This document shows, piece by piece, positions 1 to 64,000 of a stretch of DNA of 64,000 nucleotides. The number at the start of each line of letters is the position of its first letter. The first letter of the stretch is position 1. A program made the position numbers and the translations under genes. Source of the DNA: Eledone cirrhosa (lineage: Eukaryota); the NCBI GenBank assembly GCA_964016885.1, contig OZ024753.1, positions 21,142,001-21,206,000 on the forward strand, written 5' to 3'. A model generated the notes under the pieces. The model did no database searches. It was not told the origin of the DNA and saw only the letters and a program-made list of their open reading frames with translations.

Positions 1-36
1 ATTGCTGGCCTTGTGCCAAAAGTAGAAACAATTATT
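1..36 (+). mobile_element. 3' end of tRNA-derived SINE (family A)
   Basis: attgctggccttgtgccaaaagtagaaacaattatt matches the 3' tail of full copies (e.g. 37446-37633). Confidence 0.8.
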
Positions 37-292
37 TAATATTTCAAGCTCAAATCAAGGCTCATGAAATAAGTTGCATGTAAATTTTTGCACTCAATTT
101 TTTTATTAGAGAAAAAAATGCAAATTCTGGATGGCACTTTATTAGGTACACTGTATTAACTTTGTCTATTAACCACAATGTGATCATACATAGAATTAAA
201 TAGCAAATTTAAATATCAACAAGGGAGTGGATTGGATCAAAGTCATCCCCTAATTCCTGGTGGAATTGTCATGACATATTGGCGTTTCTTGG

Positions 293-555
293 GTATTTTA
301 AGTCTGGCAGAGTCCATTCCACTCCAAGTCTGAATACAGCCGATTTCTTCAAGAGAAGAATAGAAAGTAAAGAGAAGTGAGAAAAAGATATAGAGGAAGA
401 CTCGACACCAGTACTAGACTGGTACTTATTTTATTGACCATGAATGGATGAAAGACAAAGTTGACTTTGGAGGGATTTTAACTCAGAGAGCGAAAATGAA
501 TACCACAAAACACTCTATACAATGTTCTAACAATCCTGCCAATTCCCCACCTTCT
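293..555 (-). mobile_element. SINE family A variant with an alternative 3' extension
   Basis: Diverged core (ggtacttattttattgacc...aaagttgac) plus an extension (gtctggcagagtcc...acagccgatttctt) also seen at 24730-24955 and 31560-31785. Confidence 0.6.
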
Positions 556-1680
556 ATACAATAAATAGATGTTCTAATGACTCTGTCAATTCCCTGTACT
601 AATAAACACAGTACACTAAGTAATTACAGGACTAAACTATATTAACTTGAGTGTATGAGAGGTTTACATGTACAACCAGGAATTTGAATCGAAATATAAA
701 ATCATGACATGGTAAATGGAACTAATGAGAATGTAAATTTAAATACACATTATCGATGAATTTAATAGTTAGGGCATTTTAAATTAAGGAACATTTAGTT
801 TTCGTTTTTGCATATCCAATGTAGGTTTTGCTTCTAATAAATCCTCCATGGCAAAGAGGGTTTTGGGTTGAATGATACATCTGATTAGTTTTTCTATCAA
901 ATCTCATTTCACTTTTATTACTGTCTGATGTTTCTAAGGGTTTACAACTTTAAACATAAAGATTGTAATAAAGGAAATTTCATGAAAAAGATTTGGTCAG
1001 CTCCATTGAATGTGTACATGATATTGCATGTAAAGAAATTTACTTTGTTAGTTCAAAAGGCAGCATTGACTATATCGTCATAATCATCCTTATTACATCC
1101 GTTTTGCTATGCTTGGTTGGGTTGGATGGGTCCTTTTTAGCACAGTATCTCTCCCTTCATCGCCTTCCTTCATCATCTCTTCTGTGAGCAATTTTATATC
1201 AGTTCTCACCACCTTCATCCAGGTTTCTTGGTCTACCTCTACTGCAGCTTCCCTCCACTAGGATTCACTAGAACTTCTTCACCCAGCAATCATCATATGT
1301 CCATACCAGCAAAGTTTCCTTTCTTGCACATCACTTCAGATTCCTCTTAACCCTTTAGCATTCAAAACTACCCAAACCTGCCGAAATTATTTCCCCTTTA
1401 TTTGTTAAAACTGGCCAACAACGCCCACACTAAAATATCAGTCTAAAAATACCGTCATCAAAATCTCGTCAATTCGAGATTACTGCAAGATTGGGCATTT
1501 ACCGCAAAAATTAACACTTAATGTAGTGAAACAACTTGAAACAACACGTGTGTTTTTTTTAACGTTGAAAGTAGAACAGATTTTTGTTTGTGTATCAACA
1601 TGGCTTGTGAAAGTAGCGATACCAAGTTTAAAGGTTTTACACACGACGACATTCAGAATGAACAAGAAACAAAAGATAAT

Positions 1681-1774
1681 TGTTTCTACTTTAGGCACAA
1701 GGCCAGCAATTACCTGGTACTTTATTTTATCGACCCCGTAAGGATGAAGGGCAAAGTCAACCTTGGCGGGATTT
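1681..1774 (-). mobile_element. 5'-truncated SINE A with 15-bp TSD
   Basis: Flanked by gaaacaaaagataat at 1666-1680 and 1775-1789. Confidence 0.85.
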
Positions 1775-1799
1775 GAAACAAAAGATAATATTAGTGATT

Positions 1800-2493
1800 G
1801 GCATACGTTAAGAATGGCGTTCGTGAAAGTGAAAGTAAATTTTTTGACAAGTGAATTTTTTTTTTTTTTTTTTTACAATGAAAGTTACGATACACACGCA
1901 ATTGTATGGATTTCTTAATATATATATATGTGTGGGTGTGTATATATGTGTGTACACTGTGAATTTGTTTGTTTATTTACAACAGGTCTCTATAGTGATA
2001 TGGTGTTAATTAGTATTGCATGTGTGATTATTTTTTCTTATATATATATGTGTGTGGGTGTGTATATGTGTGTATATATATGTGTGTCTGTATGTATATA
2101 TATATGTGTGTTTGTATATATATATATGTGTTTGTGTCATCATCATCGTTTAGATGTTTTTGTAATATCTTGCTATTTAAAAACACACAATGTCATTATT
2201 TTTTTAAAAAATTTCCGTACACAATACACAAAAAAAGAAAAAGAAAAAATAATCACACACGCAATACTAATTAACACCATATCACTATAGAGACCTGTTG
2301 TAAATAAACAAACAAATTCACAGTGTACACACATATATATACACACATATACACACCCACACATATATATATTTTAAGAAATCCATACAATTGCGTGTGT
2401 ATCGTAACTTTCATTGTAAAAAAAAAAATAAAACAAATTCACTTGTTAAAAAATTTACTTTCACTTTCACGAACGCCATTCTTAACGTATGCC
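1800..2493. mobile_element. Foldback MITE (Mutator/MULE- or Merlin-like)
   Basis: About 240-bp terminal inverted repeats starting GGCATACGTTAAGAATGGCG; 9-bp TSD ttagtgatt at 1791-1799 and 2494-2502. Confidence 0.85.
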
Positions 2494-3159
2494 TTAGTGA
2501 TTTATCTTCAAATGAATTAGACGTGTACATTTCTGAAATTTCATTAGACGACGATTGTTGTTTTGAAAGTGAAAACGAAGCAGATCTCCAGGAGGTCATT
2601 GAAGATATTACAGCAACGTAGTTGAAAAATACGACACCAATATATGTTCCTGCTTTTATTCAAAATACTGGTCCACAACACATTACCTCCCGATGTTAAA
2701 GTACTGGATTATTTCTTTTTGCCACAAACTTTCTTCGAAGTTGTGACAGAGGAGACTAATCGATATGGCCACCAACAGATTTCAAATTGAGGAAAACCCG
2801 ATCTGTTATGGCAACCAACAGATGCTGCAGAAATGCAAGCATTTTTTACCATAAATATTATGTTCGGTATAAAATAATTTCCAAGACTGGAATTACTGGA
2901 GCTTATATATCAAGTATTATGCCGAAAACAAGGCATTTGAAATTAAACCACTATTTGTACCTGGTTGAAATGCCCCTGTTAATTAATTTCACCTGCCCTT
3001 AAAAGTCAAATTTAACAAAGAAAATCAGGTAAAAATATATAATTGTAAATTATTGATATTTAAACATCTACTGACAAAATTTCAAGTCTGCACATAGAAA
3101 ATTAAGAAAATTACAAACAAATAAAATTGATAACCCTCTTGAGTGTGATTAACTAAAAA

Positions 3160-3350
3160 TAATTGTTTCTACTTTTGGCACAAAGCCAGCTTTTACCCCA
3201 GTGTATTACTGGTACTTTATTTTATCGACCACGTACGGATGAAAGGCAAAGTTAACCTCGGTGGGATTTGAACTCAGTCCGTAAAGGGACGTAACTGTGC
3301 TGCAAAGCATGGCGTCCGACCCTCTACCGATACTGCCAATCCACCGCTGC
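3160..3350 (-). mobile_element. Full-length SINE A
   Basis: tRNA-like head (ggcagcggtggattggcagtatcggtag; B box gagttcaaatccc), core gcctttcatcc...gtcgataaaataaagtaccag, tail gtagaaacaattatt. Confidence 0.85.
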
Positions 3351-3867
3351 CAAAAAATAATGTGAATAGATAAGCATGACATTTGAAAATTAATGTGAAT
3401 GCTGAAGGGTTAAACTTACTTTCTCCCTCAGCTCATCCAAGCTTGCCTTTCCCTCACATCCACCACAGCATGGTTGCATCATTCTCTGCAGTCACTGGCC
3501 ATGACTGTATATACTCAAATATAAACAGGAATATGTGACCAAAATATAAATGGTAAAATGGGGGGGGGGAGGGGCACTCGGCTTATATTCGGGGTCAATA
3601 TTTCTGTGTATATGCTGGTAGTTTTATTGTATAAAGTATTGAAATAAAGATTTCCATACCGGAAAAGACTATACTGAACATGTCATGATTTTGATATTAA
3701 CACTGAAGTAGTTTATGTGATTATATCCTATAAATAATTGATTCAAATATTATTTTTATGTTTAATCACTTCTACATGTCAGTAATCAATATACGCTATA
3801 GGGTTTCACTTATGCAAACCAGTTGTTGTTCTTCTTCTTCTGTCTTCTTTAAAAAAGAGTATAATAA

Positions 3868-3951
3868 TTGTTTCAACTTTTAGCACAAGGCCAGCAATTG
3901 CCCAGTACATTACTGGTACTTTATTTTATCGACCCCGTAGGGATGAAAGGC
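3868..3951 (-). mobile_element. 5'-truncated SINE A with TSD
   Basis: Flanked on both sides by aaagagtataataat. Confidence 0.8.
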
Positions 3952-4301
3952 AAAGAGTATAATAATAACGAAAATGTTTGTGCACAGTTCTCAGATGCCC
4001 TACAACTCATCAAAGGTGCATATATAGTACATAGAATAATGTACAAATGTCAGGAAAGTGAACAGTGTATGAGTCATGCTATACACACACATACATGTAT
4101 GTGTATGTCTGGAGGGGGAATATCAGGTGTAGTATTGGCGAATTTCAGGAATCATGAACGTTTTGAAGGATGCAGTGTTGCAACAGCTAACAACTGATGC
4201 AGGTAATTTGTTCCATGCTTCAGCAACTCAGTGTGAAAAAATGTTTCTGAAAGTCATGGGAGCTGTGCTGTTTTCTGACTTTGTAGGCATGCCTATGTGT
4301 G

Positions 4302-4996
4302 TGTACAGCCACCGGAAATAACATCCGTGAAATATACAGCGCCATCTACCTGTTAGCTAGTTACCTCACCGTGAAACAAAACAACCCTTAGAAGCTACCA
4401 GAATAAACGCCTACACAGCGGCTAAACATCAAACGATTATTTCTGTATAAATAGAGTGGTTCCAAACACTTCGCCAGTCGACTTTTGGCAGAGTCAGCTA
4501 GCATATCGTTGTTCCTTTACTCTGCCACGCTTTGTCACTCCCACACGCCTTGTACCTTGTATCGTTGCTTCATGTGAAAATAAATAGCTGATCGAATTTA
4601 CATCTCGCCTTGCTTCGTCCTTTCAACTTGTGCTTTCGTCTGTCCATCCTAAACAGGTTTTTTAAGGGCTATATGCGACAACAGTTCTTTTAAGGGCTAT
4701 CTTCATATCTGATCAGACCGTATGCGACAACAGTTCTTTTAAGGGCTATCTTCATATCTGATCAGACCGTATTCGACAACAGTTCTTTTAAGGGCTATCT
4801 TCTGATCTGATCAGACCGTATGCGACAACAGGTCTTTTAAGGGCTATCTTCATATCTGATCAGACCGTATTCGACAACAGTTCTTTTAAGGGCTATCTTC
4901 TGATCTGATCAGACCGTATGCGATAACAGTCCTTCTAAGGGCTATTCTCGGATCTGATCAGAAGTAGTGACCAGACTGACTAACCACGTCGCTACA
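4302..4996 (+). mobile_element. Solo LTR (Gypsy-like)
   Basis: Begins TGTA, ends TACA, 4-bp TSD tgtg (4298-4301 and 4997-5000); TATAAATA at about 4446 and AATAAA at about 4578; the host LINE is restored on removal. Confidence 0.7.
4662..4962 (+). repeat. About 49-bp tandem array (about 6 units) inside the solo LTR
   Basis: Unit taagggctatcttcatatctgatcagaccgtatgcgacaacagttcttt, containing the palindrome TCTGATCAGA. Confidence 0.9.
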
Positions 4997-5229
4997 TGTG
5001 TTAAACACATTGAATTCAAGAAGATGCTAAGAGTTGTTGTTGGCAAGAAGGTTAATCATTTTGTGGGCGTTTACCAAGTCAGTTGGAGCTTCAATGTATC
5101 CATGCTGATGGAAGCAAGGCGTTCAGAGTATGGTAGATGCCTAATGTTCAATATCCAGTAATATTGGTATATATGAAATACCAGACCTAGACTCTGAAAC
5201 TTAAATATGTTCAAATGCTGTTGGTATCA

Positions 5230-5520
5230 TTATTGAGAGCACTAGTCCACTAGTCAATTCACTTGACAAGTTCCCAGACCCCATTCACTTACAGAGTGGG
5301 GTGGAACTCACTGGTCAGTCCAACGAAGCAATGTTTCCATTGATCTTTCCATTACTGATACTATCTACTTATTGCAACTCCTGGTAGAAAGTGCAATGTG
5401 AAATAAAGTGTCTTGCTCAAGGACATAACACATTACCTGAGCCAGAACTCAGAGAGCAGAGGGCCAAAACAAATACTGTAAAGCATTCTATCCAAAGTTC
5501 TAACAACTCAATTCACTGCC
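5230..5520 (-). mobile_element. Degenerate SINE with a V/CORE-like central domain (family B)
   Basis: Reverse complement gtgttatgtccttgagcaagacactttatttcacattgc matches the domain at 14330-14370. Confidence 0.5.
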
Positions 5521-5564
5521 ATGAAGTTATAGAGGCTGGTAGTAATCAATATAGGACATCAAAA

Positions 5565-5910
5565 ATGATGGTGATGGTGATGAGAATGTTTAGGATGATG
5601 ATGGTGATGGTAATGTTTAGGGTGATGACGATGATGGTGACAAGAATGTTTAGGGTGATGGTGATGAGAATGTTTAGAGTGATGATGGTGACAAGAATGT
5701 TTAGGAGGATGATGATGATGATGGTAACAAGAATGTTTAGGATGGTGATGAGAATGTTTAGGGTGATGTTTAGGATGATGATGATCATCACCAATATCAT
5801 AACCACCGCCACCACACCCATCATCATCATCACCAACATCACCACTACCACCACCACCACCACCATCCTCATCATCACCACCATCATCATTATCATCATC
5901 ATCATCATAA
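5565..5910. repeat. Low-complexity (ATG)/(CAT)/(ACC) minisatellite with agaatgtttagg units
   Basis: Visible repeat; explains the Met/His/Val-rich spurious ORFs. Confidence 0.85.
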
Positions 5911-6372
5911 TGACATGTGCTCATAGGAAATTGATGATGGAGAGAAAATAATCTTATAAATTGGTCCTAAATAATATTTGGACTGTGACAAAGGAGATTA
6001 TGCTGTGCAACTAATCAGCTTCTAATTAGGTGACAAGATGTTGTTTAGTTAATCAAACTTAATTAAGAAAATGAGACAAAAATAGAAATAAATAAAGAAA
6101 ACAATGTATGACAAGTTTGAACTTTTGAAAACTTGATGGTACACATACAGACTTACATGTACAGAACACACATACACAGGCTCACACACACACAATAGCA
6201 CAGATGCACACACCCACACACACAAAAACACATACACACACCCAACTCGCAACCCCCACCCACCCCCATACACATACACATCCATACACACACACACACA
6301 AACACAAGCACACACACATTTCTAAACTACAGCCATTCCTCACAATTGAGTATGACTTGGTATTATTTATCT

Positions 6373-6566
6373 AGGGCAGTGGATTGGCAGTATCGGTAGA
6401 AGGTCGGACGCCATGCTTTGCAGCGCAGAGTTGCGGCCCTTTACGGTCTAAGTTCAAATCCCGCCGAGGTTAACTTTGCCTTTCATCCTTACGGGGTCGA
6501 TAAAATAAAGTACCAGTAATGTACTGAGATAATTGCTGGCCTTGTGCCAAAAGTAGAAACAATTAT
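6373..6566 (+). mobile_element. Full-length SINE A with TSD attatttatct
   Basis: Head, core and tail present; direct repeats at both flanks. Confidence 0.85.
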
Positions 6567-6959
6567 TTATCTTGCTTTTGCCAAGGGCTCTATATCCCCC
6601 TCCAATCACAATCAGACAACACAGACACAGATACACTCTCCAGACTCCAGGCTACTTTCATTGATCCAGCAGAACATTCAGGATGTGCCAGCTAAAAGGT
6701 GTGGGGTTTGTACCAGCACTGGGATGGTGAATATATATATTTTATTGACTCCCTAAAAGGTGAAAGACGAATTAGACTTAAGCAGGTTTTAAACTCAGAG
6801 ACCTCAAAGGGTTGGAACAAATGTCTAAGACTGTAAAAAAACTATACAGCTCTGAATTAGTTTCTTCTGTTAATGCTTTGATGAAGGGATTTTATCCCAA
6901 AATATAAAGATCTATAAAGAACTGCAAAGTAACATTGTCATCATCATACTTTTAACATT

Positions 6960-7300
6960 CACATTGTGGTAGACACAGTACTTTGGTCTGAAAGGATAAA
7001 AAAGTTAATCCTGAACTCAGTCCCATGGAAAGAAGAGTGCAGCAACACCTTTGAGCAAAACAGTGCCAAATATCAAGAACTTGTGCAGGAGTGTAGTGAG
7101 AAAGTTTGGCAGCATGGCTATTTCCAGTCAAGGTGGGTTGCAGGGGATTCTCACTCAGTATGGAGAATGTTCATTGCCATTGGAATAACAGGAAGAGAAA
7201 AAAAGACTGTAGTTCACAGGTTGGGGAAGCAGAAAGGGCTTCTTGTTGGCTTTGGATCAGGAGAGAGAAGATAAACTGGAAGCCCGGACGAGAAGATAGG
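6960..7300 (+). mobile_element. Hero-like non-LTR retrotransposon fragment (restriction-like endonuclease)
   Basis: DTVLWSERIKKLI..SVPWKE...FEQNSAKYQELV and (after a frameshift) AWLFPVKVGCRGF match the PD..ELTVPWE..K..KY..VEVG.RGF RLE motif. Confidence 0.65.
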
Positions 7301-8071
7301 CAGTAATTTAGCTACTACTTCTGATCAACAAGTGAGAAGGTGTTACCATTGGGGGTCGAAACATTGAATGAGCGTTAAACATCATCTGATGACATCAATG
7401 CCTCCTGGCCAAGGTTCACTGAAGGTGAATGTGAGGTATCTTCTTGAAGATGAAATTATGCCTACAAGCAAAACACTATTTTCTACACTTTATACAATGT
7501 TTTACACAAGCAACCTACAACAACCTAATACATTGTTTAATGTTTTAATTATTGATTTATTTAAACAATATATTTGTAGAACCGTTGTGCAATAGGAAGT
7601 TTAAATTCTATTTCTAGGTTAGAAGCATCAATGTTTTGAGCCCTTTTTTTATAACACATGCTCACACAAAGTTGCGTGTATAAACCCTGGTGACAAAAAA
7701 TTGTATAGTGCTGCTCATGGGACTGAAATTGTTTCACTGTGCTAACCAATTACACTAAAGCGCCACCAACAAATTTTTCCATTATATTAAGCCTTATCAA
7801 CCAAGCAGTAGGTATGAAAGCAATCTATTTTTAGAACTGTTGAGTTATAGGAAGTTTGAATTTGTAAGTTAGAAGCCCTAGTTATTTCATTAGTACAAAT
7901 ATGGGTTCCAGTATCACAGGCAGCACTGTACACATCCATCTCCAGGGTTTATACACACAATTTATTAGATTATTGATTATTCTTACATTCATCATCATCA
8001 TCATCGTTTCTATGTGTTTTTACACACATGAGTTATTCTTACTTTGTATTTTATTTTTTCTATTCTTTTAG

Positions 8072-8625
8072 GGTTTTGCAAGTTTTCACGGGTCAGCTAG
8101 CAATGATTGTTACAGGAGCCTTTAGCATTGGCCTGTTGCTGTGCTCCTTGGTGCCACGTGCTGGAACGCTGGAGTCACTAATTCACTACACTTCCAGTAA
8201 TCCTAACCAAATATCAGAGTTAACCACTGAACAAAGCCGAATACACACAAGAGCAGTGACAGATGAAAAGAATATGGAGATGTATTTTACAATCGCCAAG
8301 ATGCTAGAACAACTTAATGTTTTACCACCAAACAGTGAATCCTGTTACATCCTCAAAAACATTGAACCCAGCATTACAAAACCAGCTGTCAATAAAACCG
8401 TTGAAGTACGGCTTGTATTTAATGTGGTGTCTGCTCAGCCAAGTTCGTCTAGTAATAAACCAAAGGCCAACTCTAACAGTAGCAATCATAGTGCTTCCGA
8501 ATGTAAAAAGCTACTTTCTCTATCAATGCAGCAATCATCCCTGGGAAGTAATTCAGGGGGGAATAACTCAATCAATACTTCAGTAGGATATAGTGCCCCT
8601 CACACGGAATATGGAAATGAATCAG
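8072..8625 (+). CDS. Probable first coding exon of a host secreted or membrane glycoprotein (ATG at 8103; phase-1 donor)
   Basis: Polypyrimidine tract plus AG at 8070-8071; donor CAG|GTAAGT at 8625/8626; open frame with signal-peptide-like MIVTGAFSIGLLLCSLVPRAG, RIHTR furin-type site and several N-x-S/T sequons; no TE motifs. Confidence 0.7.
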
Positions 8626-8829
8626 GTAAGTCAAAATAGTCAAAAAGACTAAAGTATATTTTTCTTGTTTCTGTTGTCATCAACACATATTTCTCTGATT
8701 ATAAAGCTACCTTTTGTTGTTGTTAAAATCCTTTTACAAATTTCTCAAGCTACACTATTGCATTCAAAGTAATTTTAATTCATTTTTTAAATTTCTTTAT
8801 ATGTGTGTGTGAGTGTGTGTCTTTAAAAA

Positions 8830-9100
8830 AACGCTCAAAATATCCCTTGGAAGACCAATCCCACGCTTAATCAGATATACAGAACAATCCCAAAAGTAAA
8901 TGAACGACTGATTGAACAACAAACGATGTTTGCTGGTCAGTGCTTCCATGCAAAACATGTTGTAGGAGGTCTCCTCTATCAGAAAGCTTATATATCAGGA
9001 TACCATAGCAAGAGATGCTGCAATTGACAAGTATGACCTACAAACCTTGATGGGAAACAGAGACTGTTAGCGTGAAGTTGTGCATGCTGTTTCACCCAAG
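8830..9100 (+). mobile_element. Degenerate RTE/RTE-X-like LINE 3' fragment
   Basis: WKTNPTLNQIYRTIPKV....FAGQCFH resembles the W..H.T...LY..LP......FAGHC.R C-terminus. Confidence 0.45.
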
Positions 9101-9139
9101 GTTGATAAATAAGATAAGTATGGACACAAGGCAGTGCAC

Positions 9140-10085
9140 GAAAAAAATTCAAGATGATGTTAAGGAGGAGAGTATTTGAAATTACAATGGTTGCACTTGC
9201 TTTCTCTGATGCTAAGAATGAAGAAACAGGGATGTGCCATTATGAGAGATTGTTAAATGAGGAGAATGTATTGGAAGAAGATGGTCTACTTCATGCAGGC
9301 CCAACAGAGTGACCAGCCATTCAAGTTAGCAGCAGTGTAGTAAGGTAATTATACTTATGAAGACTGACAAAGCAGCATATCTGCCAGGGGCAGTAACTAA
9401 GATGTTGAAAGCATCTGGTTAGCGGGAGGGGACACTCACTAACAATGCACATTGTAAATCAAGTAATACAAAATAATGTCATACCTAATGACCGGTATAG
9501 CAGCATCATTGTCAACTGCTAGGGAGAAGCACTACACAGGGGAAACTACAGAGGTATCAAATTGGTGAACCAGGTCATGAAATTAACTGAAAGGGTAATT
9601 GCACAATGAATTAGGGGTAGAATTAACAGACGATATGCAGTTTGGGTTTGTGTCTGGTAAAGGCACCTCAGATGCTTTCTTTGTTTACCTATCTGTATAA
9701 AGTTATAGCTTCTAAAATTATTGAAAGGAGATAGGTGGGTTCATTGATGTAAACAGTAGAGCACTTGTCCAGCAAACGAGATGTGGGTTTCAGCACCATC
9801 TTTTTCCATTTAGTGGGTTTATATACCCCATTTTTATTAGACTGTTTTATATACTCAAAGTTACGGTGAAATCTTCTGATTGAATTCTCAAATTTTGCTC
9901 ACCTTTTCCTAAACACACGCGCTTGCATATGCAGGCGCTGATCATACGTCTAGCACTTGTACCTGGCACAAATCTGAACTGCATTTCATCAAGATTAATT
10001 TGATCTCTAATCAGCTGTGTGACCATTCTTTCTGTGACCTTCATCACCTGGTCAACCAACTTAATGCCTCTATAGTTTTCTGTCT
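9140..10085. mobile_element. Degenerate RTE fragments (+ 9140-9690; - 9945-10085)
   Basis: NYRGIKLV.QVMK.TER..AQ.IR....DEMQFGFV motifs on both strands. Confidence 0.65.
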
Positions 10086-10287
10086 AGAGTGTGGGGGAGG
10101 GTTGAGATGGAGGCCCTTAAGAGAAGATCGAGTATAAGAATGTTAGAAGATTTCACTTGAGATGAAAAAATTGAGGACAAATCGATAGAGCAGGAAGAAA
10201 GGAATTAATTGGAGATCATAGTAAAAGTTACTAAAAGAAAAATAGAACAATATTTTGAACATGAGAAATAATAAATAATATATGTAT

Positions 10288-10319
<32 letters not shown>

Positions 10320-10323
<4 letters not shown>

Positions 10324-13300
10324 CATCGTCATTTTACGTCCACTTTTCCCTGCTTGCAAGGGTGGGATGGGTCTTATTCAGCACAGCATCTCTCCACTCG
10401 TCACGGTCCTTCGTCATCTCCACTGTGAGCTTCAATGATCTGAGGTCTGTTCTCACCACCTCCGCCCATGTTTTTCGTGGTCTACCTCTACCACATCTTC
10501 CTTCAACTGGCATTTCCTGGCACTTCTTCACCCATCGGTCATCCTCCATGCGCATCACATGTCCATACCACCTCAGTCTCCTCTCCCGTACACTACATTC
10601 TATCCCTCTCAGACAGTTTCTCTCTCAATACATTTATGCTGGATCGTTCACGCACATTTACACTGCACATCCAACAGAGCATGCTTGCCTCATTTTTCTC
10701 CAGCCGTCGCATATCCTCTGCAGTTGCTGCCCATGTCTCACTACCATGCAGCATCGCGCTCCTCACACAAGCATCATACAACCGGCCTTTCGTACGCAGG
10801 GAGAAACCCTTCTTCGACAACAGAGGAAGCAGCTCCCTAAACTTCTTCCAACCCATCCTTATTCTAGATACTATGGCCTCGGAACACCCTCCTCCCATGC
10901 TAATCTGATCTCCTAGGTACCGGAAGCTATCCACCACTTCTATAGCGCCCTCCTGCATCTGAAAAATGTGTCTATCAATGCGACTTCTACTGTCTAATTT
11001 CCCTGTACATCTACTGCATACATATTTCTCCCTACCTGTTAGTTTGCCTGCTATCCCGCTACATCTCTTGTGTACCCAGGATCTGCATTGTGTGCATTTT
11101 ATAGAATTTATGCCAGTTCCTTTTCTGCATATCGAACATGGCCATTTCCCTGACGGAATCAGGGTTTTGTCCTCTTTTCTACTCATCAACACTTTTGTCT
11201 TAGCTAGATTCACTCTCAGTCCTCTTGCTTCCAACTGCTGTTTCCATAGCCAGAATTTATTCTCCAGCTCCTCTACTGATTCTGCTATAAGAACCAGATC
11301 GTCAGCATAGAGAAGTTCCCATGGACAGCCAGTCTTAAACTCCTATGTTATGGCTTGGAGGACTATAATGAACAAGAGCGGGCTGAGGACCGAACCCTGA
11401 TGTACTCCTACTTGTATCTGGAATTCCTCATTAAACTCCATTCCTACCCTGACTTTACTGAGAGTACCTCTGTACAAAGTTTGCACTGTCCTCACAAGCC
11501 ATTACTCAACACCTCGCTTCCTTAGGGACCACCAGATGACAGATCGGGGTACCCTATCAAAGGCCTTCTCTAGGTCAACAAAGGCTAAGTATAGTGGCTT
11601 ATTCTTCTCTAAGAACCTCTCTTGCAATTGTCTCACCAAGAAGAGGGCATCTGTTGTACTCTTCCCAGGCACAAAACCAAACTGCATCTCATCTAGTTTG
11701 ACCCTTTCTCTAATTAGTTGTGCTAAAATCCTTTCTGCCACTTTCATAACCTGATCTATCAGTTTTATACCCCTATAATTGCTCCTCTCCAGAGCATCCC
11801 CTTTACCTTTGTAGCAATTTATGAGAATACTGCTGCACCAGTCTTTGGGTATGACAGCACCATATATAGCCTGATTGATGATGCGTGCAACCAGTTTAGT
11901 GCCTACGTTCCCTGATGCCTTCAGCATCTCAGCAACTATTCCCGATGGTTCGGCAGCCTTACCATTTTTCATTTCCCTAATCGCCTCTTGGACCCTATAT
12001 TCGTCAATCTCAATAGCTGGTCCCTCTGTCGGATCTACCAAGGGTAATTTCTCTCTCTCCCATTTGTTCTCCACATTCATCAGTATCTCATAATGACATT
12101 TCCAGGCCTCCTTTTTCTGATCATTCGTGACACTATGTACACCGGCATCATCCCGAACACATTTATCTCCAACAACATCCTGATTTGCATTGACACACTG
12201 CCTTGCAATGTGGAACACCGCATGCCTCTGATCTTCCCATCGCAGAACATTGGCAAACCTCCTACTCTCTGCCTCCCTGCGTGCTAAGTACACCTGACGT
12301 CTAGCTTCTCTCTTAGTGGCTGTATATTCTTCCCTACTCCCACCCTTTTTCCAAGCCTTCCATGCTAGTCTTTTGTCTCTAATAGCCTTATCTACTGTGC
12401 TGTTCCACCACCAGGTCACTCTCTGTCTGGTTGGAGCTCTGCTCCAGCCACAAGTTTCATCAGTAGCCTGCATCAAGTTGTCACGTAAGAAATTCCAGTT
12501 ATTATCTATGTCATACGTTTCTAAATCGTCTTCTTTTTCGTCATATACATCTTGAAGGGCTTTCCTAAATTTGTATTTTAGTGAAAGGTCTTTTAGCTTT
12601 CAGACCTTTCTTCTCCACACCTTCCTATATGTCTCATTCCATCTCTTGTTTACTGAGATATCACTAACAACTAACCTATGCTGTGGGGTTCATTCTTCCC
12701 CAGGGTATGCCTTGGTATTAGACACTATCTGCCTGTGCCGCTGCCTAACTAGTAAGAAGTCAATCTGGCTTATGTGCTCACCAGATTTGTAGGTTATTAG
12801 GTGATTGGCAGGTTTCTGGAAGTTTGTGTTGCAAATAGTCAATGTACCTGCATCACAAAATTCAAGAAGTCTCACTCCTTCGTTTCTTGAACCATAACCG
12901 TGCCCACCATGTACCCCAGTGTAACCATCCTGGAGCTGTCCAACATGACCATTGAAGTCTCCTACTAGCATAACGATGTCTCCGTCCTCTGTCATTGCGG
13001 TTGTTTGCAAAAGTTGCTGATAAAAGCAGTCTTTCTCATCTTTGCCTAGGCCTGCTTGGGGAGCATAGGCCGAGATGATTGTCAGTAGTCTCCTACCTAC
13101 AACTAATCTAAGCTTAATTATTCAATTACTAACTCGAACTACCTCTATTGTCTTATTGATCCATTTCTCAGCCAGGAAAATGCCTACTCCCCCTAACCCA
13201 TCATCCTTACCTACCCAGAATAGCTTATAGCTAAGACGTTTGCCTACAACTAGTCTCGCAGAGGCACCTGTCCATCTCACCTCTTGCACGCAGCACACAT

Positions 13301-13397
13301 CCACCTGCCTTCTCTCTAGCATCTCCGCTATTTCAGCAGATCTACCTCTGAGAGTGCCAACATTAAGTGTTGCAACTCTGAGATGCGACGTCGTCAT
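10320..13397 (-). mobile_element. Near full-length RTE LINE (APE endonuclease + RT + PHD-type finger), disrupted by stops and frameshifts
   Basis: ORF pieces LRVATLNVGTL..CCVQE, GDFNGH, FVDLEKAFDRV, YADD (about 11300), CSIC..C..C..VHKRC; (TGA)n tail at 10318-10333. Confidence 0.95.
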
Positions 13398-13869
13398 ATT
13401 TTGTTGTTGTTCCTATTTGTTGCTGTGCTGATAAGCGTTTTGGCATTGATACACTGGTTGGATGCCCTTCCTAACACCAGCGCCACTTTACAGCATGGAC
13501 TGGGTGCTTTTATTTGTGCCACCAGCACTAGAGAGGATGTCTTACTAGACTCAAGGGCCCTCTCTACCCCTCCATTTTACAGCATGGTCATAAAAAAAAA
13601 AAAAAAACTTATTGACACGACGCACACACACACTCACACACCAACACTCATGCATACAAACCACAACCACACACACGCCACTCACATATCAACACTCATT
13701 CATGCATACAAACACACACACCACTCACAAACACACACATATATATATATTACCGGCAGTACTGATACAAATACAAAATCAAAATCAATATCATGTCAAC
13801 TGTTGTCCTTTCCCAGTCCGGTTCAGCTTGTATATAATAATAATAATAATTGTTTGCTTTACGCTGGTA

Positions 13870-14255
13870 ATGGCGGTGATGGTGGTGGATGGTGTCAGTG
13901 TGGTGGTGGTGGATGGTCAGTGATGGTGGTGGCAGTTGTTGGTGCTGTAGTTGTTATTGTAGTTGCTGCTGCTGTTGCTGTTGTTGTTGTTGTTGCTGTC
14001 ACTGTTGTTGTTGTTGCTGTTCTTCATTTCACTGCTGCTGTTGCTGCAGACAATGGTGTTGATGCTATTGCAGTCGCATATATATAAATACATACATACA
14101 CACACATTCAACACAGACAATGGTGTTGTTGTTGTTGGTGTTGCTGCTGTTGTTGTTGTAGTTGTTGCTGTGTTGAAATCTGGTCGCATCCACTGAGATA
14201 TACATATACACACACATATATATATGTATATACACATACATACATATATATATAG
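13870..14255. repeat. (GTT)/(GCT)/(GGT) and (TA/CA) microsatellites
   Basis: Visible simple repeats. Confidence 0.85.
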
Positions 14256-14750
14256 AGGCACATGACTTAGTGGTTAGAGCATTGGCCTTGCAATCGAAAG
14301 GTTGTGAGTTCAATTCTCAGACCAGGTGATGTGTTGTTTCCTTGAGCAAGACACTTTCACATTGCTCCAGTTTACTCAGCTGTAGAAATGAGATGATAGG
14401 GACTGGGGTCCCTATCATTCCACTGCAAAGTGGTCATGGAGGTGCCACGGCAAAAAAGCGCCCAACCCACACTGTAAAGTGCCACGGGAAAAAGCACCCA
14501 CCACTCACTGTAAATGAGGTTGATGTTAGGAAGGGCATCCAGCTGTAGAAATCAAGCCAGAATCAGTTCCTGTATGAGCAAGACAAAGTCAGCTGACCGG
14601 ACACTGCCCACAACAGGACAATCCGTCTAACCCATGCTAGCGTGGAAGAACATACATAAAACAGTGATGATGATGATGATACAAGTGGGACAAATCTCGT
14701 CAAACCCATGCTAGCGTAGAAGATAGACGATAAACGATGATGATGATGAT
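14255..14750 (+). mobile_element. SINE family B: tRNA head + V/CORE-like domain + RTE-derived 3' tail (tail end duplicated)
   Basis: A box ttagtggttagag, B box gagttcaattc, ccttgagcaagacact domain, then ttaggaagggcatccagctgtagaaa...aacccatgctagc...(tga)n, closely matching the RTE 3' end at 63160-63316. Confidence 0.75.
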
Positions 14751-14798
14751 AATATTAACAATATTAATAAATGGAGAATATCTTTATAATACCATATT

Positions 14799-14858
14799 CA
14801 TTTTATTATACATATTTCAAGGACACTAAATTTTAGTGTGCTTTCATCAGATAAAATA
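14799..14858 (-). ncRNA. Type I hammerhead ribozyme with minimal stem III
   Basis: Reverse complement: uauuuuau CUGAUGA aag-c-acacuaaa-a-uuuagugu-c-cuu GAAA uauguAUA auaaaaug; stems I and II pair and the core is intact. Confidence 0.8.
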
Positions 14859-14947
14859 TAATATTCGGTGTTAAGATATTGACATACCTTAGCATAAACT
14901 TAATAGTATAAGCCCACTATATGCAGTGAGGTAAACATTCAAAATCA

Positions 14948-14999
14948 CTGATGAAAGCACACTAAAATTTAGTGTCCTTGAAATACGCATAATAAAATA
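14948..14999 (+). ncRNA. Inverted partial copy of the same hammerhead (5' strand of stem I missing)
   Basis: CTGATGA aagcacactaaaatttagtgtcctt GAAA tacgcata ataaaata; inverted repeat of 14777-14850. Confidence 0.6.
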
Positions 15000-15117
15000 A
15001 ATATGGTAGTATAAAGATATTTTAATAATACTCCAGATAAATCTTGTAGAGTGCTTCAAATCTGTTATAAAATTAATTCTGTTGAATAATAATCAACAAA
15101 CCATATAACTCACTATT

Positions 15118-15170
<53 letters not shown>

Positions 15171-15182
15171 TTAATATAGATG

Positions 15183-15233
15183 AGATTCTACAGGACTAGA
15201 ACTGTTTCATTCACTAGAAATCATCAGGAATCT
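15183..15233 (-). ncRNA. Type I hammerhead ribozyme (GUA cleavage triplet)
   Basis: Reverse complement: agauuc CUGAUGA uuuc-uagu-gaau GAAA cag-uucuaguc-cuG UA gaaucu; 6-bp stem I, stem III cag/cug. Confidence 0.8.
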
Positions 15234-15527
15234 GGGTATCAAAAAATAAATATGGTATTTATAGGTCTCTACAAGTGGTAGGAGAGGGTGGGGAGTGGGA
15301 TGGGTGCAGGTCATTGGTTGATAGAAAAGGGAATTCATTAAAAGCTAATTCTACAAAGCTATAGTTTATTTTTATTTATTTATGTTTTTAGAGTAACAAA
15401 GGCAGACAGAATTCTATAAACAGGTTCCGGATGGCATACCATTCCTTGTCATTAAGTTTCTCTTAAGCTAACAGGTGTCTATAAAATCAGTGGGGGGTCA
15501 GTCATGGTCGATAGAATTAAAGAAAAG

Positions 15528-15621
15528 GGAGATTCTTTAAAAGCTAAAGTCATTAAGGTTCTACTAAGTGACAAAGGTCACTTAGTAGAACCTTAATGAC
15601 TTTAGCTTTTAAAGAATCTCC
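15528..15621. repeat. Perfect hairpin with 45-bp arms and a 4-nt loop
   Basis: ggagattctttaaaagctaaagtcattaaggttctactaagtgac-aaag-exact reverse complement. Confidence 0.95.
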
Positions 15622-16102
15622 AAATATTCGCTTATATTTCTTTATATATTCTCTATATATATTTTTTATCTTTATTATTTCCACTTTTATCCTCCTTTAT
15701 ATTTTACCTTATTCTTACTTTTATACCTTATTATAGTGTAATCTTCCCCATGCCTTATTATACACTATTAATTATAGATTATTATTATTACTCTTTTTCC
15801 ATTTCTAATTACCTCATGTACCTTCTCCTCCGCTATATATATATATTGTACGCCCTTTGTGTTTGTGTAGCCTCTGCGCACCCTCTGCACCATACTATCG
15901 ACGCCACCCCATCTATGGTTCAGCTAACCACCCGACTCCCGGGAATGAATATGACCGCAGCTAGTAAACAAGGACCCACACCCCACCCTCCCGCACCAAA
16001 ATTAGACTTATCGTCCCCTACTTTTGCTCTTTACTCTCTTTACTCTTTGTTCTTGAATGTTTGGTTGGTAGAGTCCATAACACCAATCAAACCCCTTTTA
16101 TA

Positions 16103-16147
16103 GCTCTGATGAATCCTACGGTTACGTAAGGAAGAAACATTGTAAGC
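16103..16147 (+). ncRNA. Type I hammerhead ribozyme with minimal stem III
   Basis: gcu CUGAUGA a-ucc-uacg-guua-cgua-a-gga-a GAAA cauuG UA agc, followed by AATAAA; stem I is short. Confidence 0.65.
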
Positions 16148-16354
16148 CAATAAAAATCTTTTGATGTTGTAGACGCTCTTGTGTTCTTTTTCATATATAC
16201 GGCTCTGCTCCAAAGCATAGAGCTAATTATTATGCTGCCAATACCTTAATGGGACACGGGTATACAATACCTAACTCCTATTAACCTAAGTATATATATA
16301 TATATATAAATAACAATACTGACCTAAGAGAAATATAAATAAATAAATAAATAT

Positions 16355-18035
16355 CGTCCCCCGTTCCATTATCTGGTGGGCTCTTAGAAAACTAGGTGTT
16401 GACGAATGGCTTGTGAGAGCTATACAAGCCATGTATAAAGAAACAGTCAGCAAGGTTAGAATTAACAACGAATATAGTGAAGAGTTTAGCGTAAAAGTTG
16501 GCGTCCATCAAGGCTCTGTTCTCAGCCCCCTACTATTTATTATTGCCCTTCAAGCTATAACAGAGGAGTTCAAGACCGGCTGCCCATGGGAACTCCTATA
16601 CGCAGATGAATCAATGGCCGAGTTAGAGAAGAAATTCCAAGCATGGAAGCATGGCCTAGAATCAAAAGGCCTTAAAATTAACCTGGCTAAGACTAAAGTT
16701 CTAGTTTGTAAGAAAGAAAATAAGGCTGCGGTCCCTTCCGGGAAGTGGCCATGCTCAGTGTGTAGGAAAGGCGTAGGTAGAAACTCCATTTTGTGTCCCA
16801 AATGCAAAGTATGGGTGCATAAAAGATGTAGTGGGATCACAGGTAAGCTAACTAAGAACATAGATTTTACATGTGGCCGGTGCTCTTGTGCAATAAGTAG
16901 CAGGAAGTGCCCACAAATACTAGCTCTTTCAATTGCGCAGAGGGTTCTATAGAAATAGTGGACAGCTTCCGTTACCTGGGTGACAAAATCAGCAGTGGTG
17001 AAGGGTGCTCTGAAAGTACAGTAGCTAGAGTCAGAACTGGATGGAAAAAGTTCAGAGAGCTTATACCACTATTAGCCGCTAAAGGGTTCTCCCTAAAAAT
17101 GAAAGGCAGGTTGTATGATGCCTGCATACGAACAGCAATGTTGCATGGCAGTGAGACCTGGGAATTGTGTGCAGAGGATATACGCAGACTAGAGAGAAAC
17201 GAAGCTTGCATGCTCCGCTGGATGTGTAATAGTAATATACGTGAACGGCAAAGCATAAACGAACTAAGGAAAAAATTAGAAATAAGAGGGATCAGATGTT
17301 GTTTACTCGAGAGAAGGCTACGTTTGTATGGTCACGTGATGCGCATGAAAGACGATAGCTGTATAACAAAGTGCAGGGCAATAAAGATAGACGGTAGCCA
17401 CGGAGTAGGCAGACCCAGAAAAACCTGGGACGACCTGATAAATTCCGACCTCACACACTTACACCTCTCCAAGACAATGTCACTGGACCGAGACCTTTGG
17501 CGGTACTCAGTAATAGAGAAGACCCGCCTTACCTAAATACAAAGTAAAACCTACTACAGTCAGTAGGCATCTCTAACAAAATACACCCCGTCCCACCACC
17601 CCCACCCCATCCACACCGCCCCTTTCAATGTAAAGTTATGTTGGTGCCACAACATCCGGGCCGAAACAAATGAGATCGTGTAGGTGTCACGACAAAAAAA
17701 CACACAGTCCACGCTGTAATGTGGCCATGTAGGCAACACGGTAAAAACCTCCCAGCCCCACACTGTAAATGTGGTTGGTGTTAGGAAGGGCATCCAGCTG
17801 TAGAAAACCCGCCAGACAGTCCTCGCTGTAATGTGGCCATGTAGGCAACACGGTAAAAACCTCGCAGCCCCACACTGTAAATGTGGTTGGTGTTAGGAAG
17901 GGTATCCAGCTGTAGAAAACCCGCCAGACAGTCCTATGCAAGCAAGACAATCACTCTTGCCTCAAGTGGGAAAACCCCCGTCCAAACCCATGCAAGCGTG
18001 GAACACGGACGTTAAACGTTGATGATGATGATGAC
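16355..18035 (+). mobile_element. 5'-truncated RTE LINE
   Basis: RT C-terminal part (GVHQGSVLSPLLF), PHD-type Cys/His cluster, 3' UTR with a duplicated block of about 110 bp and a (TGA)n tail; an 18-bp deletion turns YADD into YADE. Confidence 0.9.
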
Positions 18036-18239
18036 AAGCACAATAACAACAAACTCATATAAACACACACTAGTAAACTAAAATAGAATACAATAACCAA
18101 ATCACAGTCACCCAAACGCAAACACACACACCAAACACTATACACACACGCAAACGCATACGCAGAGAAGAAGACAAAAATAAATAAATAAACAGATTAC
18201 ATAAAGACGGCGTAGACATACAATACAAGAGGAACATGA

Positions 18240-18286
18240 TAGCATCACTGACGATGTTGCAGATGTGCAACGAAAGAACTTTGTTA
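18240..18286 (+). ncRNA. Candidate hammerhead ribozyme
   Basis: CUGACGA u guugca-gaug-ugcaac GAAA gaaCUU; 6-bp stem II; stem I is weak; about 180 nt upstream of an element end at (TA)n. Confidence 0.5.
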
Positions 18287-18489
18287 GACTATATATATGT
18301 GTTTGTGTCTATATTATATCTGTATTTTTGACCGTTGGTCAGTCAATGGTAAATATTGAGGACCGAATAAATTAAGTGATATACAGAAGCGAAAACCAAC
18401 TAAACAGTGAATGAGTTCTGTTATTAATTCTGCTAATATTATTACAGCAATATGACCCTCCCCAAGTATATATATATATATATAAGTAG

Positions 18490-20030
18490 AAGGGGTTTTT
18501 AATTTGTTGGAAGTCCGACAAATATAAATGTTTATAACTGATTTAGAGCACTCAACAGAGTAGTGGAGTAAATATTCAATGATATTAAATAAATAGAAAC
18601 TATATTTATAAAACCATATTTATTTTATTATATATATTTCAAGGGTACCAAGACACATTGGTACGCTTCCCTCAGATAAAATACAAAGTTTGTTTTATAA
18701 ATAGAGACATACCCATGAAAATCATACCTTATCGGTTGGATATTCACTGGATAGTGGAAATATATTGGGGATTTTTCAAACTTATGGCTGAATATGCAAA
18801 TGAATATGTGAATAATTGAAAAACAACCGTTTATTTAAATGACTATGGAGAGAGAGAGAAGAGATAAGAGGAGAAGGGTAAAATAGTGCGAGAGAGAGAA
18901 GAAAGAAACAAGAGAAGATGAATAAAAACTCATATAACGTTAATTTGAAGGAAATATATTCTAAGTATATATCTTAATAGTACGTGTATTTACGATTATT
19001 AGTTGTTTAAAATCTGTTTATAATATAATATTTTTCTTCTGTTATAAGTGCATAAATAAATAAATACATAATAAATAAATAAATAGATGGGTATATCATG
19101 TTATAGATAATTGTTCTAATGAGTTATGAGGGATATAGGTTTTGTATTTAATGTAAATAAATATTAAGTTAAATTAAATTAAATTAACTGAGTTAAGAAG
19201 AATATTTATATTTATATAATTTAAAATGGGAAGATACGGAAAAAACTCCGGTTTAATTTATTTATTCGTTAGTGTGAGACTATTTAGTCAAAATAAGTAT
19301 AGATGTTGAAAGTTACATTTAGCCAGAATCAGTTAGTGGTTATAAATCTATTGAAAAAATATTGATAAAGTAATGAAAAAATATTGAAAAAGTATTGAAA
19401 AAATATTGAAAAATTTGAGAAAATTTTTTTGAAAAAATAATTTATAAGAGATAAGTAATTTTTAAAGAAGTAAAAATTAAAGAAATAAAAATTATTAAAA
19501 TTAAAATTAAAATTTTAAAAAAATTAGAATTATATACATATATATTTTATGAAACTTTAAGAAGTGGAATTACAGCAAATGTTATAGATATTATGATTTA
19601 GAGATATCAATATATTAAACCAAGTGGATGAGATTGATATGGAAATAAGTAGAAATATTATAAGTTCTGAATGTTGAATTCTGGCGATGTCTACAAGAAT
19701 TAAATAAATTCGTTCTTAGATTAATAGAGTTTTTACATTTAAGTATGTAAAAAATTTCCTCAATACACAATTTGCAGAATCTAGATAAAGCTGTGTTTCG
19801 GTACGCGGGTGCTTTTGAAACTGTTTCCCAAGCTAATGAATAGTCCATATCCTTGCATTTTAAGTTCCATATCAGGTTTGAAAGAGAAGTTGAAGATTTT
19901 TCATCAAATCTTTGGAAAGAACGATTGTGGTTATTCCAGCGACTTTTAAATTCTGTATCCGAAACACAGCTTTATCTAAATTCTGCAAATTTCGTCAGAC
20001 GAAATGATGGAGGTTGCATGTATTTTAAAT
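18490..20030 (-). mobile_element. Penelope-like element 3' portion (GIY-YIG C-terminus + AT-rich 3' UTR with hammerhead)
   Basis: ORF 19615-19848 has FCKLCIEE..YI.....INLRTNLFNSCRHR, the C.LC..E....LN.R.....CRH end of PLE endonucleases. Confidence 0.7.
18621..18683 (-). ncRNA. Hammerhead ribozyme variant (core CUGAGGG)
   Basis: Reverse complement: uauuuuau CUGAGGG aag-c-guaccaa-uguguc-uugguac-c-cuu GAAA uauauAUA auaaaaua. Confidence 0.7.
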
Positions 20031-21184
20031 TGAGTGCCACTAACTTCAGTGTTTAGCAATTTTTAGACAACTCTATCATAGAAACAATTGTTAGACTGTA
20101 AATAAATCTCCTTGTTTGTACTGTTGACCAATTATTCTTCACTTTTTCAATTTTATTACTCCAAGATAAGTGAAGTCATAAACTCGTCATCCACGTAAAC
20201 CTCTTGTTGAGTCACACAGCACCGTATGCTTAAACTATCCATGATAAGTAGTTTTCACAACCTCTTATCGGATTACTTTTAACGATATATTGTTATCCTC
20301 TCTCTCTCTTTATATATATAGGGAGTGTAACTTTTATTTTTTTCTTATAGCATTTTAAAGGGTCCATCGAGCTGCCGATTATTGAGTCGGGCAAGATCGA
20401 TACAGATCGAACCTTGAGCTGATCAGTGGCGAAACGCACGTCACCTACCAATAAATATAATGAAGGAGTAACCAATCGTCCTTGTTATCCTTTCAATATA
20501 TATATATATATATAATAGTAAAAAAGAAAAAACAATAGAAAATGCTAATGGGATTTTCTCATAGAATAACAGCAAAACATTTATTTACAAAAAAAGGAAT
20601 TTATCGTACCGGTTTCAGCTACGTGGGCTTCTTCATTCAACAGAAGTGTATAATAACATTTATAATGGAGTTAGGTTGTATATTAATAGGAATATGTTAT
20701 TAAATAACATGGTTTACATACATATATATAAAAGAGTTCACATATTTGTTTATCGCTTTCTCTCTTTCTCTCCTTGGTGGTGTTGACTATAATTGCAGCA
20801 GTATGTTCTTAGTGTACAACACCAAAATATATATATATATATATACAAAATATATATATATAGATAGATACACACACACACATCTATATACATATATGTA
20901 TATATAAACATATTTATAATATGTCACTTGAATACAATTTCACAGTTAAAGGACTAACATTTATTACATAACAGGCACGTATTTCACCAATGAACAGGTG
21001 AGCAATAACTGGAATTGCTAATCTGATGGGATCTATTGGAAAATTCAAATTCCAATATCTTTGTGTCAAGACCGTGATAAATCAACATCCTCAGATTTTC
21101 ACAATGTTTTCCCTTTACAAAATCCGATCACTACAATATTCACTCTCTCTCTTTATATATATATATATACATACACACACACCA

Positions 21185-22639
21185 TTACCACGGATATATA
21201 CTATAAACACACAGACACCCATCAATATCTGAATTTTAAGTCGTGCCATCCACCTCATACAAAATGCAACATCCCATACTGCCTAGCCAGAGGAATTTGT
21301 ACTATTGTAGTAGATACGAATGCCAGGAACAAATGCCTAACAGAACTGAGAGAATTTTTGCTCAAACAAAAATACCCATCTCTACTTATAGAAAATGGCA
21401 TACAGCGGGCTATAAAACTACCTATACAACAACTTAGGACAACCCAAGGAAGAAGGAACCAAGAACTGGTCATACCATTTATAATGACACACAACCCATG
21501 TCACCAGAATATCTTCAACACTGCCAAAACAAACCTACTGATCATTGCTCAAAAGTAATGAATTAAAAGGTTTAGTCACAGACCGAGCTTTGATTCTTAG
21601 TAAAAGACAGCCGAAAAATTTGAAGCAATTACTAACAAAGTCAAAGTTTGACCGTAACAACAAAGACCAATCATTCACTGTATCTAAATGCAATGATAGA
21701 CGATGTGGCACATGTCAGTTCATACATACTGGTCAATATATGAACACAAAAACTGGAAAAATATTCCCAAATGCATATATGAACTGCAAAAGCAGAAATC
21801 TAATTTACTGCATTAAATGTCCGAATTGTGAAGAACTATATGTCGGTCAAACTGGAAATGCACTATCGGAACATGTACGGGTGCACCAACAGCAAATCAG
21901 AGACCCAAATGTCCGTCCGATACCCCTGAGTAACAATCTAACAACATGTGCTAGAAAATATTTATAATATTTCCATTCTACAAACTACACAGCCCAAGTG
22001 AAATCAAGAGAAACATTAAAGAAAAGAATTTTATTGATAAATTCCAACCCAAGCTAAATGAACAATAATAATGCTTAGGGGTATTACTTCTACTATGACT
22101 ACGCCTACGACCATGTCGACTACCACCACTAACAACAACAACAACAATAATAATAATAAAAGTGATGTTGATGTTGATGATTACTGAAGATTTTTTTATA
22201 AAAACCCTAGAAAACGCTATTTTCATCATTTCTAAAAATAGCAAAACAATTGATGCTTTGGATAGGGTCAAATAGAAGTCTTTAGACATGCTCAACCAAC
22301 CCTGATGCCTAAACCAATCAGCTTTAGTAATCTAGTGAAACCACACACCGGTTGGTCGAAATACATTCTGTAGCCCCTTTTTACTGTATATAAGGCACAG
22401 ATTTTAGCCATCTCATTACAGTTGAAAATTGCAAACTTGACTGTCACCACTGAATATGAAGCTCAAGATTGCGAAAGCATGAAAGTACTTGATCAATTAA
22501 CATTTAATATTCTACCATACTATTTCATTATAATATCATTATAATTTTAAAGGATTGTAAATAAAATGAGTAAATCAGACAAAGTTGGAATTCCTTTTAT
22601 TAATATAATATTCTATACACAATCATACACACCTGTGTA

Positions 22640-22640
<1 letters not shown>
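21185..22640 (+). mobile_element. Penelope-like element fragment (RT thumb + GIY-YIG endonuclease)
   Basis: TDIYYKHTDTHQYLNFKSCHPPHTKCNIPYCLA; C.DRRCGTC; CKSRNLIYCIKCPNCEELYVGQT. Confidence 0.9.
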
Positions 22641-22678
<38 letters not shown>

Positions 22679-22984
22679 ATATTTGGGGAGGGCCATATTG
22701 TTATAATATTGCCAGAAATATATAATAAAATACACTCACTGTTTTGTTTTGGTTGGTTTTCGCTTCCGTATATTTTATATCTCTATAGTTAATTTAGCTG
22801 GTAATCAATGTTATCATTGATTGACCGACCGTTAAAAATATATATATAAATATATGCAAAGTTTTATTTAAATTGTTGGGTTACAACGAGTAAATATTTA
22901 TAACTGATATAAAAGCACTCAACAAGTATTTGGAGTATATTTACGATATTAAATAAATGGAAACTATATTTATAAAATCATATT

Positions 22985-23050
22985 TATTTCATTATATATA
23001 TTTCAGGGATATCATATTAAAAATATGGTATGCCTTCATCAGACAAAATA
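22985..23050 (-). ncRNA. Type I hammerhead ribozyme with minimal palindromic stem III
   Basis: Reverse complement: uauuuugu CUGAUGA agg-c-auac-cauauu-uuu-aauaug-auau-c-ccu GAAA uauauAUA augaaaua; flanks homologous to 18495-18700. Confidence 0.8.
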
Positions 23051-23144
23051 CAATATAAACAGTCTTATAAATAGATAGATTTAATATCGTATATAAATAT
23101 ATATATATATAGTCTATCAAAATTCTTTTATCACACACCTGTGA

Positions 23145-23900
23145 CATCATGGCTGAACTAGGGAAGTTGTTCCAAACATAGAAGCATGGCCTTGAATCAA
23201 AAGTCAACTTGTCTAAGGCTAAGGTTCTAGTATGTAGAAAGGAAAATAGGGCACAGGTATCTTCTGGTCATGCTCAGTATGTAAGAAAGGAAGAGGTAGA
23301 AATTCCATTCTATGTCTCAAATTCAAACTATAGGTACATAAAAGATGTAGTGGGATCACAGGTAAGCTATCTAAGAATGTAGATTTTATATGTGGCCGAT
23401 GCTCATGTGCAGTAAGTAGCAAGGACCCATTGGATGATATCTCCTTCAACTGCCCAGATGGTTCTATAGAAATAGTACACACTTTCTGTTACCTGGGTGA
23501 CAAAATCAGCAGTGGAGGAGGGTGCTCTCAAAGTGTAGTAGCCAGAGTTAGAATGGGATGGAAAATGTTCAGAGAGCTAATACCACAAGGAGTTTTTCTC
23601 TAAAAGTGAAAGGCAAATTGTATGATGCTTGTATATGAATGGCGATATTACATGGTAGGGAGACCTGGGCATTGTGTGCTGAAGACTTGCATAGATTAGA
23701 AAGAAATGAAGCTTGCATGCTCCTATGGGTGTGTAATAGTAATGTGCGCGAACAGCAAAGCATAAATTGAGAGAGAGACTAAGCATAAGAGGTATCAAAT
23801 GTTGTGTTCTGGAGGGGAGATTGTGTTGGAATGGACATGTGATGCGTATGAAGGATGACAGCTGTATAAAAAAGTGCAGAGGAAGGAAAATTGATGGAGC
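23145..23900 (+). mobile_element. Degenerate RTE 3' fragment
   Basis: Colinear with 16610-17400. Confidence 0.85.
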
Positions 23901-24729
23901 TGAAAGACTGAAAATAAGATTCTTGTCATTGTTGGCAGCTCACCTTACTGATGTATCAGCTAATGTCTGGGGGCTTGGTTAGGGTTTTAAGCCTTGCTAT
24001 CATTGGTTAGGGTTTTAAGCCTTGCTATCATCCATGACAATGCAGTGTGTTGGCTTGCCTCAAAAAATATTAGAAGGAAAAACCAGCACTCCTGGTGATT
24101 AAGTATGCATTGGTTCTCTCACATCTTTCTCACCCTCTCTCTTTATTAATAAAAATTGTGTTTATTCATATGAATAATTTGTAGAAAAAAAAGTCTTGAG
24201 TACAAAAATATCTATAAAAAAATAAAGAATAAAATATTACAAAATTAGAAAATATAAATATGAAAATAAATTAAAAATATAAAGTAAATCTATGAAAGCT
24301 ATTTAAGCTATTTACAAAATATTTCTTAATAATCATAAATATTGTTTATATAAATATTAAGAAGGCAGAAAGCTGATATAATATTGGTAAAAACAGGATT
24401 TTGTGCTAGAAGCAACCGTCTCCAATTGATCCAGCTGGATCTACAAGTGAGACCAGCTGTGTTCATGGCTGTTATCCAGCCATCATGCTACGAGTTTACT
24501 CCTGCGTTTCCTGTCAGTTCCTTTTTGCCTGTAAAATCTGTCCAACGATTTTTTCCTGAGACATTCTAACCACAGATTTTAAAGGTATATCACACAAAAA
24601 AAACGCCACTGTTACATTTCATTTCACCATTCCTTCGCTGCCTGCTTACCTAAACCCTCCCTCACTGCCTACAATGCTAAACTCCCCCACACAGCATTTC
24701 TAGTGTATTTTTTTAAAACCTAGTGGAAC

Positions 24730-24955
24730 CCAACTTCTCTCCAGATTTGAATACAGCAGATTTTTCAGAGAAGTATAGACAGTGAGAGAATAGAATTGAG
24801 AAAGAGATATAGAGAAAGAATCGACCCCCATACTTGGTTAGTACTTTTTTTATCGATCTCAAATGGGTGAAAGGCAAGATTTGGACTTAGAGAGTACAGG
24901 ATTGGAACAAAGCACTCTATCCAATGTTCTAGTAACTCTGCTAATTCGCCACCTA
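24730..24955 (-). mobile_element. SINE A variant with alternative tail
   Basis: Similar to 293-555 and 31560-31785. Confidence 0.55.
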
Positions 24956-26102
24956 TACAGCATTATCCAATCCAATATAGAGCCTTCTCAATCCTGTTGG
25001 AGAAACCCCTTCCTGGTTGACCCCCCTAACTGCTTTTGGTTTTGGTCATGTCTTCAGGGATGTAGCTGTACTCACTACGGTTGGCCAGTTGCAAATTGGA
25101 GAGGCTATTTAACCTATAGTTGGGGTGGATGACCATTGACTCTGAGGATTTTATCTACCCTTTTTACAGCTCTTGTTTTTGGGGCCGCTGGGGTGCCTTC
25201 CTTGCCAGACTGGGGTTTTTTGGGGGAATCAATTTATTAACCAACCACTTGACCATGAACCAGTTTGTATTGGCTTACATGGTACCAGTATCAGGCAGAA
25301 GCCAGTCCTGACTACACCAGGGTCTGGTGGGGGAGCCAATTTAGTCACCGACCACTCTTCTATGAAGCAGTTTAGACAAGGTTACATGCTACCAGTAGCA
25401 GGCTGAAGCCTGTCCTGACCTGAACTATATACAGCATTATATTTACTATTAAATCTAATTTTATCTTTCTTCTAACATTCATTCTACATAACATTCTAAA
25501 ACGTTGAACAACATAACATTGAAGACATATTTGTTTGTTTGGGTTTTTTTTAGTGATTCTGTTGTTTGTTGCATAACAAACATTTTACAGAAACCTTACA
25601 ACTCTTCAATGTCAAATTTCTGTTTTAAATGAAACAGATGAGATCTTTAAATGTCCCCAAGGACTCTATAAGCTATTCTAATGATTCTTTGGCAGCAGGA
25701 ATTGTATTACATTCATGTTAAATTATGTAGGTCTATCTCAATGTTGATTATGTCTTTTGCATCTGTATCGTTATAAATATACAATACATATCTCATACTG
25801 AATTAGATCATGAAAATAATTAAGAGATTTTTAGTAATGTTAACACAGGATACAAAGGTAGACCATTGACAGAGTTATTAGAACATTAAATTGTCTTGGT
25901 ACTTACTTTGGCTCACTTAGTTCAAATCTTACAAAGGTCAACTTTGCTTTTATCCTTTTGTTAATATATGGCTGAGTGCTTATATATTTGAATTTATAAA
26001 CCTCTAAATTTGTATAGGTATATAATTTCATGTCTTGCTTATTTCTTGCCTTGACTATATCAATTATCTCCCTCTTATTGTCAGATGATATAGTTGTTTA
26101 TA

Positions 26103-26269
26103 CCTGGCATAGGCAACCTTTTGTTAGCAGTGGGCCAAATCGGATGTGGTTCTTCATAAGGCAAGCTACACTACTAAAATATTCAAGGCAATTTTGAAAT
26201 TAGGCTAGCTATTTGGAAAGCCAAACAGGCTGCATGGGACAGCTTATGGGACATGGTTTGCCATTACTG
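26103..26269. mobile_element. hAT-like MITE (degenerate)
   Basis: ggcataggcaacct ... ggtttgccattactg imperfect TIR resembling hAT/Charlie ends. Confidence 0.35.
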
Positions 26270-26316
26270 GTTTATACTTTTTATCTATTTTGTGTATGTA
26301 TGAATATGTGTGACAT

Positions 26317-27870
26317 ATTCAGCCATTGATTCAGCTATTAGCGTTAGATCATCTGCGTATAGGAGTTCCCATGGGCAGCCGGTCTTGAACTCCTCTGTTA
26401 TAGCCTGAAGGGCAATAATAAATAGGAGGGGGCTAAGGACAGAGCCTTGGTGAACACCAACTTTTACACTAAATTCTTCACAATATTCATATGAATCATC
26501 ATCATCATCATAAAACGGTGATGATGAATCAATGGCTGAACTAGAAAAGAAATTCCAAACATGGAAGCATGGCCTAGAATCAAAAGGCCTTAAAGTTAAC
26601 TTGTCTAAGACTAAAGTCCTAGTTTGTAGAAAGGAAAATAAGGCACAGGTGCCCTCAGGGAAATGGCCTTGCTCAGTCTGTAGGAAAGGAGTAGGCAGAA
26701 ATTCAATTTTATGTCCCAAATGCAAAGTATGGGTACATAAAAGATGTAGTGGGATCACAGGTAAACTATCTAAGAACGTAGACTTTATATGTGGCCAATG
26801 CTCAGGTAGCAAGTGTCCACAGGATACTAGCCCCTTCTATTGCCCAGATGGTTCTATAGAAATAGAAGACACTTTCCGTTACCTGGGTGACGAAATCAGC
26901 AGTGGTGGAGGGTGTTCTGAAAGTACAGAAGCCAGAGTCAGAACGGGATGGAAAAAGTTCAGAGAGCTTATACCGCTGTTGGCCACAAAAGGTTTCTCTC
27001 TAAAAATGAAAGACAGATTGTATGATACTTGTATATGAACAGCAATGCTACATGGCAGTGAGACATGGGCATTGCGTGCAGAGGACCTGCATAGACTGGA
27101 AAGGAACGAAGCATGCATGCTCCGTTGGATGTGTAATAGTAATATACGTGAACGGCAAAGCATAAATGAACTAAGTGAGAAATTAGGAATAAGAGGGATC
27201 AGATGCTGTTTACTCGAGAGAAGACTACGTTGGTATGGCCATGTGATGCACATGAAAGACGACAGCTGTATGAAAAAGTGCAGGGCGATCAAAATTGATG
27301 GTAGTTACGGAGTAGATAGACCCAGAAAAACCTGGGACGATCTGATAAATTCCGACCTTACACACTTGCACCTCTCTAAGACAATGTCACTGGACCGAGA
27401 TCTTTGGCGCTACGCAGTAATATAGAAGACCTGCCTTGCCTATGTACAAAGTGAAACCTACAGTCAGTAGGCACCTCTTAACACCCCAATACTCTATACA
27501 CCCCAATCCACTACCCCTACCCTATCCTCCCACCCCCACCAACACCACCCTCTCTCTATAAAGTTGGTACCACAACATCCAGTCCAAATAAATGAGAGAA
27601 ATGAGATCGAGATCGTGTAGGTGTCACAAGAAAAAACACACAGTCCATACTGTAATGTGGCCATGTAGGTAACACGGTAAAAAGTTCCCAGTTCGACACT
27701 GTAAATGTGGTTGGTATTAGGAAGGGCATCCAGCCGTAGAAAACCTGCCAGATAGTCCTATATGAGCGAGACACGGTCACCCGACCAACCTTGCCTCAAG
27801 TGGGACAACTCCCGTCTAACCCATGCTAGCATGGAAAATGGACGTTAAACGAAGATGATGATGATGATAT
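26317..27870 (+). mobile_element. RTE LINE with a 5' inverted segment (26317-26485 on -, 26525-27870 on +)
   Basis: The minus piece encodes EEFSVKVGVHQG...YADDLTLIAESMAE; the plus piece resumes at ESMAE; (TGA)n tail at about 27855. Confidence 0.85.
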
Positions 27871-27879
27871 TCATACATA

Positions 27880-28836
27880 CGCAAATTCCGAATCGCCACC
27901 ATCAACATGAGCACAATGAAAGAAAAAAACAGGAGAAATTTTTGAGATGCTAGAGTGAAAGTAAATGTTGTGTGAAAGAGACTAGATGGAGAGGAGGGTC
28001 AACTAGGCTTCTTGTAGGCAAAAAACAGTGCTACAAATTTTTCTGGGTGAGAAATGACAATGGTCTGGGTAGAGTAGGTATTCTAGTAGCTGATAAATGG
28101 GCAGATAAGGTAATCTTACTGAACAGAGTGAACGCGAGAATCATTAAGCTCAGACTAGTTCTAAATAAAAAAGCTACAATTATATCTGCATATGCACCCC
28201 AATCTGGGTTGTCAGACAAACTCAAGGATGGGTTTTATGCGTCCCTAATGCACACTACCACACTAACAAACAACAATGACTTCCTACTCATTGCAAGTGA
28301 CTTTAAAGGACATGTTGGGAAACACAGAGATTACCTTGATATGGACATGTGATGCGTATGAAGGGTGACAGCTGCATAAAAGCTCAAAGTCAATGGAAGC
28401 CTTGGAGTGGGGAGTTCCAGGAAGACCTGGGATGAAGTAGTAAAAACTGACCTTGCCCAATTAAACCTCTCAAATGTGATAACATAGGACTAAGATCTCT
28501 GGCGTTATGCAGTAATACAGAAGACCTGACTTCCCACGGGTGCAAGCTGAAGTATGTCGCCACCCATTCCCACTGTAAAGTGTTCATGTAGGTGTCCTGA
28601 CAAAAAGCACCTAGTCCACACTGTAAAGTGGTCATGTTGGTGTCATGACACAAAGCACCCAGTACTCACTGTAAATGAGGTTGGCGTTAGGAAGGGAATC
28701 CAGCTGTAGAAACCAAGCCAAAATCAGTTCTGTATGAACAAGACATAGTCACCTGACCTAGTATTGGCCACAACAGGACAACTTGTCTAACCCATGCTTG
28801 TCTGGAAGAATGGATGTAAAACAGTGATGATGATGA
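27880..28836 (+). mobile_element. Internally deleted RTE (APE 5' part joined to the 3' end)
   Basis: ETRWRGGS..YKFFW..ISAYAPQSG..DFKGHVG joined at about 28335 to WYGHVMRMK-type sequence and the RTE tail. Confidence 0.8.
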
Positions 28837-29037
28837 TCTTATATATATACATACACACACATTGTGTATACACTCATGAATAAGTTACATCCTTTTCCAC
28901 AAAATATGCAAAAATACAACATGTACAACTAGCATGTGATTTACCTACTGGACCTACAGTGATTTAAAACATGTGGTACATTGTAAATATTGTATGTAAA
29001 TTAGAGATGCAACTTATACATGTGTATATATATGATA

Positions 29038-29521
29038 CTAGCAGATTTACCCGACGTTGCTCGGGGTTTGAAATTATGCTAAGAATATACAGCTAGGAAG
29101 TAAAAGAAGAACCCGCCGAGGTTAACCTTGCCTTTCATCCTTACGGGGTCGATAAAATAAAGTACCAGTAATGTACTGGGTAATTGCTGGCCTTGTGCCA
29201 AAAGTAGAAACAATTATTTGTCCCCAACCTGTCAAAATAAGCAGAAATCTTCAATAATTAATGCAAATGAATATATTTTATAAGGATTGTCAATAAAGTT
29301 TGTTATCTCCCTTACATCAATTTTTCTACCGATAATTTTGATATCGATTTTTTATTGCTCAACGTGGGTCGATTTGAAAAATGTTTGTGATGTAACAATC
29401 TTATCAACCTGTGCAACGTGCACAGAAAATTTGGTCAAATTCAGTTGGTAATTGTGAAAGCCTTATGCATGCCAAGTTGTACACAGACACACACACATCC
29501 TCGCTTTTATATATATAAAGA
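29038..29521 (-). mobile_element. Non-autonomous Helitron (contains a SINE A at about 29111-29218)
   Basis: On the minus strand: A|TC 5' end (tctttatatatataaaag), 3' hairpin cccga-gcaacg-tcggg, then CTAG|T. Confidence 0.75.
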
Positions 29522-29765
29522 TGTTTTTTTTAAATTTAAATCCTTCCTGTAAAGAAGAAGCTGGTTTTTCACAAAAAAAGAAAACTCCATTATTGTAATT
29601 TCAATGACAAAATGAGTGAGAGCTCCACATTGAAATTTAGAAAAGTCTTGCATGTTCTACTGTTCTGCTTACAGATTCTTTCTGTTACGTGCATGTTAGT
29701 TGCTCAATTTCTTTGCCTGAAGACCTTAGGTTTTCTAAATTGTCACAAAGCATTGTGAGATATGT

Positions 29766-30072
29766 AATAAAAGACTGATAAGTTCCAAAAAGCCAGTACG
29801 GTGCGGTAGAAATATATAAAGGGCAAAGGATGACAAAAACAAGAAAACAAAGTAATGTTTTACTATATCGACTTCATGCATGTATATTTCAGACACGTAA
29901 GTTATTTGAGGAAGAACACATTGATCATTTGTTTTGTTTTGAACTGTTTCAACTCCATGTTGAAATATACTGGGTAAAACATTACTTTGTTTTGTTTTAT
30001 TTGTCATCATTTTCCCTCATTATTTTTCTACTACATTGTACTGGCTTTTTGAGACTTATCAGTCTCTCACTA
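29766..30072. mobile_element. Tc1/mariner-like MITE (diverged foldback)
   Basis: Imperfect inverted arms of about 110 bp, agactgataagttccaaaaagccagtac / gtactggctttttgagacttatcagtct; TA flanks. Confidence 0.55.
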
Positions 30073-32205
30073 AAGTATTTACTAAAATAACCAAGTGCAC
30101 TAATAATTATTTGTATAAATTTTTCTCAGTGAATTTGAAAGAAATGCTTGCATCAGCTGAGCAGCCGTCCTTTACGACGATATATCATTTCTTTTCTGTC
30201 ATAAACAACTGTATTACATCTGCGAACATTTTGATGGGAATGTTCTACCAATATGTCTTGTGTTAATATATATGTATAAAATATTCAATAGCACAAAGAT
30301 TTTCTATATTCATCCTTGGATTATTTTACCTATGGCAAGCATTGTATATTGTTTTTGCAACATCCTCATGCCACATTAGGAAGTAGTATCTTGATAATAT
30401 CTTGATATCTTAGAGCAGCTGTTGATTACGTATATCGTATTCTCTACAGATGTGCGACATAATTTACATTTTGAATTTCACTTTCTCTTTTGTTCATTAG
30501 ATATATCTTCTGCACTTGGATTTAAAAAGCATAGTCTTTGAAATGTGACATGATGTATCGGTCAGATATCCAAGAGAGGCTACATTTCATGCCAATATTA
30601 GTATCCAAGAAAAGCAACATTTCATATCGATCTTAGTATCATCAAACATATGGGGAATATATTCATACATATCCATTTTTAGATATGAGTGTTTCTTTTT
30701 CCAGGTCATTCTCGAGGAATGCTAATCCAACAACTCCTGGAAGGCATTGAAAGTAATTAGGGAATGGGAAAACTTCTTTAGCATTTGGTTGATGTAATTA
30801 TTTTGGCTGCTATTGATACCGACTGTGTGATACTATACATCATTCAAAGTCTGTAAAGTCTGTCTTTACTGATCTTAAACATCCTGCCTCATCCTTTCTT
30901 CTTAAATAAAGTCTCTTTCATATCATTGTTTCTGTGGAAACTTCTGGTTGATGTCGCAATTTTAATAATTATGGGGCAATTTTTTTCTATATACTCATCA
31001 AGTATGTTAAATGTACTGGAACTGCAAATGCATTGTGGGATAGTGTCTTGTTGAAAAAAAGAAAGCTTTGACTGCTATATTGTTTTATTCTTTCATCACT
31101 CTTTGTGGACAGTAATTTGAAATGAAATATTTTTATCTATACCTAGGTATTTTTATCATTCTTTGTATGGTAGAGGAGAGACAGGGAGACTATTGGTGCA
31201 AAGATTCTGGGTTCAGGAAACAGTTTTTCACTATTCAATTATCATATATAATCATTTCTTTTAACAAAATTCCATCCCTATATCAGCTGAAAATGTTAAT
31301 TCCATCTGTTTCTCAGCATTGTAAATATCTTTATTATTGATCTTTCAATTATCTACAAATAAAATATAGCATACATTGGTGTCTCGTAAGTGCTGAACTT
31401 TTGTAAAAGAAATGACAGAGGATTTAGTGCTAAGATAAACAGAAGCACAGGCATACTCTCTCCATAAAATATTCTCTTTGAAATATTTATTAAATTAGTA
31501 TGGTATGGTCCCATAAATCCTGATGGCACCGTATTGACATACAGTATTTCTTGGGCATTTTAAGTCTGGCAGAGCCCAACCCTCTCTAGGCCCGAGTACA
31601 GCAGATTTCTTCCAGAAAAGTATAGAAAGTGAGAAAGATATAAAGGATGAATTGACCCTGGTATTTTTTTTATCAACATCAAAAGGATGAAAGGCAAATT
31701 TGAACTCAGTGAATAGACAGTTGGACCAAATACCACAACCACTGAGTCCAACATTCTAACAACTCTGCCTATTCACCACCTTATTAAATCAGTAACAGGT
31801 GTTAAACTTTCAGTTACAACTGTAAAGATGGTAGACTATGTCTTTGCTTTTAGGTAGCAGTCACATCAGGTACTTTAGCCACCATGAGTAGAGAATAGAA
31901 TGCAATGCTTTTCTGTAATCAAGCAATACTCTTGTAAATTTTATGTGGCATTTTCTTACTTCACACAGCAAATCTTTATTTATGAACATTTTTTCATTTC
32001 TTTTGGAACATTCTACATTGACTTTCTTCCATCTCTCTGCTTCTCAGTTACTATATTGTTGGATTAGCAATTGTCTCGCTGGAAATTGGTTGAGACAGCT
32101 TGAGTAAATTTTGTACATAATATTTTGGCAAGCAATGGGCCTATATATTTCTGCCAAGTCAGTATTTTAATTTTCAGTCACAAGATTTGTATGAACTTTC
32201 AAAAT

Positions 32206-32265
32206 GATATTCCTGATGATTTCATACTTTCATACAAATGAGACAGTACTAGTTCTGTAGAAGTC
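32206..32265 (+). ncRNA. Degenerate hammerhead homologous to 15183-15233
   Basis: uuc CUGAUGA uuuc...aau GAGA cag-uacuaguu-cuG UA gaa (GAAA changed to GAGA; stem II disrupted). Confidence 0.5.
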
Positions 32266-32584
32266 ATTTCTATATAGAATAAAGATGCTTATACTCTACC
32301 AATGTATTGAGTACTTTTTTTTAACTGGTTACCTCCTGATCCTGTTTGGGAATCTACCTATTATGTATGTATGTATGTATGTTCTTCTGGTTTTATAATT
32401 TCACAAATTTTTACCAATAGAGAGAGAGAGTCAGTTTCTAACATAGATACAAGATTCTCTCATTGGAATTTACACAACAACAACTACATAACTATGTATG
32501 CATGCATGCATGTGTGTGCAGGTGTGGATGTTATTGTATGTGTGGATGTGGATGTTTTGAGTTATATGAGTGCATGTGTACATG

Positions 32585-33045
32585 CATAATTTTTGGAATG
32601 TTTTACATATTTTTACTGTTCGATTAATGGATTGTACTTGTAATTTCCTAACTAGTTGTGTTCTTTCTGTTTCTGTGAAGCCCAGCTTCTCAAGATTTGT
32701 ATTGAGGCAGTTACTAACATATCCCAGTGCCCCAATAATCACAAGTATAAATCTGAAGGTGTAAGCAGGGTGGAGTATCTGCAGATTTCTCATCAGTTCT
32801 GCATAGATATTCTCCTTTTCACTACTACTGTGCATGCCTTCTTTTCCCTGTCCCATATCATTATATCTGGTCTGTTATGCTTGCATTTTATTGGGGTTTT
32901 GACTGGAACATTCCACCAGTACTCTTTTATATTATGTATGTGTATGTCCTCCACATTGCTGTAACTTTAAATGTGTTTATTACACCGTGTAACATATATT
33001 TTGTTCCTTGGTTCTAAGTGTCATTTCATGGTTTGTTATATCTCA
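32585..33045 (-). mobile_element. R4/Dong-type LINE 3' fragment (RLE)
   Basis: EKENIYAELMRNLQILHP...IIGALG...TVKICKTF. Confidence 0.7.
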
Positions 33046-33063
33046 TTATTATAAAAAAACACT

Positions 33064-33098
33064 GGGTAATTGCTGGCCTTGTGCCTAAAGTAGAAACA
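33064..33098 (+). mobile_element. Extremely 5'-truncated SINE A with 19-bp TSD
   Basis: attattataaaaaaacact at 33045-33063 and 33099-33117. Confidence 0.8.
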
Positions 33099-33319
33099 AT
33101 TATTATAAAAAAACACTATTATTTAATCAGAAGTTTGGGTTTGTGGTCAGGAGTTTGATATTTCGAAATTTTCATATTTTTCAAGAAAAAACACATTTTT
33201 TTTTAATTTATCAGTTCATATAATTAAATCAACAGAGTATATATTTATTTTATTACACAAGCTTATCAAAAGCAAACAAGTTAAAACAAATAACACTTAT
33301 AAAGCAACTTATACACGTC

Positions 33320-34350
33320 AGAAATGACTGGATTTCCTGGATTTGAGGTTGTAGTCCAGGTCGCATTCCTGCACTAGCCCCCAGATATAGTCCCTCATCA
33401 TTTTTTCATTGTAGTGGCCCTGCTACCTCTGCTCTATCTCTTTCACATCTTGGTGGAATCGTTCGCCTTGTTCTTCTGAGTAGGCACCGTTATTGTCCTT
33501 GAATTTTTCCATGGCGCCAATAGCCTTTATCAGATCCTGCACCAGTTGCTGGTAGTTTTCAGCTCTGTAGTTGCCAAGGAAGCCCTTAACAACTGCCTTG
33601 AAACAGTTCCATGCTGTTCTCTCAATCCTATTGGGCTTATGGGAGAACTCGGTAGACTCAAACACCTTCTTTATCTGAGGTCCAACAAAAATTCCACCAT
33701 TGATTTTGGCCTCAGATAACTTGGGGAAGAACTCAAGAAGGTACTTAAAAGCGGCTGATTCTTGGTTGAGAGCCTTCACAAACTGCTTCATCAATCCCAA
33801 CTTAATGTGCAGTGGCGGCATGAGCACAATCCTGGGATCAACCAGTGGCTCCCACATGATGTTCCGGGTCCCAACTACAAATTCTGTTTGCTGCTCCCAG
33901 TTCTTTCCTTTGTAGTGGTCAGAGGTGGCTCTGTGGTCCCAGAGGAAGCATTGGAATTTGATAAAGCCTCATTAGAGTCCAAGCAGGAAAGCCACCATCT
34001 TGAAGTCTCCAATGATTTCCCAATTGTATTGGTTGTATTGCAGAGCTTCCAAGAGGACTTTCACACTGTAGTAATCTTCTTTCAGGCAGACTGAATGAGC
34101 TAGGGGCAGTGTCGCGAACTTGTTTCCATTGTGGAGGAGGACAGCTTTCAAACTTGTGGTGGAGCTGTCTATAAATAGCCGCCACTCCTTGGGCACAAAC
34201 GGCACCCCAATAACGTCAAATAGTCCAGGCACATCATGGCAGAAGCAGAGGCCATCCCTAAGAGTGTAAAAGCCTGAGAAAGGTTTGTGTCGACTTCTCT
34301 GACTTGTCACCTGCACTTCCTCCTTGACCAAGTTCCACTGCTTCATCCTG
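33320..34350 (-). pseudogene. Chapaev3 (CMC) DNA transposase relic
   Basis: WRLFIDSS..SLKAVLLHNGN, W.IIGDFK.VAFLLGL, LMPPLHIKLGLMKQFVKAL and SEEQGERFHQD motifs. Confidence 0.85.
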
Positions 34351-34699
34351 GAGACGAATGCTTAAAACACAACTTACCCTTTATTCAGGGTGCGAAAATC
34401 CAGTATCAATAAATTTCTTTAATCCACTTTTTAACAATTTTATACTTTATTGCACTTTTATAATTTTCTTTAGGTATTACTCTTTATTTTATAATTTTAA
34501 TTTAACCTGAAACATATAAAAAAAAATCATTTAACATAAACAAATTAAACTTACATACAACGTAAAAGCCAGCATATAAATAATTCTAGTGAATAGCTTA
34601 GTATTTTTACAAACCCAAACTTTTAACTGTTTAATAGCACTTTTTTATTTATTTGGGACCTAAGCAACACAAAGAAAGTGATTACAAGCCAGGAACAGA

Positions 34700-35830
34700 G
34701 AAAAACAGTTAGACCATTGATGACAATGTTGCTAGATTGGGTTGTAGTTTTTCCCCACTTTACAGTCATATATGAACATTTATCTTGGCCAAACTCTATT
34801 CCTATATCCTTTGAGAACATTGTAACCAGGTCAAGATTTTTCCTCATGTTGTAGGGAAAAACCCTGAACACCCCCGCATAACTACAAGTGGTCTATAAAC
34901 AATAACTGAAGTGAACTGTCAGTAGACTGTATATGGAGTCTTGTTGGTAGTTTGAAATTATGTCTGGTGAATACTTTGGTTTCACCTTCGTTCATACAGA
35001 TATACTAACAGGTACAACACTCCATTACAACACTCTTGGTATAGAGTTTCAGGTCATCCACAAAGAAATTATGGGTTATGTTCGTATTTATGTCCTCCTA
35101 TGAGCCAAATATGTCCTTCAGATTTCTTGAGCAAAAAGGACAAGGGGTTTAATGACAGGATAAATAGTAGCACAGAGAGACTCTCTCTCTGAAATATACC
35201 CCTGTGATATTCTATTTTATCAGTGAAAATAGAGTCCTCCTTCTCTGTTTTTAACTTTAGGATAGTAGCCCAAGAAGGCAGCTTCTCTAGGGCTCTGATA
35301 ATAATGTCTGGGACTTTAGCAAGTCATAGGGCCTCTATCATCCAAGATGGGGAACAGAATCAAATACTTACCTGTAGTCCAGCCAGACTGTAGCCATATT
35401 CCTCCTAAGTTGTCACACCTCCAACATCGCAGTTTTGTTGATTAGGAGTTGTTCAGCACACTCCCAAACCCCTTTCTTTCCAGCTGCTTGTTCATCTGTG
35501 ATGATGTCATTATTGTTGCATTGATCATGGAGAAATAGGTTCAGGCAGGCTGTATACATCTTATACATCAGGTTCTGGCATGCAATGGGTCAGTAGTTTT
35601 TGCCAAGTGGGTGTTTTTGTTCTTGGGGACCAGTATTGTTTCTGCTAATGTCAACCATTCTGGTATAAGTGTATCTGCCCTGAGAGCTTGTTGGTAGAGG
35701 TCGATAAGATTCATTTGATAGTATATCAGTTTTTTGTACCAGTAGCCGATAATCAATTCTCTTCCTGGTGTTTTCTTATCAAGGGTATCCTCCTTTATAT
35801 TGTATGTTTTGTTGTAGTGTAGGAGCAATA
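34700..35830 (-). mobile_element. R4/Dong-type RT fragment
   Basis: PG...I.GYWYKKL, IPEWL...T.LVPK, WLDY..(K)FDSV, GIFQ..SLS..LF, FSKDIGIEFGQDKC. Confidence 0.7.
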
Positions 35831-35834
35831 GTTC

Positions 35835-36176
35835 TTTTGGTTTTATGCCCTAGGGCCAGCATTAGGTGAAAAACTTCATTTTTTCAGCTTTTTAGGGTTT
35901 TTTTTAGGCGTTACATCTAGGCGATTTTCCCGCAATTTCAAGGCATATTATGCAGATAAAAAGATTCATTTTCTTGATCCCCTAGGGCCCGCATTAGGTG
36001 AAAACCTGCATTTTTCCTGCTTCATCAAGGAAAATCTTAAAGATTATCCAGCCATCAGAGTATTCGGTTTATTTTCTTTACATATTGTCCAGGCATGCAA
36101 TTTTTCCACGATTGGTCTGTTGGCGGCCCGTGTTCCAAAATACCTTATCCCGTGCAACGCCGGGTACCACTGCTAG
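35835..36176 (+). mobile_element. Helitron 3' end
   Basis: Hairpin cccgtgcaacgccggg followed by CTAG|T at 36173-36177; internal ccctagggcc.gcattaggtgaaaa repeats; 5' boundary uncertain. Confidence 0.6.
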
Positions 36177-36319
36177 TATATATATATATATAAGAAAATG
36201 AGGGTTTTTAAAAAGATGTCCCACATGGGTAAACTATAAGGAAAAGAAATTGAAAATGTAACTGGAGTCTTTTAAGAATATTTATTTATTTACTTTGCCG
36301 GTTTCATAGTTCTTATGAT

Positions 36320-36840
36320 TTTTAATCAAAGCAAGACTACCAACACAAACAACAGTTCCTTCTTCAAGATCCTACATCTCAGCGAGGAAGTCACCAATGC
36401 CATACACAAAGCCATGAGAAGAGAGGGCTTCAATATCAAACTAGTTCACTCTGGACCTTCCCTGCAAAGATGCCTCTCCACAAGGAAACCCCCAATGAGG
36501 ATAATGGATGAACCCTAGCCAATTTCCCTATCCGTAACACTAATTATTGCCTACGTACCTACGTAGTATACAGGCTAGAATGTAACAAGTGCAATCTATT
36601 CTACATAGGTAGTACTATTCGACCGTTACATCTCCATATTAAAGAGCATGTTAACACCAACTCCTCTTCCTTCTGAAAACTCATCATCAAATGTGGGACC
36701 GGAACAACATTACCACCACAATCTTAGCTACCGAACGCAGTATAGGCACGCTGAAAATTAAGGAAACCCTCTTAATCAAGCAATTAAAACCTAGGATCAA
36801 TAATCGAATGAAAAGAAGTGCATCAGAATGGCTAATTTAA
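36320..36840 (+). mobile_element. Penelope-like GIY-YIG fragment, preceded by an inverted terminal segment (about 36195-36318)
   Basis: VVYRLECNKCNLFYIGSTIRPLHLHIKEH ... LKIKETLLIKQLKPRINNR; the preceding minus-strand segment carries GAAACCGG (hammerhead 3' half). Confidence 0.7.
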
Positions 36841-37445
36841 AATCATGGATTCCAACATCCCAGTGGCTCGTTTCTAGACTCACTCACACACATACAGATC
36901 TTTTCTATGCAGGTTTAGCTTGCAAATTATGAGAGTGCATCTCATAGGGGGTATCTTTGGTGTTTCTAATGATAGGGACTTCAGCCCTACCATATCACCA
37001 TTTTTTTTCAGTGACAGGAATCAGGATTTGAACTCAGAATGCACGCATAACCAGAACCAGATTTTCTCCAATGTTCCAACATTTCTGCTAATCCACCATC
37101 TTCAATCGCCACTCAAAAAAGATGAAATACAAAATTGACCTTGACAAGGGTTTTTATTCAGAGCGGGATGAACGAGAGATAAACCAAGTTATAAATAAAA
37201 TTAAATGTTCTGATTCCTGCCCAAAGATACAATGAAGTTCTTTGTAGCAGCTGTGCAGTCATGCATGAGCTGATACTGCAATTCTTTATGTAGTTCTTTT
37301 TAAACATGACAAAATGGTTAAGTGGTTGGCATTACGAATTAAGAATTTAGTAATATAACAGCTGCTTTTTAATAATTAAAAAAAAATTTTTTCAAAGAAT
37401 GATCCAATTCACAACCATTATTTAATTAGAATAATGGTTGTGAAG

Positions 37446-38215
37446 GGCGGTGGATTGGCAGTATGGGTAGAGGGTCGGACGCCATGCTTTCCAGCATAGT
37501 TACGTCCCTTTACGATCTGAGTTCAAATCCCGCCGAGGTTGACTTTGCCTTTCATCCTTACGGGGTTGATAAAATAAAGTACCAGTAATGCACTGGGTAA
37601 TTGCTGGCCTTGTGCCTAAAGTAGAAACAATTATTTAATTAGAATAACTCATATAGCTAAAATGAAATTACTTCCTTAATTTATTGATTATAAAATATTA
37701 TTTTCAACCTGTTTATTTCAAAATGTCTCAGTAAATTGAAGTAATTTCATTTCTTTGTAATTATGTAATATGAAATAGGGAATTCAGAATAAAACTAACC
37801 AACATCCATCGGATTGGTAGTATCGGTAGAGAGTCGAATGCTATGCTTTGCAGCACAGTTACGTCCCTTTACGGACTGAGTTCAAATCCCGTCGAGGTTA
37901 ACTTTGCCTTTCATCCTTACGGGGTCGATAAAATAAAGTACCAGTAATACACTGGGATAATTGCTGGCTTTGTGCCAAAAAGTAGAAACAATTATTAATA
38001 TTGTAGATTGGCAGTATCGGTAGAGGGTCACACACCATGCTTTGCAGCATAGAGTTGCGGCCCTTTATGATCTGAGTTCAAATTCCGCTGAAGTTAATTT
38101 TGTCTTTCATCCTTACGGGGTCAATAAAATAAAGTACCAGTCACGCACTGGGGTCAATTTAATCGATTTGCCCTCCCCAAAAATTGCTGGCCTTGTGCCT
38201 ATATAAGAAACCACT
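37446..38215 (+). mobile_element. Three tandem SINE A copies (37446-37633, about 37811-37995, about 38003-38215)
   Basis: Head, core and tail repeated; the first copy has TSD attatttaattagaataa. Confidence 0.85.
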
Positions 38216-38329
38216 ATTATTATTATTATTATTATTATTATTGGAGTCTCAATCATTGATGTTATTTAACAGGAAAATTTGTTCAAATGAACATCAAGCC
38301 GTTACCTGTAGCCTCAGATATTCAGGATG

Positions 38330-38930
38330 TATCGGAGTGTTGTTGCTGTTCCCAGCAAGCATCCCAAGCAAGCAGTTCCAAATCCTTTTAACTCCCACTT
38401 TAAATCCTGGTATCGGTTAATTTTCTCCTTCTCTTTTTCTTGCACTCTAGTGTCAATGGTACAGGCTACATTTACAATCAGGCACGATCTCTTTTCTCAA
38501 AAACCACCAAGTCAGACCTATTGTGTTCTAATTTTCTTGTCTGTCTGTAACCTGAAATCCCATAGCACCTTCACTTGATTGTTTTCTATCACCAATTCTG
38601 GCTTCTCAGAATGTAAATTATTCAGTTTGCATAAATGCTAGTGAATCACCTTTCCTATTATATCATGCCTCCAACCTTTATAGTGAGTCTGCGTTAGGTG
38701 TTTACACTTGAATACGATATGAGCCACAGGCTCCTCACTCTCTCACAAATCCTACAGAGTGAGCTAGCCTCCTCCTTGTCAATATGGTGTTTCACCCATT
38801 TCGTTCTGAGGGTTTGCTCTTGTGCAGCCTTTAGCATTCCTTTGTTCAAACATGGATACCACAAAAGAGAGAGAGCACTGTCAGACAACTCAGAGGGAAG
38901 GAGACTTTGTCAACATCTCAACAAGACAGT
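38330..38930 (-). mobile_element. R4/Dong-type LINE 3' fragment
   Basis: AAQEQTLRT..VKHHIDK...SSLCRICE, then RHD..G..IH and WDF.....RPDL-like sequence. Confidence 0.7.
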
Positions 38931-41900
38931 GTTCTAGCAAAGATGAATACAAAAGAAAATATTACGAAAGAAAAGAGAAACAATATCCTTTTAATGATAT
39001 TGTTTCAGATTTTAAAATATCAAATAGTACTAACACAAACAACACCAACAATAACACAAACAACAACACCAACAATAACACAAACAACACCAACAATAAC
39101 ACAAACAACAACACCAACAATAACACCAACAATAATATCAACAACAAAACCAACAACAACACCAACAACAACACCAACAATAACACCAACAACAGCAACA
39201 ACGAAAATAACAGCGATAAGGTCAAGAAAGACAATAACAATGACAATAGCCACAACAATAACAACAGCAATAGTATCAACGAAAACAACAATAATAACAA
39301 CAACAATAGCAGCAGCAACAGTATCAACGAAAACAACAACAATAACAAGATCAATAACAGTAACAACGATCCCAGCACCAACAACAAGACCAGTAGCAGC
39401 AGTAACGGCAGCAATAATGATGCCGCTGAAAAAGGGGCCACTTCTTTTGCGGGTGTGGCCCGAAATATAGAGACAGTGGTAGTCACAGAAGAGGAGATGG
39501 CAGTTGCAAGGGCCATGGTGACTAGAAAAGCCAATCGAGTCTCCCTGAAACCTCCACCCAATTTTTTCGAGGACCAGCAGCTACAGACGGTGATTTACCG
39601 CACTGTAAGCAAAAGAACACATCAGGTGGAGAGAGCCTCAGAGCAGTGGCAACAACACCAGTAGCCACAGTTGCAGTAGCTACACCAGTGACAAAATTGA
39701 CAGAGCGGGCTCCACTACCACCACCAACAGCCGTGGAGCTCATACCCCTCCCAGACCCTACAGAATCTGAAATGGAAGATGAAGCGGGAGTAGAGTGGCA
39801 AAAGGTCTGCCACAAAAAAAACCCTTTAGCTTCACCCTCCAAAAGCGAGGGCGAACAAAGAGGAGTAAAAGCTGCAAGCCAACTTGCAGCAACACCACCA
39901 CCATCACCACTACAAGCATCACTACCAACAACAACTACACCACCACCAACATCACCACAGACACCAACATTGCAAACACAACAAGGCACACATAGATGTG
40001 GTGGCCATCAACGACACCAGAATTTCTGAAGCACGAGCCTTCGCACCGATCTTCAGCGGCTACGATATATATGCATCTCCCAGCTGTCCGGGAGCGGGAT
40101 GGCAGAGTTGCTGTGCTTTTTCGGAGAGGCTTGGATCATACCATACAGGCCATCTTCCTGGACCCAGAAGGTAAGTCGGTGGTGCTGGATGTTACTGGCA
40201 GCGAAGGCAATGCTTTCAGGCTAGTAGCCATCTATGCTACAACAGGGGCAGGATGGCCTCTTCTTCAGACGTCTACGGACCTTTCTGGGAACGTTCCGCT
40301 CTTTGGTGTTAGTGGGCGACTGGAATGGTATCTTAGATGCATGCTGGGATTATGTGGGGCTAGTAAATAAGGGAGAAGGATGTAAAAGCCTCACCAACCT
40401 GCTCAGACGTTTTCAACTGTTAGACAGATATCGACTGGATTATCCGAATGTGCCATGGGCAAATCGCATCGGATCATCCACATCGTATTTAGATAAGGTA
40501 TTCTGTAGAGAAACAGATAAGACTAGCGTAAGTTATCCACAGTTTAAAGTAGTCGACTATACGGACCAGATATTTGTGATCTGTGAAGTCGACTTAGATA
40601 GACTTCATAGGCAAGGACCCGGTTACAGGAAGCTGAACGCGTTGTTCCGGTCGTGCAAAGCTTACAGAGACTGGATAAGCGAATTAGTTAAGTGAGTGTT
40701 GACAGGTGCAATCATCAACAATAGGTGGTGGTTTACCCTGAAAAAGGAAATTAGCGTAGAATCGATAAGGTTTAGCAAAGGAGTAGTGATAGAGGAAAAT
40801 AGAGTAGAGAGAGAGCTAGTTAAAAAGCTGGAAGAGGCATTTAGGACAGGCATCGCAACCGATGTGCTTGCGACAAGATTGGCACTCAACCAATTCTTCA
40901 GTGCAAAGCTTGAAGACTGTGTTGTCAGAGCTAGAGCGCGTGCTCTGAGACATGAGGGGACAAAAGCCATCCAATGGGCCCAGTTGGTGGAGGTGCGACG
41001 TGGCAACAAGTCCATAATTCAATCCTTGCCTAACCAAAACGGGCGTATGTTACTTAAACCTGAGCACATGTGTGAGGCTTTTCAGCAGCACTTTGCTCAA
41101 CTGTTTGGGAGCGGCAGCGGCGGTGAGCCAGATCGGAGTATGAACTTCAGTGCATACCTCGAGGGACTGCTGAAGCTGCGACGACCGCATTGCAGTGCTG
41201 CAAAATGCCGATAACAGCAGTTGTGAGGGTGAATCGTCACCTGTCACAGCCATTCAGCATCATGCGCTCGGTCCGCCAGGGTTGTCCCCTCTCGTCACTT
41301 TTGTACTTATTGGCTCTCGAGCCGTTACTGCACAAATTTGAGGCGATGAGAGGCGTCCCACGCGAACTGGGATGTGGGAGATCCATATCGGCTTATGCCG
41401 ATGACATCAACGTGGTGGTGTCAAGCACTGGACATTCGAGATGTTCGGCACCACTCTCAAGGAATACGAAGCAGTGACAGGAGCAAAATTAAACCAGGGT
41501 AAGTCAGTGGGCTTGCAACTCAGCACCTGGGGAGGCAAGACCATGTTGTCTGACAGCATTGTGGGGTGCTGGATGGAAGGACTAGTTAAATTGCTCAGGG
41601 TCTGGTTCGGTCCAGACCTCCAGATGGAGAAAAACTGGAGCAAGGTGATGAGCAGGGTGGCCTCTCTCTCCCAGAAATGGGCCAAGAGGAAACTGTCTCT
41701 GAAAGGTTGGGCGGAGGTGGTGAATGCATTCATTACCTCCGTCATCTGCTAATGCATCACCTCCGTCATCTCCATTGTACCTTGCCCCGGCCCAACTCTG
41801 ACAAAAATGAAGTGCCTCCTCTTCCACTTTTTATGGAAGGGACGTGCTCCCATGGTCAGACGATCCATCTGCTGTCAACACCCATTGCATGGAGGACTGG

Positions 41901-43035
41901 GCATACCATGGCTGATGATGCACAAACACACGCTGAGGCTGCAACATCTCTGGTGCTTCCTTGATGGTGAACTGGTGTTGTTGCTGTTTGCCAGGCGTGT
42001 TTTTCCCCAGCTCGTCTCAAATACGGAGCTGCAGTTCTGGATCAGGAAAAGACCAAGGGATAGTGCTTCAAAGCTGGAATTTCTCCAAGCGCTCACAATC
42101 TTCTTCAAGCTGGGCACTCAGTGTTCTATAGAGGAATAGTGGAGAGGAAGAGCGACAACGTTCTCAGGGAGACTCTGGGCATCGAAGACGATCAGCTGTT
42201 CGCTCTCTTCAAGAGAACTTTCAGCCCAGGTTCTATGAACAACTTCCAGAAATGCCTGGCCTGGCAGTGCTACCACGGAGCATTGTCGGTTCGAGATAAA
42301 CTCTACAGGCACAGAAGTGCCTTCAGCCGAACCTGTCCAAGATGCGCACAGAGCAACGAAACCGTCCTGCATGCACTCGTTCAGTGCCCGAACATTGTTG
42401 ACTTGTGGGGCTATGTCAAACAGTTGCTGTCGCATGTAGGACGGATCTGGTTATCGACTGAGTAAATTGTGCAGATAGCCCTGCCATCCTCCCTTAAGAA
42501 GGACCAAGGGCAGGCAGTTTTCATCTGCCTGATGGCCATGGCAAAAGAGATGGTGTGGTGAACAAGGCTAAAAGGATTGAAAATGGACACTTTCCTCTTC
42601 GGCAAATCCCTGATTAACTTTTTCAAATTTCATTTGAAAAGGAAAATCAGGGTGGAGAGGCCAGTGCTGTCTTCTAGTAAGTTTGTTGAAAGGTGAGTGA
42701 AAGTGGCAAATCTGGTCCGAGTAAACAGGCCCACTCAGAGTAAGCACCTGTAGACTGAGGAGTGGTACAACTAAGAGAGTGCACTTGCCCTGGTCGTCAG
42801 GGTGGCAGTGATCTTTTGTGTGGTTTTTTGCCACAAGAGACCCTCGGAGGTTTCCCCCCTATTGGCGAATTTTTGTTGTTTGAATTTTTTTATTTGTTTT
42901 TACACATTTCTATCTTCTCATTATAACCTTTTTACACAGCCAAAACCCATTTTGTATCGTCCTGTATAAGTTCTGTGATGTCTGTCATGATTTTCTACAT
43001 GTTAGCCCTTGTGGTCAATAAAGAAATCATTATTA
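38930..43035 (+). mobile_element. Degenerate Tx1/L1-type LINE (Asn-rich ORF1 remnant, APE, partly deleted RT, zinc knuckle)
   Basis: LVGDWNG, SVRQGCPLS, AYADD and CPRC...ETVLHAL.QC; tail cccttgtggtcaataaagaaatcattatt. Confidence 0.85.
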
Positions 43036-43043
43036 CAAAAACT

Positions 43044-43772
43044 TGGCAGTGCTACCGAGGAGCTTTGCCAGTTCGGGATAAACTCTACAGGCATGGAAGT
43101 GCCGTCAGCCGGGCATGTCCAAGATGCGCGCAGGGCGACGAAACCATCCTGCACGCACTCGTTCAGTGCCCGAGCATTGCTGACTTGTGGGTTTATGTCG
43201 AACACCTGCTGTCGCATGCAGAACGGATCCGACTACTAGCTGAGTCCATCGTGAGGATTGCCCCGCCCTCTTCCTTTATCCGGGAAGGGTAAGCAGTTTT
43301 TATCTGTCTGGTGGCCATGGCGAAAGAGATAGTATGGTGGATACATCTGAAAGGGTTGAAGACGAGCACTTACCTCTTCGGTGATGCCCTGATTAACTTT
43401 TTTAAATTTCATTTGAAAAGGAAAATTAGGGTAGAGAGGGAAGTGTTCTCTTCCCAGGATTTTGTTGAAAGATGGGTGAGAGAGGCAAGAATGGCCTGAG
43501 TATGCGCCTGTAAATTGAAGGTGGAAAACTGGGAGAGGGCACTTGCCCTGGTGGTCAGGGTCACCGTGGCTTTTTTAATGGGTTTTCTCCACGATGGCCC
43601 TCAGAAATCTCCCCCCAATTGGGGAATTTTTCATTGTTTCTTTTTTGTCACATCCTCTGTTTTTGTTTTTTTTTACACGCAGAAATGCCCATTTGTACCA
43701 TCCTGTATTGTCCTGTATTGTCCTTAATGTCTTACTTTGTGTAAACCCTTGTGGTTAATAAAGAAATCATTA
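43044..43772 (+). mobile_element. 5'-truncated Tx1-type LINE inserted at the tail of the previous copy
   Basis: Starts at WQCYRGALPVRDKL; attattacaaaaact duplicated at both flanks. Confidence 0.85.
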
Positions 43773-43829
43773 TTACAAAAACTCTATTATTATTATTATT
43801 ATTAAAATAATAATGGAAATAATAATAAT

Positions 43830-44000
43830 AATTGTTTCTACTTTTGGCACAAGGCCAGCAATTACCCAGTACATTACTGGTACTTTATTTTATCAACCCC
43901 GTAAGTATGAGAGGTTAACTTTGCCTTTCATCCTTACGGAGTCGATAAAATAAAGTACCAGTAATTGCTGGCCTTGTGCCAAATGTAGAAACAATTATTA
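43830..44000. mobile_element. Two head-to-head truncated SINE A copies
   Basis: Minus copy 43830-43905 and plus copy 43912-44000. Confidence 0.75.
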
Positions 44001-47000
44001 TTGCCACCACCTTCACCAAAACGAAAACAAATAAAACCACACCAACAAAATGTTAAAAACTTTGTGCTTGTCAGAAGGGCCAATGATAAACTGATGGCCC
44101 TCTTAGCGCGAAGCGAGGACATTCAAACAGAGGGGGAGATTTTTGAAATGAGCACATTTTGCGTGCCAGAAGATTTGCTTCTGGTCCGAATGTCACTCAA
44201 TTCTTTCAAAGAAATTCGAGAGAGCTTTCCTCAAGACGTGGGAAACCCGAATGTGAAACCCACATCAAGACTTTTAAAGGGGTTCCCAAAAGAAACCCCA
44301 CCAACCATGGAGGTCGAACCACCCGACCTTCACAAGACCCGGGAGGTAAGTAAACCTTCCCTCTCTCTCTCTTAGCTTACCAATATGGCCATATTAAGAG
44401 TAGGAAGTTTAAATGTTCGCGGCCTGGGGTCACCCTGGAAGCAGGGTCGCCTGCTCAACGACCTCCGGTCGCTGGAAATGGATGTGATTGCCGTAAGCGA
44501 GACCAGAATTTCCGACACGCGTGCACTAGCCCCCATTTTCGACGACTATCAGATCTTCGCATCTGTTAGCAGGCCGGGAATGGGGGGGTGGGGTGGCAGC
44601 GCTGTTTAGGAAAGGACTGGATCTCGAGGTAAGGTCGATCTTCCGGGACCCGGACGGTAAGTTGGTGGTCTTGGATGTGAGCAGTAGCAAAGGTGGTGCC
44701 TTTAGACTGCTGGCCGCCTACGCCCCTACAGGGGCCGGACGACCTGACTTCTTTAGGCGCCTGGAGACCTTTCTGGGTACGTCTCGCCCTTTACTGTTAG
44801 CGGGGGACTGGAATGGCATCTTAGACGCACGCTGGGATTGTGTGGGAGTAGCCGATAGGAGCGGGGGGTGCAAAAGCCTCAAGCACCTACTCAGCCAGTT
44901 CCAACTGTCTGACAGGTATCGACTAGATTTCCCCAATGTGCCAGTATGGACATGGACCAACCGAATGGGGTCATCTAGATCGTATATAGACAGAATCTTC
45001 ATTAGGAAAATAGATAGAAATAGTGTGGGCTGTCCACTTTTTAAAACGGTTGCCTATTCAGATCACAAATTTGTGATCTGTACAGTCGACCTAAATAAAA
45101 CGCGTAGGTTAGGACCGGGTTACTAGAAGCTGAACATGTCATTTCCGGCACGTAAGGCTTACAGGGACCGAGTCAATAAGTTAGTTAAGCAAAAGTTGAC
45201 AGGGGGGATCATCAACAACAGATGGTGGGGGGCTCTCAAAAGAGAGATTAGAGTAACTTCGATAGAGTTCAGCAAAGAACTAGCGTTCGAGAAAAATAGA
45301 AAGGAGGGGGAGCTGGTAGATAAGTTAGACAAGGCTATTTGTAGTGGCATCGCAACTGACGTGCTAGCGGCGAGAATGGCATTAGACCATTTCTTCAATG
45401 CCAAACACGAAGGTTGCATTGTCAGAGAGCTAAGGCGCGTGCGCTGAGAAACGAGGGAACTAAAGCTGTTTGATGGGCCTGCGTGGCGGAGGCGCAGCGT
45501 GGTAATAAAACCACAATTCGGTCTTTGGCGGACCGAGACGGACACGAGATAAGCGATTCCAAGCGGATGTGTGAGGTCTTTCGCCAGCACTTTGCTCGGT
45601 TGTTCGGGGAGAGTGGCGGGTCAGAGAGAGTAGCGGATTTCAGTCCCTACCTTGACGGCTTGCCGCGCATCTCGACGGTCGACGCTGAGCACTGCGAAAG
45701 GCCGATTACTTCAGCCGAAATTCAGGACGCCCTTGTCGGCTGCATGAGGCGCAAGTCACCAGGCTTGGATGGCCTGCCCTACGAGCTTTACGTAAATATG
45801 CCAGACTTGTTCTCCGAACTCCTTGAAGCACTCTACTGTAACTGGCAGCAGAATGGGAGTATTCCCAGTTCTGTGAGCAGGGGAGTGGTGACGCTGATAA
45901 GGAAAGACGAGAACAAGAGGGATACATTAGACAACTTCAGGCCCATAACTCTGCTCAACACAGAGTTTGAGATTTTGGCCAAGGTGTTAGCAAAGAGATT
46001 GGCGCTTGTCGTCGAGGATTTGGTTGGGGAGGCGCAAACTTGCGCAATCCCAGCCAGGTCCATGCACGACAATCTCCACCTCATGCGATACATCATAGAG
46101 AGGGTAGGGTGTAAACCTGGCTTCGGTGGGGCACTGATCAATTTAGATCAATCGAAAGCATTCGATAGGGTCGACCACCGGTATCTGGAGTTTGTCCTCA
46201 AAGCAACTGGCTTCGGCCCTGTCTTTAGAAGCTGGATCGTTGCAATGCACAGCGGCACACACTCGGTGGTCAAAGTTAATGGCCACCTCTCGGAACCATT
46301 TCGGCTCTCCCGATCGGTCCGTCAAGGGTGCCCTCTCTCTTCCCTTCTGTACGTATTGACTCTCGAGCCTTTACTGTGGAAGCTGGAGCTGTTGCAGGGC
46401 ATCCCGCTCGAACCGGGACGTCGAAAGGCGGTGTCGGCTTATGCGGATGACATCACCGTGATGGTGTCGAACACCTCAGAAATCGGGGTGGTCGGCACCT
46501 TATTGAAGGAATATGAAAGGTTGACAGGAACCAAACTTAACCCGGAAAAGTCGGTGGGCTTGCAGCTCGGAACCTGGAGAGGCAAGCCCATGCCGTCCAA
46601 CAGTGTCTTGGGGCGCTGGACGGACGGACCAGTAAAGTTGCTCGGGGTTTGGTTCGGACCAGACCTCCAGGTGGAAAAGAATTGGGATGAGGTAACGAGC
46701 AGAGTAGCCAGTCTCACCCAAAAATGGGCTGGGAGGAAGCTATCACTGAAAGGTCGCGCGGAGGTGGCAAATGCGTACATCGCGTCCGTCATCTATTACC
46801 GCCTAACCGTCGTGCCTTGACCCCGTCCGCACCTCGTCAAGTTGGAACGGCTCCTCTTCAAATTCTTGTGGAGGGGACAAGTTCCGTTGGTGAGGCGGTC
46901 CATCTGCTGCCAGCACCCTCTACACAGAGGGCTGGGAATGCCGTGGCTAATGATGCGCAGACATGCGTTGAGGCTGCGACATCTCCAGATATTCTGCCTC

Positions 47001-48097
47001 AATGGTGATCAGGTGTGGTCGCCGTTTATCAGACGGGCCTTTCCGCAGCTCATTTCTTTGACTGAGCTGCAGTCCTGGGTCAAGAAGAGACCGAGACTGG
47101 GTGACTGGCACCTGGAATGTTGCCAGGCACTCACTGCCCTCTACCAAGCGGGCACTGCGATCAGTGGAACTTCCACTCTCGAGTTTTATAGAGGATTAGT
47201 GGTGGGCAAGTGCGATGACGCACTCGGAGAAGCTTTGGGCCTCGACGAAGTCGAACTGAGCAGTTTGTACCGGAGGACTTTTGAGCCGGGGACGATGGAC
47301 AATTTCCAGAAATCCCTCGCTTGGCAGTGCTCCCGGGGGGCACTGCCGGTTCGGGATAAACTCTACAGGCACGGAAGTGCTGTCAGACGGACCTGCCCAA
47401 GATGCGCACAGAACGACGAAACCGTTCTGCACGCACTTGTCCAATGTCCGTGCATTACTGACTTGTGGAGTTATGTCGAACAGCTACTGTCGCGTGTGGA
47501 ACGAATCCAGTTATCGGCCGAGTCCATAGTGAAGATCGAGCCGCCACCTTCCTTAGGTCAGGAAGAGCAGGACATTTTCCTCTGTCTGGTGGCAGTTGCG
47601 AAAGAGATTATATGGTGGACCAGGTTGAAAGGACTAAAGACAGACACTTTTCTCTTCGGCCAATCCCTCATCAACTTCTTCAAGTTTCACCTGGAAAGGA
47701 GGGTGAGGGTGGAGAGAGAAGTGCTGCCCCCCAGTACATTTGCTAAAAGGTGGGTGAATGTGGCAAGAATTGCTCGTGTGAATGGGCCTACTCTGACCAT
47801 GCGCCTATAGGCTAGCTAACTTGAGGAGAGGGGTGCTCTCCTGGGTGCCCTAGAAGCGCAGGGTGGTTCAGGATTGGTGGGGTACCCGAATCACCCCAGG
47901 GTCGTCCACCCCCTATCGGGGAATTTATTTTGTTATATTTTGCATAGTTTATTTTATATTTTATATTTTCATTGTTAAATTAGTCTTGCCATTGTGCACT
48001 TTTACTCGACCTTATTGTAAACCCCCACTGTCCCTGTCTTTGTATTGTCCCCTACATGTCGGCCCTTGTGGCTAATAAATGAAATCATTATTATTAT
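44001..48097 (+). mobile_element. Tx1/L1-type LINE with near-complete ORF2 (44385-47810; few disablements)
   Basis: GSLNVRGL, AGDWNG, SRSYIDRIF, YSDHK, KSPGLDG, NFRPITLLN, DQSKAFDRV, VRQGCPLS, AYADD, CPRC..ET..H..C; tail ggcccttgtggctaataaatgaaatcattatt. Confidence 0.92.
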
Positions 48098-48099
48098 TT

Positions 48100-48375
48100 C
48101 CATTATTATTTTTTATTGTGCATTATTACTGCTTTACCAAGCACAGCTCTGTGCACCTTGGCTGTCAGCAGTGTAGCTTTTTCTGATGCTGTTTCTATTG
48201 TATTGATAGTAGTTTTTGTAATATGTGTGCAGTGCCTAGTAGTGCTATCTTTTGTATGTTGTATATATTTGTAGGTCCTGGGGTTTTGGTTATGTATTTG
48301 TCTGTGTGTTTTATTTTGTGATTTCCAGAGCACCTATTATTATAGGTATTATTTCTGTTTTCATTTTCCACATTC
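48100..48375 (-). mobile_element. R4/Dong 3' end fragment
   Basis: Near-identical reverse complement of 54805-55075 (IQKIALLGTAHIL). Confidence 0.85.
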
Positions 48376-49568
48376 AATAGGACATTGTTTTAGGGTGGCT
48401 ATTTAAACTGTGTGTAATAGGACATTGTTTTAGGGTGACTATTTAAACTGTGTGTAATGGGACATTGTTTTAGGGTGGCTATTTAAACTGTGTGTAATAG
48501 GACATTGTTTTAGGGTGGCTATTTAAACTGTGTGTAATAGGACATTGTTTTAGGGTGACTATTTAAACTGTGTGTAATAGGACATTGTTTTAGGGTGGCT
48601 ATTTAAACTGTGTGAAATAAGACATTGTTTTAGGGTGGCTATTTAAACTGTGTGTAATAGGACATTGTTTTAGGGTGGCTATTTAAACTGTGTGTAATAG
48701 GACATTGTTTTAGGGTGGCTATTTAAACTGTGTGTAATAGGACATTGTTTTAGGGTGACTATTTAAACCGTGTGTAATAGGACATTGTTTTAGGGTGGCT
48801 ATTTAAACTGTGTGAAATAAGACATTGTTTTAGGGTGGCTATTTAAACTGTGTGTAATAGGACATTGTTTTAGGGTGGCTATTTAAACTGTGTGTAATAG
48901 GACATTGTTTTAGGGTGGCTATTTAAACTGTGTGTAATAGGACATTGTTTTAGGACGGCTATTTAAACTGTGTGAAATAGGACATTGTTTTAGGGTGGCT
49001 ATTTAAACTGTGTGTAATAGGACATTGTTTTAGGGTGGCTATTTAAACTGTGAAATAGGACATTGTTTTAGGGTGGCTATTTAAACTGTGTGAAATAAGA
49101 CATTGTTTTAGGGTGGCTATTTAAACTGTGTGTAATAGGACATTGTTTTAGGGTGGCTATTTAAACTGTGAAATAGGACATTGTTTTAGGGTGGCTATTT
49201 AAACTGTGTGAAATAAGACATTGTTTTAGGGTGGCTATTTAAACTGTGTGTAATAGGACATTGTTTTAGGGTGGCTATTTAAACTGTGTGTAATAGGACA
49301 TTGTTTTAGGGTGACTATTTAAACTGTATGCAATAGGACATTGTTTTAGGGTGACTATTTAAACTGTATGTAATAGGACATTGTTTTAGGGTGGCTATTT
49401 AAACTGTGTGTAATAGGACATTGTTTTAGGGTGGCTATTTAAACTGTGTGAAATAGGACATTGTTTTAGGGTGGCCATTTAAACTGTGTGAAATAGGACA
49501 TTGTTTTATGGTCGCTATTTAAACTGTGTGAAATAGGACATTGTTTTAGGGTGGCTATTTAAACTGTG
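48376..49568 (+). repeat. 40-bp tandem satellite (about 30 units)
   Basis: Unit aataggacattgttttagggtggctatttaaactgtgtgt, highly homogeneous; contains TTAGGG. Confidence 0.95.
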
Positions 49569-49834
49569 CTATCAAACAGTATCTGAGTGTGTTTTTTGCA
49601 CTATTTGGACTATTACAGGTAAAAGAGGTAAAAGAGAAAAAGGTCAAAGTTTGGGGGTTTAGTGCACATGCAATATTTTGATAAAATATAAATTACTATA
49701 TCAAATAAATTGGATCAGACAGGCATCTACACATGTAAATACATATCTACCAAAATATGTGCAATTTTACTTTCCTAACTAGGACCTATATATACTGTCA
49801 GATTTTATTAATATATTTTAGTCACCGACGCAAC

Positions 49835-50150
49835 GACTTTACAGTGTGGACTAGATACATTTTGTTGTGACTCCTACACAATCACTTTACAGCGTGGACT
49901 AGGTATATTTTTTTGTGACACCTACACAATCACTTTACAGTGTGGACTAGGCACATTTTGTTGTGACACCTAGACTATCACTTTACAGTGTGGACTATGT
50001 ACATTTTCTTGTGACTCCTACACAACCACTTTACAGTGTGGACTAGGTACATTTTGTTGTGACACCTACACAATCACTTTACAGTGTGGACTAGGTACAT
50101 TTTGTTGTGACACCTACACAATCACTTTAAAGTGTGAACTGGGTGCTTTT
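49835..50150 (-). repeat. About 48-bp tandem array derived from the RTE 3' UTR unit
   Basis: cactttacagtgtggactaggtacattttgttgtgacacctacacaat, about 6 copies; reverse complement of the ccacactgtaaagtg units. Confidence 0.8.
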
Positions 50151-51029
50151 TGTTGTGTTGTGTTTTTCAGGAAAAAACACTTCATTTCACATTGCTGAAA
50201 CTAATTGCCAGCAATGACTTGGAGAATTTTACTCTGAGTCTCTTAATGCTAATTAAACCTGGATAAACTACAAGCTAACAAGCCTCTAGACTAAAGAGAG
50301 AGAAACGGAAGTCATGCACAGTATGTGTAGCCTTTTTAATGCCAGAAATCTGGTGATTATAATGGTGATGGTGTTTTTGCTACGGATATTTGTGCTGGTG
50401 TTTTGAGATGTTTGTAATGGTGTTTATGATGATGGTGGTATTTATGATGCGTGTCGTGGTTATGATGGTTGTGGTGTTTTTGGTGGTGGTGTTTATGATG
50501 ATTTGGTGTTTTTGATGATGGTGGTCATGTTATTTGTGATAGTATTTTTAATGATGATGGTGGTGATGATAATTATGAAGATGGCGATGATGGTGGTAGT
50601 GTTTATGAAGATGACGATGATGATATTCTTGTAAAGAATGAAAGAAAGATTCAGTGCAGCATTGGATGAAATAGTTCATGGTATTTAATATTGTGTTCAT
50701 CATTATCATCATTTAACGTCCATCTTCCACGCTAGCATGGGTTAGACAGTTCTGTTTTATTTGATGCGGGAATGGTCAGGAGACCATGTCTCGCTTGAAT
50801 GGAAGCATCTCTGGCAGGTTTTTTACAGCTGGATGCCCTTCCTAACACCAACCACATTTACAGTGTGTGTTCTGAGTTCAAATCATGCTCTGAGGTTAAT
50901 AACATAAATAGCTGTATATATATTGAAGTTAATATTGATGAACCTTTGTTAGTTTCAACAATGTTGTTCAATCAACAGAACCATCCAATATCTCCCCCTT
51001 CCTGGTGATGGACCTGACTAAATAAATAA

Positions 51030-51214
51030 TTGTTTCTACATTTGGCACAAGGCCAGCAATTACTGGTACTTTATTACTGGTATTTTATTTTATCGATCCC
51101 GTAAGGATGAAAGACAAAGTTAACCTCGGTGGGATTTGAACTCAGATCGTAAAGGGACGTAACTATGCTGGAAAGCATGGCGTCCGACCCTCTACCTATA
51201 CTGCCAATCCACCG
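51030..51214 (-). mobile_element. Full-length SINE A with TSD gactaaataaataata
   Basis: Direct repeats at both flanks. Confidence 0.85.
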
Positions 51215-51753
51215 ACTAAATAAATAATACCAATGCATGTGATAGAACTCAGACGAAAACTAATTATAAGCAGAATCAGGTGTGTTGTACAACAATGATG
51301 ACTGAGATGGTATAGACATGTGATACATGGAATGGACCTTCGTCGTGATGAATGTTTTAGTTGTTTCATCAAAATTAAAGTGTAAGTGTTTGAGTATTTC
51401 ACAGACATGTATATTCTTTATGAATTCTCAGGAAGATTCAGCATGACATAGGTATGAATCTTTTGTTTATATATTTTTTCACTGGCTTGCTCAGGGAAGA
51501 GCAGAGCTCATAACCATTTACTTTTTCAGAGCCTCTGACACAGGTGAGAGGAAGGGAGGAAGTTTTCTTCAAACCAGTGACTTGGTTCAAATGTTTGCAG
51601 CAGAGTGAATTTTGTTAAGTCCTTACAGGGCCCTAAGCACCTAAAGAATTATGGTGCTTTCCATATATAAAATCTGCCAAAAAAAACAAAAAAATAACAT
51701 TGTTGGGGAATGATAAATATATTAAATTTTAATTAAATGCCCTAAGCATTTGT

Positions 51754-51953
51754 TTACAAAGGTCGACTGAAAAGTTTGTAGGCTGACAAAGATACTCTCA
51801 GTGAATGAACAAATGAGGTTTATTTTTTAACATGGTCCCTTGAAAGAAAACAATGCAGTTATTGATAAGATTTGAAATTAATGCATGCAAGCTTTCACAG
51901 CTCTAGCATCCCTCCTTCATAGTGAGCCTATAAACTTTTCAACCTACCCTCAT
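51754..51953. mobile_element. Mariner-like MITE
   Basis: tacaaaggtcgactgaaaagtttgtaggctgac ... gtgagcctataaacttttcaacctaccctcatg imperfect TIRs. Confidence 0.55.
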
Positions 51954-52219
51954 GTTTCCCAACAACACTATTGGCTGCTTCTTAGTCGACCAACTTTATT
52001 CAATTATCATTGCATGCTTCTACAGTAAATCAGATGAGACATGCTGGATGTGAACCGAATCTGTAAGCAAGTTCTTATTTCCCCACCATTACGATAATTT
52101 TTATTTCACGGTAACCATTGATAAAATGACAAATGTCTAAGACTTCAGTTGTCTTTAAAGTACTAATACTTAATTCTGGTATAATGACATGAAGTAGATA
52201 GAATATAAATAATCCTACT

Positions 52220-52825
52220 ACAAGCACCCAGTCCACTCTGTAAAGTGGTTGTGTTGCTGACACAGCAAAAAACTCCCAGCCCACCCTGTAGATCATGCTG
52301 GTGATACAACAAAAAGCACCCAGCCCAGTTGGTTGTTTTGATGCTACAATAACACCCAGTCCACTCTATAAAGTGGTTGTGTTGGTTACATGATAAAAAA
52401 TACCCAGTCCTCGCTGTAAAGTTGTAAAAGCACCCAATCCACATTGTAAAGTGGTCGTTTTGGTGCCATGGCAAAAAACACCAAGTCAAGTTGTTATGTT
52501 GGTGACATGATGAAAAGCACTCAGTCCTCCCTGTAAAGTGGTCATTTTGGTGATACAACAAAATGCTCCCTGCCAACCTTGTAAGGTAGTTGTGTTGCAT
52601 GACAAAAACACCCATCCAAACCTGTAAGGTAGTTTTTTGGTGCCACAATAAAAAGCACTCAGCCCACAGTGTAAATGTGGTTGGCATTAGGAAGGACATC
52701 TAGCTGTAGAAACCAAGCCAGAAACATTTCTGTATGAGCAAGTCATCTGATCAGACATGTCTCACAACAGGACAACTCGTCTACCCATGCCAGCATGGAA
52801 AAGTGCATGTTAAATAGTGATGTTG
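52220..52825 (+). mobile_element. RTE 3' tail with an expanded array of about 48-bp units (about 10)
   Basis: Repeated aaagcacccagtccacactgtaaagtgg.. followed by ttggcattaggaagg...cccatgccagcatggaa. Confidence 0.75.
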
Positions 52826-53189
52826 ACACCTACATACTTAACACCACCATATTAGGATGGCATTCTATTGCAGTTGCTTGTCATAGTTGTTAGTGTGTTG
52901 GTCACATGATCATAATGTCATGAATTTGATCACTGTACTAATTGGTGCATTATGTCCACTTCATGCCTTTTAGCTGAAAAGATGTATACCAGCAGCAGCA
53001 GTGTAATACTGGTACTTAATTTTATAGACACCCTAAGAATGAAAGGTAAAGCTAACCTCGGTGAAAATTGAATTCAGAACTCAGAACATAAAAAGGCAAA
53101 ACAAATACCACAAAGTAATTTGCCAACACCTTCATGATTCTGCTAAATCATAATAATAATGATAACAACATCAGCAATAATAATAATAA

Positions 53190-53586
53190 TAATTGTTTCT
53201 ACGTTTGGCACAAGGCCAGCAATTACCCAGTGCATTACTGTTACTTTATTTTATTGACCCCGTAGGGATGAAAGGCAAAGTTAGCCTTGGCAGGATTTGA
53301 ACTCAGAATGGCAAGGGCCATAACTCTATACGTCAAAGCATGGCGTCCGACCCTCTACCGATACTGCCAATCCACCGCCCTCATATAATAATAATAATAA
53401 TAATTCTTTCTATTTTGGGCACAAGGCCAGTAATTATCCCAGTCCACTATTGGTGCTTTATTTTATCGACCCCGTAAGGATGAAAGGCAAAGTTAACCTG
53501 GGCGGGATTGGAACTTAGACCATAAAGGGTCATAACTCTATGCTGAAAAGCATAGCGTCCGACCCTCTACCGATACTGCCAATCCA
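53190..53586 (-). mobile_element. Two tandem SINE A copies in (AAT)n
   Basis: 53190-53380 and 53403-53586. Confidence 0.85.
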
Positions 53587-55075
53587 AATAACAGCATTAT
53601 CTGAAACACTAAACAGGACTGGGCTAGGGTATAAATGTTACAATGGAAAAATTAAGCATCTCCTATATATGGATGATCAAATGTATGCTACAAATGAAAA
53701 ACAACTCCAAACACTGCTACAAACTGTATACGGATTCACAAAAGAAATAGTCATGAAATTCGGATTAGAAAAATGTGCCAGGGCAACTCTGGAGAGAGGA
53801 AAACTAGTGAAAAGCAATAATATCATGTTAGATAAAGAAACAGAAATATAAGAATTAGATCAAACTCAGATGTACAAATACTTAGGAATTAACGAACTAG
53901 ATAAGATTCAACACACACAGATGGAAGAAAAGGTTAGAAAAGAACACTACAGAAGAATTAGGTTAATACTGAAAACTAAACTAAATGTAAAGAATAAGGT
54001 GATTGGCATCAACACTTTAGCAGTCCCAGTAATGAGCTAAACTTTAACATTTTGAACTGGACACTAAAAGAACTAACTGGAATAGATAGAAAAACAAGAA
54101 ATATAATGACCGTATTTAGAAGACACCATCCAAATTCAGACGTAGAAAGATTATACCTACCAAGAACACAAGGAGCAAAGGGCCTTATGCAACTAGAAAA
54201 CTCTTATAAAATAACTACTGTAGGATTACAAAAACACCTAATAAAAAACAAAAGAAAGCTAATACAAATAACCACAAAATATGAACAAAACAAAAAAACT
54301 GTTCTTGGTCTTCAAGGAAGCCAAAAAAATTCAAATCAGAAACTGGATTAACAGATAATTGTGAGGAAAATGAAACAAAGAAAAAAACAACAAAAATTGT
54401 GAAAGACAAAATTTTAATTGAAAACTGACTCCCAGAATGCCATGTTAAAACATTGGCAAGAGAAATCCTTATATGGCCAATAGCCCTATAAATAGAAAGG
54501 AAGTAGACAAAGAAAACAAAGAAGCAAAGCACAAAAAGTAACTGTAGAATATGTGTAGATAAGGAAGAGACAATGAACCACATAGTCTCTGGATGCCCAG
54601 CACTAGCTAAAAAAGAATATATCCACAGGCATGATAGAGTTGGGACCTTTATACACTGGAAGTTATGCCAGCATTATGAAATACCAACAGAAAACAGATG
54701 GTACAAACACACACCAGATATATCTATCCCCACAGACGACAATATATCTTCCAAGGAAATAGAGAAACTCTCCAAATATAAAGATCTAGAGATAGAAATA
54801 ACTTGAATGTGGAAAATGAAAACAGAAACAATACCTATAATAATAGGTGCTCTAGAAATTATAAAAAAAAAACACACAGACAAATACATAGCCAAAACCC
54901 CAGGACCTACAAATATATACAACATACAAAAAATAACACTACTAGGCACTGCACACATATTACAAAAACTACTATCAATACAATAGAAACAGCATCAGAA
55001 AAAGCTACACTGCTGACAGCAAAGGTGCACAGAACTGTGCTTGGTAATGATGCACAATAAAAAATAATAATAATA
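53587..55075 (+). mobile_element. R4/Dong-type LINE, 5'-truncated
   Basis: HLLYMDD, MKFGLEKCA, RLYLPR..GG-like, CRIC..EETMNHIVSGC..EYIHRHD, KEIEKLSKYKDL; (TAA)n tail. Confidence 0.9.
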
Positions 55076-55077
55076 AT

Positions 55078-55190
55078 AATTGTTTCTACTTTTGGCACAA
55101 GGTCAGCAATTACCCAGTGCATTACTGGTACTTTGTTTTATCGACCCCATAAGGATGAAAGCCAAAGGTAACCTCGGCTGGATTTGAACA
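55078..55190 (-). mobile_element. Truncated SINE A in (AAT)n
   Basis: Tail and core present. Confidence 0.8.
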
Positions 55191-55193
55191 TTC

Positions 55194-55224
<31 letters not shown>

Positions 55225-55599
55225 TTTTAAAAGGATTGACGTAACTCTTCACAAAGGTAAATATGAAGAGTGAGATGCAATTGCAATAGATTTGTTGAAT
55301 GATATTTCGACAGTTAGTCTGTCTTTGTCGAGTTCAAAATGAAAAGTGATAAAAATTCTAAATTATAGAAATTCAAATCCAAAATATGAACGAGGCCAAC
55401 CTGCGACCCCACGAGGAAAAAAATAGAAGAAAATAAGAAAGAAGAGCAAAAAGAAGAAGAATATTTAATCAAACAGTTTTGGGTAAATATGATGAAATTC
55501 TCCTGTCATTTTGTTCATTCCTCCAGGGCGTGATATTAATAACCTGCAAATATATCTCTGCTCATGCATTTTGAGTAGCGAAATATAATAATAATAATA

Positions 55600-55786
55600 A
55601 TAATTGTTTCTACGTTTGGCACAAGGCCAGAAATTACCCAGTGCATTACTGGTACTTTATTTTATCGACCCCGTAAGGAGGAAAGGCAAAGTTAACCTTG
55701 GCGGGATTTGAACTCAGAATGGCAAAGGCTGTAACTCTATGCGTCAAAGCATGGCGTCGGACCCTCTACCGATACTGCCAATCCAA
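55600..55786 (-). mobile_element. SINE A
   Basis: Near full-length. Confidence 0.85.
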
Positions 55787-57010
55787 ATGCAGCAACAAGC
55801 CTACAGATATCTAGGTCAGGCCAAGGTATTCACTACTCCAGGATGAAAGAGAGTATCAGGAAGGAATACTACATGCTATCTTATTCAAGGAATAAACTAT
55901 CTGCCATACATACATTTGTCACCTACAGTTTTAACATCATAATGGACACCAAAATCAGGAAACTGTTGACTTGTAATAAAATACATCAACCAAAAGCCGG
56001 ATGTGGATCACTTCTATCTCCCTAGATAAAATAGAGGTAGAGGAATGACCCAGCTTGAGTTGTCATGCAAGATATCAGCAATTGGATTTGATCAGTCCCT
56101 TAAAAGCACAGATGGTTGCAATTCACAAAAGGAAAAAAGAATAAATATGGAAGTTTGTGGAAGAATTGGCAATACAGTTTGAAAATAATGGTGATTCTGC
56201 AATTTAAGCAACAAAGAATATCAAAATGTTGGCAAAATATGAAGGTCAACAGAAACTGTGCACTAAATGGGAGCAAAAACCACTGCATGGGCAGTATGTT
56301 CTCCGTAGCAAATAACCTGATGTAGATCAAACTCTCACCTATCAGTGGCTGCATAATTCTGGGCTAAAGACAGAGAGTGAGGGCTTCATTTTGGCTGCAC
56401 AACACCAGTGTCTCCCAACATGCAACTTTCAAGCCATTGTTATCAGAAATGGAACTGACCATAAGTGTTGATTCTATAATGAGCATCATTGAGACTATTG
56501 ACCACTTGGCTGCAAGCTATTAGCTGCCCAGGAATATAGAACGTGGCATGAAAGAGTGGGGCAATACTTACACTGGGTAATGTGCTGGTTTTATGGTCTG
56601 AAAACAGAGGGAAAATGGTACAACCATGATACAGATACAATAACAGGAGGCAACAATCCTCTGGGGTTTCCCTGTGAATACTGACAGAACAATATAATTG
56701 ATATAATTGTGAAGGACCATAAAAAGAAAACATGTTTCTTAATTGATATAAGCATTCCATCAGATTGTAAGGTCTCCTTGAAAGAGTTTGGAAAGCTCAA
56801 TAAATATAAAGATCTATCAATTGAAATTGAGAAAATATGGCATCTTAAGGCCTGTACAATACCAGTGATAGTCAGAAAACTAAGAATGATAAAAAAAGGG
56901 AACTGGAAAATATTTGGGGTGGATACCTGAAAAGCCATCTCTGAAAGAGATACATAAAATAGTGCTGACTTGTACTGCCCATGTCCTAAGAAGGGCATTA
57001 TCAATTTAAA
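55787..57010 (+). mobile_element. Degenerate R4/Dong-type LINE 3' fragment
   Basis: DIIVKDHKKKTCFLIDISIPSD..VSLKEFGKLNKYKDL.IEI.KIW. Confidence 0.8.
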
Positions 57011-57727
57011 AATCTTGCAAAGATATTTACTCGTGTTTGTGCCCTTGTGGCATCATTTGTGTAACAATTGATTGTAAAATATGTGTATTATCAAATTTTG
57101 CCTCAGGTGTCAGGCTGGCACTTGGTATGATTTGAGATAAAAATAAGAATTCAAAGGAAGTTTTTAAAAAATATCTTCTAAATTTGACACAAAATGTTTC
57201 AATTTTCTCACTTCAAATAATTTCCAGATTTCAATAATAATTTTCAAGAAATAACTTCACTGCTCTATAAAAAAAATCAAATTATACAGTTATATAGCTA
57301 GCAGAAAGAAAAATATTTATTCTTTTAAAGTAATTCTGGAGTGAAATATCTGTCATAAATTTTTCCTTTTTATTCAGTAAAAAATATTTGAATGCAATTT
57401 AAAAAGAAAATCGCAGAGACGTTTTCTTTTTAATATTAAGGACTATAATGAACATTTATATATTAACATATATATTAAATCTATAATAAAATCTTTCAAA
57501 AGAGCGTGTGTGTACATTTTTTGTGTTTAAATATGTGTATGTGTGTGTGTATATATGTATATGTGTGAATGTATATATGTATATAATATTAAAGATACTA
57601 TTTATAGTTATGTATATATTATACTATAAACAACTATAAACAGGGAAGGTCAGTAATTTATTACTACCTTATTACCAGTAAGATAAATAGCTCAATGTAA
57701 GAACATCAGTTATTTTACAGAGCAGTA

Positions 57728-59301
57728 ATATTGAATTCAGAAGAATCAAAGTTATGCTGAAAACATTTATTTGCTGACAATTGTTTCTTCCAAACCTAGG
57801 CTTGGAGTCTTCGGAGCATTTTTAATGTTTGTACATATAATTGACCTCCTACTCAACTGAAGAAACATACAGATACATATATATATTGATGTTGTGTTTC
57901 ATGTTTACAGTGTGGAATTGATGAGACATATATTATATTATACTATATTTGTACAATAATTCAAAATTAAATTTAAAAACAAGATTACAAGCATAGGTTG
58001 GAATACATGCGACAGATAATAATACAGATAATATAATAGAATAGTCTAATAATTAAATTAAAGAGATACTATATGCATTAGTCATATATAAAGGGATTGA
58101 ACAAGCAAATGTATCATGTATATATGAGTACTGTATGGCAAGGTATTACATGAAATACAAGCACTTTAATCGAAAATGTTAGTGTATTATGGTGGATGCA
58201 ATGCGAGGATATATTCTGTATAGTTCAAATTTGTATGTGTGCAGAAAAAGAAAGTTACAGTTTTCACATCCATCACATAAGTTACGATATATTTGTATTG
58301 AATGTTTGTTATAGTAATGGATTGTAATGTATTGTAACTTAGTGTTATTTAATCCATATTTATAGATTAGGGTCCTTCAGCTGTGAGAATTTACAGCGGT
58401 TTAATATCCGGAAGCGGGTATGTAATTAAGGGGAGCTAATGCGTAAGGGGAGGTAACTAGCTCATTATAATAATTAAATTCATTGCTCTAATAGACATTA
58501 TATGGTGCCTCTATTGAGTCCCTTATATAAAAAGTTATATATTTATATTTAATTTACATACAGTCCCCTCTCTCATAATATATTAAAGGTTTCAATAGAA
58601 AGTTGTCTACCCAATATTATATAGTGCCATAATTGAATTTCCCATACAAAGTGCTATATATTTATATCAAATTAACTTTAAATACAGTCTACCCTCAAAA
58701 CATACTAAAGGTTCAATTATATTTTTGTCTACCCAACATTTGGTAAGCTATGGAATAACGTACAGCTGTTTCCATGATAAATTAGATACATCTCTTGAGT
58801 AAGTAAATTCATCCTTTATATACAATGTTATTAATCTATACATTTAATTATAGATGTATATATAATTCATTGTTCCATATTACATATAAGTTATACAAAT
58901 CCCTTATGTTAATAAATTAATCCTATATATACAATGTTATTAATCTATACATTTAATTATAAATGTATATATAATTCATTGTTTGCATTTAATATTTAAA
59001 GTTTATATAAACTGTATTATATTTCAATCACTATATAATTATAAGTGATCTAAAGTAATTATATTAAAAGGTGGTGATTATAAGGATATTTCTAGAGTAT
59101 AAAGTTATAGATAAAATGATCTGTGTAGAGGAAGTGGTGGATCAGAGAGTGTGATGTAGCGGTGGAAGGCAAGACTTAGAGGTGAAGTGCTAATGGTGGT
59201 GGTGAGTTCAAATCTGACATTGTTATATACTAGGTTTGGAAGAAACAATTGTCAGCAAATAAATATTTTAAACATAACTTTGATTCTTGTGAATTCAATA
59301 T
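57728..59301 (-). mobile_element. ORF-less Penelope-like/retrozyme-like element bounded by inverted repeats of about 72 bp
   Basis: 57728-57800 is the inverse of 59230-59301; the left arm carries a hammerhead; internal duplication at 58818-58874/58928-58984; no ORF. Confidence 0.6.
57772..57818 (-). ncRNA. Type I hammerhead ribozyme (core CCGAAGA, palindromic stem III, GUC)
   Basis: Reverse complement: ugcu CCGAAGA c-uccaagc-cuag-guuugga-a GAAA caauuG UC agca, then AATAAA. Confidence 0.7.
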
Positions 59302-59881
59302 ATATATTCGTTCCAGCCACCCGTCCATACAAATTTTCGAAGGTATCTTAGTTTTATGACGTTATTATTGTTAATATTACTGCTGTATTAATTTCGGATA
59401 TTTACCATGCGGTATTCTAATTATATCTCTCTCGGATATTTACCATGCGACCCTCAGTGCCCGCCCCCTCTATACCTCTCTCTATGGTGACTACCCTATC
59501 TCTATCTATTCATCTTGGGTTCTCTTCACTCATCTTGAAGCTATTGAAGAGATAAGACGCTTTCTGCTTATCTGCTAAAATGTATCATTAGAGTTGATTT
59601 GGTTTCGTTCCAGCCACCCATCCATACAAATTTCCCTCCCTCCCACCCACCCCCTCACACCACCATAGTCTATTCGACCATCAAACCTCAGCATGCCATT
59701 TCTACGGCTGCTGCTGCTACTACTACTACTACCACCTAACTAACTCTCTCCTCCCCTGTCGCAGCCCAACACACCCTGCCATTATCCCACCACCAATGTT
59801 CTTCTAGCCCTCAATTTTCCCACCGTTATGGATGGATGAGCTGAGAATAAATTTGAGCAACTCTGAATCAATAGATGAAAT

Positions 59882-62800
59882 ATGAATCTGCGAGCTACCA
59901 AGCACCCATGTGAAGCGCCAACCCGGAGACCCTTCCCTATGAGTGTCGACAAATGCCCAAAACTCCGAGTTGGTACCATCAATGTAGGCTCAATGAAAGG
60001 AAGAGCAGGAGAAATCGTAGAAATGCTAGAGCGAAAGGAAATGGATGTATGCTGTGTGCAAGAGACTAGATGGAGAGGAGAGTCTGCCAGAGTCCTGGTA
60101 GGAAAAAGTCGGTGCTACAAATTTTTCTGGGTGGGAAATGACGATGGGATGGCTGGTGTAGGTATACTACTAGCTGACAAGTGGGTAGATAAAGTAATCT
60201 CAGTGTACAGGGTAAATGCAAGAATCATTAAACTCAGACTTGTCCTGAATAAAACAATTACCACAATAATATCAGCTTACGCACCCCAATCGGGGCTGCC
60301 AGACGAACTTAAGGATAGGTTTTACAAGTCCCTAATGCACGCTACTGCTCTAACAGACGACAATGACTTCCTAATCATCGCAGGAGATTTTAACGGACAT
60401 GTAGGTAAACACTGCGACGGCTTCAATAGAGTACATGGAGGCCATGGGGTTGGCACAAGAAATGAGGAAGGATTCAGACTTCTAGAATTCTGCGACGCCA
60501 ATGACATGTCGATATGTAACACAAACTTTAAAAAACCCAACAACCACCTGATCACCTATAGATCAGGGGAGCACTCCAGTCAGATAGATTTTATCCTCAC
60601 CAGAGGACGTAACAGATGGACGGTCGTAAACACAAAAGCCTTCCCTAGTGAGGAATGTACATCCCAACATAGCTTAGTTGTCAGCGACCTCACGGTCAGA
60701 ACTAGTCGAACCTGGAAACAGAGGCCAACCTGGAGAAGAAAGGTCTGGAAGCTGAAAGTTCCCTCAACCAGTAACAGATTTAAAGATATTTTACTCAACG
60801 CCTACGACAGTAAAGAAGAACAGATAGAGACATTTAATGTAGAAGAGAACTGGGAGTTCCTAAAAAATAATTTACTAGAGGCGACAGATGAGGTCTGTGG
60901 CTGGAGTAAGACCTCAAGCAGGAGGAGAGTGACTTGGTGGTGGAACAATAAGGTAGATGAAGCAGTTAAGGCCAAGAGACAGGCATGGAAAGAATGGAAG
61001 AACGGGGGGAGCAGGGTACATTATGTAGAGACCAGGAGGGAAGCTAGGCGACAAGTATACTTAGCTAGGAGGGAAGCAGAGGATAGAAAATTCAAGCATG
61101 TTTTGCAACGTGAGGACCAGAAACAGGAGGTATTCAAGATTGTGAGGCAGTGTGTCAGAGATAGTTGTGATGTCATTGGAGAGAAGTGTATCCGAAATGA
61201 TAAAGGTGAGCTTGTCCTCACAAGTGCTGAGAAGAAAGATGCATGGAAGAGTCATTATGATAGATAGTCAAATGATAGATAGTCAAATGAGGAGAATGCA
61301 TGGGAAGAAGAGACCCTACCCCAAGTAGACTCTATAGAGGGGCCAGCAGTACAAGTCAGCAGCAGCGTAGTAAGTAAGGCAATCAAAGATATGAAGATGG
61401 GGAAGGCAACCGGTCCATCGGGTATAGCTGCCGAGATGCTGAAGGCATCTGGGTCTGTAGGTCACACTATAACCACACGTATTGTTAACCAGGTAATACT
61501 AGAAGGTGTCATACCAAAAGATTGGTGCAGTAGCATCATTGTCAACTGTTACAAAGGTAAAGGCGATGCACTAGATAGAGGAAACTATAGAGGTATAAAG
61601 TTGATGGAGCAGGTCATGAAAGTAACAGAAAGAATTATAGCACAGTTGATTAGGGACCGGGTGAAAATAGACGAGATGCAATTTGGGTTTGTACCAGGAA
61701 GAGGCACCACTGATGCCCTCTTCCTTGTGAGGCAATTACAGGAAAAGTACCTAGCTAAAAGTAAGCCACTCTACTTGGCATTTGTTGACCTTGAGAAAGC
61801 CTTTGACAGAGTTCCACGTGCTGTAATCTGGTGGGCTCTTAGAAAACTGGGAGTAGACGTATGGCTTGTGAAAGCGGTACAAGCCATGTATAGGGGAGCA
61901 GTCAGCAAAGTTAGGATTAGCAATGAGTATAGCGAGGAATTTAGCGTACAGGTCGGGGTCCACCAGGGCTCAGTTCTTAGCCCCCTCCTGTTCATCATAG
62001 TCCTGCAGGCAATAACGGAGGAGTTTAAGACCAGATGTCCATGGGAACTCCTGTATGCTGATGACCTCGCACTCATAGCTGAGTCTATGGTAGAACTAGA
62101 GAAGAAATTCCAAACTTGGAAGCAGGGACTAGAAAGAAAGGGTCTCAAAGTCAACATGACAAAGACTAAGGTCCTTGTAAGTAGACGAGAAAACAGAACC
62201 CAGATCCCCTCAGGGAAATGGCCTTGCTCAGTATGTAGGAAAGGTGTAGGTAGGAACTCCATTCTCTGCCCCAAATGCAAACAATGGGTACACAAGAGAT
62301 GTAGCGGGATCTCAGGAAGCTTAATTAAGAATGTAGGCTTCACATGCAGCAGCTGTGCTGGGACAGCAAGCAGCAAACAGCCACAGGAAACAAGTACCAC
62401 CAATTTCTGGGAGGGCTCTGTAGAAACAGTAGACAGCTTCTGCTACCTAGGTGACCGAATTAGCAGCGGAGGTGGGTGTTCAGAAAGTACAATAACTAGG
62501 GTAAGAACGGGATGGAAGAAGTTTAGGGAACTACTACCACTGCTAGCTGCAAAAGGCTTCTCCCTCAGAATGAAAGGCAGACTGTATGATGCGTGTATCC
62601 GAAAAGCAATGTTGCATGGTAGTGAGACCTGGGCGCTGAAGGTGGAAGACTTACGTAGATTAGAGAGAAATGAAGCCTGCATGCTCCGATGGATGTGTAA
62701 CAGTAATATACGTGAACGACAAAGCATAAATGAATTGAGAGAGAGACTGAGCATAAGAGGTATCAAATGCTGTGTGCAGGAGAGGCGGTTGCGCTGGTAT

Positions 62801-63316
62801 GGACATGTGATGCGTATGAAGGATGACAGCTGCATAAAAAGGTGCAGAGCACTAGAAGTCGATGGAAACCGCAAAGTGGGGAGACCCAAGATGACCTTTG
62901 ATGAGGTGATAAAAGTCGACCTTACCCAATTACACCTCTCAAAGGCAATGACACACGACCGTGACTTCTGGCGTCACGCAGTAATATAGAGTACCTGACC
63001 TCCCATGGGTACAAGCTGAAGCATATAGACAATATGCCCCCCCCCCCCCCCCGCAAGGTGGCCGTGGAGGTGCCACGGCAAAAAAGCACCCAGCCCACAC
63101 TGTAAAGTGGACGTGTAGGCGCCACGAAAAAGCACCCAGCACTCACTGTAAATGAGGTTGGTGTTAGGAAGGGCATCCAGCTGTAGAAATCAAGCCAAAT
63201 CAGTTCCTGTATGAGCAACGCATGGTCAGCCGACCAGACACTGCCCACAACAGGACAACCCGTCTAACCCATGCTAGCGTGGAAGAACGGACGTAAAACG
63301 GTGATGATGATGATGA
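59882..63316 (+). mobile_element. Nearly intact full-length RTE LINE (single APE-RT-PHD ORF 59882-62989, broken by a duplicated in-frame stop)
   Basis: ORFs 59882-61267 and 61391-62989 share a frame; APE (NVGS, CVQE, GDFNGH, SQIDF) and RT (DLEKAFD, QGSVLSP, YADD) motifs intact; (TGA)n tail. Confidence 0.95.
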
Positions 63317-63347
63317 TATATATGTATAAATATATATATATGTATAA

Positions 63348-63419
<72 letters not shown>

Positions 63420-63457
63420 AAATATATATATATGTATAAATATATATATATGTATAA

Positions 63458-63488
<31 letters not shown>

Positions 63489-63523
63489 TGTGTATATATA
63501 TATATATATATATACATATATAC
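63317..63523. repeat. (TA)n microsatellite
   Basis: Visible. Confidence 0.95.
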
Positions 63524-63654
63524 TTGTGTATAATGGTAGCTATGGTGTTTCCATAGGCGGTATGCCAAAATTAGCACTCAATATTCATACAGGGCAGAGT
63601 GTGGATAGTATAAAAAAACGAAAAATCAGTGATGCATCTGGACTCAGTTTGTTG

Positions 63655-63745
63655 CGTGTTACAATTGTTTCGCCGTTAGGTAGCTCGAGACATGATCACT
63701 GTATGGATCTGGCTGATTCTACGGCTGTAGGTTCCTTCGGACACG
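63655..63745 (-). ncRNA. Candidate hammerhead variant with an enlarged stem II region
   Basis: Reverse complement: cgugu CCGAAGG aaccuaca gccgu..(insert)..acggc GAAA caauuG UA acacg; about 130 nt from (TA)n. Confidence 0.45.
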
Positions 63746-64000
63746 GGCAGTTCGTTCGGAGCAAATTTTCTCACTGGGGTGTTATCATCAAAAAACACTT
63801 TCAAAAAACATCTTCAACTCTTGTCATGCCATTGGCTGTTGTTATTCTACGTCATCTTAAGTTCTGGTCACTATTTACTGCTACACGGGTCATCAGCCAT
63901 TTTCCGTCCGACACACTTCAATGGAGTCATGGAGTCATGCTGGGTTCGGTATCTCACACGTCTGTTCACACTTCAGAGTATGTACCCACACATACATACA

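Follow-up and report, generated by a model that had tools for sequence, protein, structure and literature searches.

Candidate hammerhead ribozymes with a fixed unpaired cytosine in stem II mark Hydra-type Penelope-like elements of Eledone cirrhosa

Introduction

A stretch of 64,000 nucleotides of the genome of Eledone cirrhosa (contig OZ024753.1, positions 21,142,001 to 21,206,000; hereafter the window) carries short motifs with the layout of hammerhead ribozymes, in which a C faces another C three base pairs into stem II. The locus raises the question of which elements host these motifs, and of why a helix that changes in sequence keeps a mismatch at one place. Hammerheads with a long stem II and a palindromic stem III have already been described in Penelope-like elements (PLEs), and the cited part of that work reports little activity in vitro for them, dimers included (PMC4209133). 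Small PLE variants with a diminished palindromic stem III, cleaving as dimers, are summarised in PMC6765202. No description of the stem II mismatch was found in a search covering mainly open-access literature.

Results

Hammerhead motifs in the window

The features of the window are listed below, with predicted hammerheads numbered as copies.

14752..14947, minus strand: 5'-truncated pLTR arm with copy 1, ending ~55 nt past the cut site
14799..14858, minus strand: hammerhead copy 1 (type I); core from 14850, C.C 14840/14822, GAAA 14818-14815
14948..15110, plus strand: inverted second arm of the copy 1 insertion, with copy 4; extends ~120 nt past the cut, where it enters a (TA)n tract
14948-14991, plus strand: hammerhead copy 4, partial, inverted; core 14948, C.C 14958/14976, A17 14991
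18467..19957, minus strand: 5'-truncated PLE assigned to the Hydra clade; ORF end, ~1 kb 3' UTR, 3' pLTR with copy 2
18621..18683, minus strand: hammerhead copy 2; core start 18675, C.C 18665/18644
19615..19957, minus strand: Hydra-type GIY-YIG endonuclease, C-terminal part, with CxxC..E and CxH motifs
22833..23082, minus strand: solo pLTR fragment with copy 3, TA-rich tracts on both flanks
22985..23050, minus strand: hammerhead copy 3; core start 23042, C.C 23032/23008

The three minus-strand hammerheads of the preliminary description are all present at these coordinates, but do not make up the whole set, as the plus-strand copy 4 had been overlooked. Cleavage is predicted after A17, at 14807 in copy 1, which features stem I and a palindromic stem III, at 18629 in copy 2 and at 22993 in copy 3. 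The type I layout (core CUGANGA, GAAA, NUH, three stems, open at stem I) is complete in copies 1 and 3. Copy 2 deviates by A9G at 18669, a mutation private to that copy and probably inactivating; copy 4 lost the 5' strand of stem I to an inversion junction at C3. In stem II of copies 1-3, 3 bp are followed by the C.C and by a further stem. The pairing earlier described holds in all three, except that the distal stem II of copy 1 has 7 bp instead of 8 and is capped by a 3-nt loop, and that copy 3 has an extra C.A mismatch three pairs farther out. Stem I is present in the three copies but not identical in sequence, with G.U wobbles in copies 1 and 3; stem III is palindromic as reported, the strand of copy 1 being a wobble palindrome.

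The bare core pattern occurs 10 times in the window alone, a modest excess over the shuffle mean of 4.7, 4 of 100 shuffles being equally high. The suggested comparison with Rfam yielded no hammerhead: a cmscan returned 18 matches at E≤1, none of them to a hammerhead family.

Host elements in the window

Copies 1 and 4 lie in the arms of a two-armed inversion (14752-15110). The PLE carrying copy 2 ends ~147 nt past its cut site, in a (TA)n tract; TA tracts adjoin copies 2, 3 and 4. Copy 2 had been placed in sense at the 3' end of a GIY-YIG fragment. The orientation stands, but the fragment ends ~980 nt upstream of the hammerhead core, and its GIY-YIG core was lost through truncation. A GIY-YIG fragment at 21022-21967 (+) was rejected as host element, lying on the opposite strand and lacking real similarity.

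Elsewhere in the genome, the copy 1 family is tied to a Hydra-type endonuclease at two loci (L058, L070), the copy 3 family to a Hydra-type ORF at four (L037, L290, L291, L296). The latter family is young, many copies being 98-100% identical. What had been taken for one family is one lineage, in which the three copies represent three element families with endonuclease identities of 53-68%. The window copies have probably been left inactive, as fossils: they are truncated, none has a tandem neighbour of its own family, and the core of copy 2 is damaged as well.

Abundance in the genome

Searched across the genome, the hammerhead pattern matches 95,386 times, whereas its reversed control matches 2,008 times. 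C is found at stem II position 4 (C10.4) in 89,995 matches (~94%); those without it, among the first 100 of 5,406 inspected by eye, mostly look like single-substitution copies of the same families. G faces C10.4 in only 1,194 matches, many from another family. In viral contigs, none of 49 pattern matches has the fold. The class is very abundant (~90,000 copies) and missed by Rfam; descriptors demanding a perfect stem II would likely miss it.

Stem II covaries around a fixed mismatch

Twenty-seven sequence clusters were compared. Stem II pairs 2, 3 and 5-8 are paired in 22-27 of the 27, with 7-13 double-sided changes each, which is covariation of the kind for which a check had been advised. Position 4 is paired in none (23 C.C, 2 C.U, 2 C.A), in a set for which two of the supplying searches required C10.4 and the cluster filter required stem I pairs 1-3. 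Position 10.5 is a purine in all 27. In a 14-row alignment, 85.7% is paired against 66.7% after shuffling, and none of 500 shuffles is as high; the clusters being mutually related, and the shuffles ignoring relatedness, these values are no probabilities. Double-sided changes mark 14 of its 18 pairs, and every stem of the motif shows covariation. The selection on RNA structure earlier proposed is supported by both sets.

What stays constant is a C at 10.4 with a purine next to it at 10.5 and a pyrimidine opposite (C, or U in one abundant family), hereafter C.Y. It is accompanied by U11.1 and a U15.2-A16.2 pair. Residues 10.1/11.1 are A-U in 7 clusters, G.U in 13, U.U in 4 and G-C in 3. The distance from mismatch to core is constant, while stem II varies in length from 20 to 47 nt. 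Among marine Hydra relatives, position 4 is paired in 61 of 64 motifs, none with C.C or C.U, and the stem II feature stands as lineage-specific. A shifted register (C10.4-G12 plus R10.5-U11.1) was examined by eye and discarded, as only two pairs hold; a longer stem I, whose bulged purine might serve as a tertiary partner, is predicted in single copies and is not common to the clusters.

A non-pairing C kept at 10.4 amid turnover of the neighbouring pairs points to a specific interaction. The partner might be RNA, the mismatch making a tertiary contact with stem I or with a partner ribozyme, in place of the contact between loop II and stem I, which is out of reach for a long stem II. U1.7 takes part in contacts of the loop II-stem I type, and 19 of the 27 clusters have a U there, a count inflated by closely related AT-rich families. 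The mismatch also sits where a canonical type I stem II of 4 bp ends (helix sizes as given in PMC4209133). No fixed G or covarying partner is found at stem I 1.1-1.12 or 2.1-2.12, however, and we consider such a contact decidedly unlikely.

Linked proteins

Domains were named from motifs and from similarity to published Hydra rows. RT is followed by a C-terminal GIY-YIG endonuclease at four loci (L135, L287, L294, L296). Pfam and NCBIfam gave nothing useful on the 808-aa protein, Pfam having no hit. The Hydra-clade marks are present: DKT, a CxCx5C linker, CxxC before E, CxH after N and RWK, with no CCHH. Across five proteins of C.Y families, some of whose rows are partial or broken, CxCx5C is found in 4, CxxC..E in 4, CxH in 5, DKT in 3 and RWK in 1; in the copy 2 family, CxCx5C is present in other copies. 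On these motifs the host PLEs are assigned to the Hydra clade. The association with PLEs noted earlier is borne out, the motifs residing in pLTRs in sense with Hydra-clade ORFs.

Trees were built with marine homologues, and published Hydra sequences were compared by eye. A metagenome scan with one protein gave no relative among 24 candidates; an alignment query then found relatives. The C.Y families with a linked protein (n=6) form one clade with 100/99 support and 45-68% identity, in a tree that links a protein to the families of only 6 of the 27 clusters, and for two of these through less than a third of columns. As the C.Y trait maps to this single clade, it has one origin. One may then ask whether the C.C became fixed in a single ancestor by chance, without effect, and has simply been inherited. 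The single origin agrees with this, but terminal branches of the protein tree measure 0.2-0.7 substitutions per site, and the neighbouring pairs changed on both sides as counted above while C10.4 did not; the idea is largely refuted, and we give it hardly any credence.

The elements measure near 4 kb, with a 3' UTR of ~1 kb, and have the architecture of PLEs, with pLTRs in direct repeat, partial tandems, and arms that are inverted and 5'-truncated; at L294, direct pLTRs 4.1 kb apart are accompanied by an inverted arm. A microsatellite (TA, TG, CA or TCA run) lies no more than 260 nt from the cut site in 146 of 154 copies. A sister family without the mismatch has many intact ORFs at 97-100% identity. 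Two ORF-hammerhead links were rejected: at L278, TA/CA tracts separate the ORF from a C.C hammerhead 2 kb downstream, and the ORF has a different hammerhead of its own; the link at L280 spans an inversion junction.

Stem III and pairing of motifs

Closure of stem III in a monomer is computed at about +2.9 kcal/mol, that of the self-duplex at -2.2 to -3.2. Of the 27 clusters, 26 have a loop III whose central bases are self-complementary (UA, UG, CG or AU); a purine-purine centre occurs in only 468 genome matches. An unstable stem III combined with a self-complementary loop is the dimer type, as had been suggested; the loop sequences support cleavage as dimers, and the motifs are predicted to cut only as pairs.

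Cut site and ends of integrated copies

Integrated copies read through the predicted cut site, and cleavage therefore does not set their ends. The cut site was rejected as a rule for 5' ends: among the first 100 of 474 matches, examined by eye, junctions spread from -19 to +9 around it, and ~5 of 50 distinct junctions fall at -3..+1. The L135 element starts at ~+4. The whole 5' core is kept in 39 of the 40 best-scoring ORF-start copies, in a ranking that favours long matches. In the sister family, 15 of 17 full-ORF copies begin >100 nt upstream of their own cut site.

AAUAAA-like signals lie ≤30 nt past the cut in 18 of 27 clusters and in 26 of 64 outgroup motifs, which is a lead.

The mismatch could be a brake, weakening the core-proximal 3 bp of stem II and keeping most transcripts uncut for reverse transcription, with no specific partner. 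The C.C costs 6.3-6.7 kcal/mol relative to a C-G pair, as computed for the four window hairpins, and the read-through of the cut site accords with this. Any mismatch nearby would do for this, yet the 5' base is C in ~94% of genome matches, always at position 4 and then followed by a purine; mismatch-free families, such as the sister family, also integrate uncut RNA. We hold this explanation to be unlikely.

Alternatively, the fold might no longer cut, and the whole hammerhead-shaped RNA be retained to signal packaging or dimerisation in the ribonucleoprotein of the element. That 5' ends do not accumulate at the cut site would suit this. The PAc element (Poseidon clade, Anolis) is the subject of PMC11167929 (Frangieh et al. 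2024). In the cited part of PMC11167929, PAc inserts in vitro even when it is not cleaved, and RNA-seq showed no ends at the site. Against a non-cutting fold, the catalytic core and an NUH triplet are conserved between families whose proteins share 45-68% identity, and also in marine relatives, which makes it very improbable.

Comparison with known systems

Hydra-clade PLE hammerheads (Craig et al. 2021, PMC8557442) resemble those described here, being type I, located in the pLTR, in sense with the ORF and flanked by AU-rich sequence; self-complementary stem III, frequent U.U/G.U at 10.1-11.1, (TA)n insertion and protein motifs are further likenesses. In contrast, none of the 26 Hydra rows of File S2 has an internal stem II mismatch, stem III is closed by C-G in those rows rather than by U-A around a 4-nt palindrome, and those elements are given as <3 kb.

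The PLE hammerheads of minimal type described from metazoans by Cervera and de la Peña (2014, PMC4209133) share a long helix II and a helix III that is short or palindromic. They are likewise predicted to act as dimers, form large families with covariation within a genome and occur mostly as solo truncated copies. The consensus of that source has an unpaired base after A9 and G10.1-C11.1, and the present motifs do not match it. C.C is found in none of its 56 aligned motifs, although position 4 reads C.A, by eye, in a single row from a sea urchin; its D. virilis hammerhead has a helix II bulge, rather than a 1x1 mismatch. The small dimer-cleaving variants of PMC6765202 share palindromic stem III and dimer logic. 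Animal non-LTR retrozymes (PMC7229834; bioRxiv 10.64898/2026.07.22.740005) have type I motifs and dimer logic in common, but are tandem non-coding repeats, whereas the present motifs are dispersed pLTR fragments tied to ORFs. Copies 1-3, moreover, are 3.8 and 4.4 kb apart, belong to three families and have ORF-linked relatives.

If the mismatch is only a local tweak, the class is a further variant of well-described PLE hammerheads. Lünse, Weinberg and Breaker reportedly assembled ~150,000 variants (RNA Biol 14:1499), a collection that may include this motif.

Discussion

The preferred reading is that the motifs are minimal type I hammerheads of Hydra-PLE pLTRs which would cut as pairs, the unpaired C marking a docking site for the element's own protein, which would aid or time the cut; we put its chances at about even. 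A lone motif could not hold stem III, and two motifs would pair their 8-nt palindromes into a double hammerhead. The partners may lie on one transcript, full-length or tandem, as its two pLTRs, or on two RNAs that share a particle. Cutting would be slow or conditional, because reverse-transcribed RNAs are uncut or rejoined at the cut site. Against the preferred reading, only 3 of 27 clusters have G10.1-C11.1, typical of fast hammerheads, and PLE hammerheads cleave poorly in vitro. The C.Y mismatch and flanking purine would be read specifically, most simply by the ORF protein.

The docking proposal rests on analogy to a Poseidon-clade element: a PLE hammerhead from lizard cleaves only once its protein is added (PMC11167929). 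PAc likewise has a pLTR hammerhead upstream of fixed 3' ends, and uncut RNA as insertion substrate. It belongs to another PLE clade, its activity is demonstrated rather than, as here, predicted from sequence, and no fixed stem II mismatch is reported for it in the cited part of PMC11167929. The sister family, which transposes well without the mismatch, argues against docking.

A bolder form of the docking proposal is that the hammerhead is switched by its own RT-endonuclease, which would read the C.pyrimidine three pairs from the core and decide whether a pLTR pair is cut or copied. We advance it tentatively, as somewhat improbable. The mismatch can be mutated in isolation, and natural controls devoid of it are present in the same genome. 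If true, nature would here offer a dimeric ribozyme gated by a protein through a defined binding mark, and with it a direct way to study what purpose hammerheads serve in PLEs.

Hammerhead motifs and other repeats in the window

The three minus-strand hammerheads proposed in a preliminary description are present, and a fourth, partial copy lies on the opposite strand:

14799-14858, minus strand: hammerhead copy 1
18621-18683, minus strand: hammerhead copy 2
22985-23050, minus strand: hammerhead copy 3
14948-14991, plus strand: hammerhead copy 4, inverted arm of the copy 1 insertion, broken at C3, 5' stem I gone

Copies 1-3 share, from 5' to 3', stem I, the core, 3 pairs, a C.C mismatch, a longer stem, GAAA, a 6-base palindrome, UA and stem I. 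The C.C said to follow the third stem II pair was seen in each. A covariance model built on 14 motifs, the four window copies among them, strongly matches only these four in the window (next best, E=0.022); the comparison with Rfam suggested alongside it yielded no hammerhead match in a scan of the window. The CUGAGGG core reported for copy 2 exists, but G at position 9 is private to the window copy among 19 matches to its family in 20 loci. A short repeat (~18300-18466 and 22646-22835, opposite orientations) adjoins the TA tracts holding copies 2 and 3, and one end of it (22675-22732, plus strand) weakly matches the hammerhead model (E=0.022) without a proper core.

Other repeats are:

10275-13412, minus; 16347-17536, plus; 23182-23982, plus; 26514-27425, plus; ~61476-62749: broken non-LTR retrotransposon copies (AP endonuclease, RT, PHD-finger matches), which we take to be RTE-like
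48211-49700, 49775-50206, 4623-5011: minisatellites, units of 40, 48 and 49 nt
21022-21967, plus: fragment of a different Penelope-like element (PLE), with an RT thumb-like region, a CxxxxCxxC linker and a GIY-YIG domain

The latter domain has two cysteines between motifs and matches Pfam GIY-YIG weakly (E=0.0044); by features described in PMC8557442, the fragment appears Neptune-like.

Stem II covariation and the fixed mismatch

From sequence loci 174 distinct motifs were extracted. Those with U15.2 (n=162) form 27 clusters at 78% similarity; 12 C15.2 motifs are excluded from the cluster count. Clusters are related to one another, and pairing at stem I positions 1-3 was a selection criterion. 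Stem II pairs 2, 3 and 5-8 are formed in 22-27 of the 27 clusters; each pair shows 7-13 double-sided changes, which bears out the covariation claimed from the three copies. Pair 1 is A-U, G.U, U.U or G-C, and does not covary. Position 4 (10.4/11.4) is paired in 0/27 clusters (C.C 23, C.U 2, C.A 2), C having been required in two of the searches feeding the set, and is followed by a purine at 10.5 in all 27. Stem II spans 20-47 nt, yet its mismatch is always three pairs away from the core. In a 14-row alignment, double-sided changes occur in 14 of 18 named pairs, the observed pairing values were reached in 0/500 shuffles, and the paired fraction drops to 28-50% in slid registers.

In the whole genome (3.0 Gb), a pattern with U11.1 as sole stem II requirement has 95,386 matches, versus 2,008 for the reversed control; 89,995 remain when C is demanded four bases past the core. 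Overlapping matches may be counted in these totals, and ~90,000 copies is thus approximate. The unbiased share with C at 10.4 is ~94%. Among the first 100 of 5,406 non-C matches, most are single-base variants of the same families. C opposite G at position 4 was found in 1,194 matches, many from another family with C-G-closed stem III. Judged from sequence comparison, the motif is real, abundant and under structural selection.

Further hammerheads reside in the genome. An abundant family (e.g. G000:C1:13061547-13061613) has a stem II that opens into an internal loop after 4 basal bp, and its C-G-closed palindromic stem III closely resembles the published Hydra-1_oBim motif. A tandem array (G000:C1:5738326-5751401; ~466-bp period, one canonical-looking hammerhead per unit) looks like a non-LTR retrozyme.

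Loop III

The two central loop III bases, unable to pair within a monomer, are yet complementary in 26 of 27 clusters (UA 11, UG 11, CG 2, AU 2) and 155 of 162 copies; purine-purine centres account for only 468 genome matches. Computed stem III closure costs ~2.9 kcal/mol in the monomer, and self-pairing of the 8-nt stem III strand yields -2.2 to -3.2 kcal/mol. Complementarity and energies fit the double-hammerhead model that PMC4209133, PMC3088659 and PMC6765202 describe for PLE motifs. The dimer-type palindromic stem III already suggested is thus upheld, and double-hammerhead cleavage is predicted.

Host elements

Copy 2 is in sense with an endonuclease ORF (19615-19957), as described, but lies ~980 nt downstream of the ORF end. 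Longer relatives of this ORF encode RT then endonuclease, and feature DKT, CxCx5C, CxxC..E and CxH motifs and no CCHH, all marks of the Hydra clade of PLEs (PMC8557442, section 11). For copies 1 and 3, too, the families were traced from Hydra-type endonucleases, so that the PLE association proposed for the three copies holds; from sequence, it is almost certain that they are Hydra-PLE hammerheads. A full-length example (locus L294) has direct terminal repeats (pLTRs) 4.1 kb apart, an extra inverted arm and a (TA)n end. Elements end 40-65 nt past the cut site, predicted after A17, in 73/154 copies, and 120-170 nt past it in 47/154; copies 1 to 4 end at ~+55, +147, +155 and +120.

AAUAAA or AUUAAA lies <=30 nt past the predicted cut in 18/27 clusters and 26/64 outgroup motifs (raw counts, no composition control), a possible polyadenylation signal directly behind the ribozyme. 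Some contigs listed as bacterial MAGs or symbiont genomes (loci L258-L276) also contain Hydra-type PLEs with hammerheads, most likely as animal DNA within these assemblies.

The cut site is intact in every 3' pLTR copy, with 50-150 nt beyond, hence their template was uncut or rejoined at the site. 5' junctions are not clustered at the cut site (~5/50 distinct places among the matches listed), though one element begins at ~+4 relative to it. The upstream core is kept in 39 of the 40 best-scoring ORF-start copies, a ranking biased to long matches. These observations in E. cirrhosa agree with PMC11167929, which reports uncut RNA as the substrate for insertion, and a hammerhead which cuts only once the element's protein is added.

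Distribution and role of the mismatch

Six families with C opposite a pyrimidine (C.Y) and a linked protein, 45-68% identical, form a single clade (support 100/99). Its sister consists of three same-genome proteins, two of them with different hammerheads that lack the mismatch; a 42-row quick tree is in agreement. Related proteins are also encoded at 97 marine loci. With a filter blind to position 4, these loci gave 64 distinct hammerheads: the position is paired in 61, C.A in one, and C.C or C.U in none, and stem III is C-G-closed in all 64. Among the sequences compared, the stem II feature is lineage-specific, as had been supposed. In contrast to the E. cirrhosa lineage, C.C is shown neither in Craig File S2 (PMC8557442, 26 Hydra rows) nor in Cervera Fig. 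S3 (PMC4209133, 56 rows). No description of this fixed mismatch was found in the literature searched (the Lünse paper apart), and it appears undescribed so far.

Any role for the C.Y mismatch is one that we infer. It could be a plain brake on cleavage, as it costs a computed ~6.5 kcal/mol relative to a C-G pair, yet a brake needs neither a C at a single fixed place nor a purine after it. A tertiary contact within the RNA is also possible, but stem I offers no constant partner in the 27 clusters. Both points lead us to favour a slow ribozyme, which would cut as a dimer, and a C.Y mismatch putatively marking the site where the ORF protein would dock.

Another family (locus L298, G000:C1:241210402-241215825) has its ORF at 1501-3924, and pLTR hammerheads which end near 1262 and recur after the ORF. 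This Hydra family is young, with numerous intact ORFs of 808 aa (identity 97-100%), and is likely to have been active recently. Its hammerhead features a CCGAAGA core (U4C), U.U at 10.1/11.1, a stem II of ~100 nt and no C.C, and the family is a natural control for the mismatch. PLE hammerheads are already well described as a setting; the apparent novelty resides in the fixed mismatch, which is readily testable.
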